Below, piece by piece: positions 1 to 64,000 of a stretch of DNA of 64,000 nucleotides. Positions within the stretch are counted from its first letter, which is position 1; each line of letters starts with the position of its first letter. Source of the stretch: a virus. The notes under the pieces are model-generated. The model was not told the origin of the DNA and did not search any database. It worked only from the letters and a program-made list of their open reading frames with translations. The position numbers and the translations under genes are program-made. The DNA is taken from positions 86,643 through 150,642 of IMG/VR virus record IMGVR_UViG_3300049048_000052, one strand, 5' to 3'.

Positions 1-81
1 CTAAGGCAACTTAGGTATAAGAATGAGGTACCCAGTACATTTGAAGCCATTTGGAGATCATTGTTCGATTAAGCCTTTGCT

Positions 82-375
82 ATGACGACCGATAGAATAA
101 GATCAAAAGTTTACATAATGAAGGCGGACTTTAGCTCCGCCAATGGGGTTAATATGTCAGTAGGTAGTGTTATGGGTATAGACCCTAACATAATAGACCT
201 ACCTGAGGGTTGGGTAGTATGTGATGGTCGTAATATTAATGACCTCACGTATTACCCCGCCCTGCAGAACTACTTAAGGCGTGGAGGAGAGAAAAGGCTC
301 CCCACACAGGAAGAGATATCTGAGACCATTAACAATTGGAAGCTGACTATACAAGACCGTAATATACTGAACTAG
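82..375 (+). CDS. hypothetical protein
   Basis: 97-aa ORF at the start of a same-strand, tightly packed gene array; no recognisable motif. Confidence 0.4.
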   Translation: MTTDRIRSKVYIMKADFSSANGVNMSVGSVMGIDPNIIDLPEGWVVCDGRNINDLTYYPALQNYLRRGGEKRLPTQEEISETINNWKLTIQDRNILN

Positions 376-404
376 CTACATAAGCAGTTTATCCAGGCAC
401 TGAC

Positions 405-938
405 ATGCAACTCAATAAAGGTTCGTTAGTCCGGTTACGTGCTAATCAGATTGCTACTATGAGAAGCAATCTGGTTGATGTAGAATGGTTGATTCAGAAT
501 GAGGACCTATATTGTAGGTCTCTTGCTCTTCTGTTACCTAAAGTTGGCCAATATTGGAGGAATGCAATTGATGGTAGTCCTAAGACTTTAAGGGAGGCTA
601 TAGAGTGGTTGAGTAATCAACGCTTTAAGGTTACCCTAACAGCACCAGAGGGTGCCATCAGGGTTATTGTTCAGCATCCTATTACGGGCCGCATGGCTAC
701 ACTACTTACTGCATGGGTAGAACTCAATACAGTAATAACAAGGACTGAGCCTCTAATGGTAGGTGTGGCCCTTAATAAACAGGGTGAGGTTCTAAGAGAT
801 CCTGATGGTAACCCTATTAGGATTGAGCCTCATAATGTTGAGTTCTTTGTGGAGCCCGTTCCATTGGAGAAACAGCCTGCAATGAGCGGGGGTAATACTA
901 GAGGAGGAAGAAAGGTGGGAAGGGCACCTAAGTCGTAA
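405..938 (+). CDS. hypothetical protein
   Basis: 177-aa ORF with ATG start, tiling with neighbours. Confidence 0.5.
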   Translation: MQLNKGSLVRLRANQIATMRSNLVDVEWLIQNEDLYCRSLALLLPKVGQYWRNAIDGSPKTLREAIEWLSNQRFKVTLTAPEGAIRVIVQHPITGRMATLLTAWVELNTVITRTEPLMVGVALNKQGEVLRDPDGNPIRIEPHNVEFFVEPVPLEKQPAMSGGNTRGGRKVGRAPKS

Positions 939-1101
939 TGTGTTTGAATGAGGATATGATATGTCTTCCCTATGAGGAGGACATCTGGTACTATGATGGA
1001 CCTTGGGCTATGGGGACAGCAGTAGATCCCCCTAGACCAGAGGTCGGATCGGTGGACAGTAGATCCACTGATCTACCATGCCTTCATGCTATGATTAATA
1101 C

Positions 1102-1410
1102 ATGGCAAGAAGGCACAAACTTATTGGAATCTATAGAATAGAGTGTCTCTCCTCAGGTAAGGTATACATTGGTTCATCCAAGGATATCTGCATGAGATGG
1201 AGTTCACATCTATTAGACTTAATCATGGGTAGACACCATAACCAGGGAATGCAAGATGACTTCCGGCGTTATGGTCTACCCGGATTTAAGTTCACCATAC
1301 TTAAATTGGTTGATACTGTTAGGGGCCTAAAGATGGCCGAACAGGTGGAGATGGATCAGGTAGACCTACGCAAACTATATAACATGAAGAGAGCAGTAGC
1401 TAAGAGATAA
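1102..1410 (+). CDS. GIY-YIG nuclease domain protein
   Basis: N-terminal IGIYRIECLSSGKVYIGSS followed by conserved R, H, N and YN positions typical of the GIY-YIG catalytic module; only 102 aa, so the catalytic domain without an obvious DNA-binding extension. Confidence 0.65.
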   Translation: MARRHKLIGIYRIECLSSGKVYIGSSKDICMRWSSHLLDLIMGRHHNQGMQDDFRRYGLPGFKFTILKLVDTVRGLKMAEQVEMDQVDLRKLYNMKRAVAKR

Positions 1411-1460
1411 GGGGGCCAAACAGCCTCCTTATTTATTGTTTATAGAAGTAGGTATATAAG

Positions 1461-2147
1461 ATGATGTATATTCCAAGTGATGGAATGTTTGGGGACATAC
1501 TAACATTAATGGACCTGTCAAAGAAGGATCCTAGTAAGGTTATGCCTCTGTTTAAGGTACCGGGGAGTAGACCCTTGGAGACCTTTACTTTAGAGGGTGT
1601 TATCTATAGCACACTACGTGAGATAGCAGCCTATACTGGATTCTCCGAATCTACTATATCAGGTAGAAGGAGCGATGAAGAGTTCAGATATAGAAAGATA
1701 TTTGGGGAGAATCATAAGAACAAATCTGTCTCTCCTGAGCTAATGAGGGCAGGTGGTATGTCTGAGGATCGTATACCCAAAATGTCTCATCAGGGTATTG
1801 CTATAGATGAGATAGTCTGGGCTCTTATGTGTATCAACAGAGTAAACCTAATGGATGGTAGAGGCAGTGTTGCTATTACCCCCGTAGCTATTGAGATACT
1901 TGATAAGTTAGAGGTAATTAAGCCTGCCATAGCTAGTCCTGCCTCTATATTAAATAGTGTAATGAGTAGGAAGGGTAAATTTGTAGAGGCACAAGGTATA
2001 AAGATATACTCTGATTGTCTTAGGGAAGCAGCCAGGTTAGGAATAACTACTGATGCTCTGAACGCAGATGATGCTCCTATAGAGTTCACTGGTACTATGA
2101 TTGCCCCCATGAAGACTATTCTGGAGCTATTATCCCAATGCTATTAG
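1461..2147 (+). CDS. hypothetical protein
   Basis: 228-aa ORF preceded by GGTATATAAG directly before the ATG. Confidence 0.5.
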   Translation: MMYIPSDGMFGDILTLMDLSKKDPSKVMPLFKVPGSRPLETFTLEGVIYSTLREIAAYTGFSESTISGRRSDEEFRYRKIFGENHKNKSVSPELMRAGGMSEDRIPKMSHQGIAIDEIVWALMCINRVNLMDGRGSVAITPVAIEILDKLEVIKPAIASPASILNSVMSRKGKFVEAQGIKIYSDCLREAARLGITTDALNADDAPIEFTGTMIAPMKTILELLSQCY

Positions 2148-2575
2148 AAACTATTAAGTCTGACCTAAATGAGTCTAGGAGATCAGGGGACTCTGCTAAG
2201 CGAGATATCCTAACTGTATTACTATCCCAAGTCGAGGCCAGGATTAAAGATACAGGTCAAGAAGTAGTCGATGCCGATGTTATTAACCTAGTTAAGAAAT
2301 GTATCAAGGAGAGAGAGGAGCTAGCTGGTGCATATGTAACAGCAGGTAGACCCACACTCAATATTGATACAGAGATATCTATACTTAAGGCATATATCCC
2401 TCAGCAAATAAGCCGAGAGGATTTAAAGACCATCATAACTACTGTTAAAGAAGTAAGTGCTAATGCAGATGGCCCCAAGTTAAAGGGTGTGGTCATGAAG
2501 TATCTGAAGCAGAACTATGATGGCACCTATGATCCAAGTATGGCATCTTCTATTATTGATGAAATAAATAAATAA
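2138..2575 (+). CDS. GatB/YqeY domain protein
   Basis: 145-aa protein whose motif spacing (ARIKD, ELAGAYVTAGRP, ILKAYIPQQIS, GPKLKGVVMKYLK) matches the YqeY/GatB C-terminal helical domain family. Confidence 0.55.
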   Translation: MLLETIKSDLNESRRSGDSAKRDILTVLLSQVEARIKDTGQEVVDADVINLVKKCIKEREELAGAYVTAGRPTLNIDTEISILKAYIPQQISREDLKTIITTVKEVSANADGPKLKGVVMKYLKQNYDGTYDPSMASSIIDEINK

Positions 2576-2668
2576 CTATTGCCTGGTATGGTTCTCTATG
2601 TACCCCATAGAAAACTCTAGTGAATACAGCGCTTAACTGTTCCTATGCCCAGGCTTTCCTATTTGGAT

Positions 2669-2708
2669 AAGGGTGAGCATTCTTAGATCTTTAAGGCTCA
2701 CCCTTTGT
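2669..2708 (+). terminator. rho-independent terminator-like hairpin
   Basis: AAGGGTGAGC ... GCTCACCCTT then TGTC. Confidence 0.45.
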
Positions 2709-2757
2709 CATAGCTAAGATTTATTATATACAAACCACTATATGGACTATATTTATT

Positions 2758-3543
2758 ATGACTAAGGCAAGGATAACCTCTGGCTACTGCGAGGGCAAGA
2801 GGGGTGGCGATAATGGGTACTCTCAATTAATGCTAGGTGTACTAATTCCTAAGGATCATGACACCTGTAAATTGTATGGAGCAGTAGAGGACTTCCAACA
2901 ATCTATTGCTATATGTTTAGAGGCTAACGAGCTAATGGATCCCTCATTAGAGCATGTGATGAAGTGGTTACATACTAATATGTTCTCCCTTTCCTCCTAT
3001 GCTTTTATGAAGGGTGAGACCTCTAACCATGAGATGCCCCAGGGATTCCTTCATTATATTGAGGGAGCCATAGAGGATATGAAGGCTGATATAGGGGATG
3101 CACCTGACTTTCTGGTGTACTCCCATAAGAGTCTCATCCACCTGAATGAAATTAGAATTAGAACTAGAGAAGTAGAAAGTAGATTTGTTGGTTGGAAGCG
3201 TAGCTTGGAGATGCAGTTACACCTCAAGGGACCTCTTGCCGTCCTACCGTTTGAGGTGAATGTCCCTCTCTCCTGGTATGAAGGTAAGCATAGTGCCCTC
3301 GTAGAGAAGCTGTTTGGTAAGAGATACCTTCTCCCGATTATTAATTATCATATACAAGTGTTAAACAGACTTTCCTCTTACTTCTTCTGGGCCTCTAGGG
3401 TTCAGGGTAAATTACTAGCTGGTAGATCTGAGGATAGTGGCCTCATTGAGAGATACTGGCAGGGTAAGATTGAGGAATTCGATATTGATTGTGCTAAACA
3501 GAAGGAAGCATATGTCGGAAGAACAATTGGAGCAACAGCCTGA
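2758..3543 (+). CDS. hypothetical protein
   Basis: 261-aa ORF. Confidence 0.5.
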   Translation: MTKARITSGYCEGKRGGDNGYSQLMLGVLIPKDHDTCKLYGAVEDFQQSIAICLEANELMDPSLEHVMKWLHTNMFSLSSYAFMKGETSNHEMPQGFLHYIEGAIEDMKADIGDAPDFLVYSHKSLIHLNEIRIRTREVESRFVGWKRSLEMQLHLKGPLAVLPFEVNVPLSWYEGKHSALVEKLFGKRYLLPIINYHIQVLNRLSSYFFWASRVQGKLLAGRSEDSGLIERYWQGKIEEFDIDCAKQKEAYVGRTIGATA

Positions 3544-3850
3544 GGTAGAGACGACCTTTAAGGACACCTTAGATCAATACAGTAACCTAGTCCTAGGTTA
3601 TGTGTTGCAGTCCTTAAAGGCCCGTAACTTCACCTTCTATGGGGTATCCTTGGTATCCCTAGTAGGTCTATTCTTAGCTCTAGAAGTAGGGGATATCTTT
3701 AATAAGATCCCTTTCTATGGAAGTCTAAGTACTACAGCATTCACAGGATGGCTTATCTATTCTATGGTGACTGTAGAACGTAGGAAGGTACTCTTTGCTA
3801 AGCTTGATGAGATCAAGGCAGCAGTCTTAGGTACTGAAGAACAAACCTAG
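3514..3850 (+). CDS. small membrane protein
   Basis: Hydrophobic segments; internal ATG at 3514 chosen because the listed upstream start overlaps the preceding gene by about 100 nt. Confidence 0.4.
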
Positions 3851-3858
3851 GAAAACTA

Positions 3859-3883
3859 AGAGGGACCCATGGGTCCCTCTATT
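3859..3883 (+). terminator. palindromic terminator (AGAGGGACC family)
   Basis: AGAGGGACCCATGGGTCCCTCT perfect palindrome then ATTCATTTAT. Confidence 0.5.
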
Positions 3884-3890
3884 CATTTAT

Positions 3891-4424
3891 ATGGTAAATA
3901 CTATGGATGCAAATGATATATATGGGGCGCCAGCAATAGCCTCAACCTTTGATCTAAGTCAGATAATAGGGGTATATACCAATATATTCCCTGAGCTTAA
4001 TGTTATTGGTTCATTCAATCAGAGGACCAGGGATAACATTAGAGAGAATAATAGGTCAATAGAGTTCAGGGTAACCCATCAGTTCAGCAATAGCTATGAG
4101 AGGTACAATGATGTCTCATCCTGGCTGATAGCCTCCATGTGGTATAACAGTGAGGCCTTTATGATTATGAGGAACGTAGGAAGGAATGGGGATAACTACC
4201 CTAGCTTCTTTGTGACTGATAGCCAGACCTATCATACTGCCCTATACCATCTATTCAGTCTACTAGAGGTTGATGCTGACTTCTCTGATGAGGCATGGTC
4301 ACCCCTCTCGGGAACCATAACTACGATGCCAGGGGAGCTAACAATGGTAGAGGTGGCCTATGATGATCCTACTTTGATCAAGGCATTAAATCATAGTATT
4401 AGATATGGTCCATTGACTTATTGA
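3891..4424 (+). CDS. hypothetical protein
   Basis: 177-aa ORF. Confidence 0.5.
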   Translation: MVNTMDANDIYGAPAIASTFDLSQIIGVYTNIFPELNVIGSFNQRTRDNIRENNRSIEFRVTHQFSNSYERYNDVSSWLIASMWYNSEAFMIMRNVGRNGDNYPSFFVTDSQTYHTALYHLFSLLEVDADFSDEAWSPLSGTITTMPGELTMVEVAYDDPTLIKALNHSIRYGPLTY

Positions 4425-4454
4425 TTATCAGTATTAAATAAAAGGTATATAAAC

Positions 4455-5300
4455 ATGACGGCCTGGTGTAAGACGGATAAGGGCATTACTGCTTCCTATA
4501 GAGGCAAGATATATAACATATTAAGTACTAATCCTAAATATGGTGAGATCATTGAGCTCATTAAGGCTAAGGAATGGGAGAGTGCTATTGAGTTACTTGA
4601 TGTAGCTCAGACAATCGAAAAGAAATCTGATGGTGCCTTTAGTGTTAGGGATGGTCTAGTGTATGTTAAGGGTGAGGATCGTCCTCTACCCGAGGTGTTA
4701 TCTAAGAGAGTCCTAGACTTCTATGAGGAGGGCCTAGATTATGCACCGTTACTTAAGTTCTGGGGCCATGTTAAGTTGAACCCCAGTAACCGGGCAGTGG
4801 ATAGATTATATGAATGTCTAGAACATAATCATCATCCTATTACTGAGGACGGCAACTTCCTTGCATATAAGAAGGTAAGGCAGAGTCCTGATGGTAACCT
4901 ATATGATATTTATACCTATAGGAATGATAAGGGGACCTTCCTTAATAATGTAGGTCTTACTGTAACTATACAAAGGAATCTAGTTGATGAGAATATCGAC
5001 CAAACATGCTCTTATGGGTTGCATGTGGCTTCTTATGATTATGCTGCTAGAGTTTATGGTTCTGATAGCGATGTGCTCCTAGAGGTCGAGGTTAATCCTA
5101 AGGACGTAGTTGCTATTCCTCGTGACTATAATAACCAAAAGATGAGAGTCTGTGCCTATAAGGTATTAGCTATCAGTGCTGGTTATGAGAGGACTGAGGC
5201 ATACGTTGGGTATGATCAGTACGAGGATGAGGACGAAGAGGAAGCCTATTGGGATGACCATTACAGCTATCTCTATGGGGACTATGATGAAGAATACTAA
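4455..5300 (+). CDS. hypothetical protein with acidic C-terminal tail
   Basis: 281-aa ORF preceded by GGTATATAAAC next to the ATG; C-terminus is a DEDEEEAYWDD...DYDEEY acidic tail. Confidence 0.55.
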   Translation: MTAWCKTDKGITASYRGKIYNILSTNPKYGEIIELIKAKEWESAIELLDVAQTIEKKSDGAFSVRDGLVYVKGEDRPLPEVLSKRVLDFYEEGLDYAPLLKFWGHVKLNPSNRAVDRLYECLEHNHHPITEDGNFLAYKKVRQSPDGNLYDIYTYRNDKGTFLNNVGLTVTIQRNLVDENIDQTCSYGLHVASYDYAARVYGSDSDVLLEVEVNPKDVVAIPRDYNNQKMRVCAYKVLAISAGYERTEAYVGYDQYEDEDEEEAYWDDHYSYLYGDYDEEY

Positions 5301-5871
5301 GATAATTGGTATAGATATTGATGGAACTGTAGCCGATACGGGAGAGTGGTTTGCAAAGGCTCTCTCCAGGGCTACAGGTAAACAGTTGGGTTACTTGGAT
5401 ATCAGTGGTCATGGTTGGGTAGAGGAGGGTATATGCACTCCTCTCCAGTGTGAGGCAGTACTAAGAGAGTACTGGGATACTGGGTATATGGAAGTGGAAC
5501 CTATGGAGGGAGCACGTAGGAAGATAAGAGGTCTATTGTTTAGTAGTGCGGCCCCCTGGGAGATCATATTTGTTACCGCTAGACCTATAGATATGCATGA
5601 TAAAACGGAGGAGTGGCTGTGTAAACATGACTTCTATTATGATAGGTTGATCTGCACGGGCTCCCATAATAAGCATGAGCTACCCATAGACTTCTCCCTA
5701 TTCATTGAGGATAGATATGAGACAGCCCTAGCATTTGCTGAGAAGGGTGTCCCATGTCTCCTCATTGATAACCCTTGGAACGCAGGTAAACCTGAGCATG
5801 ACCTAATACATAGGTGTTATGGGGGTTGGGAAGAGGTTGGTGCCTATATTAGCGAAGGTGTGTATGTCTAA
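5284..5871 (+). CDS. HAD-superfamily phosphatase (5'(3')-nucleotidase or Pnkp-phosphatase-like)
   Basis: IGIDIDGTVAD (DxDGT HAD motif I) at the N-terminus; the start is set at the internal ATG 5284 because the longer ORF overlaps the previous gene. Confidence 0.6.
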   Translation: MMKNTKIIGIDIDGTVADTGEWFAKALSRATGKQLGYLDISGHGWVEEGICTPLQCEAVLREYWDTGYMEVEPMEGARRKIRGLLFSSAAPWEIIFVTARPIDMHDKTEEWLCKHDFYYDRLICTGSHNKHELPIDFSLFIEDRYETALAFAEKGVPCLLIDNPWNAGKPEHDLIHRCYGGWEEVGAYISEGVYV

Positions 5872-6196
5872 AGAGTTCTTCATAACTGATGCACAGGAAG
5901 CTAAGCTTAACAAATGGTTAACCCAGGTTAAGAAGGAAGTCTGTGAGGAACAGATGGCCTTCTATCGTGATGCCATCATTAATCGTAGGGATGATGATAT
6001 CTTACCTATTGAGTGGTATCAAACTAAACTTAGCTTCATAGAATCCTGTTACAGAGAAGACAAGTATTATCCTTATGAGGGGGCCTCTGGTGGAGGTCTA
6101 AGCTATACATTTGTGCCTACTGGTCTTGGTATGGCTGTCAGCTGTAATTACTTCGGACGTGAGATAGACCTTACTGACCTCAATAGTTGGGGATAA
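5863..6196 (+). CDS. hypothetical protein
   Basis: ATG overlaps the stop of the HAD gene (ATGTCTAA); about 110 aa. Confidence 0.4.
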
Positions 6197-6750
6197 TTAT
6201 GCTCAAAGTAATTAGTCTGATGGGAGCCCCTGGCACAGGTAAGAGTACCTTAGCCCATGGGCTCTTTTATTTGATTAGATCTCAGTTCCCCTATATTAAA
6301 ACAGAGTTCGTCTCTGAATTTGCTAAAGACATGGTATGGAGAGGGGAACCCTTCCTTAGTCAAGGCTACATTACAAGTAACCAGTTCTACAGGATGAGGA
6401 TTCTGCAGGGTAAGGTTGACCTAGTAGTAAGTGATAGTTGCCTTCTCAATGGTTTGTTATACAAAGGAACCTGGGACAATAACTATATAGAAGATTTAAT
6501 ATTGGGTCTCCATAGTCACTTTGATAACTATGTAATACATACAGGCCCTCCTCCTAAAGAGTATGAATCCTCAGGTAGGATTCAGGAATATGAGGAGAGT
6601 ATGGAGATACATAGGAATGGTATAGAAGAACTAAGACCTATGTCATCAAAGATGAAGACGATACTACCTCATTTCCAGTCAGCTGAGTCTGTACTTGCTA
6701 GTGTTATTGATAATGGGTTTCTAGATAAGTTATTAGGTAAGACAAGTTAG
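6187..6750 (+). CDS. P-loop NTPase (kinase-like)
   Basis: Walker A LMGAPGTGKSTLA near the N-terminus; small (about 185 aa), consistent with a nucleotide or polynucleotide kinase-type fold. Confidence 0.55.
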   Translation: MGIIMLKVISLMGAPGTGKSTLAHGLFYLIRSQFPYIKTEFVSEFAKDMVWRGEPFLSQGYITSNQFYRMRILQGKVDLVVSDSCLLNGLLYKGTWDNNYIEDLILGLHSHFDNYVIHTGPPPKEYESSGRIQEYEESMEIHRNGIEELRPMSSKMKTILPHFQSAESVLASVIDNGFLDKLLGKTS

Positions 6751-6752
6751 TT

Positions 6753-7112
6753 ATGTTAGGTATAGATGATTATACTCTTGCACTATCGGATGAGCAGAGG
6801 ACAAGACTAGAAGCCTGGATAGGGCCGGTAAGAGAGGCAGTAGCAGCCCAATATGTAAATGATAGATGGGCAAAGTTCCATGCTTGGCATCCAGACTTTG
6901 GAGATAGCATAGATGTCCTAGAGACTTACGCTGAGATAGCAGAGGAACGGTTTGAGGCTGGGGACTATGAGGTACCCACTGAACTAGATGATGCTCTAAC
7001 CATCATGTTTACTCATACTGAGGATGGCATAGTCACCCGTTGTAGATATCATGGTTATGAGATAAACCTAGATACTGGTGAAGAGAGATATACTGGTGAA
7101 GATGATTATTAA
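6753..7112 (+). CDS. hypothetical protein
   Basis: 119-aa ORF. Confidence 0.45.
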   Translation: MLGIDDYTLALSDEQRTRLEAWIGPVREAVAAQYVNDRWAKFHAWHPDFGDSIDVLETYAEIAEERFEAGDYEVPTELDDALTIMFTHTEDGIVTRCRYHGYEINLDTGEERYTGEDDY

Positions 7113-7197
7113 CCTTTGTAACTAATGGGATGAGGGCATCCCGGTAATAACTATTGAAGCATCTATCTATTAGGTGTAGTTCTTAGCGGAGAAACTC

Positions 7198-7773
7198 ATG
7201 TCCATATTTACCAAGGAGCAGTTGCTTCATATCTACGATGGTAGGTTTAGAGATAAAAACGGTAAGCTCCTCAAAAGGATGACTGACATCCTAAATATAC
7301 CCTGCACTATCTTCTGTGATATTACCAAGAACGATATGATCTTAGTATTTGTTCAAGGTATACAGGAAGGTAAACAAGTTACCTATGAGGTGGTAGAGGT
7401 TGAGATAGGAGATAATGTACCTCCTATCTTAGATGTTAGAGGAGAGGAGAGACCCCTTAATAAGGCACTGATCATTCCAGTAGCTGTATTACCTCATGTT
7501 ATACCTGGACGTATCCTCAATAAACCTCCAGACTTTGGAGATACTGAAAGGCGAATCAACAAGGGTAAGACCCTGTTCTTCTCTTATGAAGAAGAGCAAA
7601 CAGGTAGACATGTCTATCACCTGATCTGGAAGGTGGGTCTTGACACTAGGGGTAGGGACTATATAGCTGTACTGGGTTTAGAGGCAAAGCCCTTTAAGCA
7701 ACTAAAGCTGTATACACCTCAGTTTGCAAGGACCAAATCTGAGGCGAGAGAGCTTAAGCTTGTGGCCAATTGA
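7198..7773 (+). CDS. hypothetical protein
   Basis: 191-aa ORF. Confidence 0.5.
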   Translation: MSIFTKEQLLHIYDGRFRDKNGKLLKRMTDILNIPCTIFCDITKNDMILVFVQGIQEGKQVTYEVVEVEIGDNVPPILDVRGEERPLNKALIIPVAVLPHVIPGRILNKPPDFGDTERRINKGKTLFFSYEEEQTGRHVYHLIWKVGLDTRGRDYIAVLGLEAKPFKQLKLYTPQFARTKSEARELKLVAN

Positions 7774-7798
7774 TTGTTCTACATAAGGAACAATAAGA

Positions 7799-8395
7799 AT
7801 GGGATGCTTTGATAGCACCTGTGCATTGACGAGGACCTCTATCCATCATGGTGACGAGGTCCTTTATGTTCAGGTTCAACCTGATGATGCAATGGACACC
7901 TATAGCTTAGTGCATGAATTCTGGAGAGTTAAAGCTCTAGCCAAATACCATGCAGAGTGTGAAGACTTAATAAAAGAGAACCCGGCACATGCTAAGTTAT
8001 TTGAGATCCAAGAGCGGCAAGTTAGAAGGTTTATCCGTCATGTAGCCATTGGTATATATGATGATTATGGCTCTATCGAGGGCTTTGATAACGAGGACAG
8101 TGTGACTAGAAGGGATTGGATGGAGTTTCAATTCATGATTCATAGGAAGGCGGCTGAGCTATTTCTAGGTGAGTCCTTGGATCCAAATAGTCTATTTGAT
8201 CAGTTAGATAGGCTAGTAGAGAAGTGTTTCTCAGCTCGTATCCAACTCTTTGGTCATCATCTTATAGGTGCCCAACACTTTGATAGGGAAGAGTTAGCTC
8301 TACAGGAGTTAGTGATTGAGGCTACTCAACTCATGATCAATGAGAAGAAAGAATATATTAGAATCAATTGGGATGAAGATGATGAAGGACAATGA
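7799..8395 (+). CDS. hypothetical protein
   Basis: 198-aa ORF. Confidence 0.5.
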   Translation: MGCFDSTCALTRTSIHHGDEVLYVQVQPDDAMDTYSLVHEFWRVKALAKYHAECEDLIKENPAHAKLFEIQERQVRRFIRHVAIGIYDDYGSIEGFDNEDSVTRRDWMEFQFMIHRKAAELFLGESLDPNSLFDQLDRLVEKCFSARIQLFGHHLIGAQHFDREELALQELVIEATQLMINEKKEYIRINWDEDDEGQ

Positions 8396-8910
8396 TGGAT
8401 GTACTATTTTATGCAGACTCACTAGTAATGGGGAGTCTAAACGCATATGGTTACCCGAGTCTGAGGCTGTAGTAGGAAAAGAACTAGACCTTGAGACCGA
8501 GGGTCGTTGGACTTACAAGTGGTTAGTAGAAGAGATCAATCTTGATCCTAATATAGTAGAAGGATAGCTGATATATAAGGGCTCTCCTCGAAGAGCAATA
8601 TAGGGAATCATTCTTGACCTGATGGTTCCCTTTCCTATTTACAATATTATAGAAGAGCCTAGGCTCACTGGTTTAGTAGTTGGATATTCCGGGGTCCCCA
8701 TAAAGGACCCCTTTCTACATTAATTAATATATAAGGTCCCTTGTGATCGTCTCAAATCCCTAAATGTGGAGGGTCCCAACTAGGACCCTCTTTCTTATAG
8801 TAACTATTATATAAACCGCACCCCTCCCTTTGTGAACAATATAAGGGATGTCCTGAGGGGTGTGTTGATATGGGTAGACATCCCTATTTCTTAAACTAAG
8901 GATCAAGTAT

Positions 8911-9657
8911 ATGAATAAGCCACTATGGTTACACGCTCTCATAGCCCAGATAACTGATACTAAGAAGAGAGCGGAGGGCATCAAGAAGTCCGTATATCAG
9001 AAGTTACAGAAGGCTACTCTCTTCGTAGCTACACTAAAGGAGTACACCCCATTAGTAGAGGGAGGTATACAGTACACATCTGAGGGTACATCAATCGTAC
9101 CTGAATCAGTACCTCTACTATTGGATGAGTTCAATGAGGCTGTCTCCAAACTATTAAATGAGATGGCTACCCAGGATTGGGGCAATACAAAGGCTAAGGC
9201 CGATGTTATTATTGATGATATAGTTATTGTTAAGGATGCACCTGTAACATTCCTAATGGCGTTACAGAGTCAGCTAATTGATTATAGAACTTTGTTTGAT
9301 CATGTACCCACTCTAAGTCCCGTGGACAAGTGGGAATATAATGCAGGTCAAATGGTATGGAGCACACCAGCTACCATTACTAATAAGGAACAAGTAATTA
9401 AGGAGTGGGTACCTATCTTCCAACCTACAGAGCACCACCCAGGTGAGGCCAAGGAAGTATCTAGGACAAAGCTAGAGGGTACATGGGAGAGCCGTAAGTT
9501 TAGTACTGCACTACTCCCTTCCCACAGGAAAGAATTGCTACAGAGGGTTGATAGACTAATTGAGGCGGTAAAGGTGGCACGTGAGGAGGCCAACCGTATT
9601 CAAGTAGAACCCAAGGATGTAGCTACAAGTATCATTGGGTACCTAATGGGTGCCTGA
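8911..9657 (+). CDS. hypothetical protein
   Basis: 248-aa ORF after a 340-nt non-coding region. Confidence 0.5.
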   Translation: MNKPLWLHALIAQITDTKKRAEGIKKSVYQKLQKATLFVATLKEYTPLVEGGIQYTSEGTSIVPESVPLLLDEFNEAVSKLLNEMATQDWGNTKAKADVIIDDIVIVKDAPVTFLMALQSQLIDYRTLFDHVPTLSPVDKWEYNAGQMVWSTPATITNKEQVIKEWVPIFQPTEHHPGEAKEVSRTKLEGTWESRKFSTALLPSHRKELLQRVDRLIEAVKVAREEANRIQVEPKDVATSIIGYLMGA

Positions 9658-9701
9658 TGGTAAACGGCGTAGGCTAAGGTTAAAGGTGTATAGGTAATAG
9701 T

Positions 9702-9758
9702 GTAGGTTCGAATCCTGCCCTTCCCATATATGGGAAGGTAGTCCAACTGGTAGAGACT
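9702..9758 (+). other. tRNA T-arm plus 3'-acceptor module followed 5 nt later by a complementary 5'-acceptor plus D-arm-like segment
   Basis: GTAGG/TTCGAAT/CCTGC then CCTTCCC A, TATAT, then GGGAAGG TA GTCC AACTGGTAGAGAC. Confidence 0.4.
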
Positions 9759-9862
9759 GTCCAATACACTATATAAGACTGAGCATTAAGTTCAGATTAT
9801 CGCCCTAGACTAAGTCTAAGGACAACAGCTCAGGTCGACTGTCTAGGACAACATTGACCCAC

Positions 9863-9964
9863 GTTGGTTCGAATCCAACCCAGGCCGCTTGGGGGCGACC
9901 CTATATGGGTAGGTAGCTGTCACACTTCTACCCCTTTCTTGGCCTGGTAGACTAGAGGTTAGTC
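9863..9964 (+). other. second T-arm plus 3'-acceptor module with a downstream complementary 5'-acceptor plus D-arm segment
   Basis: GTTGG/TTCGAAT/CCAAC CCAGGCC G ... (53 nt) ... GGCCTGG TA GACT AGAGGTTA AGTC. Confidence 0.4.
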
Positions 9965-10092
9965 AGGTCTTTATTAGATTGATCCTAGACAACTGGAAAT
10001 GAGAATACTGAGATCACTGTTGATGGGGGATTACTAATGCAAGGCATACTGCATGGTAATCCCCTTCCTATTATTAATAAAGGAGAAAGAAG

Positions 10093-10392
10093 ATGGGCGC
10101 ACATAGTACGTTGGACATAAGTAAGTCCGATGCAATTAGTCAGGTTACAAGATGGTTAGAAGAGAAGAAGGATAGGATCGTAAGGGATCCTAATAGTCTA
10201 CTAACTAGGGCGCTCACTAAGTTTGAAGCCGAGAAGGCAAGGAAGTTCCTATTGGATGAGCCGTTAAATGAGGCTGAGTGGGAGGCACTCAAGGACTCCA
10301 TACCTACTCTAAGTAGAGAGGAATTAGAAGTATTACTAGATAGGTTGGAGGAGGACCTGTATAACTATAATGTCATCGAGTGGGAGCATTAG
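10093..10392 (+). CDS. hypothetical protein
   Basis: 99-aa ORF with AAAGGAGAAAGAAG Shine-Dalgarno. Confidence 0.45.
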   Translation: MGAHSTLDISKSDAISQVTRWLEEKKDRIVRDPNSLLTRALTKFEAEKARKFLLDEPLNEAEWEALKDSIPTLSREELEVLLDRLEEDLYNYNVIEWEH

Positions 10393-11355
10393 GATCAACA
10401 GGGAGGAAGCCTTTGCCATTCTATGGCAGGAGGTTGCTATGAAACGTGATGTAATTAGTAATGAGACCTTAGGTCAACTAGTTAGTGTTATTAAGGGGGA
10501 TGACTACGAAGTGGTAGATCCCCCATTGACTATAGATAAAGAGAGTAATGAATCTGATACGTAAAGTTGAGGCAGTTGGCCTCATTAAGACTTATTTGGA
10601 ATCCAACAAGAAGAATATAGTCCTAGATGATGGAGGGATGGCCCTCTCTAATCTTGATGGTATACCCATAAAAGATAACTGGGATAATACCTTCAGGGGT
10701 GTAGGTAGGTTAACTATCCCTGAGTTACAGGGGATACTCAATACAATAGATCCAACCTCAGGTTACAAAGTCATATGATCCCAGTAGAGATCGGGAGTCT
10801 ACCCCATTGACATAGAGGAGTAGGTATCTCACAGTTTAGGAATTTGTCATCCTAGACCTTGGGGAGTCTCTTAGTAGGTAATAGGTACCTGATTGCTTGC
10901 TATATAGTTGTCCTTAATAATGGCCATTATCTCTGGACAATCTTGGTATTCGGGGGAGTATATCTCCCCTATTTTAATAATAGGAAGTTAAGGAGTAGTC
11001 ATGAGTCATTTCCAACCGGTACGCACAAGAGTTACAGACATTGAAGCTCTCAAGAAGGCTATCGAGGCCTGTGGTATGCGCTACACTAGCAATGTCCACA
11101 TCACTAACTGCGCTGGTGCCCTAAGAGATAGACCCGCATTATTGGGGGTTCTCTGCCCTGACCTTATTAGTAAAGGTATGGACAGAGGCTGCCGTCTGGG
11201 TTTTGAGCAGGGTGCTGATGCTATCTTTGCTACTTACTATGTAAGTGATAGCGAAGATGCGAGTAATCAACTGGAGCAAATCCTCTCTCGCTATGCTGCT
11301 ATCGAAGTGCAGCAAAAGGCCCAAAGTAGGACAGGACTCAAGGGGGCTATCGTCA

Positions 11356-11994
11356 ATGTCTCAGTGCAACATTGATTGCCAGTATTACCTGGTAGCAAGA
11401 AAACCTCTGTGCACCTTCCATATCAAACCACCTCCTAGATTTGAGGAATGTAGTGCTTATATTAAGGATGATTCCGAACTCCTTAGTAGAGACTCTGCTA
11501 AGACTTACTGGGAGATGTATGGCAATGGCAGATCTCAGCTGCCTAAATGGTTGGGGGTGGGGAAACACCATGAAGTTCTTAATAGTACATTAACTATTAA
11601 GAGTGAAGGCAGAAACATTAGGCTCGTAGATATGACTATCACAGTCAAGAGCGGTACCAGCCCTAGTTATGTACTCACTAATGTCTTAAGGGGAATGATT
11701 AGTAGTTGGTCCCCTAACTACAAGATAAGCACTATGGGTATGGGTAGGTTCTATGTTATTAAGCTGTCTTTTGAGATTGCTAGACATAGGCTCTGGGAGA
11801 TCAGCCGTAAACCTAAGAAGGTAATACACAGGCCTAGTGATAGAAAGAGATATAGGATGTTAGATACTATCCTTGAGTACACCAACTTTATGGGTTATGG
11901 TAATGGTCCTATAACCCCTCCTAATGTCTTTAATCTAACGGTAGAGGAGATGAGTGTCTTCATGGATAAATATCTAAGACCTAATCAGCCTTAG
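11356..11994 (+). CDS. hypothetical protein
   Basis: Internal ATG (MSQCNID...) chosen to avoid a 130-nt overlap with ORF 11001..11375. Confidence 0.4.
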   Translation: MSQCNIDCQYYLVARKPLCTFHIKPPPRFEECSAYIKDDSELLSRDSAKTYWEMYGNGRSQLPKWLGVGKHHEVLNSTLTIKSEGRNIRLVDMTITVKSGTSPSYVLTNVLRGMISSWSPNYKISTMGMGRFYVIKLSFEIARHRLWEISRKPKKVIHRPSDRKRYRMLDTILEYTNFMGYGNGPITPPNVFNLTVEEMSVFMDKYLRPNQP

Positions 11995-12041
11995 TCATAT
12001 ATGGAGGGGTAATCGCCTCTCCATATATCACAAGGAGCTAT

Positions 12042-12830
12042 ATGGATCTGGCAGTCAGGATCAAGGAATTCTATGAGTATGCATACCGCACCTTCCTACC
12101 CAGGAGGATGCCAGTCATACTTAGAGTAGATGGTAAGGCATTCCACTCTTATACAAGGGGTATGAATAGACCCTTTGATGAGAGATTGGAAGAAGTAATG
12201 AACCTTGTAGCTATTAAGCTATGTAAGGAAATACAAGGTGCTCAGATAGCCTATGTGCAATCTGATGAGATCAGTATATTAATTCATGGTTATAAGAAGC
12301 TCAATAGTGAGTCATGGTTTGGTAATAATGTACAGAAGATGACCAGTGTTAGTGCTGGTATAGCTAGTGCATGGTTTACCTACCACTCATCTAGGTTAAC
12401 TACTGTATCTGAGGATATAGGTAATACCCAACAGTTTATAGAATCTAAGCTAAAGCCAGCAGTATTTGACTCTAGGGTATTCGTACTCCCTGAATCAGAG
12501 GTATGTAACTACTTCATATGGAGACAGCAGGATGCTACTCGCAATAGTATCTCTATGCTTGCCCAGTCTTTATACTCCCATAAGGAGTTAAATGGGGTTA
12601 CATGTAATCAGATGCAGGAGCTCTGTTTCCAGAAGGGTCATAACTGGAATGATCTACCTATCATTAGAAAGAGGGGTAGATGTATTCGTAAGTTTATTAG
12701 GTATACACCTGTAGCTGGAAGACCTGAGGGTAATACAGTTGCTAGATCCTATTGGGATGTAGACTATGAGACTCCTATCTTTACTGAGAATCGTAACTAT
12801 ATTGAAGATCTATTAAAGACATATGAGTAG
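12042..12830 (+). CDS. Thg1-like protein (tRNA-His guanylyltransferase family, 3'-5' nucleotidyltransferase)
   Basis: N-terminus PVILRVDGKAFHSYTR...AYVQSDEISIL reproduces the Thg1 RVDGxxFH and SDE catalytic signatures with the correct spacing. Confidence 0.7.
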   Translation: MDLAVRIKEFYEYAYRTFLPRRMPVILRVDGKAFHSYTRGMNRPFDERLEEVMNLVAIKLCKEIQGAQIAYVQSDEISILIHGYKKLNSESWFGNNVQKMTSVSAGIASAWFTYHSSRLTTVSEDIGNTQQFIESKLKPAVFDSRVFVLPESEVCNYFIWRQQDATRNSISMLAQSLYSHKELNGVTCNQMQELCFQKGHNWNDLPIIRKRGRCIRKFIRYTPVAGRPEGNTVARSYWDVDYETPIFTENRNYIEDLLKTYE

Positions 12831-13221
12831 TATTAAAGAGGAGAGGGCCAGAGAACTGGCCGGGTATATATCCAAAATACTGAGAGTAGTAGGGCAAGCA
12901 GATATCTCACCCTCTTCCTCTGTTTACCACTATAGAGGAGGGGATAAATATCCCTTTATCCTTAGAGCCTGCATGGGACCTGTTAGTTTTGAATATGAGA
13001 CTAATGGACTAATCAGGAAGAAGAATAGCTACATGATAGAGGTCCTATCTCTAGGTGTTAAACAATGTTGGTTTAGACTAAGGATGTTCCCTAAAGTTAA
13101 GGGTGGCTATCGGTATAGGGTAGATACCTTATTAGAGGGCCCCTGGATTGAACAGCTAATGGACCTAAATAAACAGGTGCTGATACTTCAGACTACTAAG
13201 GATCTAATGACTATTAAATAG
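12823..13221 (+). CDS. hypothetical protein
   Basis: 132-aa ORF overlapping the Thg1-like stop; terminator follows. Confidence 0.45.
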   Translation: MSSIKEERARELAGYISKILRVVGQADISPSSSVYHYRGGDKYPFILRACMGPVSFEYETNGLIRKKNSYMIEVLSLGVKQCWFRLRMFPKVKGGYRYRVDTLLEGPWIEQLMDLNKQVLILQTTKDLMTIK

Positions 13222-13238
13222 TCTAATAGAGAACTGTA

Positions 13239-13270
13239 GAGTAGGGTTGCAAACATCCTACTCATTTTCT
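13239..13270 (+). terminator. rho-independent terminator
   Basis: GAGTAGG GTTGCAAACAT CCTACTC then ATTTTCT. Confidence 0.6.
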
Positions 13271-14622
13271 GCTGTCTCTTAATAAGAGGTATATATGAAT
13301 GAGGATAAAATGTATGAGAAGTTATCTCGTGCTGTACTTTATCTTGACCGTGCGTTTAAGAATCACTACGCTATGCATGGTCAAGAGATGGAGTTGAGTG
13401 TAGCTATAGACTCAATAATAAATAGATTTGAACCTACTATAAATAGATTAGCCCTAAGGAATATAGATGAGTCATAAAGTATATGCCTGTTATGGACTCA
13501 CTAGAGACTGTATCGGTGAGTTTGAATCCATAGAGATAAGTATAGTAGATCCTACCTGTTGGATGAGTACTGAGGATGAAAGGGTACCTAAGTTCTATGG
13601 AACAGGATTACCTGTTACTACCTGGAAAGCCAACAATGGAACTCTAAGGCCTATCCTTACTGATGTGGATTACATAATGATCCATGTTAGTGAAGAAAGT
13701 TTAGGTGACTTTGAGTTAAGAGTAATACCTATAGAAATGTTCCTAGATATAAAGAAGGAATGTAAGGTAAAGAGTGCTAAAGGTGAGGGCGCCATAACGT
13801 TCAAGATGCGTACAGAAACAAACAGCTGATTGATTTAGGAGAGTAGAATGTATTGGAATAATAGGAACTACAAGATCGCAATGGTATTACTTGTGTACGC
13901 TCTAGGCTTTTCCGTAGTAGTAGTACCTCACTTCTTTATGACAGGAACCTTTGACCTAATTAGGTTTGTCAGATACACAATCCTTTATGCCCTTGGCGCA
14001 GTTTTAGGATGGTTATGGGAGAGCTCATGACAGTAACCCTTGTAATAATACTACTAGCCTCTGGAATTCTAGCCCTCTACTCCCTAGAGGCTAGGGCCAC
14101 TGCCATCGACGCTCAGGTCACCTATGATGCTATCGTAGCTAACAAAGAGCCCACGCTTATGCTCAATGAGATATCGGAGCTTACTGGTATGAGCATAAGA
14201 AGGACAGAGAAGGCAGTGGATCAGTTAGTGGAACATGGTTGGTTGAAGAGGAGTATCAATGCTCCATTCCATAAGGAGGACTACCATTACTTCTGTGGCG
14301 ACATTCTTTATTACTTACCTGGGAGGTAAAATGCAAGTTCAAGTATCCCTTTCTCTTCCTTTAATCATACCAATCCTCATAGCTGCCTTCTCTACAGGTA
14401 TCAGTGCTGGTGTGATCATAAGCTGTTGGTTCTTAGATTCTAAATTACCTAAGGGCCCTCTAAGCTGGATATTCTACTCTGGCTTATTTGCAGCAGGCTC
14501 ATTATCAAGCTTACTACTAATCCTTACCAGGTAGTACTATAACAGTAGGGATAAACAACCCTACTGTTATATCCACCAGAGTACCCTTGACATAGAGTTT
14601 AATATTTGATATCAATATGTAT

Positions 14623-14695
14623 AGGTAGCTGGTCCAATATAGGAACGGGCTGTCTCGATAAGAGGCTATGCTAGGTTCGAATCCTAGGCTGCCTA
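14623..14695 (+). tRNA. tRNA (anticodon unresolved)
   Basis: Acceptor AGGTAGC pairs with GCTGCCT (one G-U pair); T-arm CTAGG/TTCGAAT/CCTAG; 73 nt. Confidence 0.5.
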
Positions 14696-14714
14696 TTGGT
14701 AAATAGAATTAGTC

Positions 14715-15134
14715 ATGATAAATGTATTTAAGTATTCAGTTAAGGACAAGTCTTTAGTAAGAATAGGTAAGTTTGATAGTCTTAAGGTAAGGGATGTAAA
14801 GCAATCTCTTAGTCGTAGCAGCTATACAGAACTGAATCCACATATGGGAGATAGCCATGATAACTATGGTGCGGAGATACAGGACCTAATCTACTTCAAT
14901 TTGATATTGGGTGAATTATGGAACAACTATCTAGATAGAGAACATAGAGTTGTCATACAGCTTATACCAGGAGAATATGATTACTGTACAAGGGACCATT
15001 TGGATAGAGTATATTATCTAGAGGTAGGTAAGGGTCCCTTCCAAAGAAGGATGACAGATTGCATGAGCCTAAGGATAAGAGAGATTAAAGGACCTGCTAA
15101 AGGTCTACATACATCACTAGAGACAATCATATGA
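14715..15134 (+). CDS. hypothetical protein
   Basis: 139-aa ORF downstream of a tRNA. Confidence 0.45.
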   Translation: MINVFKYSVKDKSLVRIGKFDSLKVRDVKQSLSRSSYTELNPHMGDSHDNYGAEIQDLIYFNLILGELWNNYLDREHRVVIQLIPGEYDYCTRDHLDRVYYLEVGKGPFQRRMTDCMSLRIREIKGPAKGLHTSLETII

Positions 15135-15401
15135 ATACTGATAAAGATAAGGAACAAGAGCAAGAGGCCCAAGAGGAATCCATGGAGTCTGTCCTACAAA
15201 GGATAGAGGCTATTAAGGATGCTCAAGAGAAAGGTCTAGTTCAAGGTTAAAGATTAGGGAGTTAATGATAACTCCCTTATACATGCCGCTGGATATGGTC
15301 AGGGACCTGATCACCCCTTGAGGTTCGATTCCTCACAGTTGGCTTCAGGAGATAATATATATCTCCTATCTAAAGGGTATTAATGAGGGGGCCACCCGAC
15401 C

Positions 15402-15458
15402 CTAGGTTCGAATCCTAGTTACGCCATCCGGCTGCGTAATGGCTGAGTGGCTAAAAGC
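15402..15458 (+). other. third T-arm plus 3'-acceptor module followed by a complementary 5'-acceptor plus class II-like D-arm
   Basis: CTAGG/TTCGAAT/CCTAG TTACGCC A, TCCGGC, then TGCGTAA TG GCT GAGTGGCTAAA AGC. Confidence 0.4.
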
Positions 15459-15543
15459 AGGTAGTAGGAAAATCCTACTCATCGTCGGGAGCCTCCTCTT
15501 CAATACCCTTTCTTATTGATTGTCTTACCTAGTAGAGACAGTA

Positions 15544-15918
15544 ATGTTTGAAGATACAGAAGTAATAATCTCCGAGGATATCTCTACGCCTACCAAGTTG
15601 GTGAAGGCTATTGAGAGAGTAATGGAATTAGATAATGATAGACAGGGTTATGACCATCAATATAACTTAGAGCGCTTCAGCGGTCGGATAGTAGGTAACG
15701 CTGCCTGTCTAATCATCATCTCAAGATTGGCTAATGATGTTAGTGCTAGTATAGCCCTAGAGCATAGGGTGGCTGAGGTGCTGAGAATGGATTGGAATAG
15801 ACCCAAACACCTAGAGGTATATAGGAGTAAGGCTAACGAAGATATAGATCAACTGAGAATGAAGTTAATCGTCTATACCTTCAATAGCTGTGGTGAGCCC
15901 CTAATTGATCTAGGTTAA
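15544..15918 (+). CDS. hypothetical protein
   Basis: ATG at 15544 (MFEDTEV...) preferred over the TTG at 15520; TTATTGATTG motif about 22 nt upstream. Confidence 0.45.
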   Translation: MFEDTEVIISEDISTPTKLVKAIERVMELDNDRQGYDHQYNLERFSGRIVGNAACLIIISRLANDVSASIALEHRVAEVLRMDWNRPKHLEVYRSKANEDIDQLRMKLIVYTFNSCGEPLIDLG

Positions 15919-15954
15919 TCGCCCACTGATAAATATTAAGTAAATCTTAAGATA

Positions 15955-16161
15955 GTGGTTAACCTAAAGGAGGTGATTACTATTTTAAGATTAACGCTAG
16001 TTTGGACATTCATCCTATCTGGCTGTGCTGAGCCTCGTGTACTCACTGTATATGAGATGCAAGAAGGTACCTGCTATAGAGTAACTTATACGGTTAGATC
16101 TAGAAATGACTCAGTATTAACTGAGAGGGATCCAGTATCAAAGGAGATGTGTCGTGCGTAG
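15955..16161 (+). CDS. putative small lipoprotein
   Basis: Hydrophobic leader ending ILSGC (lipobox-like); a second small ORF (about 16153..16323) with LLGGC follows. Confidence 0.35.
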   Translation: MVNLKEVITILRLTLVWTFILSGCAEPRVLTVYEMQEGTCYRVTYTVRSRNDSVLTERDPVSKEMCRA

Positions 16162-16510
16162 AGCCCTGGTTATATCAGGTTGTTTAGGATTAACATTCCT
16201 CTTAGGGGGATGTGATAAGTATGAGTGGAGAAAGGTAGGTGACCGTACCCAATGTTATCGGATAGGTATCATTGGGGAACCCACAACCGCACCTCATCAG
16301 ATGTGTAGGGAGAAAGCAGGTAAATGACGTTCGGTGATTTACACAAAGGAGCTATCTTCCTCTATGCCAACCTCAAACTAAGAAAGGTAGCAGAAGATAA
16401 GGGCGAGGTCCTAGAAGACTGTAATGGCTTTGAGGCGGGACAGTCCTTACCTATAGGGACAGATGAGGAAGTAATGCCTCAGTATGATAGAGCCCTACGC
16501 CCATTCTAAC

Positions 16511-16547
16511 TATTGACTTCATTGATTTACCCTATTGATTGTTTACC
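16511..16547 (+). promoter_or_regulatory. three tandem copies of the ATTGA(C/T)T(T/G) upstream motif
   Basis: TATTGACTTCATTGATTTACCCTATTGATTGTTTACC. Confidence 0.4.
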
Positions 16548-16969
16548 TCATAGGATAAACACAGTGCGTAGATCAAAGAAACTAGCCAAGGCCCTCGCTA
16601 ATCGTCAAGCAGCATTCGATATCTATGCTGCATCGGCAGGTCAACGAGGTCCGGCTTGGAATGCATACCCAGGTGGATTCACCCGTCCGGGTTCAAATAA
16701 GAAGGGCTTCCGTTAATGAGGGATGTTCTGTTAACTATACTTAACATGCTGGTGGGTATAGGCCTATTTATCCTAGCTATCTGGGTATTAGGTCCTTTAA
16801 CTCATTAGTTATTTGTAGCTCATTTATAACCCCAAGGAGGGTAGAGCTATGACCCAGATCATCGATCCGTTTGCCAAGGCCTTCTTTATCATAATCGTAG
16901 GATTGATCGTATTAGTCATAAGGCTAATAGTGATGACATTCACGCACAGGCCTAGGTAGTCCTTAGAAA

Positions 16970-16997
16970 GGAGGAGGGTTAATCTCCTCCTTTTATT
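16970..16997 (+). terminator. rho-independent terminator
   Basis: GGAGGAG GGTTAAT CTCCTCC then TTTTATT, after a 37-codon membrane-peptide ORF (16849..16962). Confidence 0.65.
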
Positions 16998-17382
16998 ATG
17001 TTGCCCACTAGATTACAGATCCTAGATATGTTAATAACTACTAGGAAACATCCGGTTGTAATAAAGGTGAGGGGATATGGTATTGGCAATTAGAAGATTC
17101 CTGTTCCATAACAACGGGGTCGCTGCGGATAGCTACACAGAGGATCAATGTGTAGCTATGAGAAAAGAGCTAAATGATATAGGGGCCGGGTTGCCTATTA
17201 GTACATCAGATAAGGTGGTAGCAACTACCTACCGCAACCTGATGCAAGAGGAAGAGGATGAAGGGTACTGTTATCCTTCATCTAGAGATTACGAAGGTTA
17301 GATAAATAAGTATTGGGGATATCCCCAATACTCTTACTTGCCTGGTATGCACTAAGGTAGTGCGATTAGACCACATATGTTT

Positions 17383-17454
17383 GGGCTCATAGTTCAATGG
17401 ATAGAATGATTCCCTCCTAAGGATTAGATCTAGGTTCGATTCCTAGTGGGCCTG
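17383..17454 (+). tRNA. tRNA (anticodon CCU?, Arg)
   Basis: Acceptor GGGCTCA/TGGGCCT, D-arm GTTC/AATGGATA/GAAT, loop CTCCTAA, T-arm CTAGG/TTCGATT/CCTAG. Confidence 0.55.
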
Positions 17455-17525
17455 CTTTTTATATGGTGGTTTAGTTATAGTGGGTTCGATTCCCACACCA
17501 GGCGTTAGTTAATTAGGGATAATGT

Positions 17526-17933
17526 ATGATTGGTGGGTTAATAGGGACCCTAGTAGTCTATGCATTACTAGGTATTAGTATCATGGCCTTTGTGTCTGAC
17601 GAAGTGGGAATTGAGGAGGGTATCTTTGTAGCAAAGGTGTACTTCTCCCCATTCTTCCTTATCTTCTTACTTATAACAGAGCTAAGCCTATTAGCCTTTA
17701 GATTTACGAGGATGTCCCGCAGAATCAAGGCTAAGGCAAAATGTGATGCTACAAATAGGTTGGCTGGATTAGAAGGGCTGGATATTTCTCATCTTCTAAT
17801 AGAGATACCTGAGAACTGTAATCTGGAGTTTGTAGAGAATCCAGTACAGAGATTCCTGTGGTTCGAGACCTATAAGAGAGAATACAATAATACTCTCAGG
17901 GTTATGTCCGATGAGTCATGGTTAAATAGATAG
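17526..17933 (+). CDS. membrane protein (paralog A)
   Basis: Two N-terminal TM helices; C-terminal ...NPVQRFLWFETYKREYN shared with the next gene. Confidence 0.45.
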   Translation: MIGGLIGTLVVYALLGISIMAFVSDEVGIEEGIFVAKVYFSPFFLIFLLITELSLLAFRFTRMSRRIKAKAKCDATNRLAGLEGLDISHLLIEIPENCNLEFVENPVQRFLWFETYKREYNNTLRVMSDESWLNR

Positions 17934-17943
17934 TTGGGACAAT

Positions 17944-18396
17944 ATGTTTGAATTAATACTGACCCTTGTTATGCTGCAATGCTTTGCAGTACTTATATTC
18001 GCAGCCTTTGGTTGGATTTTAGGAGGGGCAGGAGGTGCTGCCTATGGTGTTGCCTCAAGTCTAATGCCTGCCGTATTTGTAATACATTTACCTAGTCTAT
18101 TGGCTAAAGAGATAGCCCTCATATGCTTCCAGGGAACAAGGGACTATGAGATGTTAGCTCATAGGGCGCAATTAGATATAGAGCAGGACCTAGAAGTAGT
18201 ACAGAAGAATCCTAGGGTGGGTAGGTTAGTAAATACTACCAGGGACTGTAAGATAGATTGGATAGAGGATCCCCTAACTAGATTTTTATGGTTAGAGTCC
18301 TACAAGAGAATCTATAATCCCCCTATGAAAAAGCTCTTAGATGAGATAGATAGGAAGAAGATTACAGACAGAAAAGTAGACTGGTTATCTAGGTAG
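17944..18396 (+). CDS. membrane protein (paralog B)
   Basis: TM N-terminus; C-terminal ...DPLTRFLWLESYKRIYN paralogous to 17526..17933. Confidence 0.45.
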   Translation: MFELILTLVMLQCFAVLIFAAFGWILGGAGGAAYGVASSLMPAVFVIHLPSLLAKEIALICFQGTRDYEMLAHRAQLDIEQDLEVVQKNPRVGRLVNTTRDCKIDWIEDPLTRFLWLESYKRIYNPPMKKLLDEIDRKKITDRKVDWLSR

Positions 18397-19317
18397 TTTA
18401 AAGGGCGCACCTAAAGACCGCTTAGGTTGATATGCTTTTGGAAAAGTTACGAGGTACGGTTATGGGACAAGAGAAGAGACCTAACATATTTGATGTGGCC
18501 AAGAGGGTTGAGGAGGAGGATCTAGTATCCTTTAGTGATCTAATAGAGGCAGTGGATGGTCCAGAGGCATTTACCCCTGAAGGCTACGAGGCTGTAGAAT
18601 CATTATTGGAGCGCAACCTCAGTGGTAAGGCCCCTCGTCATATAGCCTAACTAATATTATTGATTGCTTAGTCCGATAAAAGGTTTGTAATGGACATCAG
18701 CAACAACAGCTCCTTCAAAATATTCATCAGTGATGAAGATAAGTTCAAGAGCACATATCCTAAAGTAGGTATGGCATCCCAAGGACTTGTAGATATCTCT
18801 GAGCAGGATATGTCTACTTATGCATTTGTACATTGTGCGGTATATGAGGACGATCCTTATACGTTCGTAGTATTGTACTCAGGTATAGGGGACAACAATA
18901 ATAATATATTAATAGGTCTTACCTACTCTCCAGATGGGACTCTAACTGAGGCCGCAATGGAAGTAGTAATAGACTGGGAACTCTAAGGTTCCACTTATTG
19001 ATTGACCTCACTAATTAAAGGTTATGGAATTAAACCAGAAAGTCCTAGATCAAATGAGAAGCGATCTAGAGAGCTGTAAGCGGTGTGTAGAAATGCCATC
19101 AGCTTCACAGGTGCTGACCCTAATGAGTCATATGGAAGCACTCTTAGACTTTGCAGGACCTGCGTTAGAGTTGGTAGTCCATACAGGCTTAGGGCCGTTT
19201 ATGTTAAAGGTTCCTTATATACCTAAGACATATCCTATGCCTCATGGTAATAACTCGCATGTGACTGACCTACCTACTGGGTAAGATTGATTGCCTAGTA
19301 TCAGATAGGTTACGAGT

Positions 19318-20028
19318 ATGGCAGTATATGACGGTTGCACCATATTAAATCCTAAAGGGGAGTTTCTAACATGGTGCGCCTCCAAAAAAGCAAGATGGTA
19401 TCTCAATAAGGGTAGGGCTAAACTAGTAGACCAGGATAAGGATGGAAGGCTAACTATACAGTTAGAGTTTGAACCTAAGGGACCTGGTGTAATAGATAAC
19501 CCCTACTACAGAGAACCAAAAGAGAATAAGTGTGTAGTCTGTGGGACCACTGATGATTTAACAAGACATCATGTGGTCCCTCGTTGTTATAGGAAACATT
19601 TCCCTAATGATGTTAAGTCTTTTGCTTCTCATGATGTGTTGGCGGTATGTCATGAATGTCATGAGAAGTATGAGGCTAGTGCAGACCTATTCAAGGTAGA
19701 GCTATTAGCTGAGGTAGATATTAAAGAGGAGGATATCCTAAGGATTAATAGTCTGATAAAGGCGGCATCCTCCTATCTATCTACCAACATTAGGAGCCGT
19801 AAGGGTAGTGCTAACTTCAATAGATTAAAGGAGTACTTTGGCACCTCAAATTTCAATAGGTCAGATCTAGAGGAACTAGCTAACCTTAAGATAGATAAGC
19901 ATAGTTATGTTGTATCTAACATAGAGAGTGTTGAACACTTCTGTCAGAGGTGGAGGGAACACTTTGTTAAGTATGCTAAACCCCAGTACCTACCTAAGTA
20001 CTGGACTGTTGAGGGTACATGGTGCTAA
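19318..20028 (+). CDS. HNH endonuclease family protein
   Basis: CVVCG...TRHHVVPRC...CHECH arrangement (Cys pair, HH, distal CxxCH) typical of the HNH motif. Confidence 0.6.
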   Translation: MAVYDGCTILNPKGEFLTWCASKKARWYLNKGRAKLVDQDKDGRLTIQLEFEPKGPGVIDNPYYREPKENKCVVCGTTDDLTRHHVVPRCYRKHFPNDVKSFASHDVLAVCHECHEKYEASADLFKVELLAEVDIKEEDILRINSLIKAASSYLSTNIRSRKGSANFNRLKEYFGTSNFNRSDLEELANLKIDKHSYVVSNIESVEHFCQRWREHFVKYAKPQYLPKYWTVEGTWC

Positions 20029-20395
20029 CTATAAGAGACTCTATTTAAGAGTGTAGACTCATTCTCATATTATTAGATTAGGGGGAACTTATGTCTCATG
20101 GAGTCTTAGATAGAAGTTTCATTCTGCCATCAGGCAGAAGTGTGGGTCAGGTAGAGGATGAGGTAGTCCTAGGTTTAATGCATGAGGACTGCCCTATTAC
20201 ACATCAGCAGTGTGCTGATCCCTGCCTCTTTGGTATGCTCATGAGTATCGATCTAGGTGAGCTAATTGGTACTCTAATGCTTGCTGTTTTCTTTACCAGT
20301 GATTAGATATTCTTATCTAGTTAAATAAGATGGACTTTGATGGGCACTTTCACTAAGGAGGTGCCCATTATTGTTATCACTTGTTAATTTAATCT

Positions 20396-20896
20396 TTGAG
20401 GACCATGAATAAGATTGATGCCCTAAGAGGGTTAGCCGATAAGTTGAGGGATCCTAGTACCTATTACTATTGGAACCATGCCTCTACTTGCAACTGTGGC
20501 CTCTTAGCCCAGGTGACTAGTGGTGTCACAGAGAAAGAACTCTTAGATAACCCTTATATTAAGAGGACCTGGAATTCTGTTCTGAATTGTTATGATGCAG
20601 CGCTTTGTCGTATCACTAATATACGGTTAGCCGTAATAGTTGAATCTCTACTTAATACGGGCTTCACTCATGATGAGATCCGGGGCCTAGAATACATCAA
20701 TCATTGCAAGATCATTAACTATATGAAGTCAAGGCATATGCCTTATCAGCCTAGTAAGGAGAATAGGTGGGCCGCGCTCTCATATGTTGAGGCATGGATT
20801 GAGTATGAAGAGGAGCAGGCAGTCCAACAATTGTCTAGCTCCCTGGTTAAGGTTAAACCTAAACAAATGGTAGGAGTCGGCTGTGGGATTAACTAA
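20396..20896 (+). CDS. hypothetical protein (paralog 1 of tandem pair)
   Basis: 166 aa; shares YYxWxxAxxCNCGLLAQV and a GFT(H/D)xEI(R/K)GLE block with the next gene. Confidence 0.5.
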   Translation: MRTMNKIDALRGLADKLRDPSTYYYWNHASTCNCGLLAQVTSGVTEKELLDNPYIKRTWNSVLNCYDAALCRITNIRLAVIVESLLNTGFTHDEIRGLEYINHCKIINYMKSRHMPYQPSKENRWAALSYVEAWIEYEEEQAVQQLSSSLVKVKPKQMVGVGCGIN

Positions 20897-21380
20897 AATC
20901 AAGGCTCTAAAAGGTCTTGAGGCTAAACTAGCAGATTCCTCTGTGTATTACCAGTGGAGTGAGGCATTTGCCTGCAACTGTGGGCTGTTAGCTCAAGTGG
21001 TTAATAATGTGACAGACAATGAGTTAGCAGATGTAGCCTGGATATCTGGCCCCTGGGAAGATATTCTAAATGACTATGACAACCCCTCGTTAGGGGACGT
21101 TGTATGTCCAGTCACAGGCTTAACCTGGCGTAAGGTTGTAGAGTCCTTATGGAACTTAGGGTTTACAGACTCTGAGATAAAAGGCTTAGAGATGCTTAAC
21201 CAAAGAAGTATCCTGGAAAGACTAAAGACTAAGGGACATGAGAACCTCACTCGTAACCACAGAGGACATGTGTTACTCTATGTACAAACCTGGATTGAAC
21301 TTGAGGAGGAGGCAGTTATAGAAGTGGCACTCCGTCAACTCTGGCTAAGCAAGTCTGAACCAGGGCTACCAGTATTCTAA
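20883..21380 (+). CDS. hypothetical protein (paralog 2 of tandem pair)
   Basis: 165 aa, clear paralog of 20396..20896. Confidence 0.5.
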   Translation: MGLTKIKALKGLEAKLADSSVYYQWSEAFACNCGLLAQVVNNVTDNELADVAWISGPWEDILNDYDNPSLGDVVCPVTGLTWRKVVESLWNLGFTDSEIKGLEMLNQRSILERLKTKGHENLTRNHRGHVLLYVQTWIELEEEAVIEVALRQLWLSKSEPGLPVF

Positions 21381-21465
21381 CTTAGGTTAGATTATGGTTA
21401 GTCCAGTCTGTCTCCCTTACTGTTCTAACCATCAATAAGGGGGACACTTAGCTCTCCTCGGAGAG

Positions 21466-21963
21466 ATGTCGAATTCAGCTAATAAAGGAATGTTAGAAAC
21501 TTTAACTCTACTTGGAATGATTGCATCCGTCTCTATCCATGATGCGGATATACCTCATGTTAAACCTGAGCCTCTCAAGGTAACCTATGTTACTAAGCAG
21601 GTAACCAGTTATAGATCCATAGGATGTGCTGATGTCTCATGGTATGGTCCTGGGTTTAATGGTAATACAACTGCAAACGGTGAAGTCTTTAATCAGGATG
21701 GCATCAGTGCAGCCCATAAAGACTTGCCCTTTGGTACTATGCTCAGGGTTACCAACCAGGAGAATGGTCGCAGTGTAATAGTCAGGATCAATGATAGAGG
21801 TCCTTATGCTCCAGGTCGATTTGTTGACCTAAGCAAAGGTGCGGCAGAGGTTATTGGAAGCACTCATAGAGGTGTAGTCTATGGTTGTGCTGATATAGTA
21901 GAGAAGAGATGGGTGACTATACCCAGGTTACCAGGCACTGTAATTGCAGAGTCTGGATTATAG
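21466..21963 (+). CDS. RlpA-like double-psi beta-barrel domain protein
   Basis: TANGEVFNQDGISAAHKDLPFGTMLRVTN.ENGRSVIVRINDRGPYAPGRFVDLSKGAAEVIG matches the RlpA/DPBB consensus. Confidence 0.6.
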   Translation: MSNSANKGMLETLTLLGMIASVSIHDADIPHVKPEPLKVTYVTKQVTSYRSIGCADVSWYGPGFNGNTTANGEVFNQDGISAAHKDLPFGTMLRVTNQENGRSVIVRINDRGPYAPGRFVDLSKGAAEVIGSTHRGVVYGCADIVEKRWVTIPRLPGTVIAESGL

Positions 21964-21969
21964 AGTAAA

Positions 21970-22743
21970 TTGGAGAGGGTCCTTAATGGACCCTCTAATA
22001 ATATGAAGATATTAATAGTAAGTGATATACACTTTGAACGACATGACTACCCTAAGACCTTCATAGATAGATTACCTGAGGCTGATGTACTTATAGTAGC
22101 TGGGGATATGATTCCCTTTACTGATTATAATTATCGGAACGTAGTGTACAGCCTATCCAACAAGTATGATGACTTCATACATATAGCAGGTAATCATGAG
22201 TTCTATGGTAATGGGATAAAAGAGGGCACCCTTATAGCTAGAGAGGAAGAACATAAACAATATAGCTATGTTTACCTAGATAACCAGGTAACTACTGTAG
22301 GTGATACAGACCTTATAAGTATTGCTGGCTCTACCACCTGGTTCCCTTGGGTACCTGAGGTAGATACAGAACGCATATACCTTAATGACTACAACTATAT
22401 AAAAGAGTTCAAGAAGGACCCTAAGGTGCCCCATGAGTTAAATCAGAAGGCCATAGAGTTCTGGTGTAACGTAAATGCTGACATATGGGTGATGCACCAT
22501 TTACCCAGTAAGCAATCAGTACACCCTAAGTATGAGGGTGATGCCTTCAACTGCTTCTTCCTATCTGATATGGAGGAAGTAATAAGAGAGAGGCAACCTA
22601 AGCTAGTTATACATGGGCATACACATGATAGCTTTGATTACCATATAGGTGAGACAAGGGTTATCTGTAATCCCTATGGTTATGACACATGGAACCATAA
22701 GCAATTAAATAAGAACTTTAAACATTTAATCGTGGAGATATAA
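21970..22743 (+). CDS. calcineurin-like metallophosphoesterase
   Basis: ILIVSDIHF, VLIVAGDM, IAGNHEFYG and GHTHD reproduce the four metallophosphoesterase metal-binding motifs in order. Confidence 0.7.
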   Translation: MERVLNGPSNNMKILIVSDIHFERHDYPKTFIDRLPEADVLIVAGDMIPFTDYNYRNVVYSLSNKYDDFIHIAGNHEFYGNGIKEGTLIAREEEHKQYSYVYLDNQVTTVGDTDLISIAGSTTWFPWVPEVDTERIYLNDYNYIKEFKKDPKVPHELNQKAIEFWCNVNADIWVMHHLPSKQSVHPKYEGDAFNCFFLSDMEEVIRERQPKLVIHGHTHDSFDYHIGETRVICNPYGYDTWNHKQLNKNFKHLIVEI

Positions 22744-22978
22744 GATGGATAATAACCAATTAATAGAAGCTATAGATGATGCCTTGGTAAATGGTAGTAT
22801 TCCTAGAAATATATATGAGGCCGCTAACAATGCTCAAAACATCCTTGAAGATCCTCCCTTAGCAAGGGCAATCCTGGATATAGGAGAGGCAGTATTTGAT
22901 GGCAAGGTAATTATTGAAGATTAATATTTAAGATGGGACCAAGGTCCCATTATTTGTTTATTGATTAGTGGTTGTGAG

Positions 22979-23665
22979 ATGCCAAAGTTAGTTGCACCAA
23001 GTCAACATAAGCGTAGAAAAGGCCGTAAGGCTGATTACTTTCAGCTACCCAACCTACTCAGCCTAGAGACCCTAAATAGGATGGATCTTATTGAGGTCCG
23101 TAGGGCAATGAGGGACAAGGGTATTAGCTGCCTTCCTACTACCGATCTAAAGCAGGTGTTGAGGGAGCTAATTGCAAAGCGTAAAGCAATAGAGATAGGC
23201 TCAGGTAACAACCTGTTATGTGGTTATCTCCAAATATTAGGCACTGACTCCTTTGCTGGAGTCAAGGATGCAACCCTATCAATGTGGATGACCTCAATAG
23301 GATTCTCATTACCAACCCCTAACATACATCTAGTAAAAGAGATGGAGGCCTTAGAGGCAGTAGAGCATTATAAACCTAAGGTAGTCATAGGGGCATGGAT
23401 ACCTGATAAACATACCTGCTTTGGTAAGGAGAGAGGATATGGGGTAGATGAGGTGGCCATACTAGAGAGCCCCTATGTAGAGACATATATCCACATAGGT
23501 AATACCTTAGTCCACCAGAACAAGACAATCAATCAAATACCCCATAAAGTGTTTGATGCCCCTACAATATCTATTGCTAATAGGGGTAAGGATATCATTC
23601 AGGTGTGGACTAAGGTGGATATAGATTCACCTGAGGGATCCGTTGACGACGATAATTACACATAG
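22979..23665 (+). CDS. hypothetical protein
   Basis: ATG at 22979 preferred over the TTG listed at 22961; TTTATTGATTAG motif just upstream. Confidence 0.45.
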   Translation: MPKLVAPSQHKRRKGRKADYFQLPNLLSLETLNRMDLIEVRRAMRDKGISCLPTTDLKQVLRELIAKRKAIEIGSGNNLLCGYLQILGTDSFAGVKDATLSMWMTSIGFSLPTPNIHLVKEMEALEAVEHYKPKVVIGAWIPDKHTCFGKERGYGVDEVAILESPYVETYIHIGNTLVHQNKTINQIPHKVFDAPTISIANRGKDIIQVWTKVDIDSPEGSVDDDNYT

Positions 23666-23959
23666 GACACACAGATGCTACTTACAACAGAACAGATCCT
23701 CAACAACCTCCAAGCTGAGGTAGGTCCAGGGCGTCACTTCATGGCAACCTTAGACAAAACTGGGGATACCAAACATGCATGGGATCCATCCAAGGCAGAA
23801 GAGGTGGCAGTAGCCAAGGCAACCTTTGATAGCCTAAAGAAGAAAAGCTACATAGCCTACACAGTAAATCCAGATGGCAGTAAGGGTGAGATCATGCATG
23901 AATTCAATGCACTAGCAGCGGTCATCATCATGAGTCAACCCATGGTAAGTGGTTGAGGT

Positions 23960-24580
23960 ATGACACAAACAACCAACTACCTAAGATCACTTGTCTGGAA
24001 GGACTGGGTTGATAGTGCGATCACAATGAGTGCACAGGCTACACACCTTGCTAGGTATGGAACGACTACCGTTGACTACTTATGGCCCAAATGGGTAACG
24101 GACGTGGCAACTACTAGCATCGAGATACCTATGAGAAGACCTGTGCAGGCAACTATACAGGTTATCGACAGAGAACAAGAGAGGCTAGCAGTCCGACATA
24201 GAATGGCTGAGCAGGAGTCTGAAAGACTCAGGTGGAGTCAAGCTATGAAGGAAGCTGAGGAGAGATCCTTAGCCTTACTATTGGCTATGTTACCTGTTGA
24301 GCTGGCTGTAGAACTAAGGACAAAGAAGTTCTTCACTATCACAACACCAGCGGGTAATAGGTATCAGATCCATGGCTACCGTACTCATAATGTGAAACAG
24401 TTAGATACTGAAGGTAAACCCTTCATGTCCTATTGTTATCACTCACCTAGCCATATTCCTATCTATGACAGCATGGTAGCCCAATTGTTACTGCTGATGA
24501 CTGATGAGGAGGACTTCCTAGCCCGTGCTAATAGGAGAGATCTTAGAACAGGTCTCTACCATCAGGCCAGGGTGAGATAA
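23960..24580 (+). CDS. hypothetical protein
   Basis: 206-aa ORF followed by a 12-bp-stem hairpin. Confidence 0.45.
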   Translation: MTQTTNYLRSLVWKDWVDSAITMSAQATHLARYGTTTVDYLWPKWVTDVATTSIEIPMRRPVQATIQVIDREQERLAVRHRMAEQESERLRWSQAMKEAEERSLALLLAMLPVELAVELRTKKFFTITTPAGNRYQIHGYRTHNVKQLDTEGKPFMSYCYHSPSHIPIYDSMVAQLLLLMTDEEDFLARANRRDLRTGLYHQARVR

Positions 24581-24583
24581 GAA

Positions 24584-24620
24584 TACTAAGGGCAGGAAAG
24601 CCTGCCCTTAGTATTAAGTT
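24584..24620 (+). terminator. terminator-like hairpin
   Basis: ATACTAAGGGCAGG AAAG CCTGCCCTTAGTAT (14-bp stem). Confidence 0.45.
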
Positions 24621-25475
24621 AGTAGTAGCAACCCCTAAGGGATTCAAGATAAAGGAGAGATAATGTTAGAAGTACTAAGAATAACCGTAGATACTATTAG
24701 ATTTCTATATAGTCTTAGTGTAGCCGTATTTATATTAAAGATGCTGATCTTCTCAGAAATGAGGAAAGATCCAGATGCAATGCTCAAGTGTCTCCTATGG
24801 CCCTTTACTAAACTGATCAAGAAGAGACGGTTACGTGCAGTTAGCGGCATAGTTACAGTATGTTTCAGTATATTCTTTGTAGGGGCAGCAGTATCAGATA
24901 GCTATAGGTTAGCGGCACTAAGTGAGTCCTTTCTATGGGCAGGTATGATAACAGGCATTATGATGTCCTCTACATTAGATCTTTACTCTGCTGAATATAC
25001 TAAGGAATAGATATCATGCAGATTGTAAAACAAATGGCTTTAGGCCTAATGTTCCTAGGTATAGGGCTAGCTCTAACACGGTTAATCAGACCTCCTCAGT
25101 CTAAAGATAGGGCTGCCTTATCTAAAGCTGATATAGATAGAGTAACTAATAAGGTGGAGGAGATTATCTACCTAGCCCATAGTTCTATACCAGAGGGTAT
25201 GGGTGTGATAGTACTACTCAGTAAGGAAGAACATGAGGCTCTCCCTTGGGATCCCACTGATATCATTAGTACAGCAAAGGCTAAGCTAAGATTCAATGAA
25301 CTTATAGAAGATAAGTACGCAATGATTAAGGTTAGTAGTAACTTAGATAGCGCGCTAGAAACCACTGACTTTGATCCTTATGCAAGAGTCGTACTTGCTG
25401 TGCGTAATAAGGACTAATGCTTACTCTAATAGGTCAGGGCATTGATATACTACCCCCACTAAGGAGGAATAGTAT

Positions 25476-25754
25476 ATGAAACCAGGACCTAAGAAGGGTA
25501 GTAGTCAGAGTAAATCCCATGTTGCCAAGAGGGCCAAGGCTGTAAAAGGTAAGGCCAATGGTATGTTTAAGGATGGAAGACGTTCCTATCGTTCCATAGC
25601 GGGAGCTAGGAATAGCGATGGAAAAGTTGTGCATCACAAGGACGGTGATAGGACCAATAATTCAAGATCTAATCTAAAGGTCCTGAATGATGGTCCTAGT
25701 AGGCCAGGTAGGAAGACAACTAGTAAGCATGAAAGACTTACTAGACGTAAGTAG
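25476..25754 (+). CDS. small basic HNH (HNH_3-type) endonuclease-like protein
   Basis: 92 aa, K/R-rich, with VVHHKDGDRTNNSRSNLKVL (the HH.DG...NN...NL pattern of HNH_3-type homing endonucleases); ends exactly where a tRNA-like gene begins. Confidence 0.5.
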   Translation: MKPGPKKGSSQSKSHVAKRAKAVKGKANGMFKDGRRSYRSIAGARNSDGKVVHHKDGDRTNNSRSNLKVLNDGPSRPGRKTTSKHERLTRRK

Positions 25755-25924
25755 CCAGTGTAGCTTAAAAGGTAAAGCGTACCCCTCTCAGGGTATACCG
25801 AAAGGGTCCATAGGTAATAGGTGTAGTTGCAAGATTCTGTGAGAGTTATAAACTCCGTATTCGGCAGAGTCCCAGACTGCACAACTATACCTATGGATAT
25901 GAGGGTTCGATCCCCTTCACTGGC
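25754..25924 (+). tRNA. tRNA-like gene (anticodon-arm loop CTCTCA, Glu-like) with about 100-nt insertion after the anticodon arm
   Basis: 5' part 25754..25795: acceptor GCCAGTG, D-arm GCTT/AAAAGGTA/AAGC, stem TACCC/GGGTA. 3' part 25901..25924: T-arm GAGGG/TTCGATC/CCCTT, acceptor CACTGGC pairing 7/7. Confidence 0.35.
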
Positions 25925-26012
25925 GTTGACTAAGATAGAACAATGAGACATAAAGAAATGCCCCTCTATGTAAGACACATAAGAGGGGGTCCAATTAACT
26001 TAGGAGTAAATA

Positions 26013-26327
26013 ATGATAAATCCAGTATCAGAGATATTATTAGGGGAATCCAAAGAGGGAGTCCAGTTTATGACACCGATGGCTGCGGCAGCTAAGGATA
26101 TATATGTAAGAGCTTTAAGAGCTGGATTAGATGTAACATTAACCGCAGCTAACCAAGAGGTGAGTATAGATCCTCAGTCTGGACTGTTAGAGGCAAGCTT
26201 GAATCTATGTGAGGTCGAGGGATATAGACCCTCGGTAGCTGAGTATTATAAGTTAGTGGATATCATGACAGGGGCCCTAGCTGCCCTTAAGGAAGTTAAG
26301 AACGAATGGAAAGCTCCTACTAAATAG
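26013..26327 (+). CDS. hypothetical protein
   Basis: 104-aa ORF with GGAGTAAATAATG ribosome-binding site. Confidence 0.45.
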   Translation: MINPVSEILLGESKEGVQFMTPMAAAAKDIYVRALRAGLDVTLTAANQEVSIDPQSGLLEASLNLCEVEGYRPSVAEYYKLVDIMTGALAALKEVKNEWKAPTK

Positions 26328-26730
26328 CCCTATTAGGATCAAGGGTACATTTATGATGATGCTTATCTAAAGTCTCATATGTACCCTGCACCTTGTGATA
26401 GATAACTCTTCTAGAGGGAATAATCCCCGGTTTAGAATAAGTAACTTGACAACCCTCTAGTGTCCACTGGTAATCCCAGTCCCTCTGGTTACCTTCATAG
26501 TATAGGGTACTGAAGATAGTAAAGCTAATATCGGGTTTTATAAGTAAGTCTCTCCCTATGTATCCATCATTAAATAAGGACATAGCAGGGACTGCTGTCA
26601 TACCATAGAGTAATTTAAACCTACCTGGTTGAGGTAGCCAAAACTCTTCAAACTTAAACAGAATCATATCGCCATGCTTGATAAAGGTATCTCGGCTGGC
26701 ATATGGATCCGCGCTTATATCTACTAACAT
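26320..26730 (-). CDS. hypothetical protein
   Basis: 136-aa minus-strand ORF filling a gap with no plus-strand ORF; non-repetitive composition. Its ATG and the ATG of the following plus gene share CATATG, so one of the two starts is probably internal. Confidence 0.4.
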   Translation of the reverse strand: MLVDISADPYASRDTFIKHGDMILFKFEEFWLPQPGRFKLLYGMTAVPAMSLFNDGYIGRDLLIKPDISFTIFSTLYYEGNQRDWDYQWTLEGCQVTYSKPGIIPSRRVIYHKVQGTYETLDKHHHKCTLDPNRAI

Positions 26731-27312
26731 ATGAATCCTAATACTGAATTACAAATAATAAATAACATAAAGACTCCCCTAATTGAGGAGCCTCATAAAT
26801 ATCATGCCTTTGTGGGCCCTAGGGATCTCTCAGGTATGCCCGAAGAGAAAATAGATGAGTATAAGCAACAGGTTCATGTAACTTGTGCTGCAGGTACTAT
26901 GGTTAGAACAGGGGCGGCACCGGGGGCTGATCAGTTATCTGCTGATAGTGCTCTCTACTTAGAAGAGAAGGTGTCCTTATGTCTACCCTGGAAAGGTTAC
27001 CAGAAGGAATGGAGAAGGATTATTCCTAGACATCTAGTGGAAGAACTCATATTCGACGAAAGTATACATAAGGAAGCTGCAGACTCTGTAGATAAGTATC
27101 ATCCTAATCCTCTAGCTGTTAAGTCCAACTTCGCTACATTCCATCTTATGGGCCGTAACTACCTAATCATGGTAGACCCAAAGACAGGTCCCGTAGGTAG
27201 AGTGGTAGCCCTATGTTACCTAGATGAACAAGGTAAGCCAAAGGGCGGTACAGGTCAGGCTATTAGAATCGCAGAGGCTTTGGGGATTCCGACCCTTCTG
27301 ATTCACCCTTAG
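26731..27312 (+). CDS. DprA/Smf-like SLOG-fold protein
   Basis: YHAFVGPRDL...TGAAPGADQLSADSA...GGTGQAIRIAEALGIPTL resembles the Rossmann-like DprA/SLOG nucleotide-binding core. Confidence 0.45.
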   Translation: MNPNTELQIINNIKTPLIEEPHKYHAFVGPRDLSGMPEEKIDEYKQQVHVTCAAGTMVRTGAAPGADQLSADSALYLEEKVSLCLPWKGYQKEWRRIIPRHLVEELIFDESIHKEAADSVDKYHPNPLAVKSNFATFHLMGRNYLIMVDPKTGPVGRVVALCYLDEQGKPKGGTGQAIRIAEALGIPTLLIHP

Positions 27313-27643
27313 GATCTGGATATATATAAGAGGAGCCATCATAACTCATCTGGAAACTCTCTACGTTAAGCCTATTCTTTACAGGGGAGGCTGTGGACTT
27401 CATAGACTCATAGATACAACCATGATATAGAATAGCAGTCTGTCTATAAGCAGGCTCTAATCTATTGATGAGACAGAAGCCATACTTCTGAGCTAGTGGC
27501 AGTACTCTGTAATCTATGTAGCCCTGCTCTACAATTATGACCTCAGGGCCTACATCAATTAGATTAAAGGCACCAAACATTATGGATTCCTCATCAGCCA
27601 TTATCCATAGTTGATAGGGGGGTGTTGCTACTGATTCATTCAT
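27263..27643 (-). CDS. hypothetical protein
   Basis: 126-aa minus ORF in the gap 27313..27684; its 3' end overlaps the plus gene by 50 nt. Confidence 0.3.
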   Translation of the reverse strand: MNESVATPPYQLWIMADEESIMFGAFNLIDVGPEVIIVEQGYIDYRVLPLAQKYGFCLINRLEPAYRQTAILYHGCIYESMKSTASPVKNRLNVESFQMSYDGSSYIYPDPKGESEGSESPKPLRF

Positions 27644-27684
27644 ATTAATACCTGTAAATATAAGTTCATTATAACTTAAGGAAC

Positions 27685-28338
27685 ATGAGAGTAATAACAG
27701 ATACGGTAACTAGACATAGGGTTACCTCTACCCTTATTACTAAGGGACTCTACTTAATTCTAGAGGAACGTAGCATAAACAATGAGGCTGAAATGCCTCA
27801 GGAGTTGGATCTACTCAATGCTTTCTTCTGTAAGCAGGAGAATGGAACCGGGGACAGATACTATTACTACCCTAAGGAAGCATGGGATCATTACAGTAGC
27901 ATGCCCTACTCCGGATACATAAGAACCATAGGTCTAGCCACATTGAAGGCTGATGAGGTAGTAAATCTGCCTGAGTTTGACCTTGATCTAATAGGTCGTA
28001 TGCACATAGGTTCCTACTTCATGTACAGGTGGAACAAGATTGATCCAATCACTAGGCCCTATGTGACTGAGGCTAATGAACTCATATGGGACCTGTTTGA
28101 CTTAGATAACATGAGGATTTACTTAGAGCAGCACCCTTATGTTAGTGATATTCAAAGCAGACCAACTGACGAGAATAAAGCAGGACTTAGAATAGAGGTT
28201 CTATTGCCTCAAGATGTTCATGATCAAGTCTGGAAGGACTCTCATATACATGGCCTTGGGATGTGGGAAATGCTGTGGCCGGAGCACTCTGGTGCTGAGT
28301 TCGATATACTCAATATCAAACAATTCCTGTTGCCCTAA
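27685..28338 (+). CDS. hypothetical protein
   Basis: 217-aa ORF. Confidence 0.45.
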   Translation: MRVITDTVTRHRVTSTLITKGLYLILEERSINNEAEMPQELDLLNAFFCKQENGTGDRYYYYPKEAWDHYSSMPYSGYIRTIGLATLKADEVVNLPEFDLDLIGRMHIGSYFMYRWNKIDPITRPYVTEANELIWDLFDLDNMRIYLEQHPYVSDIQSRPTDENKAGLRIEVLLPQDVHDQVWKDSHIHGLGMWEMLWPEHSGAEFDILNIKQFLLP

Positions 28339-28343
28339 CAACT

Positions 28344-28898
28344 ATGACAGATAAGAAAGCTTGGTCAGTTATCTTTAGGATGGGAGGCATTAGCTTTACC
28401 TCAGTAGAGGAAGAGGATGCCTTCATCAATTATCTAGAGGCACAGGATGATATCCTGAGTAGTCTGGATGTTTGGGGTGCTGACAACAAATTGAAGCGCC
28501 TACTCTACGAGTTCTCTAAACCTACACTACCTGAGCTACAACTGAGAAGGTTATATTATCGGCCTGGTACAGATGCCTATGATACAGACTTCTTTATTGC
28601 TACTGCAGACAAAGGGGAGACAGTAGAGGGACTTCATATTACTTGGTCTCAGCTCCCAACTTTAAAGAGTGTGTATCGAATTGATATACCTAATCCTGAG
28701 GTATGGTGTCCTGCCCCTGAGTATGTTCATAAGGATGCTTGGTGGGTTATGCAGGCAAATATTAGGGATGCCAGGAATAAGTTAGCGGAGACTCTTGCAG
28801 GATCTCGTGTACTTAGATGGGCTATAGGTCCCGCCCCTAAGAAGGAAGAGAAGCCCCCTGTGGAATACCCTGATTACATAGTAACAGTGGAGGATTAG
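28344..28898 (+). CDS. hypothetical protein (paralog 1)
   Basis: 184 aa; shares EEEDAFI.YLEAQDDIL, RLYY.PG and VWCPAPEYV blocks with the next gene. Confidence 0.5.
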   Translation: MTDKKAWSVIFRMGGISFTSVEEEDAFINYLEAQDDILSSLDVWGADNKLKRLLYEFSKPTLPELQLRRLYYRPGTDAYDTDFFIATADKGETVEGLHITWSQLPTLKSVYRIDIPNPEVWCPAPEYVHKDAWWVMQANIRDARNKLAETLAGSRVLRWAIGPAPKKEEKPPVEYPDYIVTVED

Positions 28899-29407
28899 TG
28901 GATTATAAACTAGCTTGGAAGATCATACTAACAGCCAACGATGTGGAATGTCGCACTAACGAGGAAGAGGCTGCCTTCATTGATCATCTAGATCAACAAG
29001 AGGGTATCTTAGAGACGCTAGACAATCATTGGTGTATGAGGGATAAGCTTTATGAGTTACTAGAGACATTCACAAAGCCTCCATTAGGTCCACTAGATCT
29101 GAATAGGCTGTATTACAAGAAGGGCAGCACACTCTATAATACCCAGTACTTTCTTCCTACTCACGAGGGAGTTGGTATGGTAGGAGGCTTCTTAGTTACT
29201 CGCCATAAGGGTGTAGATGAAACATCTATATCCAGGCATAGGATTCCTGGCGAGGAATGGTGTCTAGCCCCTGAGCATGTGGAGTCTGAGGTAGCACCTG
29301 TCTTAAGTGATTACTTGGATAGTCTAAATGTGCGTGTGGAGACAACTAGGTTAGCTCAAGTGCGCCTAGAGGAGCTACTAACAAAAGTAAAAGAGGTTAT
29401 TGAGTAG
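28898..29407 (+). CDS. hypothetical protein (paralog 2)
   Basis: 169 aa; EEEAAFIDHLDQQEGIL, RLYYKKG, WCLAPEHV. Confidence 0.5.
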   Translation: MDYKLAWKIILTANDVECRTNEEEAAFIDHLDQQEGILETLDNHWCMRDKLYELLETFTKPPLGPLDLNRLYYKKGSTLYNTQYFLPTHEGVGMVGGFLVTRHKGVDETSISRHRIPGEEWCLAPEHVESEVAPVLSDYLDSLNVRVETTRLAQVRLEELLTKVKEVIE

Positions 29408-29413
29408 GATTCT

Positions 29414-29656
29414 ATGAGAAAGCTAGTGAGTCTAACAATTCTAGTGCTAATGAGCATATCACTATGGTCCTGTGGTGCGAGCCCTACTCCCAGCCCTCCT
29501 CCTGCAGTTAGGGCAAGTGGGTCACCCTTTGAGGTATATAACCTTGAGGGTACTGAAGGTTTCCCTGATGTTAGAGTTATCACTGGTAGCATGATGAGTG
29601 ACCCTGTAGTCATACTCAAGTGCGGCCAGGATACTAAGCTGTGGAGGCAGCAATGA
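29414..29656 (+). CDS. putative lipoprotein
   Basis: Signal peptide MRKLVSLTILVLMSISLWSCG then a Pro/Ser-rich linker. Confidence 0.4.
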   Translation: MRKLVSLTILVLMSISLWSCGASPTPSPPPAVRASGSPFEVYNLEGTEGFPDVRVITGSMMSDPVVILKCGQDTKLWRQQ

Positions 29657-30060
29657 CAGATCCGGAGTTAGAGGTCATTAAGCAAAGGGAACTTGATAGG
29701 TGGACCCAAGCTATCATGCTCTTAATGTCTGTGGGCCTAAGTGCGCCCGCATCTATGTCCCATCGTTACGGGTTCTACCTTATCTTTGAGCAGGTTATGA
29801 GACCTGGGCTCACCTGTAATGTTGAGTATATGGCTGATGGTTGGTGTAGAGTAACTCTGACTGATGGTTATACTAAATGGACCGCCTATGGTTACCATTT
29901 ACTCTTTGCTATGACTAAGGCAACCCTACATTACCTTGGGGTTAGTGTGGATACCCTAGAGGACGAGGAAGAAGAATCCGAGTTAAATGAGGTACCTGAT
30001 TTACAGGTCATGATGCCTAGCTTTAAGTGCTAGATAAGAGGGCCCTTATAGGCCCTCTTT

Positions 30061-30081
30061 ATATATAAGGATATAAATATG
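30061..30081 (+). promoter_or_regulatory. GGATATAAAT box abutting the ATG (TATAAATA-like)
   Basis: TATATATAAGGATATAAATATG. The same arrangement (terminator palindrome, GGATATAAAT, ATG) occurs at 59357..59376; related GGTATATAA(G/A/AC)-ATG at 1441, 4441 and 13284. Confidence 0.35.
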
Positions 30082-31151
30082 TGCCTAGCTGAATACGTAT
30101 TCATAATTAAGACTAGCAGCAGTACTACTCAGATAGATAGGGACATGACTGCCTTTATCACTGGCAGACAGGGAGATAGTGGGGCTAGTCCCGAGTGCCT
30201 TAAGGCTGCTGAGGAAGAGCTAAGTGAGTATGCCGAGGACTGGTTTGATAATGCAGTTAGCTGGATTCCAGGTGAGTGCGGGGACGCTATATGTGAACCT
30301 TGGTACAACAACAAATTAAAGGCTTGGTCTAGTGTAGCCATCTTCCTGTCAGAGGAACCTGAGGAGGATATAGCTGAACTAATGAAGATTAGGGCTATAC
30401 GCTTTGCTGAGATGACAGGTATAAAGATACTGGGCTTTGAGCTAATAAGCCAGGAAGTAGTAGAGACAACAATATGGGAAACAGAAAAGACAAATTAGTC
30501 CAGGATGTTAATGGGGCTTATGTATTGGACCCCAAAGAGACAGCCCTACATATAATAATAGGTAATGCTGAGATCCATGTATTTAAACTGGATAAAGCTT
30601 TAGAGGTAACTGTATATGGTAGAAGGGATGAGCCTCTAGTATATGCACTACCTAGATATGAGGATATAGATAAGGAACCCGATGAGTAGTTTAGTTCAGT
30701 CAAATGAGGAGGAGTATAGACTCAAGGCTAATGGGCGCCATAATCATGTATGGATTATCGTAGATAACCTCAAGGTTTATATAAGGAGAACTGACATGGG
30801 CGTCACAGTAGATCTTTACCCTACCGAGGGTAATACTGACGAGTGTCTTGCTGGTACATACGCCTTCTTTAGTGAGGCTATATATGATGAGGATGAAGAA
30901 CCTCCCGTGAAGAAGTAGAAGAATGTTATGAATGACTTCAAGGAAGAAGACACTAATGAACCTCAAAGCCTGGAGGAGCTTAGGCAGATTATCAATAAAA
31001 CCATATTTGCTAAGCAGATAGTAGTGCCTATAACAGTGGAGGGAGATAGAGTGTACTTCTCCTTTATTGTCCCAAGTAATAATGTTCAAGGTAGGTTTCA
31101 GGTGACTCTACCTACAAGCTAGAGAATACACAAGCCCTTTATTGGAGTTTT

Positions 31152-31556
31152 ATGGTTAAACCACGACGACGTAGAAGGTCTGCTGGCTTTAAGCTGTTGA
31201 GGCAATGGGCCTTTGTTACAATTGGTTTGATCGTAGTATCAATGGTACTTACCTCAATCAACCCAATGCTACTGAACTCTAACCTCGCGCTGTTAGGCTT
31301 CTTGGTATGGGCAATATTAGCTATAGGTACTATAGGTTTTGCTGCCTATAGTCTGGATGTAGCAATCCAGGCCTCAAAGGTAAGGAAGATCTTCGTTGAG
31401 AGGTTTCCTACCTACGAGGCCCTGTCCTGGTATGACTTCTTGGGTATATACCCAGAGGAAGTGCTGGATAACATTGAGCTCCTAGCTCAGATATGTCGAG
31501 AGGAGGAAGACCTCCATGTTTCTTTGTTTGAACTATTAAGGAGAGACTTTCGGTGA
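31152..31556 (+). CDS. membrane protein (possible partner of the downstream SPFH protein)
   Basis: Basic N-terminus, two TM helices, soluble C-terminal domain; its stop overlaps the SPFH gene start. Confidence 0.45.
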   Translation: MVKPRRRRRSAGFKLLRQWAFVTIGLIVVSMVLTSINPMLLNSNLALLGFLVWAILAIGTIGFAAYSLDVAIQASKVRKIFVERFPTYEALSWYDFLGIYPEEVLDNIELLAQICREEEDLHVSLFELLRRDFR

Positions 31557-32473
31557 AGTTAAGCCGTTTGATTTGTGGTGTGAGTTTATTTGCTGGTTCC
31601 TTATTCCTAGGCGCCTGCGGGGTAATCCCCGGCACTAATGTGGAAACTGTCCAGCCTGGCTATACGGGCCTCTTGATTGACCTCTATGGAGGTAATAAGG
31701 GTATCGAGAATGCTCAGATTGTTAACGGTAGGGTTTGGTACAACGGCTATACTCAAGACATTGTTGTATTCCCTACCTTTGTTAGTACATACTCCTTCAC
31801 CTCTAGTGTAGAAGAGGGTGCTGCTAGGGATGAATCTATCACCTTCGCCGTGGGTGGCAGTCCAGTCTCTGGGGACGTTGGGGTATCTTTTGGGTTCAGT
31901 ACTGAGCAAGCACCGGGTAGCACTAAGACCAAACTGCATCAGTTTTATGAGACTTACCGTAAGGAACCTCAACAATTCATGCAGTCTGATATGCGTAACG
32001 GCCTGCGGGATTGCTTCACTAGAGCTGCCGAGGACCTAAAACTGATTCCCTCCGTGCTATCCACCAACCAACAGAAGCTAGTGGCCAAGGTAAGAGACTG
32101 CCTCCAAATACGCTACCCTGTTGTTAATATCTCTGATGTGAGTCTATTGGGACCTCTGCGTCTACCTCCTGATATCCAAAAGAGTATCAATGAACAACAG
32201 ACAGCTCAACAGGCCGCACAGACTGCGGAGGCCAATAAGCGTAAGGTAGAAGCTGAAGCCGCCTCTAATGTAGCTAGAGCTAAGGGCGAAGCCCAGGTAA
32301 CTATTGAACAAGCCCGTGCTGAGGCGGAGGCCAACAGGCTACGCTCCGGCTCCGTTACTAATCAACTGCTGGAACTGGAACGCTTACGTGTTGAGCGTGC
32401 TCGTATTGAGAAGTGGGATGGTCAACAGGCCCCCACTATCCAAACACCAGTAGTCCAGTTGGGCGGCAAGTAG
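31553..32473 (+). CDS. SPFH/band-7 domain lipoprotein
   Basis: GTG start; signal peptide ending FLGACG (lipobox); SPFH-like core (GYTGLLIDLYGG...VVFPTFV); C-terminal Ala/Gln/Glu-rich coiled coil typical of prohibitin/HflC-like proteins. Confidence 0.6.
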   Translation: MKLSRLICGVSLFAGSLFLGACGVIPGTNVETVQPGYTGLLIDLYGGNKGIENAQIVNGRVWYNGYTQDIVVFPTFVSTYSFTSSVEEGAARDESITFAVGGSPVSGDVGVSFGFSTEQAPGSTKTKLHQFYETYRKEPQQFMQSDMRNGLRDCFTRAAEDLKLIPSVLSTNQQKLVAKVRDCLQIRYPVVNISDVSLLGPLRLPPDIQKSINEQQTAQQAAQTAEANKRKVEAEAASNVARAKGEAQVTIEQARAEAEANRLRSGSVTNQLLELERLRVERARIEKWDGQQAPTIQTPVVQLGGK

Positions 32474-32528
32474 TTAAATCTTGGGGTGTATTTCTACACC
32501 CCACAAACCTATTGATTGAAGGCAACTT

Positions 32529-33062
32529 ATGACAAAGCTTTTGGAGGCTGAAGCTCAGAGTATCATAACCTCGGGACATCCTGAGGACTTGAATAAGATG
32601 GCTAATGATCTATTGATCTTAGGTAGTACTCGATTGGAAGCTAGGGTGACAAGCAATCCTGAGCAGGTTAGGTTGAATATGATACTGCTGACCAGACAGT
32701 TAGCTGAGGCTAGAGGACGTAACCTCACAGCCATGGCTGTGTTAGGTCTATTCGCATGTGTAACACTCCTTATCCTAACCCTGATATATCTGGATGTACA
32801 GAAGAGTAGAGAGGACTATGATAGGTCCCTAGGTGCCTATGTGCTGCTTAGTGATGCCAATTGGCTTAAGTGTAAGATCGTGTACGATAGCACCACTAGG
32901 TGCCCCAGGTTACCTGATGAGTACATAGATGGTAGAGAGCCTAAGGTAGAGGACTACTTTGCGGGTTACCCACCTAAGTTAATCCAGGCAAAACAAGAAA
33001 TTGACAGTGCTGGTAAAACAAGGAGAGTTATTGATGAAGCCAGAAGAAGTGGCCGTCCTTGA
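32529..33062 (+). CDS. membrane protein
   Basis: 177 aa with a central TM helix (AVLGLFACVTLLILTLIYL). Confidence 0.4.
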   Translation: MTKLLEAEAQSIITSGHPEDLNKMANDLLILGSTRLEARVTSNPEQVRLNMILLTRQLAEARGRNLTAMAVLGLFACVTLLILTLIYLDVQKSREDYDRSLGAYVLLSDANWLKCKIVYDSTTRCPRLPDEYIDGREPKVEDYFAGYPPKLIQAKQEIDSAGKTRRVIDEARRSGRP

Positions 33063-33439
33063 GAGGGACCTCGCTGACGCCAAGTTACGTGTTAAGGAGA
33101 TAGAGGATAAGTTACAGGCCACTCAGCTTGTAAGGGCCTCTAGCCCAGAGTTTAAAGATAAGATGGTAGGACCTTACAATATAAGTAGGTTCCATCATGT
33201 TCTTGATCTATTGGTTGCAGGTAGGACCTGTGTCTTCCGGCATGAATCCTATGGGGAATATGTTGTATATACCCATAAGGAGACAGGTCATGTTAAGGTA
33301 AGGAAGACGAAGCCAGGTCCTAATGAAGGGATTATGGCTATCCAACCACCCTATCAACAGATCAATGACCAAACTATATTCAGATGTATGGTCCTGTCTG
33401 ATACGGGGGAGTGGTTTGTTTATCCTGAAGAGGATAAAG

Positions 33440-33787
33440 ATGAGAAGCCCTAGAGTAGCGCTCATTATCTTGCTACTAAGTCTAGTAGCAGCACCTGTTT
33501 TGGCAAGGAAACCTAATCCTAAGGGTGCAACCTTCTGTGAACTGGGTAGCGGCTACTGGACTGTAACTATAGTCTCGGGTATCTCTGGAGAGGAGATGTC
33601 AGTAGTTATCTCAGAGTTCCTTGCTAAGGAAGAGCTGATCACTTACTACACTTTTATGGGCCTATGCAATAATAGGACTCCTAGAGAGTTGTGGGTACAG
33701 GGCCTTAATGAGGCCAGTGCTAAGAAGGTCTACAACTTCCTGAGAAGGAGGTATCCCGATAGGGAAGTGTATAACATTAGACCATAA
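33440..33787 (+). CDS. secreted protein
   Basis: Internal ATG giving MRSPRVALIILLLSLVAAPVLA signal peptide; the longer listed ORF overlaps the previous gene. Confidence 0.4.
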   Translation: MRSPRVALIILLLSLVAAPVLARKPNPKGATFCELGSGYWTVTIVSGISGEEMSVVISEFLAKEELITYYTFMGLCNNRTPRELWVQGLNEASAKKVYNFLRRRYPDREVYNIRP

Positions 33788-33847
33788 ATCTTAGGGCGTA
33801 AGCCCTTATTCATTCCTCAGTGGCGCAGTGGATAGCGCACCCGCCTT

Positions 33848-34537
33848 TAGGATAGGAGCACTTCTAGGGGAAACCCTTAAAGTGAATGTGGTTAAATTCA
33901 GGGAAGACTAAGTAGATTATGATCAAACTCCCAATGACAGTTAGGACATAGAGGTACTAAGTTGTCTACAGAGTTAATGTCGTTAACTAAGGTTTCATGT
34001 GGAAAACTAGAGATGGCCTTTCTATGGGCTATTTCAACATGTTTGTTATACCCACAGTTAATACAACAAGACCAGTCGAGTTTTGCTGCTACAGCTCTAG
34101 CCCTTGCTCTAACTAAAGCATAGGCTGAGGACCTGTGATGTTTATTGTACATGGCTTCTTCTAAAGTGACATTTAGATTTAGTCCCTTACGATGAGATCC
34201 AAAGCAGGATTTACAGTAGGTTCTGGAGTTACTTATAGGAGTGGTGCATACCAAGCATTTATTCTCGGGTTTCCTCTTGGGGAAATTACGATTATTATGT
34301 GTAGCAGCACAACTCTTACTACAGAACTTAGGGTTAGTTGTTTCCTTATTACAGTTGAGACAATTCATAGTTTATATGTTAATCCTGAGCCAAGCTATTC
34401 GAAAGCCCTATTATATCATGGGTTCGAATAGAAGGTGCAGAGACTTAACAGCCACCACCTAAGGTCATAAGACTATGGTGAAGATAAAGTCCAGACTACA
34501 AACACTCTTGAGTGGCAGCTAAAGCTGTAGTAGGAGG
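33848..34537 (+). mobile_element. group I-like intron in the tRNA anticodon loop (between nt 34 and 35)
   Basis: TTCAGGGAAGACTAAG (33897..33912) and AAGATAAAGTCCAGACTACAA (34481..34501) resemble the group I R and S (P7) elements; terminal G before the 3' exon; about 210 nt of non-ORF sequence. Confidence 0.55.
33898..34368 (-). CDS. HNH homing endonuclease, encoded antisense inside the tRNA intron
   Basis: 156 aa; CINCGYNKHVEIAH...NLVPLCPNCH is a classic HNH motif, plus N-terminal CxxC pairs. Confidence 0.7.
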   Translation of the reverse strand: MNCLNCNKETTNPKFCSKSCAATHNNRNFPKRKPENKCLVCTTPISNSRTYCKSCFGSHRKGLNLNVTLEEAMYNKHHRSSAYALVRARARAVAAKLDWSCCINCGYNKHVEIAHRKAISSFPHETLVNDINSVDNLVPLCPNCHWEFDHNLLSLP

Positions 34538-34595
34538 CTAAGCGGTCGGTCGCAGGTTCGAATCCTGCCTGGGGAGTTTTAGTTAGGAGAAGATC

Positions 34596-35300
34596 ATGAG
34601 AATCATGACATATAAGGGCAGGCATGATTACTATGATCATGCTATGGCCTATGGTACTGATGAGAAGATTGTCTATGTTAGGCATCCTAAGGAGTTTCAC
34701 TTAGACCAGGTATTCAAGGGACGTGAGATACGTCAATATTATAGAGAGTTAAATCATTGGTTACCTCAGGATATAAGGGCCTCCGTCCTAGGTTTCTGTG
34801 GTACGTTGTACCCTGTCTATAGATACGAGGACACATACGGCATGTCTCCTGAGTACCTACTCGGTAAGCAGAAAGACGATGCTAGAAGAAGGTTAGAGGC
34901 TCTGCTTAATAAGCATGTCCTTTCTCCCTGGAATTATAAAGACGCCCTCCTCAAAGACAGGATGGTCAAAGAGATGATAGGTAAGGAACTGGGAATTGAG
35001 ACCTTTAATAAGTTAAGGTCTCCTTGTTTTCATATGCAGATGGAGTTTGGACGTACTGGTTTTCAGTATACCCTGACCACAAATCCTATACTTGTAGAGT
35101 TAGGGTTCCAGGTTATAGAAGAACCTATGTATTGTTATCAAGAGATCTATATGTTTATAGATAACCTTAATGCAAGTATAGGTCCCGTAGATGAGTCCAC
35201 TAAGTCCGATGATGTGATTGCAAAGTCTAAGGGTCATGATCCTAAGACATCCTTTAGAACTAATAGTCCTGGTAAGAAGGCCAGGAGGAGAAGTAAGTGA
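34596..35300 (+). CDS. hypothetical protein
   Basis: 234-aa ORF with TTAGGAGAAGATC ribosome-binding site. Confidence 0.5.
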   Translation: MRIMTYKGRHDYYDHAMAYGTDEKIVYVRHPKEFHLDQVFKGREIRQYYRELNHWLPQDIRASVLGFCGTLYPVYRYEDTYGMSPEYLLGKQKDDARRRLEALLNKHVLSPWNYKDALLKDRMVKEMIGKELGIETFNKLRSPCFHMQMEFGRTGFQYTLTTNPILVELGFQVIEEPMYCYQEIYMFIDNLNASIGPVDESTKSDDVIAKSKGHDPKTSFRTNSPGKKARRRSK

Positions 35301-35863
35301 GATATAGATTGAATACAGAGGGACCTCAGGGTGCTGCGGCTGCGAAGCTTGTAGCTATAGTCGTAGGATCTATTAGCACCTTTATGCTATTAGTGTCCTT
35401 TGCTTACCTATTATTTGGTACGCCCTCAGGGGCTGCTGTCCTAGGTTGCATACTGGGTCTGTTATTGGGAGCTGGGGGTATTGTCCTCTCGGCCATCGGA
35501 TTCATTATGGGTGCCGTAGCTCAGGATGAAGATTAAGTAGTTATTAGGAGTATAGAGAATGCGTAGACATAGCAATGATGATTTCGATTCCATGTTTAAT
35601 AGCATGGCCGATACCATATCCAAGGCCCAGAGGAGAGCTAAGAGAATCTTCCTCATTCTAGGCCTGATATCGGTAAGTGCCCTGTTAGGCTGCTTTTGGG
35701 CTCTGTTTATGGGTAACCTGAGCATGTCCGCAACTGTGGGGGCCTGTCTAGGCATCCTGATTTCAGCACCATTAAGCTGGGTAAGTCTAGCAACTGTATT
35801 GGCTTCGAGTATTAAGGCATAGTTTGACTAACATGGGTATATAGAAGTATACTCATGTAACAT

Positions 35864-35944
35864 GGGTGGATGACCGAGAGGCCGATGGTGCCTGACTGTA
35901 AATCAGGTCGTAACAGCGCGCTGGTTCGAATCCAGCTCCACCCA
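35864..35944 (+). tRNA. tRNA-Tyr (GUA)
   Basis: Acceptor GGGTGGA/TCCACCC, class II D-arm CCGAGAGGCCGATGG, anticodon stem-loop CCTGA CTGTAAA TCAGG, long variable arm, T-arm GCTGG/TTCGAAT/CCAGC. Confidence 0.7.
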
Positions 35945-35953
35945 TTTCAATAA

Positions 35954-36036
35954 CGGCAGGCTAGGCGAGTTGGTGATCGCTGGGGAGTGTACAACCCTAC
36001 CTTATAGGAACGTTGGTTCGAATCCAACCCTGCTGA
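35954..36036 (+). tRNA. tRNA (long-variable-arm type, anticodon unresolved)
   Basis: Acceptor CGGCAGG/CCTGCTG, T-arm GTTGG/TTCGAAT/CCAAC, D-loop AGTTGGTGAT; anticodon arm could not be folded by hand. Confidence 0.4.
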
Positions 36037-36542
36037 TTCTACATAGTAAACAGGGGAATGTTATGGTGAGTCGTAGTGTCTACAGACTTACATATAGGTG
36101 TAAATGTAAGCACTGTAATAGACCATCGGAATATAAAAGCCATATGATTAGATCTGGCAATAAGAGATGCAGGGCCCTCAATAAGAAGGCCCTTAATAAT
36201 ATTAATATTGATGATGATACATATGATCCTATATTCGTTGATATAGGTTACACCGATTAAGGAGAAACAATATGCCACCAGAAGAGGAAGTTAATGATGA
36301 GGAAGTCACCAATCCAATCGAGGATGAAGTGGAGAGACAGAAGGCCATCTTTGGCTATGCTGATATCGATGAGAAAGCAGAGGAACTTAAAGTCCTCTTT
36401 GGCACTGACAGAGACTCTGCCTAGTATCGCGGTAATCATACTGGCCCTGTTTGCTATAGCGGCTAGTGCGGTGTATGGGATACCAGTATGACTAAATGCG
36501 AGGCGTGTAATGATAGTAAATGGTTGTACAGGAGTGTAAGGA

Positions 36543-36725
36543 ATGAGCAAGGTAATATCATCTGGGAACCAACAGAGTGCTTCTGCGTCCAAGAGGAAGC
36601 AACGGGGAGCCAACCTACTGGTGACGACGATCAGACACAACACCCGTTGTAATTGCGGCAGAGTTGTTAATGTAAGTAGGGAGGTGCTTAACTATAAGTG
36701 CCTTACTTGTTATATAGGTAATTGA
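36543..36725 (+). CDS. small Cys-rich (zinc-ribbon-like) protein
   Basis: 60 aa with CNCG...CLTC and an AGGAGTGTAAGGA ribosome-binding site; an overlapping alternative small ORF 36488..36651 also has a CxxC. Confidence 0.3.
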   Translation: MSKVISSGNQQSASASKRKQRGANLLVTTIRHNTRCNCGRVVNVSREVLNYKCLTCYIGN

Positions 36726-36787
36726 TTATTAGGACTCAGTAGGTAACCGCTTACTGAGTCTATTAACTTATTAGGAAGATACTTATT

Positions 36788-37132
36788 ATGTTGGTTAAGA
36801 TTAATGGGGAAGACCATATTATTGGATTCCACTATGTGAGATGCCCCCTTGGTGAGGCCCCTAAGAATAAACGGGAGGCTGATGTAGAACGGTCATATAT
36901 TATACAGAAGTTCTTTGAAGGTAAACTGCCTCCTTATAATAAGGATATGCACCCCTTCGCATCCATTTGTTATATTAAAAAGCAGGCCACTGGTGAAATG
37001 CTAGCTGCCGCAGTATCCATATGTATTGAAGAGGATAACTTCAGTAGGAAAGTTGGTAGAACTAAGTCTTATAACTCTCTATTAAAGATATTGAATATAG
37101 ATGCTGATAAGCTGGAGATTATTAATAAGTGA
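36788..37132 (+). CDS. hypothetical protein
   Basis: 114-aa ORF. Confidence 0.45.
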   Translation: MLVKINGEDHIIGFHYVRCPLGEAPKNKREADVERSYIIQKFFEGKLPPYNKDMHPFASICYIKKQATGEMLAAAVSICIEEDNFSRKVGRTKSYNSLLKILNIDADKLEIINK

Positions 37133-37659
37133 AGGTAGCCATTGGTACTCAAAGTGGTCCTAAGATAGAGTCTGTACTCAATGGATTTGAAGTACTAGGC
37201 CTAATCGCTATAGATATATATCCTAAGAATTGTATAACGGGAATAGTACAGCCCAAGTCCTTAAGTCAAATGGAGAACTGTGCTATGACAAGAATGGAGC
37301 AGTTGCAGGATGAATTTGGGGACTGTATCTATCATGTGGTAGTTGAGAGTGGCCTTATTCAAAAGAGGGCACCCATAGGTAATACTGAAACTACGCTTTG
37401 TCTCATTAAGCATGTGCCAACAGGTACTCTAGGTTATGGGACTGGGGGTGAATGGAGGGTACCTGAGTACATTATCGATCAGCTAAATGAATGTGGTGAG
37501 ATGGGTAAGACTCAGGTTAAGGGTGCTCAACCCTTAGATAAGCTAGCTATTGGTGGTAGTGTTATTGATGCTATCACAGGTGGGAGATGGAATAGGGTTG
37601 ACCAAATAGAGGTTGCCACTATACATGCCCTTGCTTATTTGTTACATGAAGTAGAATAG
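37129..37659 (+). CDS. hypothetical protein
   Basis: 176-aa ORF overlapping the previous stop; hairpin follows. Confidence 0.45.
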   Translation: MKVAIGTQSGPKIESVLNGFEVLGLIAIDIYPKNCITGIVQPKSLSQMENCAMTRMEQLQDEFGDCIYHVVVESGLIQKRAPIGNTETTLCLIKHVPTGTLGYGTGGEWRVPEYIIDQLNECGEMGKTQVKGAQPLDKLAIGGSVIDAITGGRWNRVDQIEVATIHALAYLLHEVE

Positions 37660-37686
37660 ATCATAGCCCCTTAAGTGGGGCACCAC

Positions 37687-37760
37687 GTCCCTGTGGTCCA
37701 ACTGGTAGAGGTAACGGACTTAAAATCCGTGTGTTGTGGGTTCGAATCCCACCAGGGACA
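37687..37760 (+). tRNA. tRNA (anticodon UAA; Leu by anticodon, but short variable arm)
   Basis: Acceptor GTCCCTG/CAGGGAC 7/7, anticodon stem-loop ACGGA CTTAAAA TCCGT, T-arm GTGGG/TTCGAAT/CCCAC. Confidence 0.6.
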
Positions 37761-37763
37761 TTT

Positions 37764-37837
37764 GCCGCAGTAGCCCAATTGGGTAGAGGCTGTAGGTTGA
37801 GGGCTTACATGTTACAGGTTCAAATCCTGTCTGCGGT
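37764..37837 (+). tRNA. tRNA (anticodon GAG?)
   Basis: Acceptor GCCGCAG/CTGCGGT, loop TTGAGGG between GTAGG and CTTAC, T-arm ACAGG/TTCAAAT/CCTGT. Confidence 0.55.
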
Positions 37838-37859
37838 ATTATCACTATAAAGGATATGT

Positions 37860-39884
37860 ATGTTTGAGCAATTAAGATCGGCCGTTAAGGCTCGTTTTGC
37901 TTCCCTCGTTGTAGGGAATGGTGAGAATATGTTTGTCCTGGATATCTCTAGGGATGATCTATGGAACACTTATATAACTGGATATCCAGAGGGCGCTGAA
38001 AGACAAGAGAACAACTGCAACGCCTGTAGATCTTTCATTAAGAATTATGGAGGTCTTGTATGGGTAGACCCCAACACCTATGAGCTCCATAATATCTGGC
38101 AGCTAGAAGGACCCATGGCTGACTATGGCCCAGTTAAGGCTCTGAGAGAATTGGTAGAACTAGCTACTATTCGGGATGCGTTCATTAACGATACCCGTAA
38201 GTTAGGTGTTGACTATAACTTCGCCGCTGAGAGTATGACCAAGTGGACACATCTCTTCTATGAGATGCCTAGGTCATTTCCTACGCAGGTACGTAGTGAA
38301 GTGCCTACCCTGCTTAATGATATTAGGACTGGTGCTAAGGCGTTTGAAAGGGCTCTAATTGAGCTAACTACAGACAGTGTAGAGACAGTCCTAGAACTCA
38401 TAGAGACTAACTCAATCTATCGAGGTGCTGAAAGTAAGGGGGTCCTTCAATCCTTCTTAACCCTAAAGCAGACCTATGATGCCTTACCAGATTACTCTAG
38501 GAAGCAAGCCTTCGCTTGGCTTACCTCTAGGAGGAATCCTGGTATAAGCCGTATCAAGAATACGGCTATCGGTACTCTGCTGGAGGATATATCTGGGGGC
38601 ATGGAGCTAACCCCTGCTGTTCACAGATTTGTGGATAAAATGGATCCCAATAAGTACCAGAGACGTACTGCTGTAGTATCCTCTGGTATGATCAAGCAGG
38701 CAGAGCAGAAAGTCCTAGAGTTAGGTCTGGATACAGCCTTAGCTAGACGACACTCGACCCTGGATGACCTGCGTATTGAGGATGTCCTCTATGTTAATAG
38801 AGATGCTGTCAAGGGAGCCCAGTCTCTCTTTGGTGAGATCATGGGAGAGGTAGAGACTAAGGTTGATCCCAAGAAGTTTGAGGACCTCAAGGATGTTACA
38901 GTAGATACGTTCCTAGAGAGTGTACTACCCGGTGCATCTAAGGTAGAGGTTCTCTTTGAGGGTAGACACTTCTCTAACCTGGTCAGCTTGACTACCGCAG
39001 TTAACCCTGATGCCAAGTATCTCTTCAAATGGGATAACCATCACTCCTGGTGTTACAATGGGGCCCTTGCGGACTCAAGTACTAAGGCTTTGGTTAAGGC
39101 GGCAGGTGGTCAAGTAGAGGGTATACTTCGGTGTTCTCTAGGTTGGGGCAATGGAGATGATCTAGACTTGCATCTTGAGGAACCTAACGGTTTCCATATT
39201 TACTTTGGATCTAAGAAATCTCCAACTGGAGGGGCCCTAGATGTAGATATGAATGCTGGCGGTATTGACAATAGTACCAACCCAGTAGAGAACATTATCT
39301 ACCCCTATGGTAGTAACATGAGGGAAGGGGTGTATAAGGTCTGGGTAAATAACTACTCTAAGAGATCCAACGATGGCTCTGGCTTTGAGGTAGAGATGGA
39401 GTTTGGGGGACGCATCCTGAAGTTTGTCCATCCTAAACCACTGACTAATCACTCTAGTTACACTGTAGCCACCTTCAGCTACAGCAAGACAAAAGGTATC
39501 GAGCTAATCTCAGGTACTCCAGACAGCACAGGCAGCCTAAGTAAGGAGATATGGGGTATCCAAACAGATACCTTCCATCCCGTGCAGGCTGTAACCCTAT
39601 CCCCCAACTATTGGGGAGATAAGCAAATAGGTAACAAACACATGTTCCTATTCATCGAGGCCTGTAAGAATGATGGCATCGTCCGAGGACTCTTTAATGA
39701 GTTCCTACGTCAGGAATTGGCCCCGCATAGGACCGCCTTTGAGTTATTAGGAGCCAAACTTCAGGTAGCCCAGAGTGATGGTCCTCAATTAAGCGGACTT
39801 GGCTTCTCATCCACTCAGGCTGCAGACTTTGTAGTCAGAGTGACCGGGAAGACGGTTCGTATGTTACGTGTGAAGACTTTGTAG
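37860..39884 (+). CDS. large hypothetical protein (674 aa)
   Basis: Longest ORF of the central region; no recognisable catalytic motif. Confidence 0.6.
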   Translation: MFEQLRSAVKARFASLVVGNGENMFVLDISRDDLWNTYITGYPEGAERQENNCNACRSFIKNYGGLVWVDPNTYELHNIWQLEGPMADYGPVKALRELVELATIRDAFINDTRKLGVDYNFAAESMTKWTHLFYEMPRSFPTQVRSEVPTLLNDIRTGAKAFERALIELTTDSVETVLELIETNSIYRGAESKGVLQSFLTLKQTYDALPDYSRKQAFAWLTSRRNPGISRIKNTAIGTLLEDISGGMELTPAVHRFVDKMDPNKYQRRTAVVSSGMIKQAEQKVLELGLDTALARRHSTLDDLRIEDVLYVNRDAVKGAQSLFGEIMGEVETKVDPKKFEDLKDVTVDTFLESVLPGASKVEVLFEGRHFSNLVSLTTAVNPDAKYLFKWDNHHSWCYNGALADSSTKALVKAAGGQVEGILRCSLGWGNGDDLDLHLEEPNGFHIYFGSKKSPTGGALDVDMNAGGIDNSTNPVENIIYPYGSNMREGVYKVWVNNYSKRSNDGSGFEVEMEFGGRILKFVHPKPLTNHSSYTVATFSYSKTKGIELISGTPDSTGSLSKEIWGIQTDTFHPVQAVTLSPNYWGDKQIGNKHMFLFIEACKNDGIVRGLFNEFLRQELAPHRTAFELLGAKLQVAQSDGPQLSGLGFSSTQAADFVVRVTGKTVRMLRVKTL

Positions 39885-39900
39885 TTGTAAGGAAAGACTA

Positions 39901-40290
39901 ATGCAAGACATGATGTATAAGAAGGCTGTTCGCATGAAGCTGCGTTTCCAGGCAGCTAAAGGGCAGATTACAATGGAGGACCTATATGGTCTTTCCTTGG
40001 AAGTCCTAAATGGCATGGCCAATGAGGTGAACGAACGCCTCAACAAGAATGCCGTCAGCTTCATCCCTGATGCCACCGTCAACAAGGGTAACGAAGAGGA
40101 TACACTAAGACTGGAGATCCTCAAGGATGTAATCCTGACTAAATATCAGGAGCAACAGGCCCGAGCCAATGCTGCAGAGTTAGCCCGTAGGAAACAAGAC
40201 CTTATGGATGCTTTCCATCAAGTGCAGCAGAAAGATCTCTTGAGTAAGACCCCTCAAGAGATTGAGGCAATGATTGCAGCCTTAGGATAG
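39901..40290 (+). CDS. hypothetical coiled-coil protein
   Basis: 129 aa, charged and helical; terminator hairpin follows. Confidence 0.45.
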   Translation: MQDMMYKKAVRMKLRFQAAKGQITMEDLYGLSLEVLNGMANEVNERLNKNAVSFIPDATVNKGNEEDTLRLEILKDVILTKYQEQQARANAAELARRKQDLMDAFHQVQQKDLLSKTPQEIEAMIAALG

Positions 40291-40364
40291 TCGATAACCT
40301 AGAGGGGGTAGTAATACCCCCTCAACGTCAAGGCTTAGTTACAATAGTTAGTTAGGAGATAACT

Positions 40365-40763
40365 ATGAGGAAGGCTAAAGCGACCAGGATAGGTTCTACG
40401 AAGAGTAGAATCTCAGTTAGTAGGAATGGTTTGTGGGAGGCTCAGGGGGCTATTGTAGCCTTAGCTGGGACTTTAGCCACAGATCCTTTCGTTATGGCTA
40501 ATCTACTTAGCATAAGGAAGAGATTACCACGGGCCCCTATTGCTCATACCTTAGAGGCATGTCAAAAGATCAGTGCTTCTCTAAGAGGAACCGCAATCTA
40601 CTTAAGACACGACACAACCAACGAGTTAGTAAAGGTGGTAAATGCCGCTCAGTTCTGCAGAGAACGAGGGCTACATAGCAATGGTAATGGTATAAGCATG
40701 ATGCTAAGAGGTAGCGTCAGGAGTTACCATGGGTGGCGGCTGGTAGGACAGAACGATTTATAG
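40365..40763 (+). CDS. hypothetical protein
   Basis: 132-aa ORF. Confidence 0.45.
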   Translation: MRKAKATRIGSTKSRISVSRNGLWEAQGAIVALAGTLATDPFVMANLLSIRKRLPRAPIAHTLEACQKISASLRGTAIYLRHDTTNELVKVVNAAQFCRERGLHSNGNGISMMLRGSVRSYHGWRLVGQNDL

Positions 40764-41150
40764 ATAAGATACAATAGGCCCTTGATCTTTATCTTGGGCC
40801 TTATAGAGGACAATAACTATGGCAAACGATTGGGATACTTTGGATAAAGGAATCGACGCCCTAGACCAAATTGTGACTAAGTGTGAGGAAGCTAAGTTTA
40901 ATTACTTCCATGGTGATAGTGATATTCATGATTTTGAGGGTGGTAGGCTAGTAGGTGCCTTTGAGTTAGCCCGTGAGATTATACATATAATAAGGAGCAT
41001 TAGGGATGACGGATCAGGAGAAACTGAAAGTAATTAAGGATATGTGTAATGGTGCCCTGAAGGAGACTTATGAGTCCTGGGATACAACTTGGGATTGCGG
41101 TTTCATATCAGGTAAAAAGGATTTATCAGAGAGTATATTGAAGGTCTTAG

Positions 41151-41750
41151 GTGATGGTTAAGAAAGTAAAAACTAGGTGTAAGAGAATCCTAGAAACGTA
41201 CGGGAGAAGATATAGCAATATAGTAGATAAGATGTCTGCTGCCCTAAGTTGTGAAGTATATAAGCTTTGTACCGATTGGAAGATTAACTTCAAACCACAG
41301 GTATTGTGGGGCCTTGGATTTACATGCGCCTATTCCTATAGAGGTAAAGAGATCCACTACAACATGGGAGTCAGCTTTGATAAAACCATCGAGGTTATGG
41401 ACCTAGACCTTTACAAAGCTATGGATACCTATGTAGGTCTAAAGTCACATACGCCCATTGGTAACCTAGTAAAGGACTGGGACTGTTCCTTACTTTATGA
41501 AGAAGAGGCTACCCTTATTAAGATTGGGACTGGCTTTAAGGATGACCCAAAAGGGAAAGAGTTAAGCCTGGTGGCTTGCAATGAGGACCTAATATTTGAA
41601 AGAGGTTTCAGTTATGTAGGTCCTGTATATAAGGATAGAGCGTTAGAAGTGGCTGAGGTTTACCAGAACAATCCTGAGCAAGGTAAATGGGCAGTAACAG
41701 GTCTAGGTTATTTTGGGCCTAATGAATTAGAGAAGCTAACTAAATCCTAG
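41151..41750 (+). CDS. hypothetical protein
   Basis: 199-aa ORF. Confidence 0.5.
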   Translation: MMVKKVKTRCKRILETYGRRYSNIVDKMSAALSCEVYKLCTDWKINFKPQVLWGLGFTCAYSYRGKEIHYNMGVSFDKTIEVMDLDLYKAMDTYVGLKSHTPIGNLVKDWDCSLLYEEEATLIKIGTGFKDDPKGKELSLVACNEDLIFERGFSYVGPVYKDRALEVAEVYQNNPEQGKWAVTGLGYFGPNELEKLTKS

Positions 41751-41776
41751 GATCTATGGTATACTCCATATACCAA

Positions 41777-41849
41777 CGGGGTGTAAGTCACCGGTAGACG
41801 TTCTGATTTGGGGTCAGAAAGAAGTTAGTTCGATTCTAACCATCCCGAC
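41777..41849 (+). tRNA. tRNA-Pro (UGG)
   Basis: Acceptor CGGGGTG/CATCCCG, anticodon stem-loop TCTGA TTTGGGG TCAGA, T-arm GTTAG/TTCGATT/CTAAC. Confidence 0.7.
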
Positions 41850-42178
41850 TTTACCTACAAATAGTCCATGGGTTACCCTCTATAATCACCAGTATTATAG
41901 AGAGGTACTGCTATGAGCTATGAGAGTCCTAATGATCTTATTGTGGGATTCTATGTCAATAGGATCTTAGAGTTAGCTGAGACAGACCCTGAGCTAGAGG
42001 AAACATTTGACTATATAGAGGAGAACCTTAGCGATGCTACTGAAGAGATCATAGCTGAGGTTACCATCAAGGTAGGTAGAAGATTAAAGGATAAACATAA
42101 GGGTAAGTACATATTGTTCTTAGTCTATATGTATGGACCTGATACTGAAGATATATTACAGATAGATAGGAAGATCAT

Positions 42179-42733
42179 ATGTTAATAGAGAGGCTCCTAA
42201 TGGAGGGGGCGGATGTATCTATATATTACATAGATAACCTTGATACGGCAATGTTAATGGATGAGTTAACAAAAGCTGTAGAATGGGATACTATGGGTGG
42301 TACTAGAAGGAAGATGGCATGGTTTGGAAGGGGAGAGTATACCTATCGGGATAGACTTCATAAACCTCAGGATATGCCATTGGTCGTTAAGATAGCTAAG
42401 GCACCAGTAGAACGAGTGACTGGCCACACCTACAATGGTTGTCTAGCTAATTGTTATGAGAATGGGAGGATAGGGGTTAACTGGCATTCAGATGATGAGT
42501 CTATACCAGGTTCACCTATAGCCATACTATCTCTAGGTGCAACCCGTACCTTTAGGATGATGCATAAAGTATTAGGTATCAGCAGGGAGTGGAGACTGGC
42601 AGCAGGTACTGTACTTGTCATGTCTGGTCCTACTCAAGAGAACTGGATGCATTGCATTCCTAAAGAGGGAGAAGTTAAAGAGGCTCGTATCAGTCTTACA
42701 TACAGACAAACTAAGTTGACCTCCGTAGATTGA
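42179..42733 (+). CDS. AlkB-like 2OG-Fe(II) dioxygenase (nucleic-acid demethylase family)
   Basis: NWHSDDE (HxD), SLGATRTF, WMHCIP (distal His) and RISLTYRQ (RxSxTxR) match the AlkB signature in order and spacing. Confidence 0.7.
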   Translation: MLIERLLMEGADVSIYYIDNLDTAMLMDELTKAVEWDTMGGTRRKMAWFGRGEYTYRDRLHKPQDMPLVVKIAKAPVERVTGHTYNGCLANCYENGRIGVNWHSDDESIPGSPIAILSLGATRTFRMMHKVLGISREWRLAAGTVLVMSGPTQENWMHCIPKEGEVKEARISLTYRQTKLTSVD

Positions 42734-42775
42734 GGGGTTATGCTTAGAGTATATAGTTAGTAATCTTATACTCTA

Positions 42776-43189
42776 ATGCATAGCAAGTCGAAGGGTAACA
42801 TAGGGCAGTTTTATGCTGCTGCTAAATTGGCCGAGTTAGAGTTCGCCGTATTCACTGAGGAGGGAGATAACTCCAAGGTGGATATAATAGGGGTTAAGGA
42901 TAATATAATACTTAGGTTTCAGGTAAAAGCTGTAACTCCTAAGAATAATACATTAGCTTTAATGCTGAAGAAATCTGGTCCTAATTATAAGTTTAAGTAT
43001 AAAGAGGAGATGTTTGACTACTTTATAGTAGTTGACCTTATTAGCTTTAAAGTATATGCTGTAAGTTCGGAGGTACTAAGAACCCATCAAGATACTTTTA
43101 CTATAAGATTAGTAGCAGCGAAAAACAAGCAGAGTTGTAATACGAATGAGGCAGACGATTACCTCATGGAGAAAGTTTTGGGTCATTAA
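42776..43189 (+). CDS. hypothetical protein (possible PD-(D/E)xK nuclease fold)
   Basis: 137 aa; SKVDIIGVKD...RFQVK spacing resembles a D...(D/E)xK core; weak. Confidence 0.35.
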   Translation: MHSKSKGNIGQFYAAAKLAELEFAVFTEEGDNSKVDIIGVKDNIILRFQVKAVTPKNNTLALMLKKSGPNYKFKYKEEMFDYFIVVDLISFKVYAVSSEVLRTHQDTFTIRLVAAKNKQSCNTNEADDYLMEKVLGH

Positions 43190-43252
43190 CTTAGCGGCTA
43201 AAGTACCTAGCTTTTAACTAGGGAACCGAAGGTTCGAGTCCTTCATGACCCA
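43180..43252 (+). tRNA. tRNA-Lys (UUU)
   Basis: Acceptor GGGTCAT/ATGACCC 7/7, D-arm ACTT/AGCGGCTA/AAGT, anticodon stem-loop CCTAG CTTTTAA CTAGG, T-arm GAAGG/TTCGAGT/CCTTC; its 5' end overlaps the stop of the preceding CDS. Confidence 0.7.
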
Positions 43253-43311
43253 CTGGTTCTATAAAATAGAACTGGTTGAGGGGGAGTGGTGTAATGGTAG
43301 CCACGCAGGTC

Positions 43312-43857
43312 TTAACTCATTGGAGTTAGTTGGTGTATTAGTTTATAAGCGTTCTTAACTAGATCTCTAGAGAGCATCTTACCACCAGATATCAATTTTA
43401 TAATTGGGTTCTTGCGTGAGTGGTCTAACTGAAATCTAGCTTGAGGATATAAGTCCAGGAAGGATGTGGCAGTATCTTTATTAGAGGCAGCTATTTCTAT
43501 CCTATAAGTCTTAACTTTATAGACTTGTACTAAAAGTTGCTTTATCAGATCTATTAAAGTAGGATCCTGGTTGCAGAAGTAAACATGATTTGTTTTATCT
43601 GTATGCCAGCCCTCACATAAATAGGCCGTATGGGCAGCAATGGAAAGAGGTGTTAGGAGTAAATCATCTGTAGGGGAGATATAGTTCTTCCTAGCTAGAA
43701 AGTTATACTCTGAGGCAGATCTCATTGGTATATGGTACTTCCTTAAGTAAGACCTAATAGTCTTATGGTTACAGGCTAGTAACTGACCTATCTGATAGGG
43801 ATTAAGTTCCTGAGTCAGGTATAGATCCTCAAGTACCTCTTTATTAATTAACTTCAT
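43312..43857 (-). CDS. intron-encoded protein, antisense (HTH plus LAGLIDADG-like, putative homing endonuclease)
   Basis: 181 aa inside the second tRNA intron; N-terminal helix-turn-helix-like segment and AYLCEGWHTDK, loosely resembling a single LAGLIDADG motif. Confidence 0.5.
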   Translation of the reverse strand: MKLINKEVLEDLYLTQELNPYQIGQLLACNHKTIRSYLRKYHIPMRSASEYNFLARKNYISPTDDLLLTPLSIAAHTAYLCEGWHTDKTNHVYFCNQDPTLIDLIKQLLVQVYKVKTYRIEIAASNKDTATSFLDLYPQARFQLDHSRKNPIIKLISGGKMLSRDLVKNAYKLIHQLTPMS

Positions 43858-44111
43858 AATCCTGAGCCTTCATGTAGAAATACATGTTGTGAACGAAGCT
43901 ATATGCGGGAAACGCTTAAAGCCTACAACACTATATGTCTACCAAGATATAAGTAACAGTTTGTAGGATGTAACAATAGCCAATCCGCAGGGAAGATACC
44001 TAGGTATCCCCTCAGAGACTAAACGCTTTGCACCTTAACGTAGAGACGAAGGTGATGATATAGTCCAGACTACAACAGCTTACGCTGGCCTATGAAAGTA
44101 GGAGTAGTAAG
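43314..44111 (+). mobile_element. group I-like intron in the tRNA-Leu anticodon loop (between nt 34 and 35)
   Basis: TCAGAGACTAAACGC (44012..44026) resembles R; GATGATATAGTCCAGACTACAACAGC (44054..44079) resembles S; terminal G; near-identical S region to the first intron. Confidence 0.55.
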
Positions 44112-44266
44112 AGGAACCTGTGCCGCAAGGCGTGAGAGTTCGAATCTCTCCTCCCCCATTTACAGTAGTGAGCACACGGTATGATGTAGGGTTCCCCCTA
44201 CTTGTACTAAGGCTAATACCTTTGCTATATTCACTACTGTAAACATATTGATTGTTTCTAATAATT

Positions 44267-44683
44267 ATGGAAACACAAATGGCATTATTTGGTTTTGGTG
44301 GTTCTAACTCTGCTATCGATGAGTTAAGCCGTGTCTTAGGTGCAAGTAGCTCTATTGCTAGCCAACAGAGTCCCCCGTATGAAATTGGGATCTCTGATCG
44401 TAAACTAGTAGTTAAGTTCATAGTACCTGGTATCGATAAGGATACTGTTGATGTGACCATCCATGATAAGTACGTAGAGCTATATGGCATGCGTAAGAAG
44501 GATGATAAGTTAGCAGTTGAACTGAGTGAGTTCTATTACGGTAAGGTTTATCGTACAGCCCCACTAAGTCAGAGAGTAGACAGAAACTCTGCCTCTGTAT
44601 CTTACTCAGATGGTATTCTGACTCTCTCTATGGATCTATTACCAGTTAATCCTCCCACTGCGGTTAGGGTTAAATTAGGTTAA
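44267..44683 (+). CDS. Hsp20/alpha-crystallin family small heat-shock protein
   Basis: Alpha-crystallin-domain-like blocks (KFIVPGIDKDTVDVTIHDKYVELYG..., SVSYSDGILTLSM); ATG at 44267 preferred over the listed TTG. Confidence 0.55.
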   Translation: METQMALFGFGGSNSAIDELSRVLGASSSIASQQSPPYEIGISDRKLVVKFIVPGIDKDTVDVTIHDKYVELYGMRKKDDKLAVELSEFYYGKVYRTAPLSQRVDRNSASVSYSDGILTLSMDLLPVNPPTAVRVKLG

Positions 44684-44705
44684 ACATTATAGGAGTTATT
44701 GATCT

Positions 44706-45218
44706 ATGCAGTTAAACATTATGAGTGGTTCTACGGGGGATCCACCTTGGAGAACAGATGATGTGGGTAGGCGTATCCCAGACCGAACTGGGACAACTAA
44801 GGGTGGTTATATACCGGACTATCCTGGTATCGGTTTCCCTAAGCCTCCTAATACTTTCTATCACCTAATTAACTCAACCTATAAGGCACCTGCTGATATA
44901 CCATGTGATGCTAATAGTGTTGGCACTCAGTTCATCGCTGTGTTCAACTTGGGTGGTGTAAGGAAGGAGGATATTGATATCACTGTCCATCCTGACAGAG
45001 TAGAGATATCTGCTACTAGAAGTCTCAGCGGCCCTAAGTCGTTGAGTCTTTATAGTAGTGAAGTCTCCTGCGGTAAGCTAAGGCGCACCATCCCATTTGA
45101 GGATACTAAGGTCAACATCGAGACAGCTAAGGCTGACTATGATAATGGACTGGTAACTCTCACAATGGACCTGCTTCAACCTAAGCCGCCACCGGCCGTC
45201 AAGGTAGAAATCAAATAA
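44706..45218 (+). CDS. Hsp20/alpha-crystallin family protein (second copy)
   Basis: FIAVFNLGGVRKEDIDITVHPDRVEIS...DYDNGLVTLTM parallels the previous gene. Confidence 0.5.
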   Translation: MQLNIMSGSTGDPPWRTDDVGRRIPDRTGTTKGGYIPDYPGIGFPKPPNTFYHLINSTYKAPADIPCDANSVGTQFIAVFNLGGVRKEDIDITVHPDRVEISATRSLSGPKSLSLYSSEVSCGKLRRTIPFEDTKVNIETAKADYDNGLVTLTMDLLQPKPPPAVKVEIK

Positions 45219-45280
45219 GAAGGATACCTTCCTTACTGTATAACTGCTATAGTTATCATTAGTAAGGAAGGTATTAACTT
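45219..45280 (+). terminator. long stem-loop (terminator or RNA structure)
   Basis: ATACCTTCCTTACT ... AGTAAGGAAGGTAT, a 14-bp stem enclosing a 24-nt loop with its own mini-hairpin. Confidence 0.4.
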
Positions 45281-45282
45281 AT

Positions 45283-45630
45283 ATGGAAATGGATATATTT
45301 AGCCCCTCAAGACTCGTCTGTATTCACTATGGAAATAATGCTATAGATGAGATAATGGATGGTAGAGCTGAGGAAGCCCTAGATAAACTAGAGAAGGCTC
45401 GTGAGGATGATATGTTCGATATGGAGCATTATCAATCTATACTGCTCTATGTGGGTGCATGCCTTAAACAAGAGAGCATGGGCCATTATATACAATTCCT
45501 ATTGACTATCTTTGATGAAGATGATATTACTAGTATTAACACCGCAGATTCTAAGGTCAATGGTGTCCTAGCGGAAGCGGCAGCAATCCATAGCGGGGAT
45601 GGAGCAACGGGAGGCTCGATGGTCTCATAA
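45283..45630 (+). CDS. hypothetical protein
   Basis: 115 aa, preceded by a 14-bp-stem hairpin. Confidence 0.4.
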   Translation: MEMDIFSPSRLVCIHYGNNAIDEIMDGRAEEALDKLEKAREDDMFDMEHYQSILLYVGACLKQESMGHYIQFLLTIFDEDDITSINTADSKVNGVLAEAAAIHSGDGATGGSMVS

Positions 45631-45666
45631 GCCATACATCGCTGAGTTCAATTCTCAGCCCCGACA
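45593..45666 (+). tRNA. tRNA-like (anticodon CAU) with imperfect acceptor stem
   Basis: D-arm GAGC/AACGGGAG/GCTC, anticodon stem-loop ATGGT CTCATAA GCCAT, T-arm CTGAG/TTCAATT/CTCAG. The acceptor pairs only 5/7 and the loop overlaps the TAA stop of CDS 45283..45630. Confidence 0.35.
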
Positions 45667-45898
45667 TTGTCAGTTTACCTGTCCTGACGTTGTGAAAAGA
45701 TAGGTGTAGGTCATAGGCCTAACTAGCAAGAATTGAGTTCGAATCTCAACAGGTCCATTTCGAGGGCCTGACTTGGTAATCGATTGTTAGCATGAGGAAC
45801 TATGACTGAAGGTGTGTACAACCAAAGTACAGAACAACAAGTGCAACCAATAACATTGTACCCTTCTCAAGGGTAAGTTCTATAGTAGTGTAATCTAC

Positions 45899-46663
45899 TC
45901 AGGCGTTTAGTATACTAAACGCCTGCTCTTTTTTACGCATACAGTAGGGACCACCTAAGTTATATAACCTAAATATAAAAGTCTTAAGGATTTTACCTTG
46001 AAAGGAGAAACCGTACTGATTATTCCAGTTGGGATTCTTACTTTGCAAGTCCCTCATATGTACATTAAGGGATATATCTAGTAGTTTGTTGAGCCTAGAG
46101 GCTAGAGTATACATAAAAGACTTTGAGCATCCATAGGCTGTAAGTCTACGGGAGGACCAACACCCGTCAGAGTCTAGATATCCTCTAATGAAATCTAACT
46201 CGTAGACGCTGTCTATAAGAGGCTCAGGGTAAATCATAGTCTTGGACTTATTACTTTCTAACTTTAGGATAGTAGTTAGATCTCTATGTAGACTAGTGGA
46301 ACATATAGCGAGCTGAAGACAGTTAGAAGCTATATTCCTTATTTTATAATCGGTATTGAGGTTAGATTGTATCTGTTCTAGAATATCCCTGTCCGAGGTA
46401 GTAAATACTATCTGACATCCATTTCTATGTAAGTGACCATCCCCATACAATACACCTAACATCCAAGCTTTAAAGGTGTCCATAGGGAACAATTTATAGT
46501 TCTTAAGCTTAGATAATGGCTTATAGGACATTGCCCCGGAGCTCTGCAGGACTTTGTATATACAATAAGAGGATAGCCCTAATTTAGAACTAATATTTGT
46601 AACAGACTGACCCTCCTTATACATAGTTATAATAGGCGTTGGGTTAATATGAGTAGATTTCAT
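45899..46663 (-). CDS. LAGLIDADG homing endonuclease (two-motif type)
   Basis: WMLGVLYGDGHL and FIRGYLDSDGCW are the two LAGLIDADG motifs; N-terminal HTH-like segment. Confidence 0.7.
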   Translation of the reverse strand: MKSTHINPTPIITMYKEGQSVTNISSKLGLSSYCIYKVLQSSGAMSYKPLSKLKNYKLFPMDTFKAWMLGVLYGDGHLHRNGCQIVFTTSDRDILEQIQSNLNTDYKIRNIASNCLQLAICSTSLHRDLTTILKLESNKSKTMIYPEPLIDSVYELDFIRGYLDSDGCWSSRRLTAYGCSKSFMYTLASRLNKLLDISLNVHMRDLQSKNPNWNNQYGFSFQGKILKTFIFRLYNLGGPYCMRKKEQAFSILNA

Positions 46664-47486
46664 AAAATTTGTATTGACTACATGCTTATATTACTAAAGT
46701 AATATAGGAAAGAGTGGGTTAATGTTCGTACCCTTTGCACGCACCCGCGTAGCAGTAGGTTAATTTAGAGAGGGCTCCTTGGGGGGGCCCTTTCACATTA
46801 GGAGGGTGTATGGACTCTGATCTCTTAGAGAAGTGGATACTACAATTCTTGGCAGAGCACAAAGGGAATCCTAGACTAGTAACCCAAATACTACACGGTG
46901 TAAGGATGGATAGTCTAGGTGCGGACTACATTCAAGTAGGTAAGGCTTTACGTACTTTAAAGGTAAAGGGTCTTATCAAAGTACATAAGATGTATCTAGG
47001 TCAGCATTCAAAGAGGTGGCGGCCCTGCTATGAGTTAGAGGAGGTATTCTTAAATGAATATTGATACATGTTCCTATGTATTAAATATTGTTGATAGAAT
47101 ATGTCACAGGATACTGTTATACTTATTGGCAACAGCTATAATACATCTATTACTAGAGCGCTTGGGTATAGGCGCATGGTTAATAGAGGCCGCAGTATTG
47201 GCTACCTATAGTATAATAGCTGTGCTTGATATAAACCTTTGTATCCGTATCCAAAAGAAAGATGAATAATCTAGATGAGATCGAGCAGGTGTTGGCTTAC
47301 TTTGGGTTCGTAGAGAAGCTATTCGTAGGAGTACTACTCTCCTTGTTAGCTGTTATCTTAATTAGATCCTGTACTATACCGTGGTTAGATGTAACCATAG
47401 CTATATTAGGAGGGCTGGTTATACCAGTTGCTACCTTATGGTATATAGACAGTTGTAGTAGTAAATGGAGAGACTGGTAAATACCT

Positions 47487-47559
47487 GCCACCTAGGCCAA
47501 ATGGTGCGGCGGTGAGTTCATACCTCACTTATAGTAAGTTCGATTCTTACAGGTGGTAT
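47487..47559 (+). tRNA. tRNA (anticodon CAU; Met or Ile2)
   Basis: Acceptor GCCACCT/AGGTGGT, anticodon stem-loop GTGAG TTCATAC CTCAC, T-arm GTAAG/TTCGATT/CTTAC. Confidence 0.6.
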
Positions 47560-47578
47560 TGTCGAGTTAAAGGAATAT

Positions 47579-47998
47579 ATGAGTCTTAGTCAGCAAGTAA
47601 AAGATTTCTTAAGTGTGGCCCCAGCTAGCTGGATTCCTCCAAGGAAACTTATCACTACTAAGTTGAGAGAGCCTATCAAGGGATGTCCTCAACTGAATGT
47701 TTACCCCCTGAACCAAGTACTAGAAATTAGCATGGATGGGGCACCCTTCTATCAACCCAATACTATATGTAGACTAACGGATTCAGATTTCCAGTTCACT
47801 ATGGTCTACGTTCCAGGAAGGGGTCCCATAGAAGTCTATGTGATTAAAGATCAGAGTACTGCCTATGTGTTTGAGGATCAGGTAGAGGCCTTTGCATTCC
47901 TCTACACTATTAAGCCCTACGAGCTAACTCAACTGGACGGAGATCCAACCTATGAGTGGGCACAGTTCAGATCTCACCTAGCCCCAGTACCCGCTTGA
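47579..47998 (+). CDS. hypothetical protein
   Basis: 139-aa ORF followed by a perfect 22-nt palindrome. Confidence 0.45.
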   Translation: MSLSQQVKDFLSVAPASWIPPRKLITTKLREPIKGCPQLNVYPLNQVLEISMDGAPFYQPNTICRLTDSDFQFTMVYVPGRGPIEVYVIKDQSTAYVFEDQVEAFAFLYTIKPYELTQLDGDPTYEWAQFRSHLAPVPA

Positions 47999-48033
47999 TA
48001 TAATTATGACTACAGTATATACTGTAGTCACTG

Positions 48034-48105
48034 GCACCCTACCCCTATATGGTGAGGGACCTGCCTTGTAAGCAGGACAACACAGTTCGAGTCTGTGAGG
48101 GTGCT
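48034..48105 (+). tRNA. tRNA-Thr (UGU)
   Basis: Acceptor GCACCCT/AGGGTGC 7/7, D-arm CCCT/ATATGGTG/AGGG, anticodon stem-loop CCTGC CTTGTAA GCAGG, T-arm CACAG/TTCGAGT/CTGTG. Confidence 0.7.
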
Positions 48106-48419
48106 TTTATATGTGCCTATCTTATTCAGTCGGCATATGTAACTATATAAATATCTCCATCAAACTGATAGAGTCATAGAGCCTATATGGTCTCTGACTA
48201 AGAGCTGATACGGATGGAATATTGGGGGATAGGTACTCCCGATGAGGGCCCCAGCTCTCAACACAAATATCAGCTCTCCTAGCAACTAACTGGCTTATGC
48301 TAACCCTTAATCAGGTAATCATATATTGGTTCAACTCCAATAGTTGCTTTTCCCAGTCGCATAACTTGCGTTCCCAACTGGGATTCTTAGCAATGGTTGG
48401 CTTAGTCCAATCATTTCTT

Positions 48420-48492
48420 GAGGCTGTCGTCTAAAATGGTAGGACTCCCCAAGTTAGTGGGGCAGATGTAGGTTCAAATCCTACCGGCTTCA
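48420..48492 (+). tRNA. tRNA with non-canonical anticodon loop
   Basis: Acceptor GAGGCTG/CGGCTTC, D-arm GTCT/AAAATGGTA/GGAC, stem CCCCA/TGGGG enclosing a 6-nt loop AGTTAG (or 4-bp stem plus 8-nt loop), T-arm GTAGG/TTCAAAT/CCTAC. Confidence 0.45.
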
Positions 48493-48497
48493 TTTAT

Positions 48498-48569
48498 GCA
48501 GTGTTGGTCTAATGGATAAGACGTCTCCAAACTAAGGAGTTAATGTAGGTTCGATTCCTGCTAACTGCG
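48498..48569 (+). tRNA. tRNA (anticodon unresolved)
   Basis: D-arm GTCT/AATGGATA/AGAC, T-arm GTAGG/TTCGATT/CCTGC, acceptor 5/7 paired. Confidence 0.45.
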
Positions 48570-48955
48570 TTTGTGATTTATACAACTTAATATAGTGACC
48601 ATAATCACCCCACATTACACAAAGCATATCCTCTTAATATTCAGTATTAACTACTGTAGGTATTAGAGGATATTATGAGTAAGTGGGAATGTCCCCAACA
48701 ATGCCCCTATCAGGCAGATGATTCTAAGTGGCCCCATATCCGACTCTTCCTCTTAACTGTGGTTGCGGTCGGCATCCTCTGGGGAACAAAGATATATAAG
48801 CAGCAGGACATAGAACCAGCTGATTGGGGTATAGGCTTAACGGCCCTAGTCCTAGCATCTAATCACCCTGAGACCCTACACAAGATAACTACTAAGGCAG
48901 CTAATAAGTTATTGGACTTAAACCCTGCGGAGGAAGATGAAAGTGAGGGAAGATA

Positions 48956-49513
48956 ATGACAAGTACAACGTCCTTAAGCCGCTTCCTAGAGTGGCTTAAG
49001 AGTCTGTTCTATAAGAAATCTAAGGGTGAAAAGAGCCATGTCAGGATTATTGAAGAAATTAAGAGTCCTATATCCAGGACTATTCGGATTAACAGGGATT
49101 ACCCAGGGGCAGTTGATACCTGGAAGTCCATACCAATGTATGAGTCAGCCTATGACTTTTATTGCCTCGTTGATAGAACGAAGCGGGAGGAAATGGGCCG
49201 AGATAACCTGTTCTTGCGAGCAGGCAATACCACTATACGAGTTAGAGCTGATCCAAGGAGTGGACTGGGAGGGGATATTAACTCTTCACATAGAATCACA
49301 ATCGTTGGAGTCTCAAGACTACCAATAGGTAAAGGTCAGTATCAAACTGAGGTCCTATATGTAGGCCTATTTAATCTAGTTAAGTCCTTCAATTCATATG
49401 ATAGTGTAGCTAAGGTCTTAGCTCATCGTATAGCTAAAAAGATGAGTGTTGTTATAGTTGATAATATGGATTGGTGTACATTTATAAATGATGAGAAGAA
49501 TAGGTTGATATAA
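48956..49513 (+). CDS. hypothetical protein
   Basis: 185-aa ORF overlapping the stop of 48675..48956. Confidence 0.45.
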   Translation: MTSTTSLSRFLEWLKSLFYKKSKGEKSHVRIIEEIKSPISRTIRINRDYPGAVDTWKSIPMYESAYDFYCLVDRTKREEMGRDNLFLRAGNTTIRVRADPRSGLGGDINSSHRITIVGVSRLPIGKGQYQTEVLYVGLFNLVKSFNSYDSVAKVLAHRIAKKMSVVIVDNMDWCTFINDEKNRLI

Positions 49514-49579
49514 TGATTCTCTATTAGTTACTTTAGGACCTCAGGGTGATTACCTTGGGGTCTTATCTTTAGGAGGGAT

Positions 49580-49724
49580 ATGTCTAGGAGTGATCCTTTA
49601 CCTGTTACTTGTCAGACCTGTAAGGGCCATGGTAAGTTGTTTGATAGGAGACCAGGTCGTGGGGATGGCAAGAAGTGCTATGAGTGTGATGGCAGTGGTT
49701 TCTCAGTGCAGTCTAATGATTAAA
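49580..49724 (+). CDS. small DnaJ-type zinc-finger protein
   Basis: 48 aa with two CxxCxGxG repeats (CQTCKGHG, CYECDGSG). Confidence 0.4.
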
Positions 49725-49740
49725 GGGTGTGATGTAAGTT

Positions 49741-49950
49741 ATGTCTAGAGGTGGTGGTTGGGCAGTCTGTCATGTATGTAATGGTACTGGCGTATTGCTA
49801 GATAGAGAGGACGAGGTCATCGACTGTAAGACCTGTAACAATAGCGGTTTAGAAGAAGTAGATAATGACTTTACTAAGGTTAAAGACCTATGGAAGTTAT
49901 TAGTAGGTCAAACACTAGTAGAGAGGATGAGTGCTAATGTCGGGGCCTAA
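49741..49950 (+). CDS. small DnaJ-type zinc-finger protein (second copy)
   Basis: CHVCNGTG and CKTCNNSG repeats. Confidence 0.45.
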   Translation: MSRGGGWAVCHVCNGTGVLLDREDEVIDCKTCNNSGLEEVDNDFTKVKDLWKLLVGQTLVERMSANVGA

Positions 49951-50196
49951 GGAGGAAAAGGATGATGCGGTTGTGTTGAGTATGGGGGATGTCACCTTTG
50001 TTCTCTTTAAGAATGCTAATGGAGAGGTAGTTGCCCTTCCAGTAGATGAGGATGATGAAGATGACATGCCCTTTGGGATTCAGATGCCCCAATGAACCTT
50101 GTAACGAATGGACCGACTGTGACTATAAGGATAGATTAATATATCTACCTGAGAAGCATGAGGACCCTAATGATTGGCAGGATGCCAGTTAAGCCT

Positions 50197-50276
50197 CCCC
50201 GCTACGTCCTAAGGTAGGACACCTGCCTTCTAAGCAGGCGCCTTGAGCATAACAGGTTCGATTCCTGTAGCGGGGG
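50197..50276 (+). tRNA. tRNA (anticodon UCU) with 13-nt variable arm
   Basis: Acceptor CCCCGCT/AGCGGGG 7/7, D-arm GTCC/TAAGGTA/GGAC, anticodon stem-loop CCTGC CTTCTAA GCAGG, variable arm CGCCTTGAGCATA, T-arm ACAGG/TTCGATT/CCTGT. Confidence 0.55.
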
Positions 50277-51301
50277 TTAATACATTTGGAGAAGAGTATG
50301 TCGGAAGTCTGGTTGGCTATAGGTATTACTATGTGGTTATGTGTAGGTATAGGAGCTATGTTCCTTAACCTCTTTAAGATTAGTATAAAAGAGTTTATGG
50401 GAGTGAAGACTGATGCGGTCCATCTTACGTTAATGTCTTTATCTATCATTGCTCTGGGCCCAATAGGTCTAGCCATTGTTATTTGGGGGTAATATGAAGG
50501 ATCCAAAACAGAATCCTGGTCAGGCCGCTGCTGCGGTCGCTATTGTTGTAGGCTTGATTGCAGGGGGCGCAGTTATAAGGGACGAGATCGTTAGGAACGT
50601 CAATACTCAGGAGCAAAAGCATGACCGATAAGAAAGAAGAGAAGGATACTGGTAAAGGTTCAAGTAATAAACCGATAACTAAGGAAAGCGATAAACCAAA
50701 CGGCGGATCACAATATATCGGCGGTATACCTGGCCTGGGGGATAAATGAAGTTAGTGTCTATTTGTCTAGGGTTCCTAGCAGTAGTTACGGGACTGTGTT
50801 TTATATCTATTCAATCCAACCTACCCTGCGATTCGTGGGTGATGGGGATGGCTATGACTTACCTATTATCATTGGGAGGTATATCCTTCCTCTTATACAC
50901 TGTTTGATTAATGAAGGGGCCTCAATTAAGGGGCCCATAAAAGGAGAAAGATGATTGGAACAATGTGGAGAAATAGAGTCAGTGGTATACCCCATTGGGT
51001 GGTAGGTCATATGATTATAAATCCTATAAGATTAGATACCCACACTAATACTCACGGTACGTGGATCATATTAGAACATAGGGCAAGTGGACCTAAGGAA
51101 CTATATGTTTCTGAGCATGAGCTATCTGAGCTCTATAATATGGAAGGCAATATATGATAATGGAATTCTGGATGCAGCCTGTTATACAGGAGTTTGCTAC
51201 TGTAATATTGCTTTCTATCGTGGCCCCTATATTGATATCATTGCTATTCTATTGGTTGTATAAGGATTAATTGATTGGTTACTTAGTAAGGAATCAATAT
51301 A

Positions 51302-51631
51302 ATGGCAGTTATCCAATTAGATAATGGTATTCACTTTGAGGGTACCAATGAGGCTGTGCTAATGGTTGCAGAGGCAGTTAAGCCAGTTAAGCCTTTAGCC
51401 ACTGACCTGAAGAAGCATGAGGATTATGTACACATGTCCCATGGCGGCCCTATTAAAGTCGGTGCTATGTCTAAGCAACATATGGCTAACCTTATAAAGA
51501 AGGACATAGAGACCTTGGTTAAGTTCTCTAGTCTTAGAGATCTGTGCGATATAGCAGAGCTATTAGGCGGACGTCTTGATAGAAGGGCTATAGAGTCTAT
51601 CATTAAGGTAGCTAGGGCTCGTAATTATTGA
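51302..51631 (+). CDS. hypothetical protein
   Basis: 109-aa ORF. Confidence 0.45.
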   Translation: MAVIQLDNGIHFEGTNEAVLMVAEAVKPVKPLATDLKKHEDYVHMSHGGPIKVGAMSKQHMANLIKKDIETLVKFSSLRDLCDIAELLGGRLDRRAIESIIKVARARNY

Positions 51632-51663
51632 TTGATATATATATATATAAATAGGAAGTACTT

Positions 51664-51969
51664 ATGAAGGTTACTGTAAAAGGTGTAACGATTGAGGGTA
51701 GTGAGGATCAAGTAGCGGCAGTCCTTAGGGCTATGGGTGAGGGAGATGGTGAGTTGTTCTATAACTCTACTAGCAAAGGTCTAATACTCATTGCTAGTAT
51801 GAATGCGGTTCACCTTAGGAATGCACTTATGGTTGAGTATGAGAAGTGGTTAGCCAGCCTAAAAGCTTTGGATGTTAACAAACTAATTGCTGCTATTGAG
51901 GAAGGTCCTACGGATAATAAAACTCTCATGGCCCTATACAAAGAACTAAAGGGTAGACCTGCTCATTAA
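51664..51969 (+). CDS. hypothetical protein
   Basis: 101-aa ORF. Confidence 0.45.
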   Translation: MKVTVKGVTIEGSEDQVAAVLRAMGEGDGELFYNSTSKGLILIASMNAVHLRNALMVEYEKWLASLKALDVNKLIAAIEEGPTDNKTLMALYKELKGRPAH

Positions 51970-52032
51970 TATTATATATTGACTGATTACTTAATAGGTG
52001 ACTAGGAGGCCAATGGCCCCTTTCTTATAACT

Positions 52033-52467
52033 ATGACTATTGAAATACAAGTACACAATAGAGAGACTATTGTTAAGGCAGTAACAGAGTTGCCCAAGGG
52101 CAACCGTACGATGGTTATCAGTATAACCAATGAGCAAGACTGGCCTCGACTACCTCCTGTGAAGCTAGAGGAGTACGTTATGCTCAGCTTCTATGATAAT
52201 GATGGGCCTGATAGTTGTACACCATGTATGACCAGGGGACAGGCTAAGAGAGTAGTATCTACCTTTATGGCATGTAAGGATAAGCTAACCCATCTGCTAA
52301 TCAATTGTGATGCTGGAATATCCCGAAGCGCAGGTATGGCAGAAGCTTTCTCGCTACTTGTGTATGGTAAGGACTATTACTATACATGTGATAGAATCCC
52401 CGCCCCTAATGCTTGGGTGAAGAGGCTGACATTGGAGGCCGGGGGTCTTGCTCATGGCTACCAGTGA
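52033..52467 (+). CDS. Cys-based CX5R phosphatase (PTP/DSP-like fold)
   Basis: LINCDAGISRSAG gives the HCxxGxxR(S/T)-type P-loop with the catalytic Cys. Confidence 0.5.
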   Translation: MTIEIQVHNRETIVKAVTELPKGNRTMVISITNEQDWPRLPPVKLEEYVMLSFYDNDGPDSCTPCMTRGQAKRVVSTFMACKDKLTHLLINCDAGISRSAGMAEAFSLLVYGKDYYYTCDRIPAPNAWVKRLTLEAGGLAHGYQ

Positions 52468-52729
52468 TGATAAGGAGAAGGCTGAGAGGCTTAAATATAG
52501 GAAGTCAGTCCTAGGACCTACTATTGTTAAGGCCCATGATGCTCTATCAACTATGAGTAAAGGGGAGAGAGCCGATCTAATAGAGGAGCTCAAGTTAGAC
52601 CCATCTATATTCGATGTTAAAAAAGCGCCTAAGAAAGAGAAGGATGCACTGACCATATGGGATTTCATATGGTTCAGTCTATGCCTTCTGTTTGGTATTA
52701 GGGTTGTCATAGTTCTTATGAGGTGAGGA

Positions 52730-53032
52730 ATGAATATCGCTTTGGCACTGACGCTGGTTAGTCAACCGGTATTATTAAGTCAGTTACCTAAATGTAATGA
52801 TGCAGCAGGTAGCTACTCCTATGTTTCTATTCCGGCTATTAAGAGGTCTCAAGCACAGTCAGATATGGCCCAGGCTCTTAGAGACTCAGGAGGTGGTAGT
52901 CAAGCTACCTGTATTGGCGGTGATAATAGTACTAAGACTATTGGGTTTGCTCTAAATAGTAATCATGCTTTTAGAGAACTACCCCGTAAATTAAGAGCTA
53001 TGGGATACTCACCTGGTATTCATTACCGGTAA
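52730..53032 (+). CDS. secreted small protein
   Basis: N-terminal signal peptide MNIALALTLVSQPVLLS. Confidence 0.4.
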   Translation: MNIALALTLVSQPVLLSQLPKCNDAAGSYSYVSIPAIKRSQAQSDMAQALRDSGGGSQATCIGGDNSTKTIGFALNSNHAFRELPRKLRAMGYSPGIHYR

Positions 53033-53040
53033 TTCCAACT

Positions 53041-53079
53041 TTATTGACTTTATTGATTGGTCCGCTTTTATTGATTGTG
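53041..53079 (+). promoter_or_regulatory. three copies of the TTATTGA(C/T)TG motif upstream of gene 53115
   Basis: TTATTGACTTTATTGATTGG ... TTTATTGATTGTG; the same decamer recurs at 4412, 15513, 18657, 18996, 22957, 32511, 44245, 51266, 53574 and 57175. Confidence 0.45.
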
Positions 53080-53114
53080 AAAACAAACACAAACAAAAAG
53101 GATCAATTTCTATC

Positions 53115-53564
53115 ATGGCTAACGTAATCACTGCACAAACCCCCATCCGTATCACCATTGCTACCCCCGGTCGTAATGGTAATATCAGTGGGGATATTGT
53201 ATCTCGTGTAGTAATGGCAAGCGTACTGGGCTTCCCCAAAGAGGGTTTGGAAGCCCCAGTATTCCCTCAACAAGAGGTAGCATCTATCAATGGTAATGAG
53301 AAGCTGACGGCCGCTGATAAGCAGTCCCGTGTTAACGCTATCATTCTTGAGTACACTGAAGCCCAGAATGCATTCCTGCATTCTGGTGGCGTCAATGCAT
53401 TGGATATGGTGCCCTCTGCTGTTGTGGATTATCTGGTAGCACATGAAGGCTTCTCTGCTAATGGTAGAGATGAAAAGCCTTATGTTCGTGCTACGGACTT
53501 GGTTGCTAACTTCGTTGAAGATGGCACCGCTGTCCAAGTTTATCCTAGCGCAACCTGGGGTTAA
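53115..53564 (+). CDS. hypothetical protein
   Basis: 149 aa; three copies of the TTATTGA(C/T)T motif within 75 nt upstream. Confidence 0.5.
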   Translation: MANVITAQTPIRITIATPGRNGNISGDIVSRVVMASVLGFPKEGLEAPVFPQQEVASINGNEKLTAADKQSRVNAIILEYTEAQNAFLHSGGVNALDMVPSAVVDYLVAHEGFSANGRDEKPYVRATDLVANFVEDGTAVQVYPSATWG

Positions 53565-53616
53565 TACCTAGGCATATTGATTTTATTGATTGTCCCTATT
53601 AGTTTGAATTAGGACA

Positions 53617-55104
53617 ATGGAAGTGGATAGAGTTAGTTACAGACAATACAGTCCTGCACTGAGAAGATTAAACCTCAGGGATGGTAAATACTATCTGGAC
53701 TATGGGTATGATGATATAGAAGTAAAGCTGCAGCCCTTATCTGAGTTAGGTAAGAAGCTACTGGGTGATAATACTTCTAGAGTTATAGATCGTAGATTAC
53801 TCAATAAGTATGACTTTGATGATGGGCACTGGAGGATCAACGGTAGATTCTGTAAGACTCCTGTGGTACCAGTCTATCTAGACTCGTTACTGAATAACTC
53901 TCACCCTCTAATGACCTTGGGTGATGATGTGGCAGGTATTGTAGAGCTAGGGGAGAAGCTCTTAGCTGACTTTCAGCCCCCTCAGATCAATAATGAGGGC
54001 TACACTAAGATACTTACTCAGGGTACACATGATAGATCAGGTCACTTCTACCCTCGTCTGACTCAGGTTACAATCAATGGCAAGGGGGGAATAGATGATA
54101 AGACTGAGGAACTCTACCGTCTTATCAGTAGTTACTTGGAGATCCTTGATGTCTCTGGAGTGGCAGTTAGGGATAGTGCTATCTACACATCCGTAGTCCA
54201 TCAGAAACTTAAGGAGGCTAAGGTCACCATAAGAAACGCTAGGGATGAGCATGCTGGAGGTGGTCGCCCTGATATCCTGTTTGCGGATACGCTAAGTGTT
54301 CCCAAGCTTACGGAGGAAGAGGCAGCAAAGCTAATCATGAACGCACGTAGAGAGAATAGGTTGAGAGGTTACATAACTGATAAACCTACACTCTCTGAGT
54401 TGGAAGATAACACTGAGATGCTAGCTAAGTTCCAGGAAGCTACTAAGTCTATTAAGGGCTTAGTTATTAGCTATCTCCGTAAGCGTGATCCCATTGTATT
54501 CACCGCAGGTAGTAACTTCGGGGTTTCACCTGAGGCTTGGAATATGGATCTTGAGGAGAAGGATAGAATGGGACCCCTAACCGCTATCATAGATCATGAG
54601 GGTAATATAGGTTGGGGTAGCCCTCATAAAGAGGGTAACCGTATGATCTCCAACAATGGTCCTATTGTTCACTATATGGGCCCTAGCTGGTGTGTTAGAT
54701 TCCATTATGTGAATGATGAGGGTGTTACCATCGATGTGCTTCAGGATAATGAGATATTCTGCGTCACAGGTCAGATGTATGCAGATGCTATTAGACCTTA
54801 CCGGCCAGACCTGCTAGAGTTATGGCAACCAGATCCTGAGGCTATCTACTTTGTATGTAGCTACTGGTGCCAAAGAAGTGGGGCCTTTGCTAAGCATAAC
54901 GGTATCCTGGACTTCTATAATGTCTTCCGTATGCGTTGGACATTGGCAGAATGGATTACATATTCTCTAGTGCCTAAGTGTGTAAACATGGGTATTAACA
55001 TACCTGGTTACAATGAGAAAGCCATGGTTGATGGACAGACTCAGTCCGCCAGACTTGCAGCTATCAAGGATTATCTAACTAAGGCTAATGCCCTTAAAAG
55101 TTAA
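53617..55104 (+). CDS. hypothetical protein (first gene of the E1-like operon)
   Basis: 495 aa; motif upstream; 12-nt gap to the next gene. Confidence 0.55.
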   Translation: MEVDRVSYRQYSPALRRLNLRDGKYYLDYGYDDIEVKLQPLSELGKKLLGDNTSRVIDRRLLNKYDFDDGHWRINGRFCKTPVVPVYLDSLLNNSHPLMTLGDDVAGIVELGEKLLADFQPPQINNEGYTKILTQGTHDRSGHFYPRLTQVTINGKGGIDDKTEELYRLISSYLEILDVSGVAVRDSAIYTSVVHQKLKEAKVTIRNARDEHAGGGRPDILFADTLSVPKLTEEEAAKLIMNARRENRLRGYITDKPTLSELEDNTEMLAKFQEATKSIKGLVISYLRKRDPIVFTAGSNFGVSPEAWNMDLEEKDRMGPLTAIIDHEGNIGWGSPHKEGNRMISNNGPIVHYMGPSWCVRFHYVNDEGVTIDVLQDNEIFCVTGQMYADAIRPYRPDLLELWQPDPEAIYFVCSYWCQRSGAFAKHNGILDFYNVFRMRWTLAEWITYSLVPKCVNMGINIPGYNEKAMVDGQTQSARLAAIKDYLTKANALKS

Positions 55105-55116
55105 CTAGGAAATAGA

Positions 55117-55821
55117 ATGAATCTAATATTAGTTGGGGCTGGGCAATTGGGCTCAGCCTTTATCTTGGAATTGCTTAAACGGATATCGGCTACAGGTTTC
55201 ACTGCTATCACTATACATATCTATGATGATGATATCGTAGAGGATAGGAATACCCATGTACAGTATTTCACCCCCAGGGATCGAGAGAAGCCCAAGGCTG
55301 TGGTTATGGCTGACCTGGCTGCAGAGTATGGTATAAAGGCCATCGCCCATGTTGAGCGCTTTGCCTTCCCAGATCTACAAGCTATGGAGAACGTGGTAGT
55401 GGTTGATGCTGTAGACAATGTCAGCACCAGGTATGCTCTGTGGAACTATGCGGTAACACAGAATGTACCCCTGATGACTATGGGTAATAGCCTGAAGGGT
55501 AATGGCTTTGTCACATGGACCTGTGCTGCCTTTGATCACAACACCTGGGGCCTAGGTGCAGGTAGCTACACTGCAATCATGAATGCAATCGAGAAAGAAA
55601 AGGAACCTGAAGAGAAGGTACCCCCTTGTGAACTAACTAAGTATAGAGGTCTAGCCCTTAATACTGCGTTGGCCGCATGTGAGGCATTCCTTATCTATTG
55701 GGGTCAGGATGTCATGATTAGAATAGACCCTGAGGTATATCAAGCTGGCTTCGTCACTGAGTGGCGTATCAAGCCCGAGGGTTATGAGTTGGTTCACATT
55801 AGTTATATGGAAGGTAAGTAG
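55117..55821 (+). CDS. ThiF/MoeB (E1-like) adenylyltransferase family protein
   Basis: LVGAGQLGSAF Rossmann GxGxxG followed by IHIYDDDIVEDRNTHVQYF (matches the ThiF D.D.Ve.sNl.RQ block); C-terminal GLALNTALAACEAFLIYWG resembles the ThiF C-terminal motif. Confidence 0.6.
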   Translation: MNLILVGAGQLGSAFILELLKRISATGFTAITIHIYDDDIVEDRNTHVQYFTPRDREKPKAVVMADLAAEYGIKAIAHVERFAFPDLQAMENVVVVDAVDNVSTRYALWNYAVTQNVPLMTMGNSLKGNGFVTWTCAAFDHNTWGLGAGSYTAIMNAIEKEKEPEEKVPPCELTKYRGLALNTALAACEAFLIYWGQDVMIRIDPEVYQAGFVTEWRIKPEGYELVHISYMEGK

Positions 55822-57156
55822 ATGGTTTATTATCAAGCAGCAGCAAGTCTAACTCCTAAACTCTATGTAGAGGTTGTAGGTGGTATCAATTGGCATATCA
55901 CATCAGCCACTCAGTACCTTATCAATATTGTTAAGGAGCATATGGATTGCTTCGAGGGTATTGCTGATGGGGTAAAGTATGTTAAGGCCTTGATCCCGCC
56001 AGAAAGAGCGGCCTACACATCATCAACACCACAGGTCCTTACTTGTGGTCTAGTGGCAACCTCAGCCTACATGAAACACAATCTGGGGATGGAAACAGAT
56101 AACCATGATGAGTACTGGTACAAGACTCATCCTCTATGTGTTGCATCTGGTTTACCTCAGCAACATACGCTGAGTGTTATCCATCATCTGGTCAACCCTT
56201 ATGGCCTGGGTATCTCTAAGGTATTCCATCGACGTGGAGTATCTATGAGCCCTGATGCTATTAAGTGGATGACTTATCTACCTCCTAATCCTATGGGCTA
56301 TGGTAATCGTACTACTAGCAATAAGGAATATGCGGAGCTATGTGGCTTTGATCCTAAAGTTGTAGAGTCGGAGTACTCTACGGAGTTCGTGGATAAGCCT
56401 AAGGGTCCTGTTATCCTGTTCAATGCAGTGGCAGCTACTACATCCTTTGCTAGTGGAGGGGGCCACGCTAGTTATGCAGGTCCTAGAGCTAAATTCCATA
56501 GTTGGGAGATGGCCATCCGACTTGATAGACTGGAGAGGATCAACTATGCAGTTGAACCTGAGATCGTTGAGGTTGAGCCTAAGCTAAATCAAGTCCTAGA
56601 TGTATGGAAGTGCTTGACCAAGGATGGTGCAACTCTTGAGAGCAAGAAGCCTCAGGGTACTACCTTTGTTGTGCCTCCTATGCAGAAGAGTCTATTGCCT
56701 CTATTACCCTCTAATAATAGTCTTATTATCAGTAAGGGAGAGTTTGAGGACTTCAAGAGATATAATCCTAACCGGATTACGGATGATGACTATAAGGAAG
56801 TATTGAAGCATCCTGTAAATAAGGAGAGGGTAGAAAGCTTCCTTAGTATGTTGATGAATGAAGTCGATAAACTAGGTGAGACATCTGACATTCTGGTGGC
56901 GGCGGGTGGTGTTAAACTAAAGGATCTATCTCAGAAGATAGGCGCTGTCCAATGTATCACAGACTTGAAGAATAAGTTATGTGCTATAGCCAAGGGTGTT
57001 ACTGAGCTTACCTTATCAGATATCATCTATTTCAACCGGCAGTTGGTCGAGGATAAGACCTATGATATTATCTGGGCACTTGGTGACGAGATGCTAGATA
57101 ACATGTTGGATGAATGGATTCTGAACCTGTATGGTGTTAACGACTATACTAAATGA
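55822..57156 (+). CDS. hypothetical protein (third gene of the E1-like operon)
   Basis: 444 aa; its ATG immediately follows the E1-like stop. Confidence 0.55.
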   Translation: MVYYQAAASLTPKLYVEVVGGINWHITSATQYLINIVKEHMDCFEGIADGVKYVKALIPPERAAYTSSTPQVLTCGLVATSAYMKHNLGMETDNHDEYWYKTHPLCVASGLPQQHTLSVIHHLVNPYGLGISKVFHRRGVSMSPDAIKWMTYLPPNPMGYGNRTTSNKEYAELCGFDPKVVESEYSTEFVDKPKGPVILFNAVAATTSFASGGGHASYAGPRAKFHSWEMAIRLDRLERINYAVEPEIVEVEPKLNQVLDVWKCLTKDGATLESKKPQGTTFVVPPMQKSLLPLLPSNNSLIISKGEFEDFKRYNPNRITDDDYKEVLKHPVNKERVESFLSMLMNEVDKLGETSDILVAAGGVKLKDLSQKIGAVQCITDLKNKLCAIAKGVTELTLSDIIYFNRQLVEDKTYDIIWALGDEMLDNMLDEWILNLYGVNDYTK

Positions 57157-57214
57157 GTACTTTTAGTACTCTAACTATTGATTGAATTGATTTACTCTTT
57201 ATTATTGGTCCAGT

Positions 57215-59326
57215 ATGGATAGAAGATATTTTGAACTGATTAAACCTAAGTACTTGACTTGGGAGTTTCTATCTAAGTATGTGGAGGTCAAGCCTCCTTT
57301 TGGGGCTATAGGACCCATCGTATATCTAAGGACATACTCTAGGTTTGTCCCTCAAATGAGCAGGAGGGAGTTGTGGTGGGAGACCTGTATGAGGGTAACT
57401 GAATATAGTATGTCCCTATTCCCAGCTAAGCCTAGGTACCCTATGTCCTTCGAGGAGTTACAGGCAGAGGCAGAGGAACTCTTTGATAACCTATTCTGGA
57501 TGAAGGTCTTTGCTGCAGGGCGTACTATGTTCACTGGAGGGGCCCAACTGAAGACTGGGGACTCTCAATTCAATTGTAGCTTTATTGCTGTTAGTGAGTT
57601 GAAGGCATTCAAGGATGCCCTGTATCTCCTGATGAATGGTTGTGGTGTTGGTTTCTCAGTTGAGAGGCAGTACACGGAGAATCTACCCAGGTTCAGACAG
57701 GACTTTAAGGTTAGACATCTGGATTATAATCCGATAGCTAGGGGAAAAAGAGAGGACATCACTCGTCTTGAAGAGGATGATAACAACCACATAATCAAGA
57801 TAGGAGATAGTAAGGAAGGCTGGTGCGATGCACTGTTTGGTTTCCTGTCTAACTTAGCAGATCTGAGCTGTTGGAAGAACTTTGTATTTATATACAACGA
57901 TGTCAGACCTGAGGGTGAGAAGCTTAAGACCTTTGGTGGTAGAGCCAGTGGGCCTGCACCCCTAAGACTAATGTTCGAGCGTATTGAACAGACCATCAAG
58001 GAAGCGCCTAAGGGTCATCTGAGACCTGTAGACGTAATGGATATCATGAATATCATTGCGGCCGCAGTAGTTGTAGGTGGTGTCCGTAGGTCCTCTGAGA
58101 TTGCCTTTGGTAACCTAGATGATGTGGACTTCGTAGAGGCTAAGCTGAACCTATGGTCTGATCCAGATAAGCAAAGGTACCAGGCTACTAGAGTTCTCTC
58201 CAATAACTCTGTGGCTATATGGGAGAAACCTAGTAAGGCCCAGCTAGTAGATATATTTGAACGTATTAAGAATAATGGTGAGCCTGGCATCTCTATTGCA
58301 GGTAATGCCGCTAAGAGAAGACCTAACTATAAGGGCTCTAATCCATGTCATGAGATCCTATTGGATCATAATGGAGTATGTAATTTAACTACTATAAATA
58401 TGGCTGCCTTTGTGGAGGCTGATCGTATCTTTAACTGGAAGGCCTTTGAGAGAGCGCTTTATCATGCAGTCCGTATGGGTTCCCGTATTACCAATGTTAA
58501 TATGTGGGATCCTGATTGGGATTATGTTCAGAAGAGAGACCGCCTACTAGGTGTATCCCTAACTGGTCAAATGGACTGCTGGAATAAGATGGGGGTAGAC
58601 TTTGATAGTACTACTGCCATCAATATACTCTCTAGTGCTAAGGCTTATGCTAGGGCATACGCAGATGAATACCATAATATCATGGGTATTCCTACATCCC
58701 TTCTGATTACTACTGTTAAACCAGAGGGCACGATCTCTCAGTTACCTACAGTAAGCAGTGGGGTCCATGCTAGTTATGCTCCTTATTACATTAGGAGAGT
58801 AAGGATTAGTAGTAATGATCCTGTGGCTAAAGCACTAAGGGACATGGGTCTAGAACCTCAGCCTGAGAATGGACAAGGTAAAGACCTGGATGCTCCTGAC
58901 TGTTCCACCTGGGTATTCAGCTTCCCCATTAAGACTGATGCTAAGATCAGGGCCATTGATGAGCCTGCGATCCGTCAGCTTAAGAGGTACAAGGTTATGA
59001 TGGATGAGTATGTTGATCATACTTGTTCTATTACCGTTACTGTGGCCCCGGATGAATGGGATGAGGTAGTAGATTGGGTCTACGACAATTGGGAGTCCTG
59101 TGTAGGTATTGCATTCTTACCTAGGTTTGATCCTAGTGAGCCGGGTAACATGTACCCTCAGATGCCATATGAGACATGTACTGAAGAACAGTACCATGAG
59201 ATGGTTAAGGCCATGGGTACCATCGATGAGGATGAGCTTGTAGCTTTGATCTCAGTCTTTGAGCAGGAGTACGAGGAGCATGAGCTTGATGCAGGCTGTG
59301 CTACTGGTATGTGTCCCGTTAGATAA
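57215..59326 (+). CDS. ribonucleotide reductase large subunit (class II-like, monomeric type)
   Basis: 703 aa; GSNPCHEIL active-site block (the SN(P/L)C.EI thiyl-radical loop); C-terminal cysteine pair GCATGMCP. Confidence 0.7.
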   Translation: MDRRYFELIKPKYLTWEFLSKYVEVKPPFGAIGPIVYLRTYSRFVPQMSRRELWWETCMRVTEYSMSLFPAKPRYPMSFEELQAEAEELFDNLFWMKVFAAGRTMFTGGAQLKTGDSQFNCSFIAVSELKAFKDALYLLMNGCGVGFSVERQYTENLPRFRQDFKVRHLDYNPIARGKREDITRLEEDDNNHIIKIGDSKEGWCDALFGFLSNLADLSCWKNFVFIYNDVRPEGEKLKTFGGRASGPAPLRLMFERIEQTIKEAPKGHLRPVDVMDIMNIIAAAVVVGGVRRSSEIAFGNLDDVDFVEAKLNLWSDPDKQRYQATRVLSNNSVAIWEKPSKAQLVDIFERIKNNGEPGISIAGNAAKRRPNYKGSNPCHEILLDHNGVCNLTTINMAAFVEADRIFNWKAFERALYHAVRMGSRITNVNMWDPDWDYVQKRDRLLGVSLTGQMDCWNKMGVDFDSTTAINILSSAKAYARAYADEYHNIMGIPTSLLITTVKPEGTISQLPTVSSGVHASYAPYYIRRVRISSNDPVAKALRDMGLEPQPENGQGKDLDAPDCSTWVFSFPIKTDAKIRAIDEPAIRQLKRYKVMMDEYVDHTCSITVTVAPDEWDEVVDWVYDNWESCVGIAFLPRFDPSEPGNMYPQMPYETCTEEQYHEMVKAMGTIDEDELVALISVFEQEYEEHELDAGCATGMCPVR

Positions 59327-59509
59327 ACAATAAGGGCCCCATATGGGGCCCTTAATAATTAGAGGATATAAATATGAATAATGAAGAGCGTAGAACACAC
59401 CTCAATAATCAGAGGGACCGTATAACTAAAAGAATGGAAGCAGCTAAGGATAACCCTGAGTTGCTAGCTATTCTAATAGAAGAGGAGAAGGGTCTCTGGA
59501 ATCAGCTAT

Positions 59510-60274
59510 CTAAGCTGAAATAAAGTGAGCCCACATACCTATTGAGTCAACGCAGGTTTCTGTCATCATGTTATATGAGTACAGGACCTGCTTGCCCTTG
59601 GCTGGGTTGGAACTGTCATTCCTATCGTAGCCCCATTGGTACCACTCACCATAAGGATCATTTACAATGAAGCCCTTGCTATTGTAACCGACCAGCGTAA
59701 CTATGTGACCAGAGGAAGTAAAGTAGCCATGGACAACAACAGGGAAGCCCTTACGTAACCATGCCTTTACCTCATCAAAGTTAGCATTATCAACGAAGGT
59801 ATCCTTAAATCCGAAACCCTTAACAGCCTCAGCCAAGTGTTGAGGAGAGTGTCTAGATAAACCATTAGACTCTACCCACATCTGAATTTCATCCTCTAAC
59901 TGATCAGGGCCCGAGGCACTTAGACCTAGGTATGCCATGGCCATAGCTATAGAGGTAACATTACAGGAGCCATATGGATACATCTTATTATCCAATTGGC
60001 TGAAGTAAGGTACATCTAGTAGTACCTCACCATTAGGTGCCTCCTTGATCTCATGGTCTACAGAGCAATGACCCATGAATACATACCAGGTATTCATATT
60101 GTTAATAAGGTTAGCAGGGTTAAGTACTACTCTATAATGACCTTTCTCAGTAGCAAGTGAATCAACAATGAAGGACTTACCTTTAACTACTGCAGCCTTC
60201 TGATCCTTAGGTAGTTCACTAGCCTGAGCATTGGATCTTTTGAACGTAGTATCAACGTTTACTATTAATTTCAT
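59510..60274 (-). CDS. peptidase C39-like (papain-fold) domain protein, possible cell-wall hydrolase
   Basis: YFSQ.D...YPYGSCNVTSIAMAMAYLG (Gln/Cys block) and GHIVTLVGYN...NDPYG (His block) fit the C39/C39_2 catalytic arrangement. Confidence 0.55.
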   Translation of the reverse strand: MKLIVNVDTTFKRSNAQASELPKDQKAAVVKGKSFIVDSLATEKGHYRVVLNPANLINNMNTWYVFMGHCSVDHEIKEAPNGEVLLDVPYFSQLDNKMYPYGSCNVTSIAMAMAYLGLSASGPDQLEDEIQMWVESNGLSRHSPQHLAEAVKGFGFKDTFVDNANFDEVKAWLRKGFPVVVHGYFTSSGHIVTLVGYNSKGFIVNDPYGEWYQWGYDRNDSSNPAKGKQVLYSYNMMTETCVDSIGMWAHFISA

Positions 60275-60316
60275 ATGATTGGTATTGAGGAAATAACTAT
60301 AACATTATACTAACTT

Positions 60317-61435
60317 ATGGACAGTGAAATAGTAAGCAAGAGGACAATATTGTTAGGCCTTGGGGGTAGTCATTCCTATGGTCTAAATGTAGAAGGTTCT
60401 GATATAGATGGTAAGGGTATATGTGTAGGGCTAAAGGAGCATTACCTAGGCTTCACTACATTTGAACAGAAGGACGCAGGTTGGGATATAAGTAAGACGT
60501 TATGGAAGGATCATCCTATTAAGATAGGTGAGGACCTAGTTGTATATGAACTACGTAAGTACCTGCAGTTGGCTGCGGATGCTAATCCTAATATACTAGA
60601 ACTCCTATGGTTGAAACCAGAGCAGTATCTATTACAGACAGAGGTAGGTGCTGAGCTGATAAAGCATAGGCAACTGTTTATGACTAGTAAGTGTAAATGG
60701 ACCTTTAGTGGTTATGCCCATAGCCAATTAAAGAAGATACAGGCTCACCGTAAGTGGTTATTGGATCCACCGGATAGGAGACCTGAGCCACAGGACTTTG
60801 GTCTTGGTCTGGGTAATAAAGATCCTATGACCAAGGAACAACTACATGCCTTCTATGAGTTTCTATATATCCTGGTTAGAGATGCTATCGAATATGCTCA
60901 ACCAGCTGAGGACTTATATAACATATTAATTGCTCGTATAGATTACAAGGGTCTATTCAAACAACATCCACTATCTATAGGGGTACTGCCCTATGTACAA
61001 TCCTTAACTAGATCCTCTGATGACTTTATAAGTCTACTGCATGCTAGTCAGGAGTATAGAGGAGCTCTGACCCGTTGGGATGCTTATCAGAATTGGAAGC
61101 TTAATCGTAACAAGAAGAGGGCAGCTACTGAGGCCGCTATTGGTTATGACAGCAAACATGGTATGCATCTAGTAAGACTGTTGTCTATGGGTATTGAGAT
61201 CCTAGAGACAGGGGAGCTTATAGTGGATAGAGGCATAGCTGGGGATAGAGATGATCTTATGGCCATACGTAACTGCGAGTGGCCCTATGAGAAGCTAATG
61301 GACTATGTTAGTCTCTTAGAGCAAAGAGTAGAGGATGCGTTTAAGCAAACTAGACTTCCTAGATCCTGTGACCGAACTAAGGTCAATGAGTTGTGTATTG
61401 AGTTAGTTGAGATAATGGGTTGGTATGACTATTAG
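60317..61435 (+). CDS. Pol-beta-superfamily nucleotidyltransferase
   Basis: LGLGGSHSYGLNVEGSDIDGKGI is the hG[GS]x9-13[DE]h[DE]h nucleotidyltransferase signature; 372 aa. Confidence 0.6.
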   Translation: MDSEIVSKRTILLGLGGSHSYGLNVEGSDIDGKGICVGLKEHYLGFTTFEQKDAGWDISKTLWKDHPIKIGEDLVVYELRKYLQLAADANPNILELLWLKPEQYLLQTEVGAELIKHRQLFMTSKCKWTFSGYAHSQLKKIQAHRKWLLDPPDRRPEPQDFGLGLGNKDPMTKEQLHAFYEFLYILVRDAIEYAQPAEDLYNILIARIDYKGLFKQHPLSIGVLPYVQSLTRSSDDFISLLHASQEYRGALTRWDAYQNWKLNRNKKRAATEAAIGYDSKHGMHLVRLLSMGIEILETGELIVDRGIAGDRDDLMAIRNCEWPYEKLMDYVSLLEQRVEDAFKQTRLPRSCDRTKVNELCIELVEIMGWYDY

Positions 61436-61925
61436 GAAACTATACGGGGACATTGTCAGTCTCGCCATTGATGCTTCTACTACACATAAGATAGTGATAG
61501 CCCATCAGGTTAATTGTATCCCTATTATGGGAGCTGGATTAGCTCTGCAAATAGCGAATGCTTTTCCTAATGTGGAGAGGGAGTATCGTCTTAAGCATGA
61601 TGGTTGGAGATTAGGGGATCTACAGATCGTAACCACACATTACTACCCTAATATCTGTGTGGCTAACCTAGCAGGTCAGAGAGGTGTAAAGAGCCGTACT
61701 AATCCAGTACCCACTAATCTGAAGGCCCTTAGTTTGGCTTTGGAGGGTTTGTCTCAGTGGAGATCCTCTGATGAGGCTACTGGGTACAAGCTATTATTCC
61801 CTATTGGTATGGGTTGCGGTCATGGGGGAGAATCCTGGGAAAGGGTTCAACCTATTATTGAGGAAAGGATGCAGCCTCATCATGAGTTCTGCTTCTTTGT
61901 TAAGAGAGACAGAAGAAGGACGTAA
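61425..61925 (+). CDS. macro domain protein
   Basis: IVIAHQVNC...MGAGLALQIANAFP resembles the macro domain ADP-ribose-binding loops (NAAN...GGGV.GAI analogue). Confidence 0.6.
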   Translation: MTIRKLYGDIVSLAIDASTTHKIVIAHQVNCIPIMGAGLALQIANAFPNVEREYRLKHDGWRLGDLQIVTTHYYPNICVANLAGQRGVKSRTNPVPTNLKALSLALEGLSQWRSSDEATGYKLLFPIGMGCGHGGESWERVQPIIEERMQPHHEFCFFVKRDRRRT

Positions 61926-61958
61926 TTAGGGGGCCTATAACAGGCCCTCATTAACAAT

Positions 61959-64000
61959 ATGAAACTAGCTATACCCACAGTAAATATAGAAAGATCGGAC
62001 GTTACTACTGAGGTGGTAATGGGTATTGATGATGCTAATAAGCACGTCATTATGAACTTATTGAGATCAGAGCTGTACTCTGACCCTATAGGATCCTTTG
62101 TCAGAGAGATTATTAGTAACGCTGTTGATGCACATACTCGATCTAAACAGGATCGGCCTGTAGAGGTAACATTACCTAATCCATTTGCCCCTGAGTTAGT
62201 AGTTAGGGACTATGGATACTCTATGACTATAAAGGTTATAGAACTTATATATTCTCAGTTAGGTACCTCTACTAAAAGAGATAGTAATGAGGAGTTAGGA
62301 TGCTTTGGTATTGGCGCAGCCAGTCCTCTATCCTATGCTAGTAACTTTAGTATAGAAACTATTACATTAGAAGATAATAGGTTTATTAAGAGACTTTGGG
62401 TACAGTATGTAGATGAAAGTCTCATCGGTAAGCTGAGTCTACTTGGTGAGGAGGAAGTTGAGGGCCCTACAGGTACCACTATCAAAATACCTATAGAGAA
62501 GGATGATTATACAACTGTGTCTAACTCGGTTGTGTACTTTACTCAGTTCCTAAGGGATAGGGTTAGTATTACCAATATTGGTAATAGGAGCTATAAGGAG
62601 TATACCTACTATCATGAACAGGATGACTGGAAGTGGATAGGCAGTCATGTTGGTAGCCCCTATCAGATGGATCGGGTTGCTGATAACTCACTGGTCATCA
62701 TGGGCGGCATACCATATCCTATAAACACTAGCTCGTTAGGTTTAAAGGATAGTAAGATGGTAACCCTAATGAAGTCGGGTCTACATCTACATGCCCCATT
62801 AGGTTCTGTTACTCTAACACCTAGTAGGGAGAATCTTAAATATAGCGATAAGACTAAACAGTATTTAGCTAATAAGCTTATTGAGATATCTGCTGAATTA
62901 ACTAAGGTAGCCGAACGTTCTGTAGCGGACTGTAAGTATATACATACAGCAGCTAAGACTTATAGTGAGTTGCCTCAAGCATTGAAGGCTGTCGTGAATT
63001 GTAGCCAATGGAGGGGTCATGTCCTGAAGTCAGGTATAAACCTACCTGAGGGATTAAGGGCTGAGTCTTTTGGTGTTGAGAATGCTTATACTAATCAGGG
63101 CTATAAGGAAGTTGTTAAGTCTAAGAAGTTAGCTAGTGTAGAGCTATTACGTGATACCACCTTCTGGATTAATGATCTAGGAGGTAAGATAGCTAACAAG
63201 GAGATCGTCACCAAATATGTCATAGAGAAGAAAGGGTCCCTTGTTGTATTCACAACCCTAGAACCTAGTGATGAAATAACTGAGTTCCTTAAGTTGTTCG
63301 ATACAAGTCTCATGAGCACCTTATATCCTAACTTTGTTAAGACAAAGAATAGAGCATTAAGAGGTCATGTCGATGGATATACCTTTGACCCTGATCTACA
63401 CAGATCTAATACAAGAGGGATACATGCTAACTTATTACCTACTAAGATACCAAGGGATAAGGGCGGTATATATCTAGTTGTGGATGGGGGTATCCGCTGT
63501 ACTCATGCTGTTAGTATGGGGGCCTGGTATTACGGTCAACAACCTGCAGAACTAGATAGACTAACTAAGACCTTAGGTTGTGAGGTAAAGGGTATGCCTG
63601 TCTTTAATAAGTCTGTCCTACAGAAACTAGATGAGACATGGTTGACCTTTCAGCAGGCAGTAGATAACTATGTGGATGCTCTACCTAATAAGGAGCAACT
63701 CATGTCTAACCTATTGGATACTGACTATTATTATAATAAGCAATACTCACAGCTCTATAAGCAGAGTAAGGACTTTCTAGAAGGGTTAGATCCTAAGTCA
63801 ATGTTAATTACTTATATGGTAACGTCCTCTACGAAAGAGGTTAAGATGCGGGATGATAAGACCAGTCCTTATCATATGATAGCCAGCTGTACTCAATATC
63901 ATACCTATAAATTAGAAGGTAAGTCAGAGTTAAAGGATTTATATACAGCCTGCAGATCAAGGTACCCAATGTTAGAACTTGGAACCTATGTAACTCCTGC
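61959..64000 (+). CDS. GHKL/HATPase_c-family ATPase (runs past the window end)
   Basis: Own translation from the ATG at 61959: EIISNAVDA (N box), RDYGYSM (G1) and LGCFGIGAAS (G2) in the correct order; the ORF is open to the end of the window. Confidence 0.5.
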   Translation, partial: MKLAIPTVNIERSDVTTEVVMGIDDANKHVIMNLLRSELYSDPIGSFVREIISNAVDAHTRSKQDRPVEVTLPNPFAPELVVRDYGYSMTIKVIELIYSQLGTSTKRDSNEELGCFGIGAASPLSYASNFSIETITLEDNRFIKRLWVQYVDESLIGKLSLLGEEEVEGPTGTTIKIPIEKDDYTTVSNSVVYFTQFLRDRVSITNIGNRSYKEYTYYHEQDDWKWIGSHVGSPYQMDRVADNSLVIMGGIPYPINTSSLGLKDSKMVTLMKSGLHLHAPLGSVTLTPSRENLKYSDKTKQYLANKLIEISAELTKVAERSVADCKYIHTAAKTYSELPQALKAVVNCSQWRGHVLKSGINLPEGLRAESFGVENAYTNQGYKEVVKSKKLASVELLRDTTFWINDLGGKIANKEIVTKYVIEKKGSLVVFTTLEPSDEITEFLKLFDTSLMSTLYPNFVKTKNRALRGHVDGYTFDPDLHRSNTRGIHANLLPTKIPRDKGGIYLVVDGGIRCTHAVSMGAWYYGQQPAELDRLTKTLGCEVKGMPVFNKSVLQKLDETWLTFQQAVDNYVDALPNKEQLMSNLLDTDYYYNKQYSQLYKQSKDFLEGLDPKSMLITYMVTSSTKEVKMRDDKTSPYHMIASCTQYHTYKLEGKSELKDLYTACRSRYPMLELGTYVTP

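Follow-up and report, generated by a model that had tools for sequence, protein, structure and literature searches.

How does a phage come to carry a tRNA gene cut in two around a gene that is read from the opposite strand, and could such an arrangement be a working mobile element? The question arises from a stretch of phage DNA of 64,000 nucleotides (hereafter the window), where a split tRNA(UCU) gene had been proposed by the initial annotation at 33814-34575. The host phage is a distant relative of known phages, and its genes lie nearly all on the plus strand.

At these very coordinates, a tRNA-Arg(UCU) gene is interrupted between positions 34 and 35 of the anticodon. The 5' exon (33814-33847, plus strand) covers positions 1-34, the last being U34 of the anticodon, and consists of the acceptor strand TCCTCAG, the D-arm GCGC/AGTGGATA/GCGC, the anticodon stem strand CCCGC and CTT. 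The 3' exon (34538-34575, plus strand) extends from C35 to A72 with CTAA, GCGGT, the variable region CGGTC, the T-arm GCAGG/TTCGAAT/CCTGC and the acceptor strand CTGGGGA; the discriminator is G34576 and CCA is not encoded. The two acceptor halves pair at 7/7 positions as first reported, one of them as a G-U wobble, and in the anticodon stem C27 is mismatched with U43. Upon in silico splicing (33847+34538), the fused exons read ...CCCGCCTTCTAAGCGG... and fold as a cloverleaf, which ARAGORN identifies as tRNA-Arg(tct). Reading of the sequence locates both A20, within the D-loop AGUGGAUA, and C35, which are the arginine identity elements in E. coli tRNA-Arg. A further UCU tRNA gene is present in the window (50196-50277) and could render the split one dispensable.

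Regarding detection, a standard tRNA search of the window misses the split gene, which ARAGORN recovers with intron detection turned on, as the initial annotation had suggested, at 33813-34577 with an intron of 690 nt and the label Ser(gct); the junction is off by 1 nt in this mode because of a run of TTT. The position of the junction at 34/35 is fixed in three ways, namely by the P1 pairing, by the P10 pairing and by the intron ends of relatives. The internal guide sequence UAGGAG (33853-33858, plus strand) pairs through its GAG with exon CUU to form P1 (C33845-G33858, U33846-A33857 and U33847.G33856) and, as read from the sequence, through its UAG with CUA of the 3' exon to form P10 (C34538/U34539/A34540 with G33855/A33854/U33853). 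The U33847.G33856 wobble at the 5' splice site is invariant in 11/11 sequences, and RNAalifold run on 11 sequences pairs columns 10-13 with 25-28, i.e. P1. An alternative P1 register, which joins U33847.G33855 at the cost of a C.A mismatch, was dismissed, as the exon CACUU of one relative (L089) breaks its outer pairs and as RNAalifold picks the U33847.G33856 register. In the relatives, the junction is unambiguous because the first nucleotide of the intron is C and its last ones are ...AAG. Two other junctions were discarded for their disagreement with these relatives, and besides because a Lys(UUU) junction would make the intron end in C and because the variable loop of 5 nt is unfit for the Ser of a Ser(GCU) junction. 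The insertion point at 34/35 is that of the group I intron of tRNA-Leu(UAA) (PMC13011429), as the initial annotation had noted.

The intervening sequence is a group I intron, IC3-like, of 690 nt (33848-34537, plus strand), which ends with the omega-G expected from the first reading (G34537). The Rfam covariance model RF00028 matches 33837-34513 over its full length (1-253) with 54.1 bits against a gathering cut-off of 50 and an E-value of about 1e-11 to 1e-12; the score exceeds the cut-off only just, as is to be expected with an insertion of about 460 nt. Over 11 members of the intron family, standard pairs fill 95.9% of the pair cells, vs. 30-40% in controls with slid partners, and compensatory changes are found in 28/49 pairs, among them pairs of the P7 pseudoknot and of the anticodon stem. 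The latter, which spans the intron, covaries at 5/5 pairs in the family. That two unrelated tRNA fragments happen to flank an HNH gene, with a spurious group I match between them, can be considered as virtually excluded: the intron mode of ARAGORN does yield false positives, e.g. a dubious tRNA-Phe(aaa) at 9159-9727, but here both halves make a single cloverleaf, the halves of 13 other family members with complete exons likewise pair across the intron with covariation, and the Rfam match, the cloverleaf and the pair counts together effectively refute a chance assembly.

The conserved core helices P3-P9, with the P3/P7 pseudoknot, are backed by covariation. Downstream of P1, the P2 hairpin (33859-33884, plus strand as for all the elements that follow) carries a GAAA tetraloop (33870-33873) and compensatory changes at 7/9 pairs. 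The 5' strand of P3, GUGGUU (33888-33893), pairs with 34450-34455, with compensatory changes at 6/6 pairs and 100% of the cells paired. From the pair counts, the 5' strands of P4 (33898-33903) and P5 (33907-33908) pair with 34383-34388 and 34378-34379, respectively; a P5a extension, whose 5' strand at 33912-33921 pairs with 34366-34375, is deduced from sequence reading and from comparison with L157, a family member devoid of endonuclease gene. Next comes an extended P6/P6a/P6b hairpin (34389-34436), longer than in L157, where pairs 34389-34391 with 34434-34436 covary and the inner helices are read from the sequence. The segment TCAGGGAAGACTAAG (33898-33912), initially taken for R-like, in fact forms the 5' strand of P4/P5. 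In the Rfam alignment, element R is located at 34437-34455 and encompasses J6/7, the 5' strand of P7 and the 3' strand of P3 (34450-34455), the sequence GCAGAGACTTAAC lying at about 34437-34450. The S-like element AAGATAAAGTCC had, for its part, been placed correctly: it corresponds to element S (34481-34492), with J8/7 and the 3' strand of P7, AGUCC (34488-34492), according to the Rfam alignment and the pair counts. The 5' strand of P7 consists of G34440, a bulged A34441 and GACU (34442-34445), and another member (L156) lends support to this helix through its compensatory GAUC/GAUC change. Between R and S, the P8 hairpin (34456-34480, pairs from the pair counts) exhibits the 11-nt tetraloop-receptor motif CCUAAG...UAUGG, as read from the sequence. 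In IC3 introns, the GAAA loop of L2 docks with the P8 receptor, and the same contact may be formed here. Two P9 hairpins follow (34503-34514 and 34515-34528); the first covaries between the window and L157, and the second has compensatory changes at 4/5 pairs and a UAAA loop vs. GAAA in 10/10 relatives, a substitution that might weaken a tertiary contact.

As in the IC3 introns of cyanobacterial and plastid tRNA-Leu(UAA) and of Azoarcus tRNA-Ile, the ribozyme is compact and sits in the anticodon loop, with a short P1 of only three exon base pairs, an anticodon stem that holds the exons, the L2 GAAA loop and the 11-nt receptor in P8. In contrast to them, it resides in a phage, in tRNA-Arg(UCU), its P5 accommodates an antisense gene of 471 nt, and its L9 loop is UAAA. 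Its core, AAAUUC...GAGCCAAG...GUGCAGAGACU...CCUAAGG...UAUGG, is one that we take to resemble closely that of the Azoarcus intron.

Within the P5 loop, an HNH endonuclease gene of 156 aa (33898-34368), probably of the homing kind, lies on the minus strand, antisense to the intron, as had been annotated. The ORF matches Pfam HNH_2 (PF13391) with 28.9 bits vs. a cut-off of 21, as well as phrog_1271, and 591 homologs of the protein were found; searching solved structures returned weak HNH matches only, the best being 5h0m (E = 0.005). Positions 33922-34365 of the gene occupy the P5a loop, and both its ends run into the ribozyme: its last 8 codons, stop included, are complementary to the 5' strands from P4 to P5a, and its start codon is complementary to 34366-34368, within the 3' strand of P5a. 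In other words, the ORF overlaps the P4-P5 core. It is free of interruptions, and 39/39 of the columns that are invariant in an alignment of 10 homologs are kept in the window protein, including conserved Cys, His and Asn residues for catalysis and zinc binding (C102, C105, H110, H115, N132, N136, C141, C144 and H145).

These observations bear on whether the element is decaying, i.e. whether the intron and/or the endonuclease is inactive, a pseudogene whose function is covered by the UCU tRNA at 50196-50277. The L9 UAAA loop, the C27-U43 mismatch, the existence of this second UCU tRNA and an RF00028 score barely above the cut-off can all be counted in favour of decay. Against it, the core helices and junction motifs are all intact, the differences from L157 being compensatory rather than disruptive, every invariant residue is retained in an uninterrupted ORF, and a low Rfam score is expected from the insertion of about 460 nt. 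Decay appears, consequently, very unlikely.

Regarding expression of the HNH gene, the original argument, by which an antisense gene requires a promoter of its own, is a reasonable one. A candidate is offered by TGATATAAT (34410-34418, minus strand), an extended -10 box that is located 42 nt upstream of the HNH ATG and falls within the loop at the tip of P6b. The motif TGNTATAAT occurs 3 times only on both strands of the window, once in this candidate and another time 29 nt upstream of the tRNA-Thr gene at 48033; in relatives of type C, a TATAAA box takes the matching -42 to -46 position. A sigma-70 scan requiring a -35 box returned no promoter upstream of the HNH ORF. A Shine-Dalgarno-like AGGA is present at about 15 nt from the ATG.

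Is this layout peculiar to the window? The gene is antisense in 11/11 endonuclease-bearing members of the tRNA-Arg(UCU) intron family (9 of them non-identical), each with an intact HNH ORF in P5, at 37-60% amino-acid identity. Three further members are devoid of HNH gene, among which L157 shares about 85% nucleotide identity with the window over the tRNA and intron blocks and has 46 nt in place of 517 nt. Altogether, about ten other sequences from uncultured phages share the antisense layout, and the locus is therefore a real, though little-described, variant of a known mobile element. The window itself contains a second tRNA intron with an antisense endonuclease gene (43280-44158). In other phage tRNA introns, sense ORFs occur. 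A LAGLIDADG gene at 45899-46663 (minus strand) was also considered as intron-borne and rejected, no group I core being detected around it either by Rfam (E < 0.1) or by a custom model.

The region 33000-35500 had no megablast match among 50,697 phage records, and the exact 26-nt exon pattern was not found in viral contigs. A loose pattern of the guide sequence returned 60 viral matches, mostly due to chance, and a tighter one 14 metagenome matches, 12 of which are real family members; the 8 matches of the tighter pattern in cellular genomes were all due to chance. Across 185,579 bacterial and archaeal species, at one genome per species, the family signature, searched as an exact pattern, was not found. 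Two loci on one contig (L086 and L096) do not overlap and were left unmerged.

When applied at its gathering score, RF00028 fails to detect the AT-rich members of the family, L041 among them, and a custom model of the core from R to S was for this reason built before concluding that the HNH homologs mostly reside in phage tRNA arrays without being intron-borne. In 38/71 homolog loci, the HNH ORF has a UCU anticodon stem-loop at most 160 nt away, for a background of 0.095 per interval of equal size, and some free-standing homologs adjoin other tRNA genes (Ile, Gly, Thr and Met). The closest homologs, at 60-62% identity, are instructive: in L171 the free-standing gene is just downstream of an intron-containing tRNA-Arg(UCU) gene on the same strand, in L172 it is convergent with an intact tRNA-Arg(UCU) gene, and in L173 it is convergent with a tRNA-Arg(UCU) gene whose intron bears a sense LAGLIDADG gene. 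In a neighbour-joining tree, which carries no support values, the window gene groups with free-standing genes, apart from the other intron-borne ones.

Such an affiliation, together with the prevalence of free-standing homologs in tRNA arrays and the proximity of some to Ile, Gly, Thr and Met tRNAs, would also suit a passenger, that is a selfish HNH gene settled in a tolerant loop of an intron that splices, with another target and without any part in mobilising the intron. The strong and specific linkage to UCU anticodon stem-loops speaks against this, as does the distribution of the intron-borne copies, 11/11 of which are in tRNA-Arg(UCU) introns and none in the introns of other tRNAs; a mere passenger is quite unlikely.

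The locus is quite probably the association of a self-splicing intron with an independently transcribed endonuclease aimed at intron-less tRNA-Arg(UCU) genes, a composite mobile element inside a phage tRNA array. Plus-strand transcription would give a pre-tRNA-Arg(UCU) with the 690-nt IC3-like intron between U34 and C35, which would fold from P1 to P10 as the anticodon stem keeps the exons together. Judging from the structure, two guanosine-dependent transesterifications would then excise the intron and restore the loop CU-UCU-AA. On the opposite strand, the HNH gene in the P5a loop would be expressed from its own promoter, most likely TGATATAAT in the enlarged P6 loop. Given the linkage to tRNA(UCU), the enzyme is expected to nick or cut the intron-less tRNA-Arg(UCU) genes of co-infecting relatives, and the cut allele may then acquire the intron together with the endonuclease gene through repair. 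The cleavage target named here is taken from genomic linkage alone. The L9 UAAA loop, the C27-U43 mismatch, the second UCU tRNA gene, the negative sigma-70 scan and the spacing of AGGA are points against such a model.

As for the orientation, the HNH family is usually a free-standing cassette beside tRNA(UCU) genes, more often on the opposite strand, and the gene may have moved or been swapped into the intron uninverted. The antisense orientation is probably the legacy of a convergent free-standing ancestor, i.e. a historical trace; the route from free-standing endonuclease to composite intron is an established one (PMC3984707). A further reading, compatible with this composite element, sees in the two strands a regulatory module where transcription of one limits the other by duplex formation, RNase III cleavage or polymerase collision, which would couple endonuclease dosage to tRNA expression. 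The layout forces the HNH mRNA and the intron/pre-tRNA to be fully complementary over about 470 nt, the candidate promoter falls within a loop of the ribozyme, the P4-P5 core is partly shared with the ORF, and the antisense layout persists in divergent members. Such coupling is, however, not required, since free-standing homologs function in both orientations and other phage tRNA introns have sense ORFs, and the regulatory module is to be seen as unlikely.

Compared with known systems, the composite element proposed here resembles in its setting the bacterial tRNA introns that carry endonuclease genes, which amounted to 12/333 in a survey of complete bacterial genomes and include I-SspI-type PD-(D/E)XK enzymes in tRNA-fMet and PD-(D/E)XK enzymes in tRNA-Arg(UCU) of Bacteroidota and Campylobacterota; the orientation of the ORFs is not discussed in the text (PMC13011429). 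A group I intron in the anticodon loop with an internal homing-endonuclease gene is common to both, and tRNA-Arg(UCU) was already a known host gene; the window differs by its HNH_2 family, its antisense strand and its phage context. Among group I introns of nuclear rDNA, antisense endonuclease genes have been described, e.g. I-DirII (PMC3679873, PMC3073962). The orientation, called unusual in the initial annotation, is not unprecedented, and in phage tRNA introns it recurs; in the literature searched, no description was found of a bacterial or phage group I intron whose endonuclease gene runs antisense. In Dir.S956-2 of Didymium, the I-DirII intron, as in the window, the gene is opposite to the ribozyme strand and housed in a peripheral element. 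It is expressed there from a separate promoter, for which the window offers the candidate TGATATAAT only. I-DirII belongs to eukaryotic nucleolar rDNA, with a Pol II promoter, a spliceosomal intron, polyadenylation and another enzyme type, whereas the window is from a phage; the likeness is one of layout, without homology or common family.

The free-standing relatives can be compared to collaborative homing and endonuclease-gene invasion, where an endonuclease-less intron resides in a gene with which a free-standing endonuclease is associated, as for F-CphI with the S-PM2 psbA intron or T4 mobE with I-TevIII (PMC3984707, PMC2790892). L171, L172 and L173 represent such intermediate states for the HNH family; unlike these cases, the window has its endonuclease already inside the intron and a tRNA gene rather than a protein-coding one as host. 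Likewise, T4 SegB is an endonuclease of a phage tRNA array, presumably targeting DNA of the tRNA region (PMC2988022), but it is a GIY-YIG enzyme and not intron-borne, while that of the window is HNH_2 and specifically linked to tRNA(UCU).

Since standard tRNA finders miss the split gene, phage tRNA repertoires are under-counted. In a 2014 review, all the phage group I introns then known were in protein-coding genes, despite many phage tRNA genes (PMC3984707), and phage tRNA introns were described in a 2018 preprint as "enigmatic" and previously unreported (10.1101/356790). A group I family supported by covariation can now be recognised in phage tRNA-Arg(UCU), beside many other split phage tRNAs. 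Besides, a single HNH family is encountered in four states at one target gene, namely free-standing by an intact tRNA, free-standing by an intron-containing tRNA, absent from the intron, and within the intron, which provides a natural series for the origin of composite mobile introns. With two genes on one duplex and an ORF overlapping the ribozyme core, the locus is also a tractable model. More broadly, and with the reserve due to a tentative and somewhat doubtful idea, phage tRNA genes could be a large overlooked niche of group I introns, where free-standing endonucleases guarding tRNAs repeatedly become intron-borne, often antisense, and where the sense/antisense pair would be functional, either the abundant intron/pre-tRNA RNA braking the expression of the endonuclease or the transcription of the latter throttling the tRNA. 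The HNH enzymes themselves might serve as tools, if they prove to be new nucleases specific for sites in tRNA genes.

The tRNA gene at 33814-34575 (plus strand) is split by a 690-nt intron (33848-34537), and both halves described in the initial annotation were borne out on reading the sequence, namely a 5' half at 33814-33847 and its 3' counterpart at 34538-34575, whose acceptor strands pair at seven of seven positions with one G-U wobble. Once 33847 is joined in silico to 34538, a 72-nt cloverleaf results, which ARAGORN calls tRNA-Arg(tct). In the window scan, the split gene was reported neither by default ARAGORN nor by the Rfam tRNA model; with introns allowed, ARAGORN found it at 33813-34577 with an intron of 690 nt, as Ser(gct) with the junction slid by one base because of a TTT run. 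In relatives, the junction CUU/CUAA is unambiguous, their introns beginning with C and ending with AAG, which fixes the anticodon as UCU and the insertion site as 34/35. The position proposed from the sequence alone, that of the classical tRNA-Leu intron at 34/35 (PMC13011429), is thus confirmed.

The group I identity of the intron is supported by a match to the full RF00028 model at 33837-34513 (54.1 bits vs. a gathering score of 50), in the alignment of which a single large insertion lies between both P5 strands. This alignment places the S element AAGAUAAAGUCC where it had been assigned, but the supposed R-like element TCAGGGAAGACTAAG is the 5' strand of P4/P5, and R itself is GCAGAGACUUAAC, at about 34437-34450. 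The fold comprises P1 (33845-33848 with 33855-33858), P10 (34538-34540 with 33853-33855), P2 with a GAAA loop (33859-33884), P3 (33888-33893 with 34450-34455), P4 (33898-33903 with 34383-34388), P5 and P5a (33907-33921 with 34366-34379), P6 (34389-34436), P7 (34440-34445 with 34488-34492), P8 with the receptor motif CCUAAG...UAUGG (34456-34480), two P9 hairpins (34503-34528) and omega-G (34537). Eleven introns were aligned with the ORF excised and evaluated by RNAalifold and explicit pair counting, the P7 pseudoknot being added: standard pairs occupy 95.9% of cells vs. 30-40% when partners are slid by 1-3 columns, and compensatory changes occur at 28 of the 49 pairs, spread over P2, P3, P5, P6, P7, P8, P9 and the anticodon stem formed across the intron. 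P1 is made of C-G, U-A and U.G pairs, the splice-site U.G being invariant in all eleven. The window ribozyme deviates at L9, UAAA here and GAAA in 10 of 10 relatives. The tRNA and the ribozyme are established by sequence, covariance model and covariation alike.

The sole long ORF within the intron lies on the minus strand (33898-34368, 156 aa), and its reading as an antisense HNH endonuclease proved correct, with a Pfam HNH_2 match of 28.9 bits (cut-off 21) and a match to PHROG 1271, annotated as HNH endonuclease. Gene and ribozyme are tightly interlocked: the P5a stem GUAGAUUAUG/CAUAGUUUAU encloses a loop of 444 nt, all of them coding, the start codon lies opposite 34366-34368 within the 3' strand of P5a, and the final eight codons, stop included, are the complement of the P4-P5a 5' strands, with the stop TGA opposite UCA of P4. 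The ORF of type-B relatives extends through the complement of P3 and J2/3 into P2, yielding a conserved tail FPxQPxFT that is presumably dictated by the ribozyme sequence. Every residue that the aligned homologs share without exception, the conserved Cys, His and Asn positions among them, is kept in the window protein. The antisense gene is intact and conserved; we infer its target and the homing of the intron.

A -35/-10 scan upstream of the HNH ORF found nothing. A perfect extended -10 box TGATATAAT (34418-34410, minus strand) precedes the ATG by 42 nt; it is one of only three such motifs on both strands of the 64-kb window, and type-C relatives, whose L6 is enlarged, show a TATAAA box equally far upstream; on these sequence grounds, the box is a candidate promoter of the antisense gene. 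The other two motifs are on the plus strand (47996-48004 and 49506-49514), the former 29 nt upstream of a tRNA-Thr gene (48033) and a cluster of four tRNAs; it is plausibly a tRNA promoter and likely a real promoter type of this phage. The box before the HNH gene sits in the terminal loop of a P6 extension absent from the endonuclease-less locus L157, a related split tRNA-Arg(UCU) gene. There, tRNA and intron are about 85% nucleotide-identical to the window on either side of block 33915-34431, itself represented by only 46 nt, and the proteins neighbouring the element are only 50-58% identical. Together with the box in the P6 loop, this comparison would fit a recent gain or loss of an endonuclease cassette made of the ORF and its upstream region.

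A scan of viral contigs for the core pattern CAGAGACT...GGTGANGANANAGTCCAGAC returned 24 loci; almost every one is a tRNA gene with an intron of 200-800 nt in its anticodon loop. Among ORF-bearing introns, the ORF is sense in nine distinct ones, those compared with Pfam being of the HNH_3 or PD-(D/E)XK families, and antisense in seven, found in tRNA-Leu(UAG) (a second intron of the window, L077 and L084) and tRNA-Arg(UCU) (the window, L081, L089 and L091). Further members were retrieved from metagenomes with a pattern characteristic of the 5' portion of the Arg(UCU) intron, and this exact pattern had no occurrence in one genome per species for 185,579 bacterial and archaeal species. The tRNA-Arg(UCU) family numbers 11 endonuclease-bearing members (nine non-identical), all 11 with an intact antisense HNH ORF between the P4 strands and proteins 37-60% identical, besides three members without endonuclease (L149, L153 and L157; introns of 218-288 nt). 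Among deposited phage records, related split tRNAs occur only in unannotated huge-phage assemblies, all without endonuclease gene. Two such genomes, of 484 kb (L175, LR756508.1 10756-13845) and 735 kb (L177, LR756501.1), have split tRNA-Lys(UUU), tRNA-Arg(UCU) and tRNA-Leu(UAA) genes, the introns of which (175-205 nt) hold no ORF long enough for an endonuclease; the tRNA-Lys intron of the former and the tRNA-Leu intron of the latter resemble the window ribozyme core in sequence.

The HNH protein has 591 homologs, and on 67 homolog-bearing viral contigs nearly all copies are separate genes inside phage tRNA arrays. Because RF00028 at its gathering score overlooks AT-rich members of the tRNA-Arg(UCU) intron family, a covariance model of the R-to-S core was built from 29 phage tRNA introns and run on all 71 homolog loci. 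The HNH gene lies inside the intron in L041, the core is adjacent to it in L171, L173/L174 and L043/L045/L046, and three other loci have a core away from it; most homologs are therefore free-standing. They are tied to one gene, tRNA(UCU), as a UCU anticodon stem-loop (CTTCTAA flanked by stem) occurs within 160 nt of the ORF in 38 of the 71 loci vs. a background of 0.095 per window of the same size; the tRNA shares the strand of the ORF in 13 loci and lies opposite in 25. Odd tRNA-like genes adjoin several free-standing homologs (minus strands; L003 2864-2939, L011 2872-2946, L015, L016-L018, L025/L026 2921-2997 and L032/L034 3493-3567), in which the anticodon loop is CUUCUAA, the anticodon stem is extended, the variable region is long and a normal D-arm is missing; scoring 32-40 bits with the Rfam tRNA model and overlooked by default ARAGORN, they might be endonuclease-resistant variants of tRNA(UCU). 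In L043/L045/L046 (3560-4199, minus strand), the homolog immediately follows, in antisense orientation, a group I intron (RF00028, 68.7 bits) that comes after a full-length tmRNA gene.

The window HNH is 60-62% identical to three metagenomic homologs. One follows an intron-split tRNA-Arg(UCU) of the same strand after about 60 nt (L171), another is convergent with an intact tRNA-Arg(UCU) (L172) and the third, also convergent, overlaps by its 3' end the tRNA-Arg(UCU) 3' exon (L173). In this last locus (L173/L174 1985-2740, minus strand), a different group I intron with a sense LAGLIDADG gene occupies the same 34/35 site of the tRNA, so that two endonuclease families compete around one tRNA gene. 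The identity of the window HNH to other intron-borne HNHs is only 37-46%, and a neighbour-joining tree without support values groups it with free-standing genes, which together suggest that the gene passed between the free-standing and intron-borne states at least twice or, alternatively, that a resident gene was replaced via recombination between homologs. A convergent free-standing neighbour slipping into the intron would end up antisense, a route matching the proposed birth of mobile introns, in which collaborative homing precedes endonuclease-gene invasion (PMC3984707, PMC2790892).

The window is phage-like: its ORFs of 140 aa or longer are predominantly plus-stranded (45 of 50), and it encodes a class II ribonucleotide reductase, a PHROG 1735 protein 42% identical to Klebsiella and Proteus phage proteins, and at least 14 tRNA genes; none of 50,697 deposited phage records is closely related to it at the DNA level. 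Endonuclease-like genes account for three of the five minus-strand ORFs, namely the HNH gene, a 181-aa ORF (43312-43857) and a LAGLIDADG gene (45899-46663). The 181-aa ORF is antisense in a second split gene (43280-44158), a tRNA-Leu(UAG) whose position 34/35 holds a group I intron of 798 nt (RF00028, 66.8 bits at 43845-44086). There the ORF fills the space from the 5' splice site, straddled by its stop codon, to the remainder of the ribozyme; Pfam gives no match for it and PHROG a single, N-terminal, helix-turn-helix-like one, and homologs about 50% identical are antisense in the same intron of L077 and L084. The LAGLIDADG gene, near which no group I core was detected, abuts a permuted (two-piece) tmRNA-like gene that follows a tRNA-Met (the whole stretch being 45591-46663) and is called as tmRNA by ARAGORN, with tag ATNNIVPFSRVSSIVV, at 45 bits for Rfam tmRNA_permuted vs. 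a cut-off of 47. A second UCU-anticodon tRNA (50196-50277; 82 nt, 13-nt variable region), with a conserved counterpart immediately downstream of the intron-containing tRNA-Arg(UCU) of L157 (about 4979-5061), may be a second Arg isoacceptor or something else. A tRNA-model match of 38.7 bits spans 172 nt (25754-25925), of which about 100 nt are inserted. The insert holds CAGAGTCCCAGACTGCACAAC, resembling the S/J8-7 region of group I introns, and is too small to be a complete ribozyme; it may be what remains of an intron or an insert of some other kind. Also present are a tandem tRNA-Tyr(GTA) pair 8 nt apart (35863-36036) and an ARAGORN tRNA with a two-base anticodon '(tt)' (48419-48493).

The anticodon loop of bacterial tRNAs is a classical site of group I introns, a few of which carry endonuclease genes, including tRNA-Arg(UCU) introns with PD-(D/E)XK genes (PMC13011429). 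Some nuclear rDNA group I introns are known to carry antisense endonuclease genes, e.g. I-DirII with its own Pol II promoter (PMC3679873, PMC3073962), and phage tRNA regions to hold free-standing endonucleases, e.g. T4 SegB (PMC2988022). As for phage introns, a 2014 review places all those then known in protein-coding genes (PMC3984707), and a 2018 preprint on Lak megaphages mentioned "enigmatic" tRNA introns, said to be unreported in phages before (10.1101/356790). No description of a phage tRNA group I intron with an antisense endonuclease gene was found in the literature searched, absence there being no proof. The split tRNA and its intron with an antisense HNH gene are real, and the interpretation made in the initial annotation is supported. 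Their interest lies mainly in an antisense layout that is recurrent, in a tRNA-Arg(UCU) intron occupying a niche thought to be intron-free, and in relatives that preserve stages of endonuclease capture.

Follow-up and report, generated by a model that had tools for sequence, protein, structure and literature searches.

The genes for tRNA-Arg(UCU) and tRNA-Leu(UAG) of a large uncultured phage are each interrupted by one group I intron that, to judge from the sequence, is self-splicing. Both introns appear to belong to a single widespread family with an IC3-like architecture that occupies tRNA anticodon loops in bacteria and phages, and within this family alignments indicate no close relationship between the two. 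We favour, with a probability of about 0.8, a process in which two independent family members, each joined to its own endonuclease gene elsewhere, arrived separately in this genome, with homing enzymes and self-splicing. This would be essentially an ordinary case of mobile introns, the novelty being further members of a known intron family.

Two interrupted tRNA genes

The DNA analysed here (the window, 64,000 nt) comes from a phage genome of roughly 250 kb in size and carries its tRNA cluster on the + strand. Two group I introns (Rfam RF00028) were identified, at 33837–34513 (54.1 bits) and at 43845–44086 (66.8 bits), both exceeding the gathering score of 50. When 33848–34537 and 43314–44111 are excised in silico, canonical tRNAs result which ARAGORN calls as tRNA-Arg(tct) and tRNA-Leu(tag), both junctions having the form CUU|...G|. 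In either case the 5' splice site follows a U that forms the U-G wobble of P1 with the guide sequence, and the intron ends in G. An earlier note on this DNA had placed both introns after U34 of a CUU| anticodon loop, with which the tRNAs obtained from the spliced sequences agree. The first gene and its intron (intron 1) comprise the following features.

33814..33847, + strand: tRNA-Arg(UCU) 5' exon (acceptor, D arm, 5' strand of the anticodon stem, C32-U33-U34); in-silico splice, ARAGORN tRNA-Arg(tct)
33848..34537, + strand: group I intron 1, 690 nt; Rfam Intron_gpI 54.1 bits and reading of the sequence
33856–33858, + strand: guide sequence GAG; Rfam alignment/sequence
33859–33884, + strand: P2 with GAAA loop; Rfam alignment/sequence
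33887–33893, + strand: P3 5'; Rfam alignment/sequence
33897–33903 and 34383–34388, + strand: P4 5' and P4 3'; Rfam alignment/sequence
33906–33912 and 34373–34380, + strand: P5 5' and P5 3'; Rfam alignment/sequence
33898..34368, - strand (antisense): ORF1, 156-aa HNH endonuclease filling the P5 terminal loop; Pfam HNH_2, PHROG 1271
from 34389, + strand: P6; Rfam alignment/sequence
34437–34449, + strand: R/P7 5', GCAGAGACTTAAC; Rfam alignment
34480–34492, + strand: S/P7 3'; Rfam alignment/sequence
34488–34501, + strand: family motif; sequence
34537, + strand: terminal G; sequence
34538..34576, + strand: tRNA-Arg(UCU) 3' exon (C35-U36-A37-A38 to discriminator base); sequence, ARAGORN

A junction of intron 1 one base further upstream, which would give a GCU anticodon, was rejected because the body is that of a class I tRNA and because U34 must stand at position -1 for P1 to form by CUU/GAG pairing.

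The Rfam alignment, the one source of support for the P3–P9 core of intron 1, locates an insertion of about 470 nt in the P5 loop, and the stop codon and last 5 or so codons of ORF1 overlap P4 5'/P5 5'. As the R element of this intron, TCAGGGAAGACTAA (33898–33911) was ruled out, being aligned as P4 5', J4-5 and P5 5'. Since the true R is GCAGAGACTTAAC (34437–34449), the HNH gene, which had been placed downstream of R, in fact precedes it and occupies the terminal loop of P5. The R-like string TCAG.GACTAA, described in the earlier note as common to both introns, is found in intron 2 alone (44012–44022). The second gene is organised as follows.

43280..43313, + strand: tRNA-Leu(UAG) 5' exon; in-silico splice, ARAGORN tRNA-Leu(tag), long variable arm
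43314..44111, + strand: group I intron 2, 798 nt; Rfam Intron_gpI 66.8 bits for 43845–44086
43314 to about 43860, + strand: P1 loop, holding ORF2
43312..43857, - strand (antisense): ORF2, 181 aa, N-terminal helix-turn-helix (HTH) and single LAGLIDADG-fold domain, filling the P1 loop
43864–43866, + strand: guide sequence GAG
43871–43886, + strand: P2 with GAAA loop, then P3, P4, P5, P5a and P6
44012–44022, + strand: R/P7 5', then P8
44055–44066, + strand: S/P7 3'
44062–44075, + strand: family motif, then P9 hairpin with GAAA loop
44111, + strand: terminal G
44112..44158, + strand: tRNA-Leu(UAG) 3' exon (A35-G36-G37-A38 to discriminator base); sequence, ARAGORN

The earlier note had ORF2 lying beyond the 5' splice site and ahead of R, which is correct and can be narrowed to the P1 loop, on the splice-site side of the guide sequence; the TAA stop codon of ORF2 overlaps the exon bases U33-U34. 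In the clade of intron 2 (7 sequences), the P1–P9 structure is paired in 95.7% of cells, as against 32–43% in slid controls where pairing partners were displaced by 1–3 columns, and compensatory changes occur at 30 of the 60 pairs. P1 is paired in all 7 members, CUU/GAG becoming UUU/GAA by one compensatory change in L127, and P7 of L126 shows a double compensation. For this clade the core helices P3–P9, including the P3/P7 pseudoknot, are thus backed by covariation.

Two distant members of one intron family

The window contains exactly two copies of the 14-mer AGTCCAGACTACAA (34488–34501 and 44062–44075), each part of a longer stretch in which 19 of 21 positions are identical (34481–34501, AAGATAAAGTCCAGACTACAA; 44055–44075, ATGATATAGTCCAGACTACAA). 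The near-identity of this S stretch had been recognised previously, with coordinates for the second copy that were 2 nt off and with “AAGATA” where that copy reads “ATGATA”. A search of other genomes for the shared S-region sequence, as had been suggested, found it family-wide, in tRNA introns of viruses and of cells: among the listed matches to the 14-mer, about 84 of 120 from IMG/VR and 63 of 120 from GTDB are real introns, the latter including cellular tRNA introns retrieved directly. Most lie in tRNA anticodon loops, chiefly of tRNA-Leu(UAA) and also of Arg, Ile, Lys, Asn, Thr and Ala tRNAs, and a few reside in protein-coding genes. As far as such matches indicate, the motif marks hundreds of tRNA introns from viruses and cells and is not private to the two described here.

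The two introns share more than this stretch, and the homology claimed for them is upheld. Both contain a complete P1–P9 core; as read from the alignments, P2 is present, P2.1 and P7.1/P7.2 are absent, and P3 3' runs directly into P8, although the P4/P6 sequences of intron 2 depart from the classical IC3 pattern. It is extremely improbable that the resemblance goes no further than the P, Q, R and S elements common to all group I introns and is uninformative on any specific relationship. While AAGAUAUAGUC and CAGAGACUA do lie within the general Rfam Intron_gpI consensus, the match runs past it into CAGACUACAA, and both introns continue with the P9 hairpin and, at the 3' splice site, GUAGUAxG. 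Beginning with S, this 3' domain is shared with a defined set of tRNA introns, its ACUAC/GUAGU helix shows covariation, and the compact P1–P9 architecture and the insertion site are the same in the two introns.

The earlier note went further and proposed a single lineage that homed into both tRNA genes and was then independently invaded by endonuclease genes. We take this as a spread from tRNA to tRNA within the genome, with ectopic homing or else reverse splicing at CUU| as its means, followed by local HNH and LAGLIDADG invasion. The identical position after U34 of CUU, the identical GAG guide sequence, the exact 14-nt and 19/21 matches and a local alignment score of 47 (17.5 ± 2.2 for shuffled sequences) would all suit such a spread, as would the differing endonuclease families and insertion sites. 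However, motif and insertion site are family-wide, and the identity of the two introns, 56% on 200 aligned columns, is that of the family at large (median 57%, in a sample which is a biased subset as it was gathered by exact 14-mer match). Of 147 foreign introns, 95 outscore intron 2 in closeness to intron 1, and 32 outscore intron 1 in closeness to intron 2. The nearest relatives of intron 1 are ORF-less tRNA-Leu(UAA) introns (67–70% identity), those of intron 2 are other Leu(UAG) introns (66–73%). In trees built from a MAFFT alignment of these short, divergent RNAs, the intron 2 clade was recovered in 197 of 200 bootstraps, and intron 1 stood directly beside it in none of the 200. The P4–P6 and J6/7 sequences, UCAGGG...CCUGAGCCAAGC in intron 1 and GCGGG...CCGCAGGGAAG in intron 2, also belong to different clades of the family.

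Both combinations of intron and ORF were moreover found on other contigs. Intron 2 with ORF2 is present on six (L126, L127 and L203–L206), in each case in tRNA-Leu(UAG), the same ORF again lying antisense within the P1 loop and the guide sequence being of TGAGC type (TGAAC in L127). On one other contig, L175, the P5 loop of an intron in tRNA-Arg(UCU) contains an HNH gene in antisense orientation. The associations therefore predate this genome, and a spread within it, which we regard as very unlikely, is largely refuted. A common origin of the HNH-bearing introns in the window and on L175 is unproven, as they grouped in just 27 of 200 bootstraps, which is not robust.

The antisense endonuclease genes

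That the introns carry different endonuclease ORFs at different internal positions, both antisense to the tRNA, was correctly observed in the earlier note; the P5 loop of intron 1 and the P1 loop of intron 2 carry unrelated genes, one for an HNH protein and one for an HTH and LAGLIDADG-fold protein. ORF1 matches HNH_2 (Pfam PF13391 / PF01844) with 28.9 bits (cut-off 21, E = 1e-6) and PHROG 1271, “HNH endonuclease”, with 8.5e-12. Its 591 homologues at E<=0.001 mostly align across 95–99% of the ORF. Of its viral HNH relatives, 66 of 67 are free-standing, and for 19 viral relatives the nearest tRNA, less than 200 nt away on one side, is tRNA-Arg(UCU).

The assignment of ORF2 as LAGLIDADG-like holds for its fold but not for its sequence profile. 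The alpha-beta-beta-alpha-beta-beta-alpha arrangement is present at the structure level only; ORF2 has no Pfam match at all and no canonical LAGLIDADG sequence motif, its 35 relatives likewise have no LAGLIDADG match in Pfam, and its profile retrieved HTH matches only from the PDB sequences. Invariant in the ORF2 family are N96, D98, R148 and, within AYLCEGWH where helix 70–82 ends, E82-G83, with K149 nearly so; this helix would correspond to the LAGLIDADG motif, and the acidic E82 may be the equivalent of the catalytic Asp/Glu. One distinct relative, on L129/L202, overlaps the 3' end of a tRNA and is free-standing in a tRNA cluster, as are most HNH relatives of ORF1. Separate acquisition of the two endonuclease genes fits these free-standing relatives and the existence of ORF-less relatives of the introns.

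It might be argued that the introns splice while the ORFs are no longer homing endonucleases, being either decaying passengers or domesticated as a splicing maturase or DNA-binding regulator. ORF2, lacking the canonical motif and any Pfam match, combines an HTH with a LAGLIDADG fold as does WhiA, promoter scans upstream of ORF1 and ORF2 gave nothing exceeding shuffled background, and an uninterrupted tRNA-Arg(UCU) paralogue (50196–50277) persists in the window, which the HNH enzyme, if active, leaves unconverted. We nevertheless consider this unlikely. Both ORFs are intact and full length against many homologues of 40–60% identity, which argues for purifying selection, the ORF2 family retains its set of invariant residues, and the HNH motif of ORF1 exceeds the Pfam cut-off. 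The patchy distribution, with few intron-bearing and many intron-less genes and with both free-standing and intron-borne copies, also fits active mobility. At the Arg(UCU) exon junction of intron 1 itself, 103 of 120 viral matches are intron-less tRNA genes, and at the Leu(UAG) junction of L203–L206 (not that of the window) 112 of 120 viral matches are uninterrupted; intron-less alleles are thus common in viral contigs and intron-bearing ones rare.

For splicing, the activity and targets of the endonucleases and the mode of expression of the antisense genes, we infer the following. Upon transcription of the + strand tRNA cluster, C32-U33-U34 would pair with the guide sequence GAG to form P1, free guanosine would attack after U34, the terminal G would set the 3' splice site, and exon ligation would yield tRNA-Arg(UCU) and tRNA-Leu(UAG). 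Each intron carries its putative endonuclease gene on the opposite strand, in a peripheral loop that spares the core. The enzymes may cut intron-less cognate tRNA genes in co-infecting relatives, whose repair would copy the intron in (homing). The composites presumably formed outside this genome, probably through insertion of a free-standing tRNA-cluster endonuclease gene into an existing intron, and each then presumably reached it separately via homing or recombination.

Comparison with known systems

The classical IC3 tRNA introns (cyanobacterial and plastid tRNA-Leu(UAA), Azoarcus tRNA-Ile(CAU), Agrobacterium tRNA-Arg(CCU) and cyanobacterial tRNA-fMet) are likewise inserted in the anticodon loop, those of tRNA-Leu(UAA) at the same site as here (CUU|AA), and likewise have a small core, P2, a direct P3–P8 connection and tetraloop/receptor-type elements. 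The P4-P6-P7 region of intron 1 (UCAGGG...AAUCCUGAGCCAAGC...GAAGGUGCAGAGACU) we take to resemble closely those of the Anabaena and Azoarcus introns. The window introns differ from this class in residing in phage-encoded tRNA-Arg(UCU) and tRNA-Leu(UAG) genes and in both carrying antisense endonuclease genes; the intron 2 clade differs further in its distinct P4–P6, and its sampled members are on viral or phage-like contigs only. Bacterial tRNA introns have been assigned to 21 tRNA/site types (Williams 2020, bioRxiv 10.1101/2020.01.27.920355), and only 12 of 333 contain endonuclease genes (PMC13011429). The enzyme I-Ssp6803I of the Synechocystis tRNA-fMet intron is of the PD-(D/E)XK type, unlike the HNH and HTH-LAGLIDADG enzymes described here (PMC13011429; PMC3984707, reference 105), and the window genes differ from it and from those of other endonuclease-bearing bacterial tRNA introns in being antisense and in having a phage as host.

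The td, nrdB and sunY introns of phage T4 (I-TevI, II and III) are also group I introns whose peripheral loops contain endonuclease genes, and T4 SegB is a free-standing tRNA-cluster endonuclease that promotes inheritance of its neighbourhood, as the free-standing relatives here may do; T4 also offers a parallel for the evolutionary route from a free-standing to an intron-borne endonuclease (PMC2988022, PMC2330249). The T4 introns differ in being of type IA2, located in protein-coding genes and equipped with sense-oriented ORFs. A 2014 review placed all known phage introns in protein-coding genes (PMC3984707). Introns in phage-encoded tRNA genes have been described for Lak megaphages (Devoto et al. 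2019, PMC6784885), where the text consulted calls them “enigmatic” and gives neither a group I assignment nor a discussion of endonucleases. One Lak-C1 locus (L002) is a member of the 14-mer family. Its host gene is most likely tRNA-Leu(UAA), judging from the 3' exon AAAATCC; the automatic ARAGORN call at this locus differs and fails the check for U at -1 and a terminal G.

Antisense endonuclease genes in peripheral helices are known from Didymium iridis Dir.S956-2 and other nuclear rDNA group I introns, with insertions reported in P1, P2, P6, P8 and P9 (PMC3679873). Those introns differ in that they belong to eukaryotic nucleolar rRNA, are of type IC1/IE, encode His-Cys box enzymes and use eukaryotic mRNA features for expression (PMC3679873). 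The antisense arrangement is conserved in 7 of 7 tRNA-Leu(UAG) introns, which carry a possibly new HTH-LAGLIDADG-fold family. We consider it unlikely that the tRNA clusters of large phages harbour mobile tRNA group I introns on a major and so far essentially undescribed scale and that this arrangement is functional rather than incidental; if so, the endonuclease transcript might, for example, be antisense to the pre-tRNA at its P1 loop and 5' splice site, and endonuclease expression might be coupled to control of tRNA maturation during infection. The window also contains a free-standing PDDEXK_5 gene (I-Ssp6803I family), which adjoins tRNA-Lys.

Two group I introns in the anticodon loops of tRNA genes

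Two matches to the Rfam group I model in the window exceed the gathering score of 50, and the host tRNAs of both were not detected by the default ARAGORN scan of the window. Excision in silico of 33848-34537 (intron 1) produces a canonical class I tRNA-Arg(UCU), and excision of 43314-44111 (intron 2) a class II tRNA-Leu(UAG) with a long variable arm. The earlier note had placed both insertions after U34 of the anticodon loop, and this is confirmed, as C32-U33-U34 precedes each intron and the last intron base is G. Shifting the junction of intron 1 upstream by one base would also leave U before the intron and G at its end, but would change the anticodon to GCU. This junction was discarded, because the tRNA body is of class I with a short variable loop and hence no bacterial tRNA-Ser, and because U34 must be the last exon base for the GAG guide to pair with C-U-U. 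A megablast search of GenBank phages with 33000-45500 returned zero matches, so that no annotated close relative was available as a guide. By their architecture, on which this assignment is based, both introns are candidates for subgroup IC3; intron 1 probably resembles the Anabaena and Azoarcus introns in sequence.

Elements of the two introns and the genes within them
33837-34513 (+): intron 1, Rfam match, 54.1 bits
33897-33903 (+): intron 1, P4 5', UUCAGGG (Rfam alignment)
33898-34368 (-): ORF1, HNH endonuclease, 156 aa; Pfam HNH_2 1e-6, PHROG 1271 8.5e-12
33906-33912 (+): intron 1, P5 5', GACUAAG (Rfam alignment)
34373-34380 (+): intron 1, P5 3', UAUAUGUU (Rfam alignment)
34383-34388 (+): intron 1, P4 3', UCCUGA (Rfam alignment)
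34437-34449 (+): intron 1, true R element, GCAGAGACUUAAC, downstream of ORF1
34480-34492 (+): intron 1, S element, GAAGAUAAAGUCC
43312-43857 (-): ORF2, 181 aa, no Pfam family, 35 homologues
43845-44086 (+): intron 2, Rfam match, 66.8 bits

In the Rfam alignment, the terminal loop of P5 in intron 1 is the site of an insertion of ~470 nt, and the HNH gene runs into P4/P5 with its final codons and its stop. The HNH gene had been thought to lie downstream of R. This was an error, because the sequence then taken for R, TCAGGGAAGACTAA, is P4/J4-5/P5, and the true R element follows ORF1. ORF1 has 591 homologues at E <= 0.001. Only one of its 67 viral relatives is intron-borne (locus L175, 44% identity), and there too the gene is antisense and occupies the P5 loop of a tRNA-Arg(UCU) intron; the others are free-standing, mostly in tRNA clusters. 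For 19 of the 67, the nearest tRNA on one side is a tRNA-Arg(UCU), no more than 200 nt away and in either orientation. Four further free-standing relatives, at L131-L134 (contigs from NCBI, JGI and Logan), are encoded on the strand opposite to their neighbour genes, and three of these four (L132-L134) directly adjoin unusual tRNA-Arg(UCU)-like genes with a CTTCTAA loop and an atypical D-arm and variable region.

The Pfam search of ORF2 assigned no family. Its N-terminal 50 residues form a helix-turn-helix, and E82-G83, within 'AYLCEGWH', are invariant across the ORF2 family. This pair stands at the end of helix 70-82. The previous label 'LAGLIDADG-like' is right for the fold, although not for membership of a recognisable sequence family. 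The Rfam match of intron 2 starts only past ORF2, and GAG, the guide sequence, follows the ORF2 start codon at a distance of 7 nt (43864-43866), so that ORF2 fills the P1 loop; its TAA stop codon overlaps exon U33-U34. Seven contigs, that of the window among them and all roughly 56-260 kb long, have intron-borne members of the ORF2 family, in every case antisense and in the P1 loop of a tRNA-Leu(UAG) intron. The free-standing form (L129/L202) is likewise antisense and overlaps a tRNA gene at the latter's 3' end, and C-terminal peptides such as GFEP in several members are the antisense reading of the tRNA T-arm.

The arrangement of intron 2 is thus repeated on six other contigs (L126, L127, L203-L206). 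The seven cores were aligned with the P1 loop replaced by GAAA, and pairs were counted for an explicit P1-P9 structure including the P3/P7 pseudoknot. In these seven sequences 95.7% of the cells are paired, compared with 32-43% for partners displaced by 1-3 columns; compensatory changes occur at 30 of 60 pairs, and 0 of 500 shuffles matched the observed values. The P1 pairing is present in every one of the seven cores, with CUU/GAG replaced by UUU/GAA in L127, while P7 of L126 has two compensated pairs and the S element GTTCC.

Relationship between the two introns

The stretch shared by the two introns had been taken to suggest a single lineage which homed into both tRNA genes and was later invaded by endonuclease genes. 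The 14-mer AGTCCAGACTACAA has exactly two occurrences in the window, so the match is not due to chance; it comprises S/P7 3' and, after it, one strand of a conserved ACUAC/GUAGU helix with covariation. The stretch is not special to this pair, as the same 14-mer is present in at least 120 IMG/VR loci. Among the matches listed, ~84 of 120 are real introns, counted as such when preceded by an R element and followed by GUAGUAxG ahead of the 3' exon. Most of these lie in tRNA anticodon loops (ARAGORN, introns allowed), mainly of tRNA-Leu(UAA) but also of Arg, Ile, Lys, Asn, Thr and Ala tRNAs, and a few in protein-coding genes, such as the capsid gene of Pelagibacter phage HTVC120P. Real tRNA introns make up 63 of the 120 GTDB species-genome matches listed, the hosts being Clostridia, Bacilli, Bacteroidota, candidate phyla radiation bacteria, Acidobacteriota and others. 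Related introns at loci L001-L005 are missed by Rfam at the gathering threshold and were recognised by reading the sequence. The motif is the signature of a family, our sample of which was drawn by exact 14-mer match.

The local alignment score of the two cores is 47 against 17.5 +/- 2.2 for shuffles. We find it barely credible that the resemblance of the two introns reflects the universal group I consensus alone. Spread within this genome, the model of the earlier note, could also produce related cores, but we consider it very improbable: 95 of 147 foreign introns outscore intron 2 against intron 1, and 32 of 147 outscore intron 1 against intron 2 (one of them, L327, is the window's own phage from another sample). 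Over 200 well-occupied MAFFT columns of 44 ORF-stripped introns, the two are 56% identical, the family median being 57%. Intron 1 is closest to ORF-less tRNA-Leu(UAA) introns (67-70%), its top local-alignment match overall being in a cellular MAG (L270, Bacilli), and intron 2 is closest to other Leu(UAG) introns (66-73%). In a tree that rests on sequence alignment of short RNAs, by MAFFT and occupancy filtering, which is weaker than a covariance model of their own, the Leu(UAG) clade was recovered in 197 of 200 bootstraps and intron 1 stood directly beside it in 0 of 200. We had expected L175, with its antisense HNH gene in P5 of a tRNA-Arg(UCU) intron, to be the sister of intron 1, but this was found in 27 of 200 bootstraps only. 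The P4-P6 and J6/7 types differ as well, being UCAGGG...CCUGAGCCAAGC...GGUGCAGAGACUU in intron 1 and GCGGG...CCGCAGGGAAG...CCCCUCAGAGACUA in intron 2. As far as such sequence comparisons indicate, the two introns are related only as members of the same family.

Antisense genes and intron mobility

ORF1 and ORF2 are both antisense to their tRNAs, as had been noted before, unlike the long ORFs of the window, nearly all of which are on the plus strand. Of roughly two dozen family introns with ORFs that were compared, the majority have sense-oriented ORFs, located at two or more positions (about 35-80 nt or about 160-170 nt from the start of the intron in the IMG/VR loci L006-L125); in this set, besides the window introns, only L029, L126, L127 and L175 carry antisense ORFs. 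The antisense state is a minority in the family, yet is stable in the Leu(UAG) clade. Scans for sigma-70 promoters and terminators around ORF1 and ORF2 gave background levels and are uninformative on antisense expression. The 12-mer TAATCCTGAGCC adjoins both start codons (34380-34391 and 43858-43869). It was considered as a common promoter or ribosome-binding module and discarded, because the copy in intron 1 is J5/4-P4 3'-P6 and that in intron 2 is the guide sequence region, and because the spacing to ATG is unequal (15 nt vs 3 nt). Most likely, two conserved elements at non-homologous structural positions share this string by coincidence.

Empty sites are common. Among the viral matches listed, 103 of 120 to intron 1's own Arg(UCU) arm are uninterrupted tRNA genes, as are 112 of 120 to the Leu(UAG) arm of the clade members L203-L206. 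Intron-bearing alleles are rare, empty sites are common, and endonucleases occur both in and outside introns, which is the pattern expected for homing elements. Set beside this pattern, it seems unlikely to us that the ORFs have lost their endonuclease function or exchanged it for another, such as that of a maturase or of a binder like WhiA.

From the structure, boundaries, gene families and distribution observed, we infer splicing, expression, cleavage and choice of target as follows, and favour self-splicing tRNA introns with antisense homing endonucleases at a probability of about 0.8. C32-U33-U34 and the guide GAG would form P1 in each precursor, and guanosine-driven self-splicing would release a functional tRNA, with the endonuclease genes accommodated in peripheral loops (P5 and P1) where they should leave the core undisturbed. 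ORF1 and ORF2 are presumably transcribed off the minus strand; the endonucleases would cleave the cognate tRNA genes of co-infecting phages where these lack the intron, and repair would copy the intron in.

A second, uninterrupted tRNA-Arg(UCU) of 82 nt at 50196-50277 (+) is a possible in-genome target that is still intron-less. Its anticodon arm is CCTGC-CTTCTAA-GCAGG, that of the interrupted gene CCCGC-CTTCTAA-GCGGT.

Known systems and neighbouring elements

In bacteria, tRNA group I introns of 21 tRNA/site types were found in a bioinformatic survey (bioRxiv 10.1101/2020.01.27.920355), and 12 of 333 tRNA introns in complete bacterial genomes carry endonuclease genes, of the HNH, PD-(D/E)XK or LAGLIDADG type (PMC13011429). 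A 2014 review placed every known phage intron in protein-coding genes, despite the many phage tRNA genes (PMC3984707); tRNA introns of Lak megaphages were called unprecedented and 'enigmatic' in 2019 (PMC6784885), and one of these (L002) belongs to the same family as the window introns. Antisense endonuclease genes are known from group I introns of nuclear rDNA, with insertions in P1, P2, P6, P8 or P9 (PMC3679873). Given these precedents, the window introns belong to an already known kind, and the general understanding of group I introns is unchanged. They are modestly unusual in their phage tRNA hosts, their antisense genes and the Pfam-invisible family with helix-turn-helix and LAGLIDADG fold.

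The hosts of endonuclease-bearing group I introns now include phage-encoded tRNA-Arg(UCU) and tRNA-Leu(UAG), and the intron-borne and free-standing forms of two endonuclease families in tRNA clusters represent an expected intermediate in the formation of mobile introns. A striking 'S-region' motif in common can be a sign of membership in a very large intron family and not of a local duplication, which corrects the interpretation of such similarities in sequence-only scans. The ORF2 family presumably has a well-defined target, the anticodon region of tRNA-Leu(UAG), and is a candidate for a new rare-cutting enzyme.

Several further elements were observed. On other contigs, the tRNA that is apparently split by an intron at L007 has the anticodon UCA and may be an opal suppressor, and L003 (huge-phage contig LR756508) has a HEARO RNA (Rfam RF02033, 144 bits) at 2123-2347, ~0.5 kb downstream of an intron-containing tRNA-Lys. 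In the window, a third antisense endonuclease gene (45899-46663 (-), 254 aa, Pfam LAGLIDADG_3 2.9e-8) follows closely on tRNA-Met and shares sequence with the 3' end of a permuted tmRNA-like gene, 45591-45984 (+); no group I signature was found at this locus.

Predictions at the tmRNA-like gene
45668-45984 (+): 'tmRNA*', ARAGORN
45684-45920 (+): tmRNA-like gene, Rfam; cyano_tmRNA 43 bits (gathering 70), tmRNA_permuted 45 bits (gathering 47)

A free-standing PD-(D/E)XK endonuclease gene at 42776-43189 (+) (Pfam PDDEXK_5, I-Ssp6803I family, 1.9e-10) overlaps with its 3' end the start of an uninterrupted tRNA-Lys(UUU), 43180-43253, which is immediately upstream of the interrupted tRNA-Leu. Finally, a tRNA-like gene of 172 nt at 25754-25925 (+) (Rfam tRNA, 38.7 bits) has an insertion of ~100 nt at the position of the variable arm, not the anticodon loop, and this insertion contains GCAGAGTCCCAGACTGCACAA, which resembles the S motif of the family.

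Follow-up and report, generated by a model that had tools for sequence, protein, structure and literature searches.

The classical bacterial tRNA-Leu intron (IC3), found in cyanobacteria and plastids, has its home in the UAA isoacceptor, where it is inserted between U34 and A35. It is ORF-less, measures about 250 nt, and opens with a very short CUU/GAG P1 that leads directly into a GAAA-capped hairpin, P2, followed by a compact P3-P9 core with GNRA loops in the 3' domain. The phage intron described here shares the tRNA-Leu host, the insertion point and each of these structural traits, and its 5' layout of GAGCCUU plus a hairpin presumably matches that of the Anabaena tRNA-Leu intron. The two differ in that the phage intron lies in the UAG isoacceptor of a phage genome rather than the UAA isoacceptor of a cell or plastid, carries an antisense gene of about 550 nt in its P1 loop, and has a different P4-P6 sequence (AAUCCGCAGGGAA).

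Several endonuclease-bearing systems offer further points of comparison. The tRNA-fMet group I intron of Synechocystis is described as encoding I-Ssp6803I (Bonocora and Shub 2001, cited in PMC3984707), and it resembles the present case in pairing a bacterial-type intron in a tRNA anticodon loop with an endonuclease aimed at the anticodon stem-loop DNA. I-Ssp6803I, however, has a PD-(D/E)XK fold and a sense gene, whereas the phage intron protein has a predicted LAGLIDADG-like fold and an antisense gene. Antisense homing endonuclease genes are known from nuclear rDNA introns, namely I-DirII of Didymium and the L2066 introns (PMC3073962, PMC9548176), in which the host gene likewise specifies an untranslated RNA and the opposite-strand endonuclease gene requires a transcript of its own; those systems rely on eukaryotic His-Cys box enzymes, RNA polymerase II, spliceosomal introns and poly(A) tails, in contrast to the LAGLIDADG fold predicted for the phage. 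The phage ORF also shares with the single-motif enzymes I-CreI, I-MsoI, I-CeuI and I-CvuI its location in a group I intron; in its model an invariant acidic residue followed by glycine closes the first helix, a candidate counterpart of their catalytic acid, and the pseudo-palindromic target typical of single-motif LAGLIDADG enzymes would be expected for it as well. It departs from the I-CreI group in its motif (AYLCEGWHT), its extra N-terminal helix-turn-helix (HTH), its antisense placement in a P1 loop and the absence of detectable sequence similarity.

Self-splicing group I introns, often bearing endonuclease genes, are familiar from phages, including T4 (td, nrdB, sunY), SPO1, Twort and cyanophages (psbA and DNA polymerase); their hosts are protein-coding genes and their endonuclease genes are sense, whereas here the host is a tRNA gene and the ORF is antisense. 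A 2014 review recorded no phage group I intron in a tRNA gene, all being in protein-coding genes despite the many tRNAs that phages encode (PMC3984707). In our full-text literature search, which covered few of the subscription journals, phage tRNA genes interrupted by group I introns were nowhere reported, and no bacterial or phage precedent was found for an antisense endonuclease gene that fills a P1 loop.

A group I intron splits a phage tRNA-Leu(UAG) gene

The locus belongs to an uncultivated giant phage and lies in a window of 64,000 nt, the whole stretch of DNA analysed (positions 86,643 to 150,642 of IMG/VR record IMGVR_UViG_3300049048_000052), on a phage-like contig of 252 kb. The original prediction had described two tRNA exons separated by 798 nt ending in G, and all of these elements are present where it placed them. 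The 5' exon (43280-43313, plus strand) comprises the GGGGGAG acceptor strand, the D-arm, the CAGGT anticodon-stem strand and C32-U33-U34, while the 3' exon (44112-44158, plus strand) consists of A35-G36-G37-A38 (AGGA), ACCTG, a 13-nt variable arm (TGCCGCAAGGCGT), the T-arm (GAGAG/CTCTC), CTCCCCC and the discriminator A. With introns allowed, ARAGORN called tRNA-Leu [43280,44158] (tag) i(35,798) both in the region and in the whole window, and the joined exons form an 81-nt tRNA-Leu(tag) with a class II cloverleaf and a long variable arm. Comparison of the locus with GenBank phages by blastn gave a single match, in which 41 nt of the 3' exon align at 92.7% identity with the annotated tRNA-Leu of phage C48C1, and nothing beyond it; the locus therefore has no close cultured relative.

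The intervening 798 nt (43314-44111, plus strand), between anticodon positions 34 and 35, had been proposed to be an intron, and the Rfam search places it in group I: RF00028 (Intron_gpI) matches 43845-44086 over model positions 1-253 with 66.8 bits (gathering score 50, E 9e-15). The R-like TCAGAGACTAAACGC (44012-44026) and S-like GATATAGTCCAGACTACAAC (44057-44076) elements noted in that proposal are both present and fall inside this match.

The arrangement recurs in large phage genomes

Nine further distinct loci were found on viral and metagenome contigs (L001, L002, L005, L006, L007, L008, L010, L019 and L020). Each has an intron of 786-817 nt at the same anticodon position, an antisense ORF homologue, and both tRNA and ribozyme on the plus strand, with RF00028 scores of 56-79 bits. 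ARAGORN reported tRNA-Leu(tag) in 8 of the 9 and labelled L006 tRNA-SeC(tca), where splice sites read by hand give the anticodon UAG. As a family, the arrangement recurs in the genomes of large phages. It lies beyond chance: once spliced, the tRNA shows up to 85% identity to viral tRNA-Leu(UAG) genes that have no interruption, and the layout is repeated independently nine times. One more candidate, L034, was left out; ARAGORN reads it as tRNA-Leu(gag) split by an intron of 649 nt, a homologue of the ORF is absent there, and the case looks different and more complex. Among the viral group I core matches listed, 7 of 127 lie in split tRNAs.

A secondary structure drawn by hand (P1-P10, with the P3/P7 pseudoknot) was counted on an ORF-less alignment of the ten sequences (A2). 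It left 90.9% of cells paired, with 56 pairs showing changes on both sides, whereas shifted structures reached 38-47% paired and 12-22 compensatory pairs, and none of 500 shuffles attained the observed values. P1 is formed by the 5' strand CUU (43311-43313), whose U43313 is the wobble-paired U (U.G) at the 5' splice site, and by GAG (43864-43866). GAG is the second half of the internal guide sequence UCCUGAG (43860-43866), and its first half, UCCU (43860-43863), pairs with the 3'-exon AGGA (44112-44115) as P10. All P1 cells are paired (100%), the U.G pair is invariant in the ten loci, and a CG pair becomes UA in 2 of 10, the exon UUU going with GAA in L002 and L020. P10 is paired in 85% of cells with compensatory change in 2 of 4 pairs (UA to AU, CG to UA), relatives having AGGA/UCCU or AGGU/ACCU. 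The guide pairs with both exons, and the anticodon is therefore fixed as UAG. Together with the ARAGORN call, this covarying guide pairing upholds the reading of a class II tRNA-Leu interrupted after U34.

Downstream of the guide, P2 (43871-43886) is the hairpin CAUGUA-GAAA-UACAUG with a GNRA-type loop and compensatory change in 5 of 6 pairs. P3 (43894-43899/44025-44030) encloses P4 (43904-43909/43984-43989), P5 (43914-43916/43978-43980), P5a (43922-43928/43961-43967) and P6/P6a (43990-43997/44006-44011), and these helices have 94-100% of cells paired; P3, P4, P5, P6 and P7 stand at 100%, and in P3 compensatory changes are seen at 5 of the 6 pairs. The Rfam alignment and the structure counts place J6/7, P7 (44015 plus 44017-44020, with 44062-44066, pseudoknotted with P3), P8 (44032-44036/44049-44053) and J8/7 within 44012-44066; these correspond to the R-like and S-like elements noted earlier. 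P9.0 (44069-44073/44104-44108), in which ACUAC/GUAGU changes to ACCAC/GUGGU in L002, L006 and L019, encloses the hairpins P9a (44076-44087) and P9b (44089-44102, GAAA loop) and is followed by AAG, ending at the terminal G44111. Support is poor for P5b and for the inner pairs of P8, with 38-42% of cells paired in A2.

The antisense ORF encodes a conserved protein with a putative LAGLIDADG fold

As originally described, a 181-aa ORF occupies the opposite strand (43312-43857, minus strand). Its stop TAA is the complement of T43312, T43313 and A43314 and therefore straddles the 5' splice site. The ORF fills the P1 loop, a placement that, like the recurrence of the locus in large phages and the free-standing ORF copies described below, goes beyond what had been noted before. 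It has 35 database matches, one of them an identical copy and the other 34 full-length homologues at 38-61% identity, with 22 invariant columns, conserved motifs and an undisrupted frame. The ORF is thus a real conserved protein. AlphaFold yields a two-domain model (pLDDT 92.3) in which an HTH (residues ~6-40), also matched in PHROG and Pfam in agreement with the earlier assignment, precedes a C-terminal domain (~64-177) with a LAGLIDADG-type alpha/beta fold.

The proposal that the protein is LAGLIDADG-like stood at the level of the predicted fold, but not at the level of sequence. Pfam LAGLIDADG_1, _2 and _3 match neither the ORF nor any of the 35 family members at E up to 10, phmmer and hmmsearch with the ORF profile against PDB sequences give weak HTH matches only, and hhalign finds no match to I-CreI. 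By structure, Foldseek against the PDB returned nothing at E <= 0.001 and listed intein endonuclease entries at probability 0.75-0.77, while phage LAGLIDADG proteins, endonucleases and proteins with inteins are over-represented among the BFVD matches. A single Pfam match to LAP2alpha (E 0.21) was set aside as spurious. We therefore describe the protein as a putative, previously unclassified LAGLIDADG-fold, homing-endonuclease-like protein with an N-terminal HTH, on the strength of its model.

LAGLIDADG enzymes carry their catalytic Asp or Glu at the C-terminus of the first helix. The model helix 70-82 ends in E82, and E82-G83 is invariant in the 35 sequences. This argues against the reading that accepts the intron and the tRNA but takes the protein for a factor that binds DNA or RNA and has evolved from a LAGLIDADG scaffold, such as a WhiA-like transcription regulator or a maturase helping the ribozyme to fold; LAGLIDADG maturases do occur in organellar group I introns (I-AniI, the bI3 maturase). 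The undetectable LAGLIDADG sequence signature, AYLCEGWHT in place of the canonical motif, and an HTH module common to hundreds of multi-HTH proteins all lean towards such a factor, but the gene's patchy distribution across unrelated large phage contigs is the pattern of a mobile element, and E82 is a candidate for the catalytic acid. We consider a non-nuclease role unlikely and favour the homing endonuclease.

The ORF of the window's first intron is an HNH protein, and the two intron ORFs of the window are unrelated (E 0.75). A scan for sigma-70 consensus promoters near the antisense ORF found 3 sites (shuffled mean 4.2), a consensus that does not extend to phage-specific promoters. One minus-strand sigma-70-like site lies at 44490-44463, within a total not above shuffled expectation, and a terminator consensus scan around the locus gave nothing above chance.

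Integrity of the tRNA and placement of the splice sites

The halves of the gene might instead be decaying remnants of a tRNA disrupted by a mobile element, without productive splicing. The gene is uncalled by default ARAGORN and by the Rfam tRNA model, its P1 is only 3-4 bp long, and CCA is absent from the encoded 3' end, all of which could be taken as signs of decay. The ten diverged loci speak against it: the acceptor, anticodon, variable and T stems are 93-100% paired and maintained by compensatory changes, the discriminator A73 is invariant, the ribozyme core is conserved with covariation, and intact viral tRNA-Leu(UAG) genes share 85% identity with the spliced form. A dead gene is accordingly highly improbable, and the tRNA-Leu(UAG) precursor would be expected, from its sequence, to be spliced in vivo.

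Splice sites displaced by 1-2 bases would give a tRNA-Leu(UAA) of the cyanobacterial and plastid type or a tRNA-Leu(GAG). Both alternative joins do fold as tRNA-Leu in ARAGORN, and the UAA isoacceptor houses the classical intron, but both violate the rule of a U.G pair and a terminal G, since A would be the last base of the 5' exon in the UAA join and the last base of the intron in the GAG join. The guide UCCUGAG, moreover, matches ...CUU and AGGA... precisely, with covariation on both sides, and neither the terminal G44111 nor the AG that opens the 3' exon varies among the ten loci. The window also has separate tRNA-Leu(UAA) and tRNA-Leu(GAG) genes of its own, beside which the UAG isoacceptor is not redundant. 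Displaced sites are hence scarcely credible, and the UAG product is retained. Its predicted ligated junction (43313 to 44112) reads …CAGGUCUU joined to AGGAACCUG…. Uninterrupted genes with this junction are common among viral contigs: as GCAGGTCTTAGGAACCTG it is present in 28 of them, 27 of which carry it in an uninterrupted tRNA-Leu(UAG), and a commoner variant, GCTAGACTTAGGATCTAG, was counted in at least 120 contigs, at least 112 of these being tRNA-Leu(UAG). A local P1 hairpin at 43310-43329 (UCUUAACUC/GAGUUAG, with the U.G at 43312) was rejected; no relative conserves it, and it does not give a 7-nt anticodon loop and a terminal G together.

Distribution of the ORF family

The ORF family occurs only in tRNA-Leu(UAG) introns or immediately beside a tRNA(UAG) gene that has no intron. 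It is found in unrelated large phage contigs, and most phage tRNA-Leu(UAG) genes are without it. Free-standing copies outside any intron are present in L004, L011, L012 and L016. Its lack of a Pfam family and its orientation opposite to nearly all other genes of the window might hint that the 181-aa frame is open by chance, antisense to a structured RNA. This is effectively refuted by the 34 other homologues, which run full length with intact frame and conserved motifs at identities down to 38%, by the confident two-domain model and by these free-standing copies.

Proposed splicing and homing

We regard it as highly probable that the tRNA-Leu(UAG) gene of this phage is split by a mobile group I intron, which splices and homes in the following manner. 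The tRNA cluster would be transcribed from the plus strand, and the guide would pair with CUU of the 5' exon, placing U43313.G43864 at the cleavage site (P1), with UCCU later pairing with AGGA of the 3' exon (P10). The P3-P9 core would bind guanosine and perform the two transesterifications, and exon ligation would release the 81-nt class II tRNA-Leu with the anticodon loop CUUAGGA. The ~550-nt P1 loop is almost wholly the reverse complement of the 181-aa gene, which therefore requires a separate minus-strand transcript, presumably from a promoter on that strand. The product, most likely a homodimer of subunits with an N-terminal HTH and a single LAGLIDADG-fold domain, would cut tRNA-Leu(UAG) genes that lack the intron in co-infecting phages, at the pseudo-palindromic DNA of their anticodon stem-loop, and repair after the cut would copy the intron into the target gene.

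A broader reading goes further than this scheme, and we put it forward tentatively, as something that falls a little short of probable. It holds that a lineage of mobile group I introns resident in phage tRNA genes is described here for the first time, spread across unrelated jumbo phages and mobilised by an unclassified family of endonucleases (HTH plus a single LAGLIDADG-fold domain) specialised on the tRNA-Leu(UAG) anticodon stem-loop, with the gene always antisense in the P1 loop and the free-standing copies as snapshots before or after association. If this is true, the constant antisense placement in the P1 loop would uncouple endonuclease expression from pre-tRNA maturation, and antisense pairing of the endonuclease transcript could interfere with that maturation.

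Implications for phage tRNA genes and homing endonucleases

The locus and its nine relatives indicate that phage tRNA genes, too, have been invaded by group I introns. Standard tRNA finders miss such split genes, and phage tRNA repertoires and the codon-usage inferences drawn from them are therefore incomplete. The model further points to a new protein family that would combine a LAGLIDADG fold invisible to sequence profiles with an N-terminal HTH. Its probable target is short, highly conserved and naturally pseudo-palindromic, and the protein is therefore a candidate for a new meganuclease scaffold. By analogy, the antisense layout parallels that of nuclear rDNA introns and suggests a general answer to the expression of proteins from introns in untranslated RNAs. 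The free-standing relatives beside intron-less tRNA(UAG) genes offer a handle on how endonuclease genes and introns unite. Separately, a free-standing PDDEXK_5 gene (I-Ssp6803I family) was observed 90 nt upstream of the tRNA-Leu(UAG).

Split tRNA-Leu gene and its relatives

The two halves of the tRNA-Leu gene lie on the + strand, the 5' half (GGGGGAG-TG-GTGT…CCAC-G-CAGGT-CTT) at 43280-43313 with T43313 as its last base and the 3' half (AGGA-ACCTG-TGCCGCAAGGCGT-GAGAG-TTCGAAT-CTCTC-CTCCCCC-A) running from A44112 to 44158, and the 798 nt between them end in G44111, exactly the exons, gap and final G described in the original prediction. The gene at 43280-44158 is called neither by default ARAGORN nor by the Rfam tRNA model; with introns allowed, ARAGORN reports tRNA-Leu [43280,44158] (tag) i(35,798), both for the region alone and for the whole window, and folds the joined exons as an 81-nt class II tRNA-Leu(UAG). 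The locus is real and its proposed interpretation is supported: it is highly probable that a group I intron interrupts tRNA-Leu(UAG) and bears, on its opposite strand, a conserved gene for a LAGLIDADG-fold protein.

Among homologue loci taken from NCBI, JGI and Logan assemblies, IMG/VR and JGI metagenomes, the same layout was found in nine distinct loci (L001, L002, L005, L006, L007, L008, L010, L019 and L020), with the ORF antisense to every neighbour, the group I core directly after it on the other strand, and tRNA-Leu halves flanking an intron of 786-817 nt inserted after U34. ARAGORN gives tRNA-Leu(tag) in eight of the nine and labels L006 as tRNA-SeC(tca), where splice sites read by hand (CTAGA CTT / … G / AGGA TCTAG) yield UAG. 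The scan with the Rfam group I intron model RF00028 covered L001, L002 and L005-L009 (L009 being on the same contig as L008); scores were 56-79 bits in all of these except L001, which did not reach the gathering score. Host contigs of the relatives are mostly 100-275 kb.

Putative homing-endonuclease fold of the antisense ORF

The 181-aa ORF (43312-43857, - strand) had 35 database matches, one being an identical copy and the others 38-61% identical at full length. Pfam returned no family for it, and its PHROGs matches were confined to residues 2-55, where they involve the HTH portion of families annotated as HNH endonuclease or as regulator. HTH_23 was weakly matched by 22 of the 35 members, none of which matched a LAGLIDADG family in Pfam. 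The AlphaFold model (35-sequence alignment as input, pLDDT 92.3) has an N-terminal three-helix domain at residues 6-40 and an alpha/beta domain at residues 64-177; the HTH-like N-terminus originally proposed is thus borne out by profile and model alike. Foldseek found nothing significant for this model in the PDB and weak matches in BFVD (E 2e-3 to 1e-2), among which phage 'Endonuclease', LAGLIDADG and intein-containing proteins are over-represented, and hhalign of the family profile against I-CreI, whose sequence was confirmed against the PDB beforehand, gave no match.

An invariant motif, A-Y-L-C-E82-G83-W-H-T, closes the first helix (70-82) of the alpha/beta domain. LAGLIDADG enzymes carry a catalytic acidic residue and then Gly at the end of that helix, and from the secondary structure of the model we infer that E82 is its equivalent. 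The motif is the LAGLIDADG-like stretch (AYLCEGWHTDK) of the original prediction. Because there is one such domain per chain, the product is expected to act as a homodimer, for which the anticodon stem-loop DNA (CAGGT-CTTAGGA-ACCTG), pseudo-palindromic around the insertion point, would be well suited. We consider the nuclease step reasonably likely; the protein could instead be a WhiA-like regulator or a maturase rather than a nuclease, a reading to which we assign a clearly smaller share of belief.

The full-length family is small: when 1.84 billion representative proteins were searched with its profile, only about 15 of the best 150 matches spanned the entire protein, the rest being long proteins in which the HTH module is repeated 4-14 times in tandem. 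This module (residues about 5-50, consensus NPYEIA..L.C.HKTIR.YL.K..IP) recurs in that way in hundreds of 250-840-aa proteins of the global protein set, which appear to constitute a repeat-HTH family.

Intron ribozyme and splice-site guide

RF00028 matches 43845-44086 with 66.8 bits (E 9e-15), above its gathering score of 50, and both the R-like and the S-like core elements noted at the outset fall inside this match. For comparison of structures, the ORF was cut from each pre-tRNA, leaving the 5' exon with four intron bases and a downstream part that begins two bases ahead of the motif CTGA[GA]C; the structure was drawn on the window sequence, and pairs were then counted in the 10 aligned ORF-less sequences. 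Standard pairs occupied 90.9% of cells, against a mean of 75.5% in 500 shuffles and 38-47% with partners shifted by 1-3 columns, and changes on both sides were seen in 56 pairs, against 30.6 and 12-22, respectively; neither observed value was reached in any of the 500 shuffles. Covariation extends over P2, P3, P5, P5a, P7, P9.0, P9b and every tRNA stem, which makes a dead tRNA gene very improbable. P4 and P6 are paired in all cells with hardly any variation and therefore provide little covariation evidence, and pairing is weak in P5b and towards the inside of P8 (38-42% of cells), with length variation in the alignment as the probable cause.

The guide sequence UCCU-GAG (43860-43866, +) pairs with both exons. 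In P1, GAG pairs with the exon end CUU, placing U43313.G43864 at the splice site, and L002 and L020 combine the exon end UUU with the guide GAA. In P10, UCCU pairs with AGGA at the start of the 3' exon; among relatives, AGGU goes with ACCU and, in L001, AGA with UCU. Since the P1/P10 guide is continuous and the terminal G of the intron is invariant, the splice sites are fixed and the anticodon is U34-A35-G36, in agreement with the tRNA-Leu(UAG) first proposed. Shifted splice sites are very improbable, as joins giving UAA or GAG also fold as tRNAs in ARAGORN but break the guide pairing and the terminal-G rules, and the window has its own tRNA-Leu(UAA) and tRNA-Leu(GAG) genes by ARAGORN.

Placement of the ORF in the P1 loop and proposed mechanism

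As originally claimed for the opposite-strand ORF, its TAA stop straddles the 5' splice site, being the complement of T43312, T43313 and A43314. The complement of its start codon is CAT at 43855-43857 and the guide sequence starts 2 nt downstream, so that the whole ORF fills the P1 loop. The same TAA stop, composed of exon U33-U34 and the first intron base, is found in eight of ten loci; in L002, the intron begins with G and the frame continues into the antisense tRNA exon, which explains why some homologues in the protein alignment have odd C-terminal tails. GAAGG, 9 nt upstream of the ATG, could be a ribosome-binding site, and a minus-strand scan with the sigma-70 consensus found no site above chance. 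The antisense orientation makes sense because the pre-tRNA is untranslated.

In the mechanism we propose, the + strand tRNA-cluster transcript would fold and the intron would self-splice via the P1/P10 guide and terminal G, releasing tRNA-Leu(UAG), and a separate minus-strand transcript would supply the HTH-LAGLIDADG-fold protein, which would cut intron-less tRNA-Leu(UAG) genes of co-infecting genomes and thereby lead to homing. Our confidence in this full mechanism, including homing-endonuclease activity, is lower than in the intron and its antisense gene.

Intron-less alleles and other split viral tRNA genes

The junction predicted for the ligated window tRNA, GCAGGTCTTAGGAACCTG, is present in 28 IMG/VR contigs, of which 27 have it within an uninterrupted tRNA-Leu(UAG), with up to 85% identity to the spliced tRNA of the window. 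GCTAGACTTAGGATCTAG, the junction shared by most relatives, was seen in at least 120 contigs, 112 of those listed being tRNA-Leu(UAG). By these counts, only a small share of the alleles bear the intron, and these are spread over unrelated large phages, a distribution as expected of a homing element.

Four homologues (L004, L011, L012 and L016; ORF ~1201-1731 or 1501-2031) are free-standing; each converges on an uninterrupted tRNA of 74 nt, which has the anticodon UAG and a short, class I-like variable region, and abuts its 3' end. The anticodon loop of this tRNA reads TTTAGAA (TTTAGGA in L016), in contrast to CTTAGGA in the intron-bearing genes. This tRNA may be a cleavage-resistant allele, or such loci may date from before the endonuclease gene and the intron came together, or from after it.

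The conserved core CAGAGACTANACG…GATATAGTCC has at least 127 matches in viral contigs, and seven of the 127 listed lie inside ARAGORN split tRNAs: Leu, Lys, Ser (two), Thr and Leu(tag) (two). Short ORF-less inserts were also seen in other viral tRNA genes (L051, L090, L118, L008 3026-3295 and L005 2894-3117); the group I core motif is present in three of the five (Lys-UUU, 250 nt; Ser-UGA, 221 and 231 nt), and the other two are ARAGORN calls alone (Thr-UGU, 194 nt; Trp-CCA, 147 nt). Group I introns in phage tRNA genes may thus extend beyond tRNA-Leu.

Relation to known systems

The ribozyme and homing logic are classical, and four systems are closest in kind. The IC3 intron of tRNA-Leu(UAA) in cyanobacteria and plastids is inserted at the same point and likewise has a short CUU/GAG P1 and, after it, a P2 capped by a GAAA loop, but it is without an ORF and sits in a UAA isoacceptor of a cellular host. 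The Synechocystis tRNA-fMet intron encodes I-Ssp6803I, a sense-strand PD-(D/E)XK enzyme, whereas the window ORF is antisense with a LAGLIDADG-like fold. The remaining two are the single-motif LAGLIDADG enzymes and the His-Cys box genes that lie antisense in nuclear rDNA introns. An antisense endonuclease gene, I-DirII, is likewise found in Didymium rDNA (PMC3073962), and the antisense solution also occurs in L2066 nuclear rDNA introns (PMC9548176).

Hausner, Hafez and Edgell stated in 2014 that phage introns to date were all in protein-coding genes, despite many phage tRNA genes (PMC3984707), and full-text literature searching, incomplete in coverage and no proof of absence, found no contrary report after that review. 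Relative to the literature found, a phage tRNA as host gene, the antisense gene placed in the P1 loop and the unclassified protein family are new.

Genomic surroundings

Window ORFs lie nearly all on the + strand (GC about 42%), and ARAGORN finds 13 tRNAs together with a tmRNA-like element. The ribonucleotide reductase gene is nearest to those of Nodularia siphophages (47% amino-acid identity), the exact 181-aa protein also occurs on a 251,778-bp JGI metagenome contig and a 183-kb Logan contig, and no GenBank phage is close to the locus at the DNA level. Given the strand bias, phage-like ribonucleotide reductase and large contigs, the window is read as part of an uncultivated jumbo phage.

The first split tRNA of the window (~33813-34577; RF00028 match 33837-34513, 54 bits), provisionally labelled Ser(gct) by ARAGORN, carries an antisense HNH_2 ORF (33898-34368, 156 aa) that is unrelated to the 181-aa ORF and appears to lie in the P5 region rather than in P1. 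A 137-aa PDDEXK_5 ORF (42776-43189, +; PF11645, E 1.9e-10), whose end overlaps the tRNA-Lys start at 43180, belongs to the family of the tRNA-fMet intron endonuclease I-Ssp6803I and appears to encode a homing endonuclease that stands free within this tRNA cluster. A protein clearly similar by eye is the product of the sense-strand ORF in a group I intron that splits a viral tRNA-Thr(UGU) gene (L124, 10973-11718). Directly after tRNA-Met, the tmRNA-like element (45668-45984; ARAGORN permuted tmRNA, tag ATNNIVPFSRVSSIVV) scores 45 bits with Rfam tmRNA_permuted (gathering score 47) and 43 bits with cyano_tmRNA (gathering score 70), and a 254-aa LAGLIDADG_3 ORF (45899-46663, -; Pfam E 2.9e-8) directly follows and partly overlaps it. 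A further tRNA at 25754-25925 (Rfam tRNA 38.7 bits over 172 nt; ARAGORN Gly(ccc), 85-nt insert) has ~85-100 nt inserted in the anticodon region, too short for a full group I core, which contain CAGAGTCCCAGACTGCACAAC, resembling J8/7-P7-P9.0 of the Leu intron.

One base past the tRNA-Leu 3' end, a long hairpin (44159-44243) has 13-nt perfect inverted arms (TTTACAGTAGTGA/TCACTACTGTAAA) and an inner GTAGGG…CCCTAC stem (MFE -32.7 kcal/mol, z-score -4.6) without a T-run, and could be a processing or termination signal on either strand. The tRNA-Leu gene is followed by two tandem Hsp20/alpha-crystallin genes (44252-44683 and 44706-45218, +) and preceded by a 2OG-Fe(II) oxygenase (AlkB-like) gene (42179-42733, +), unusual cargo near a tRNA cluster.
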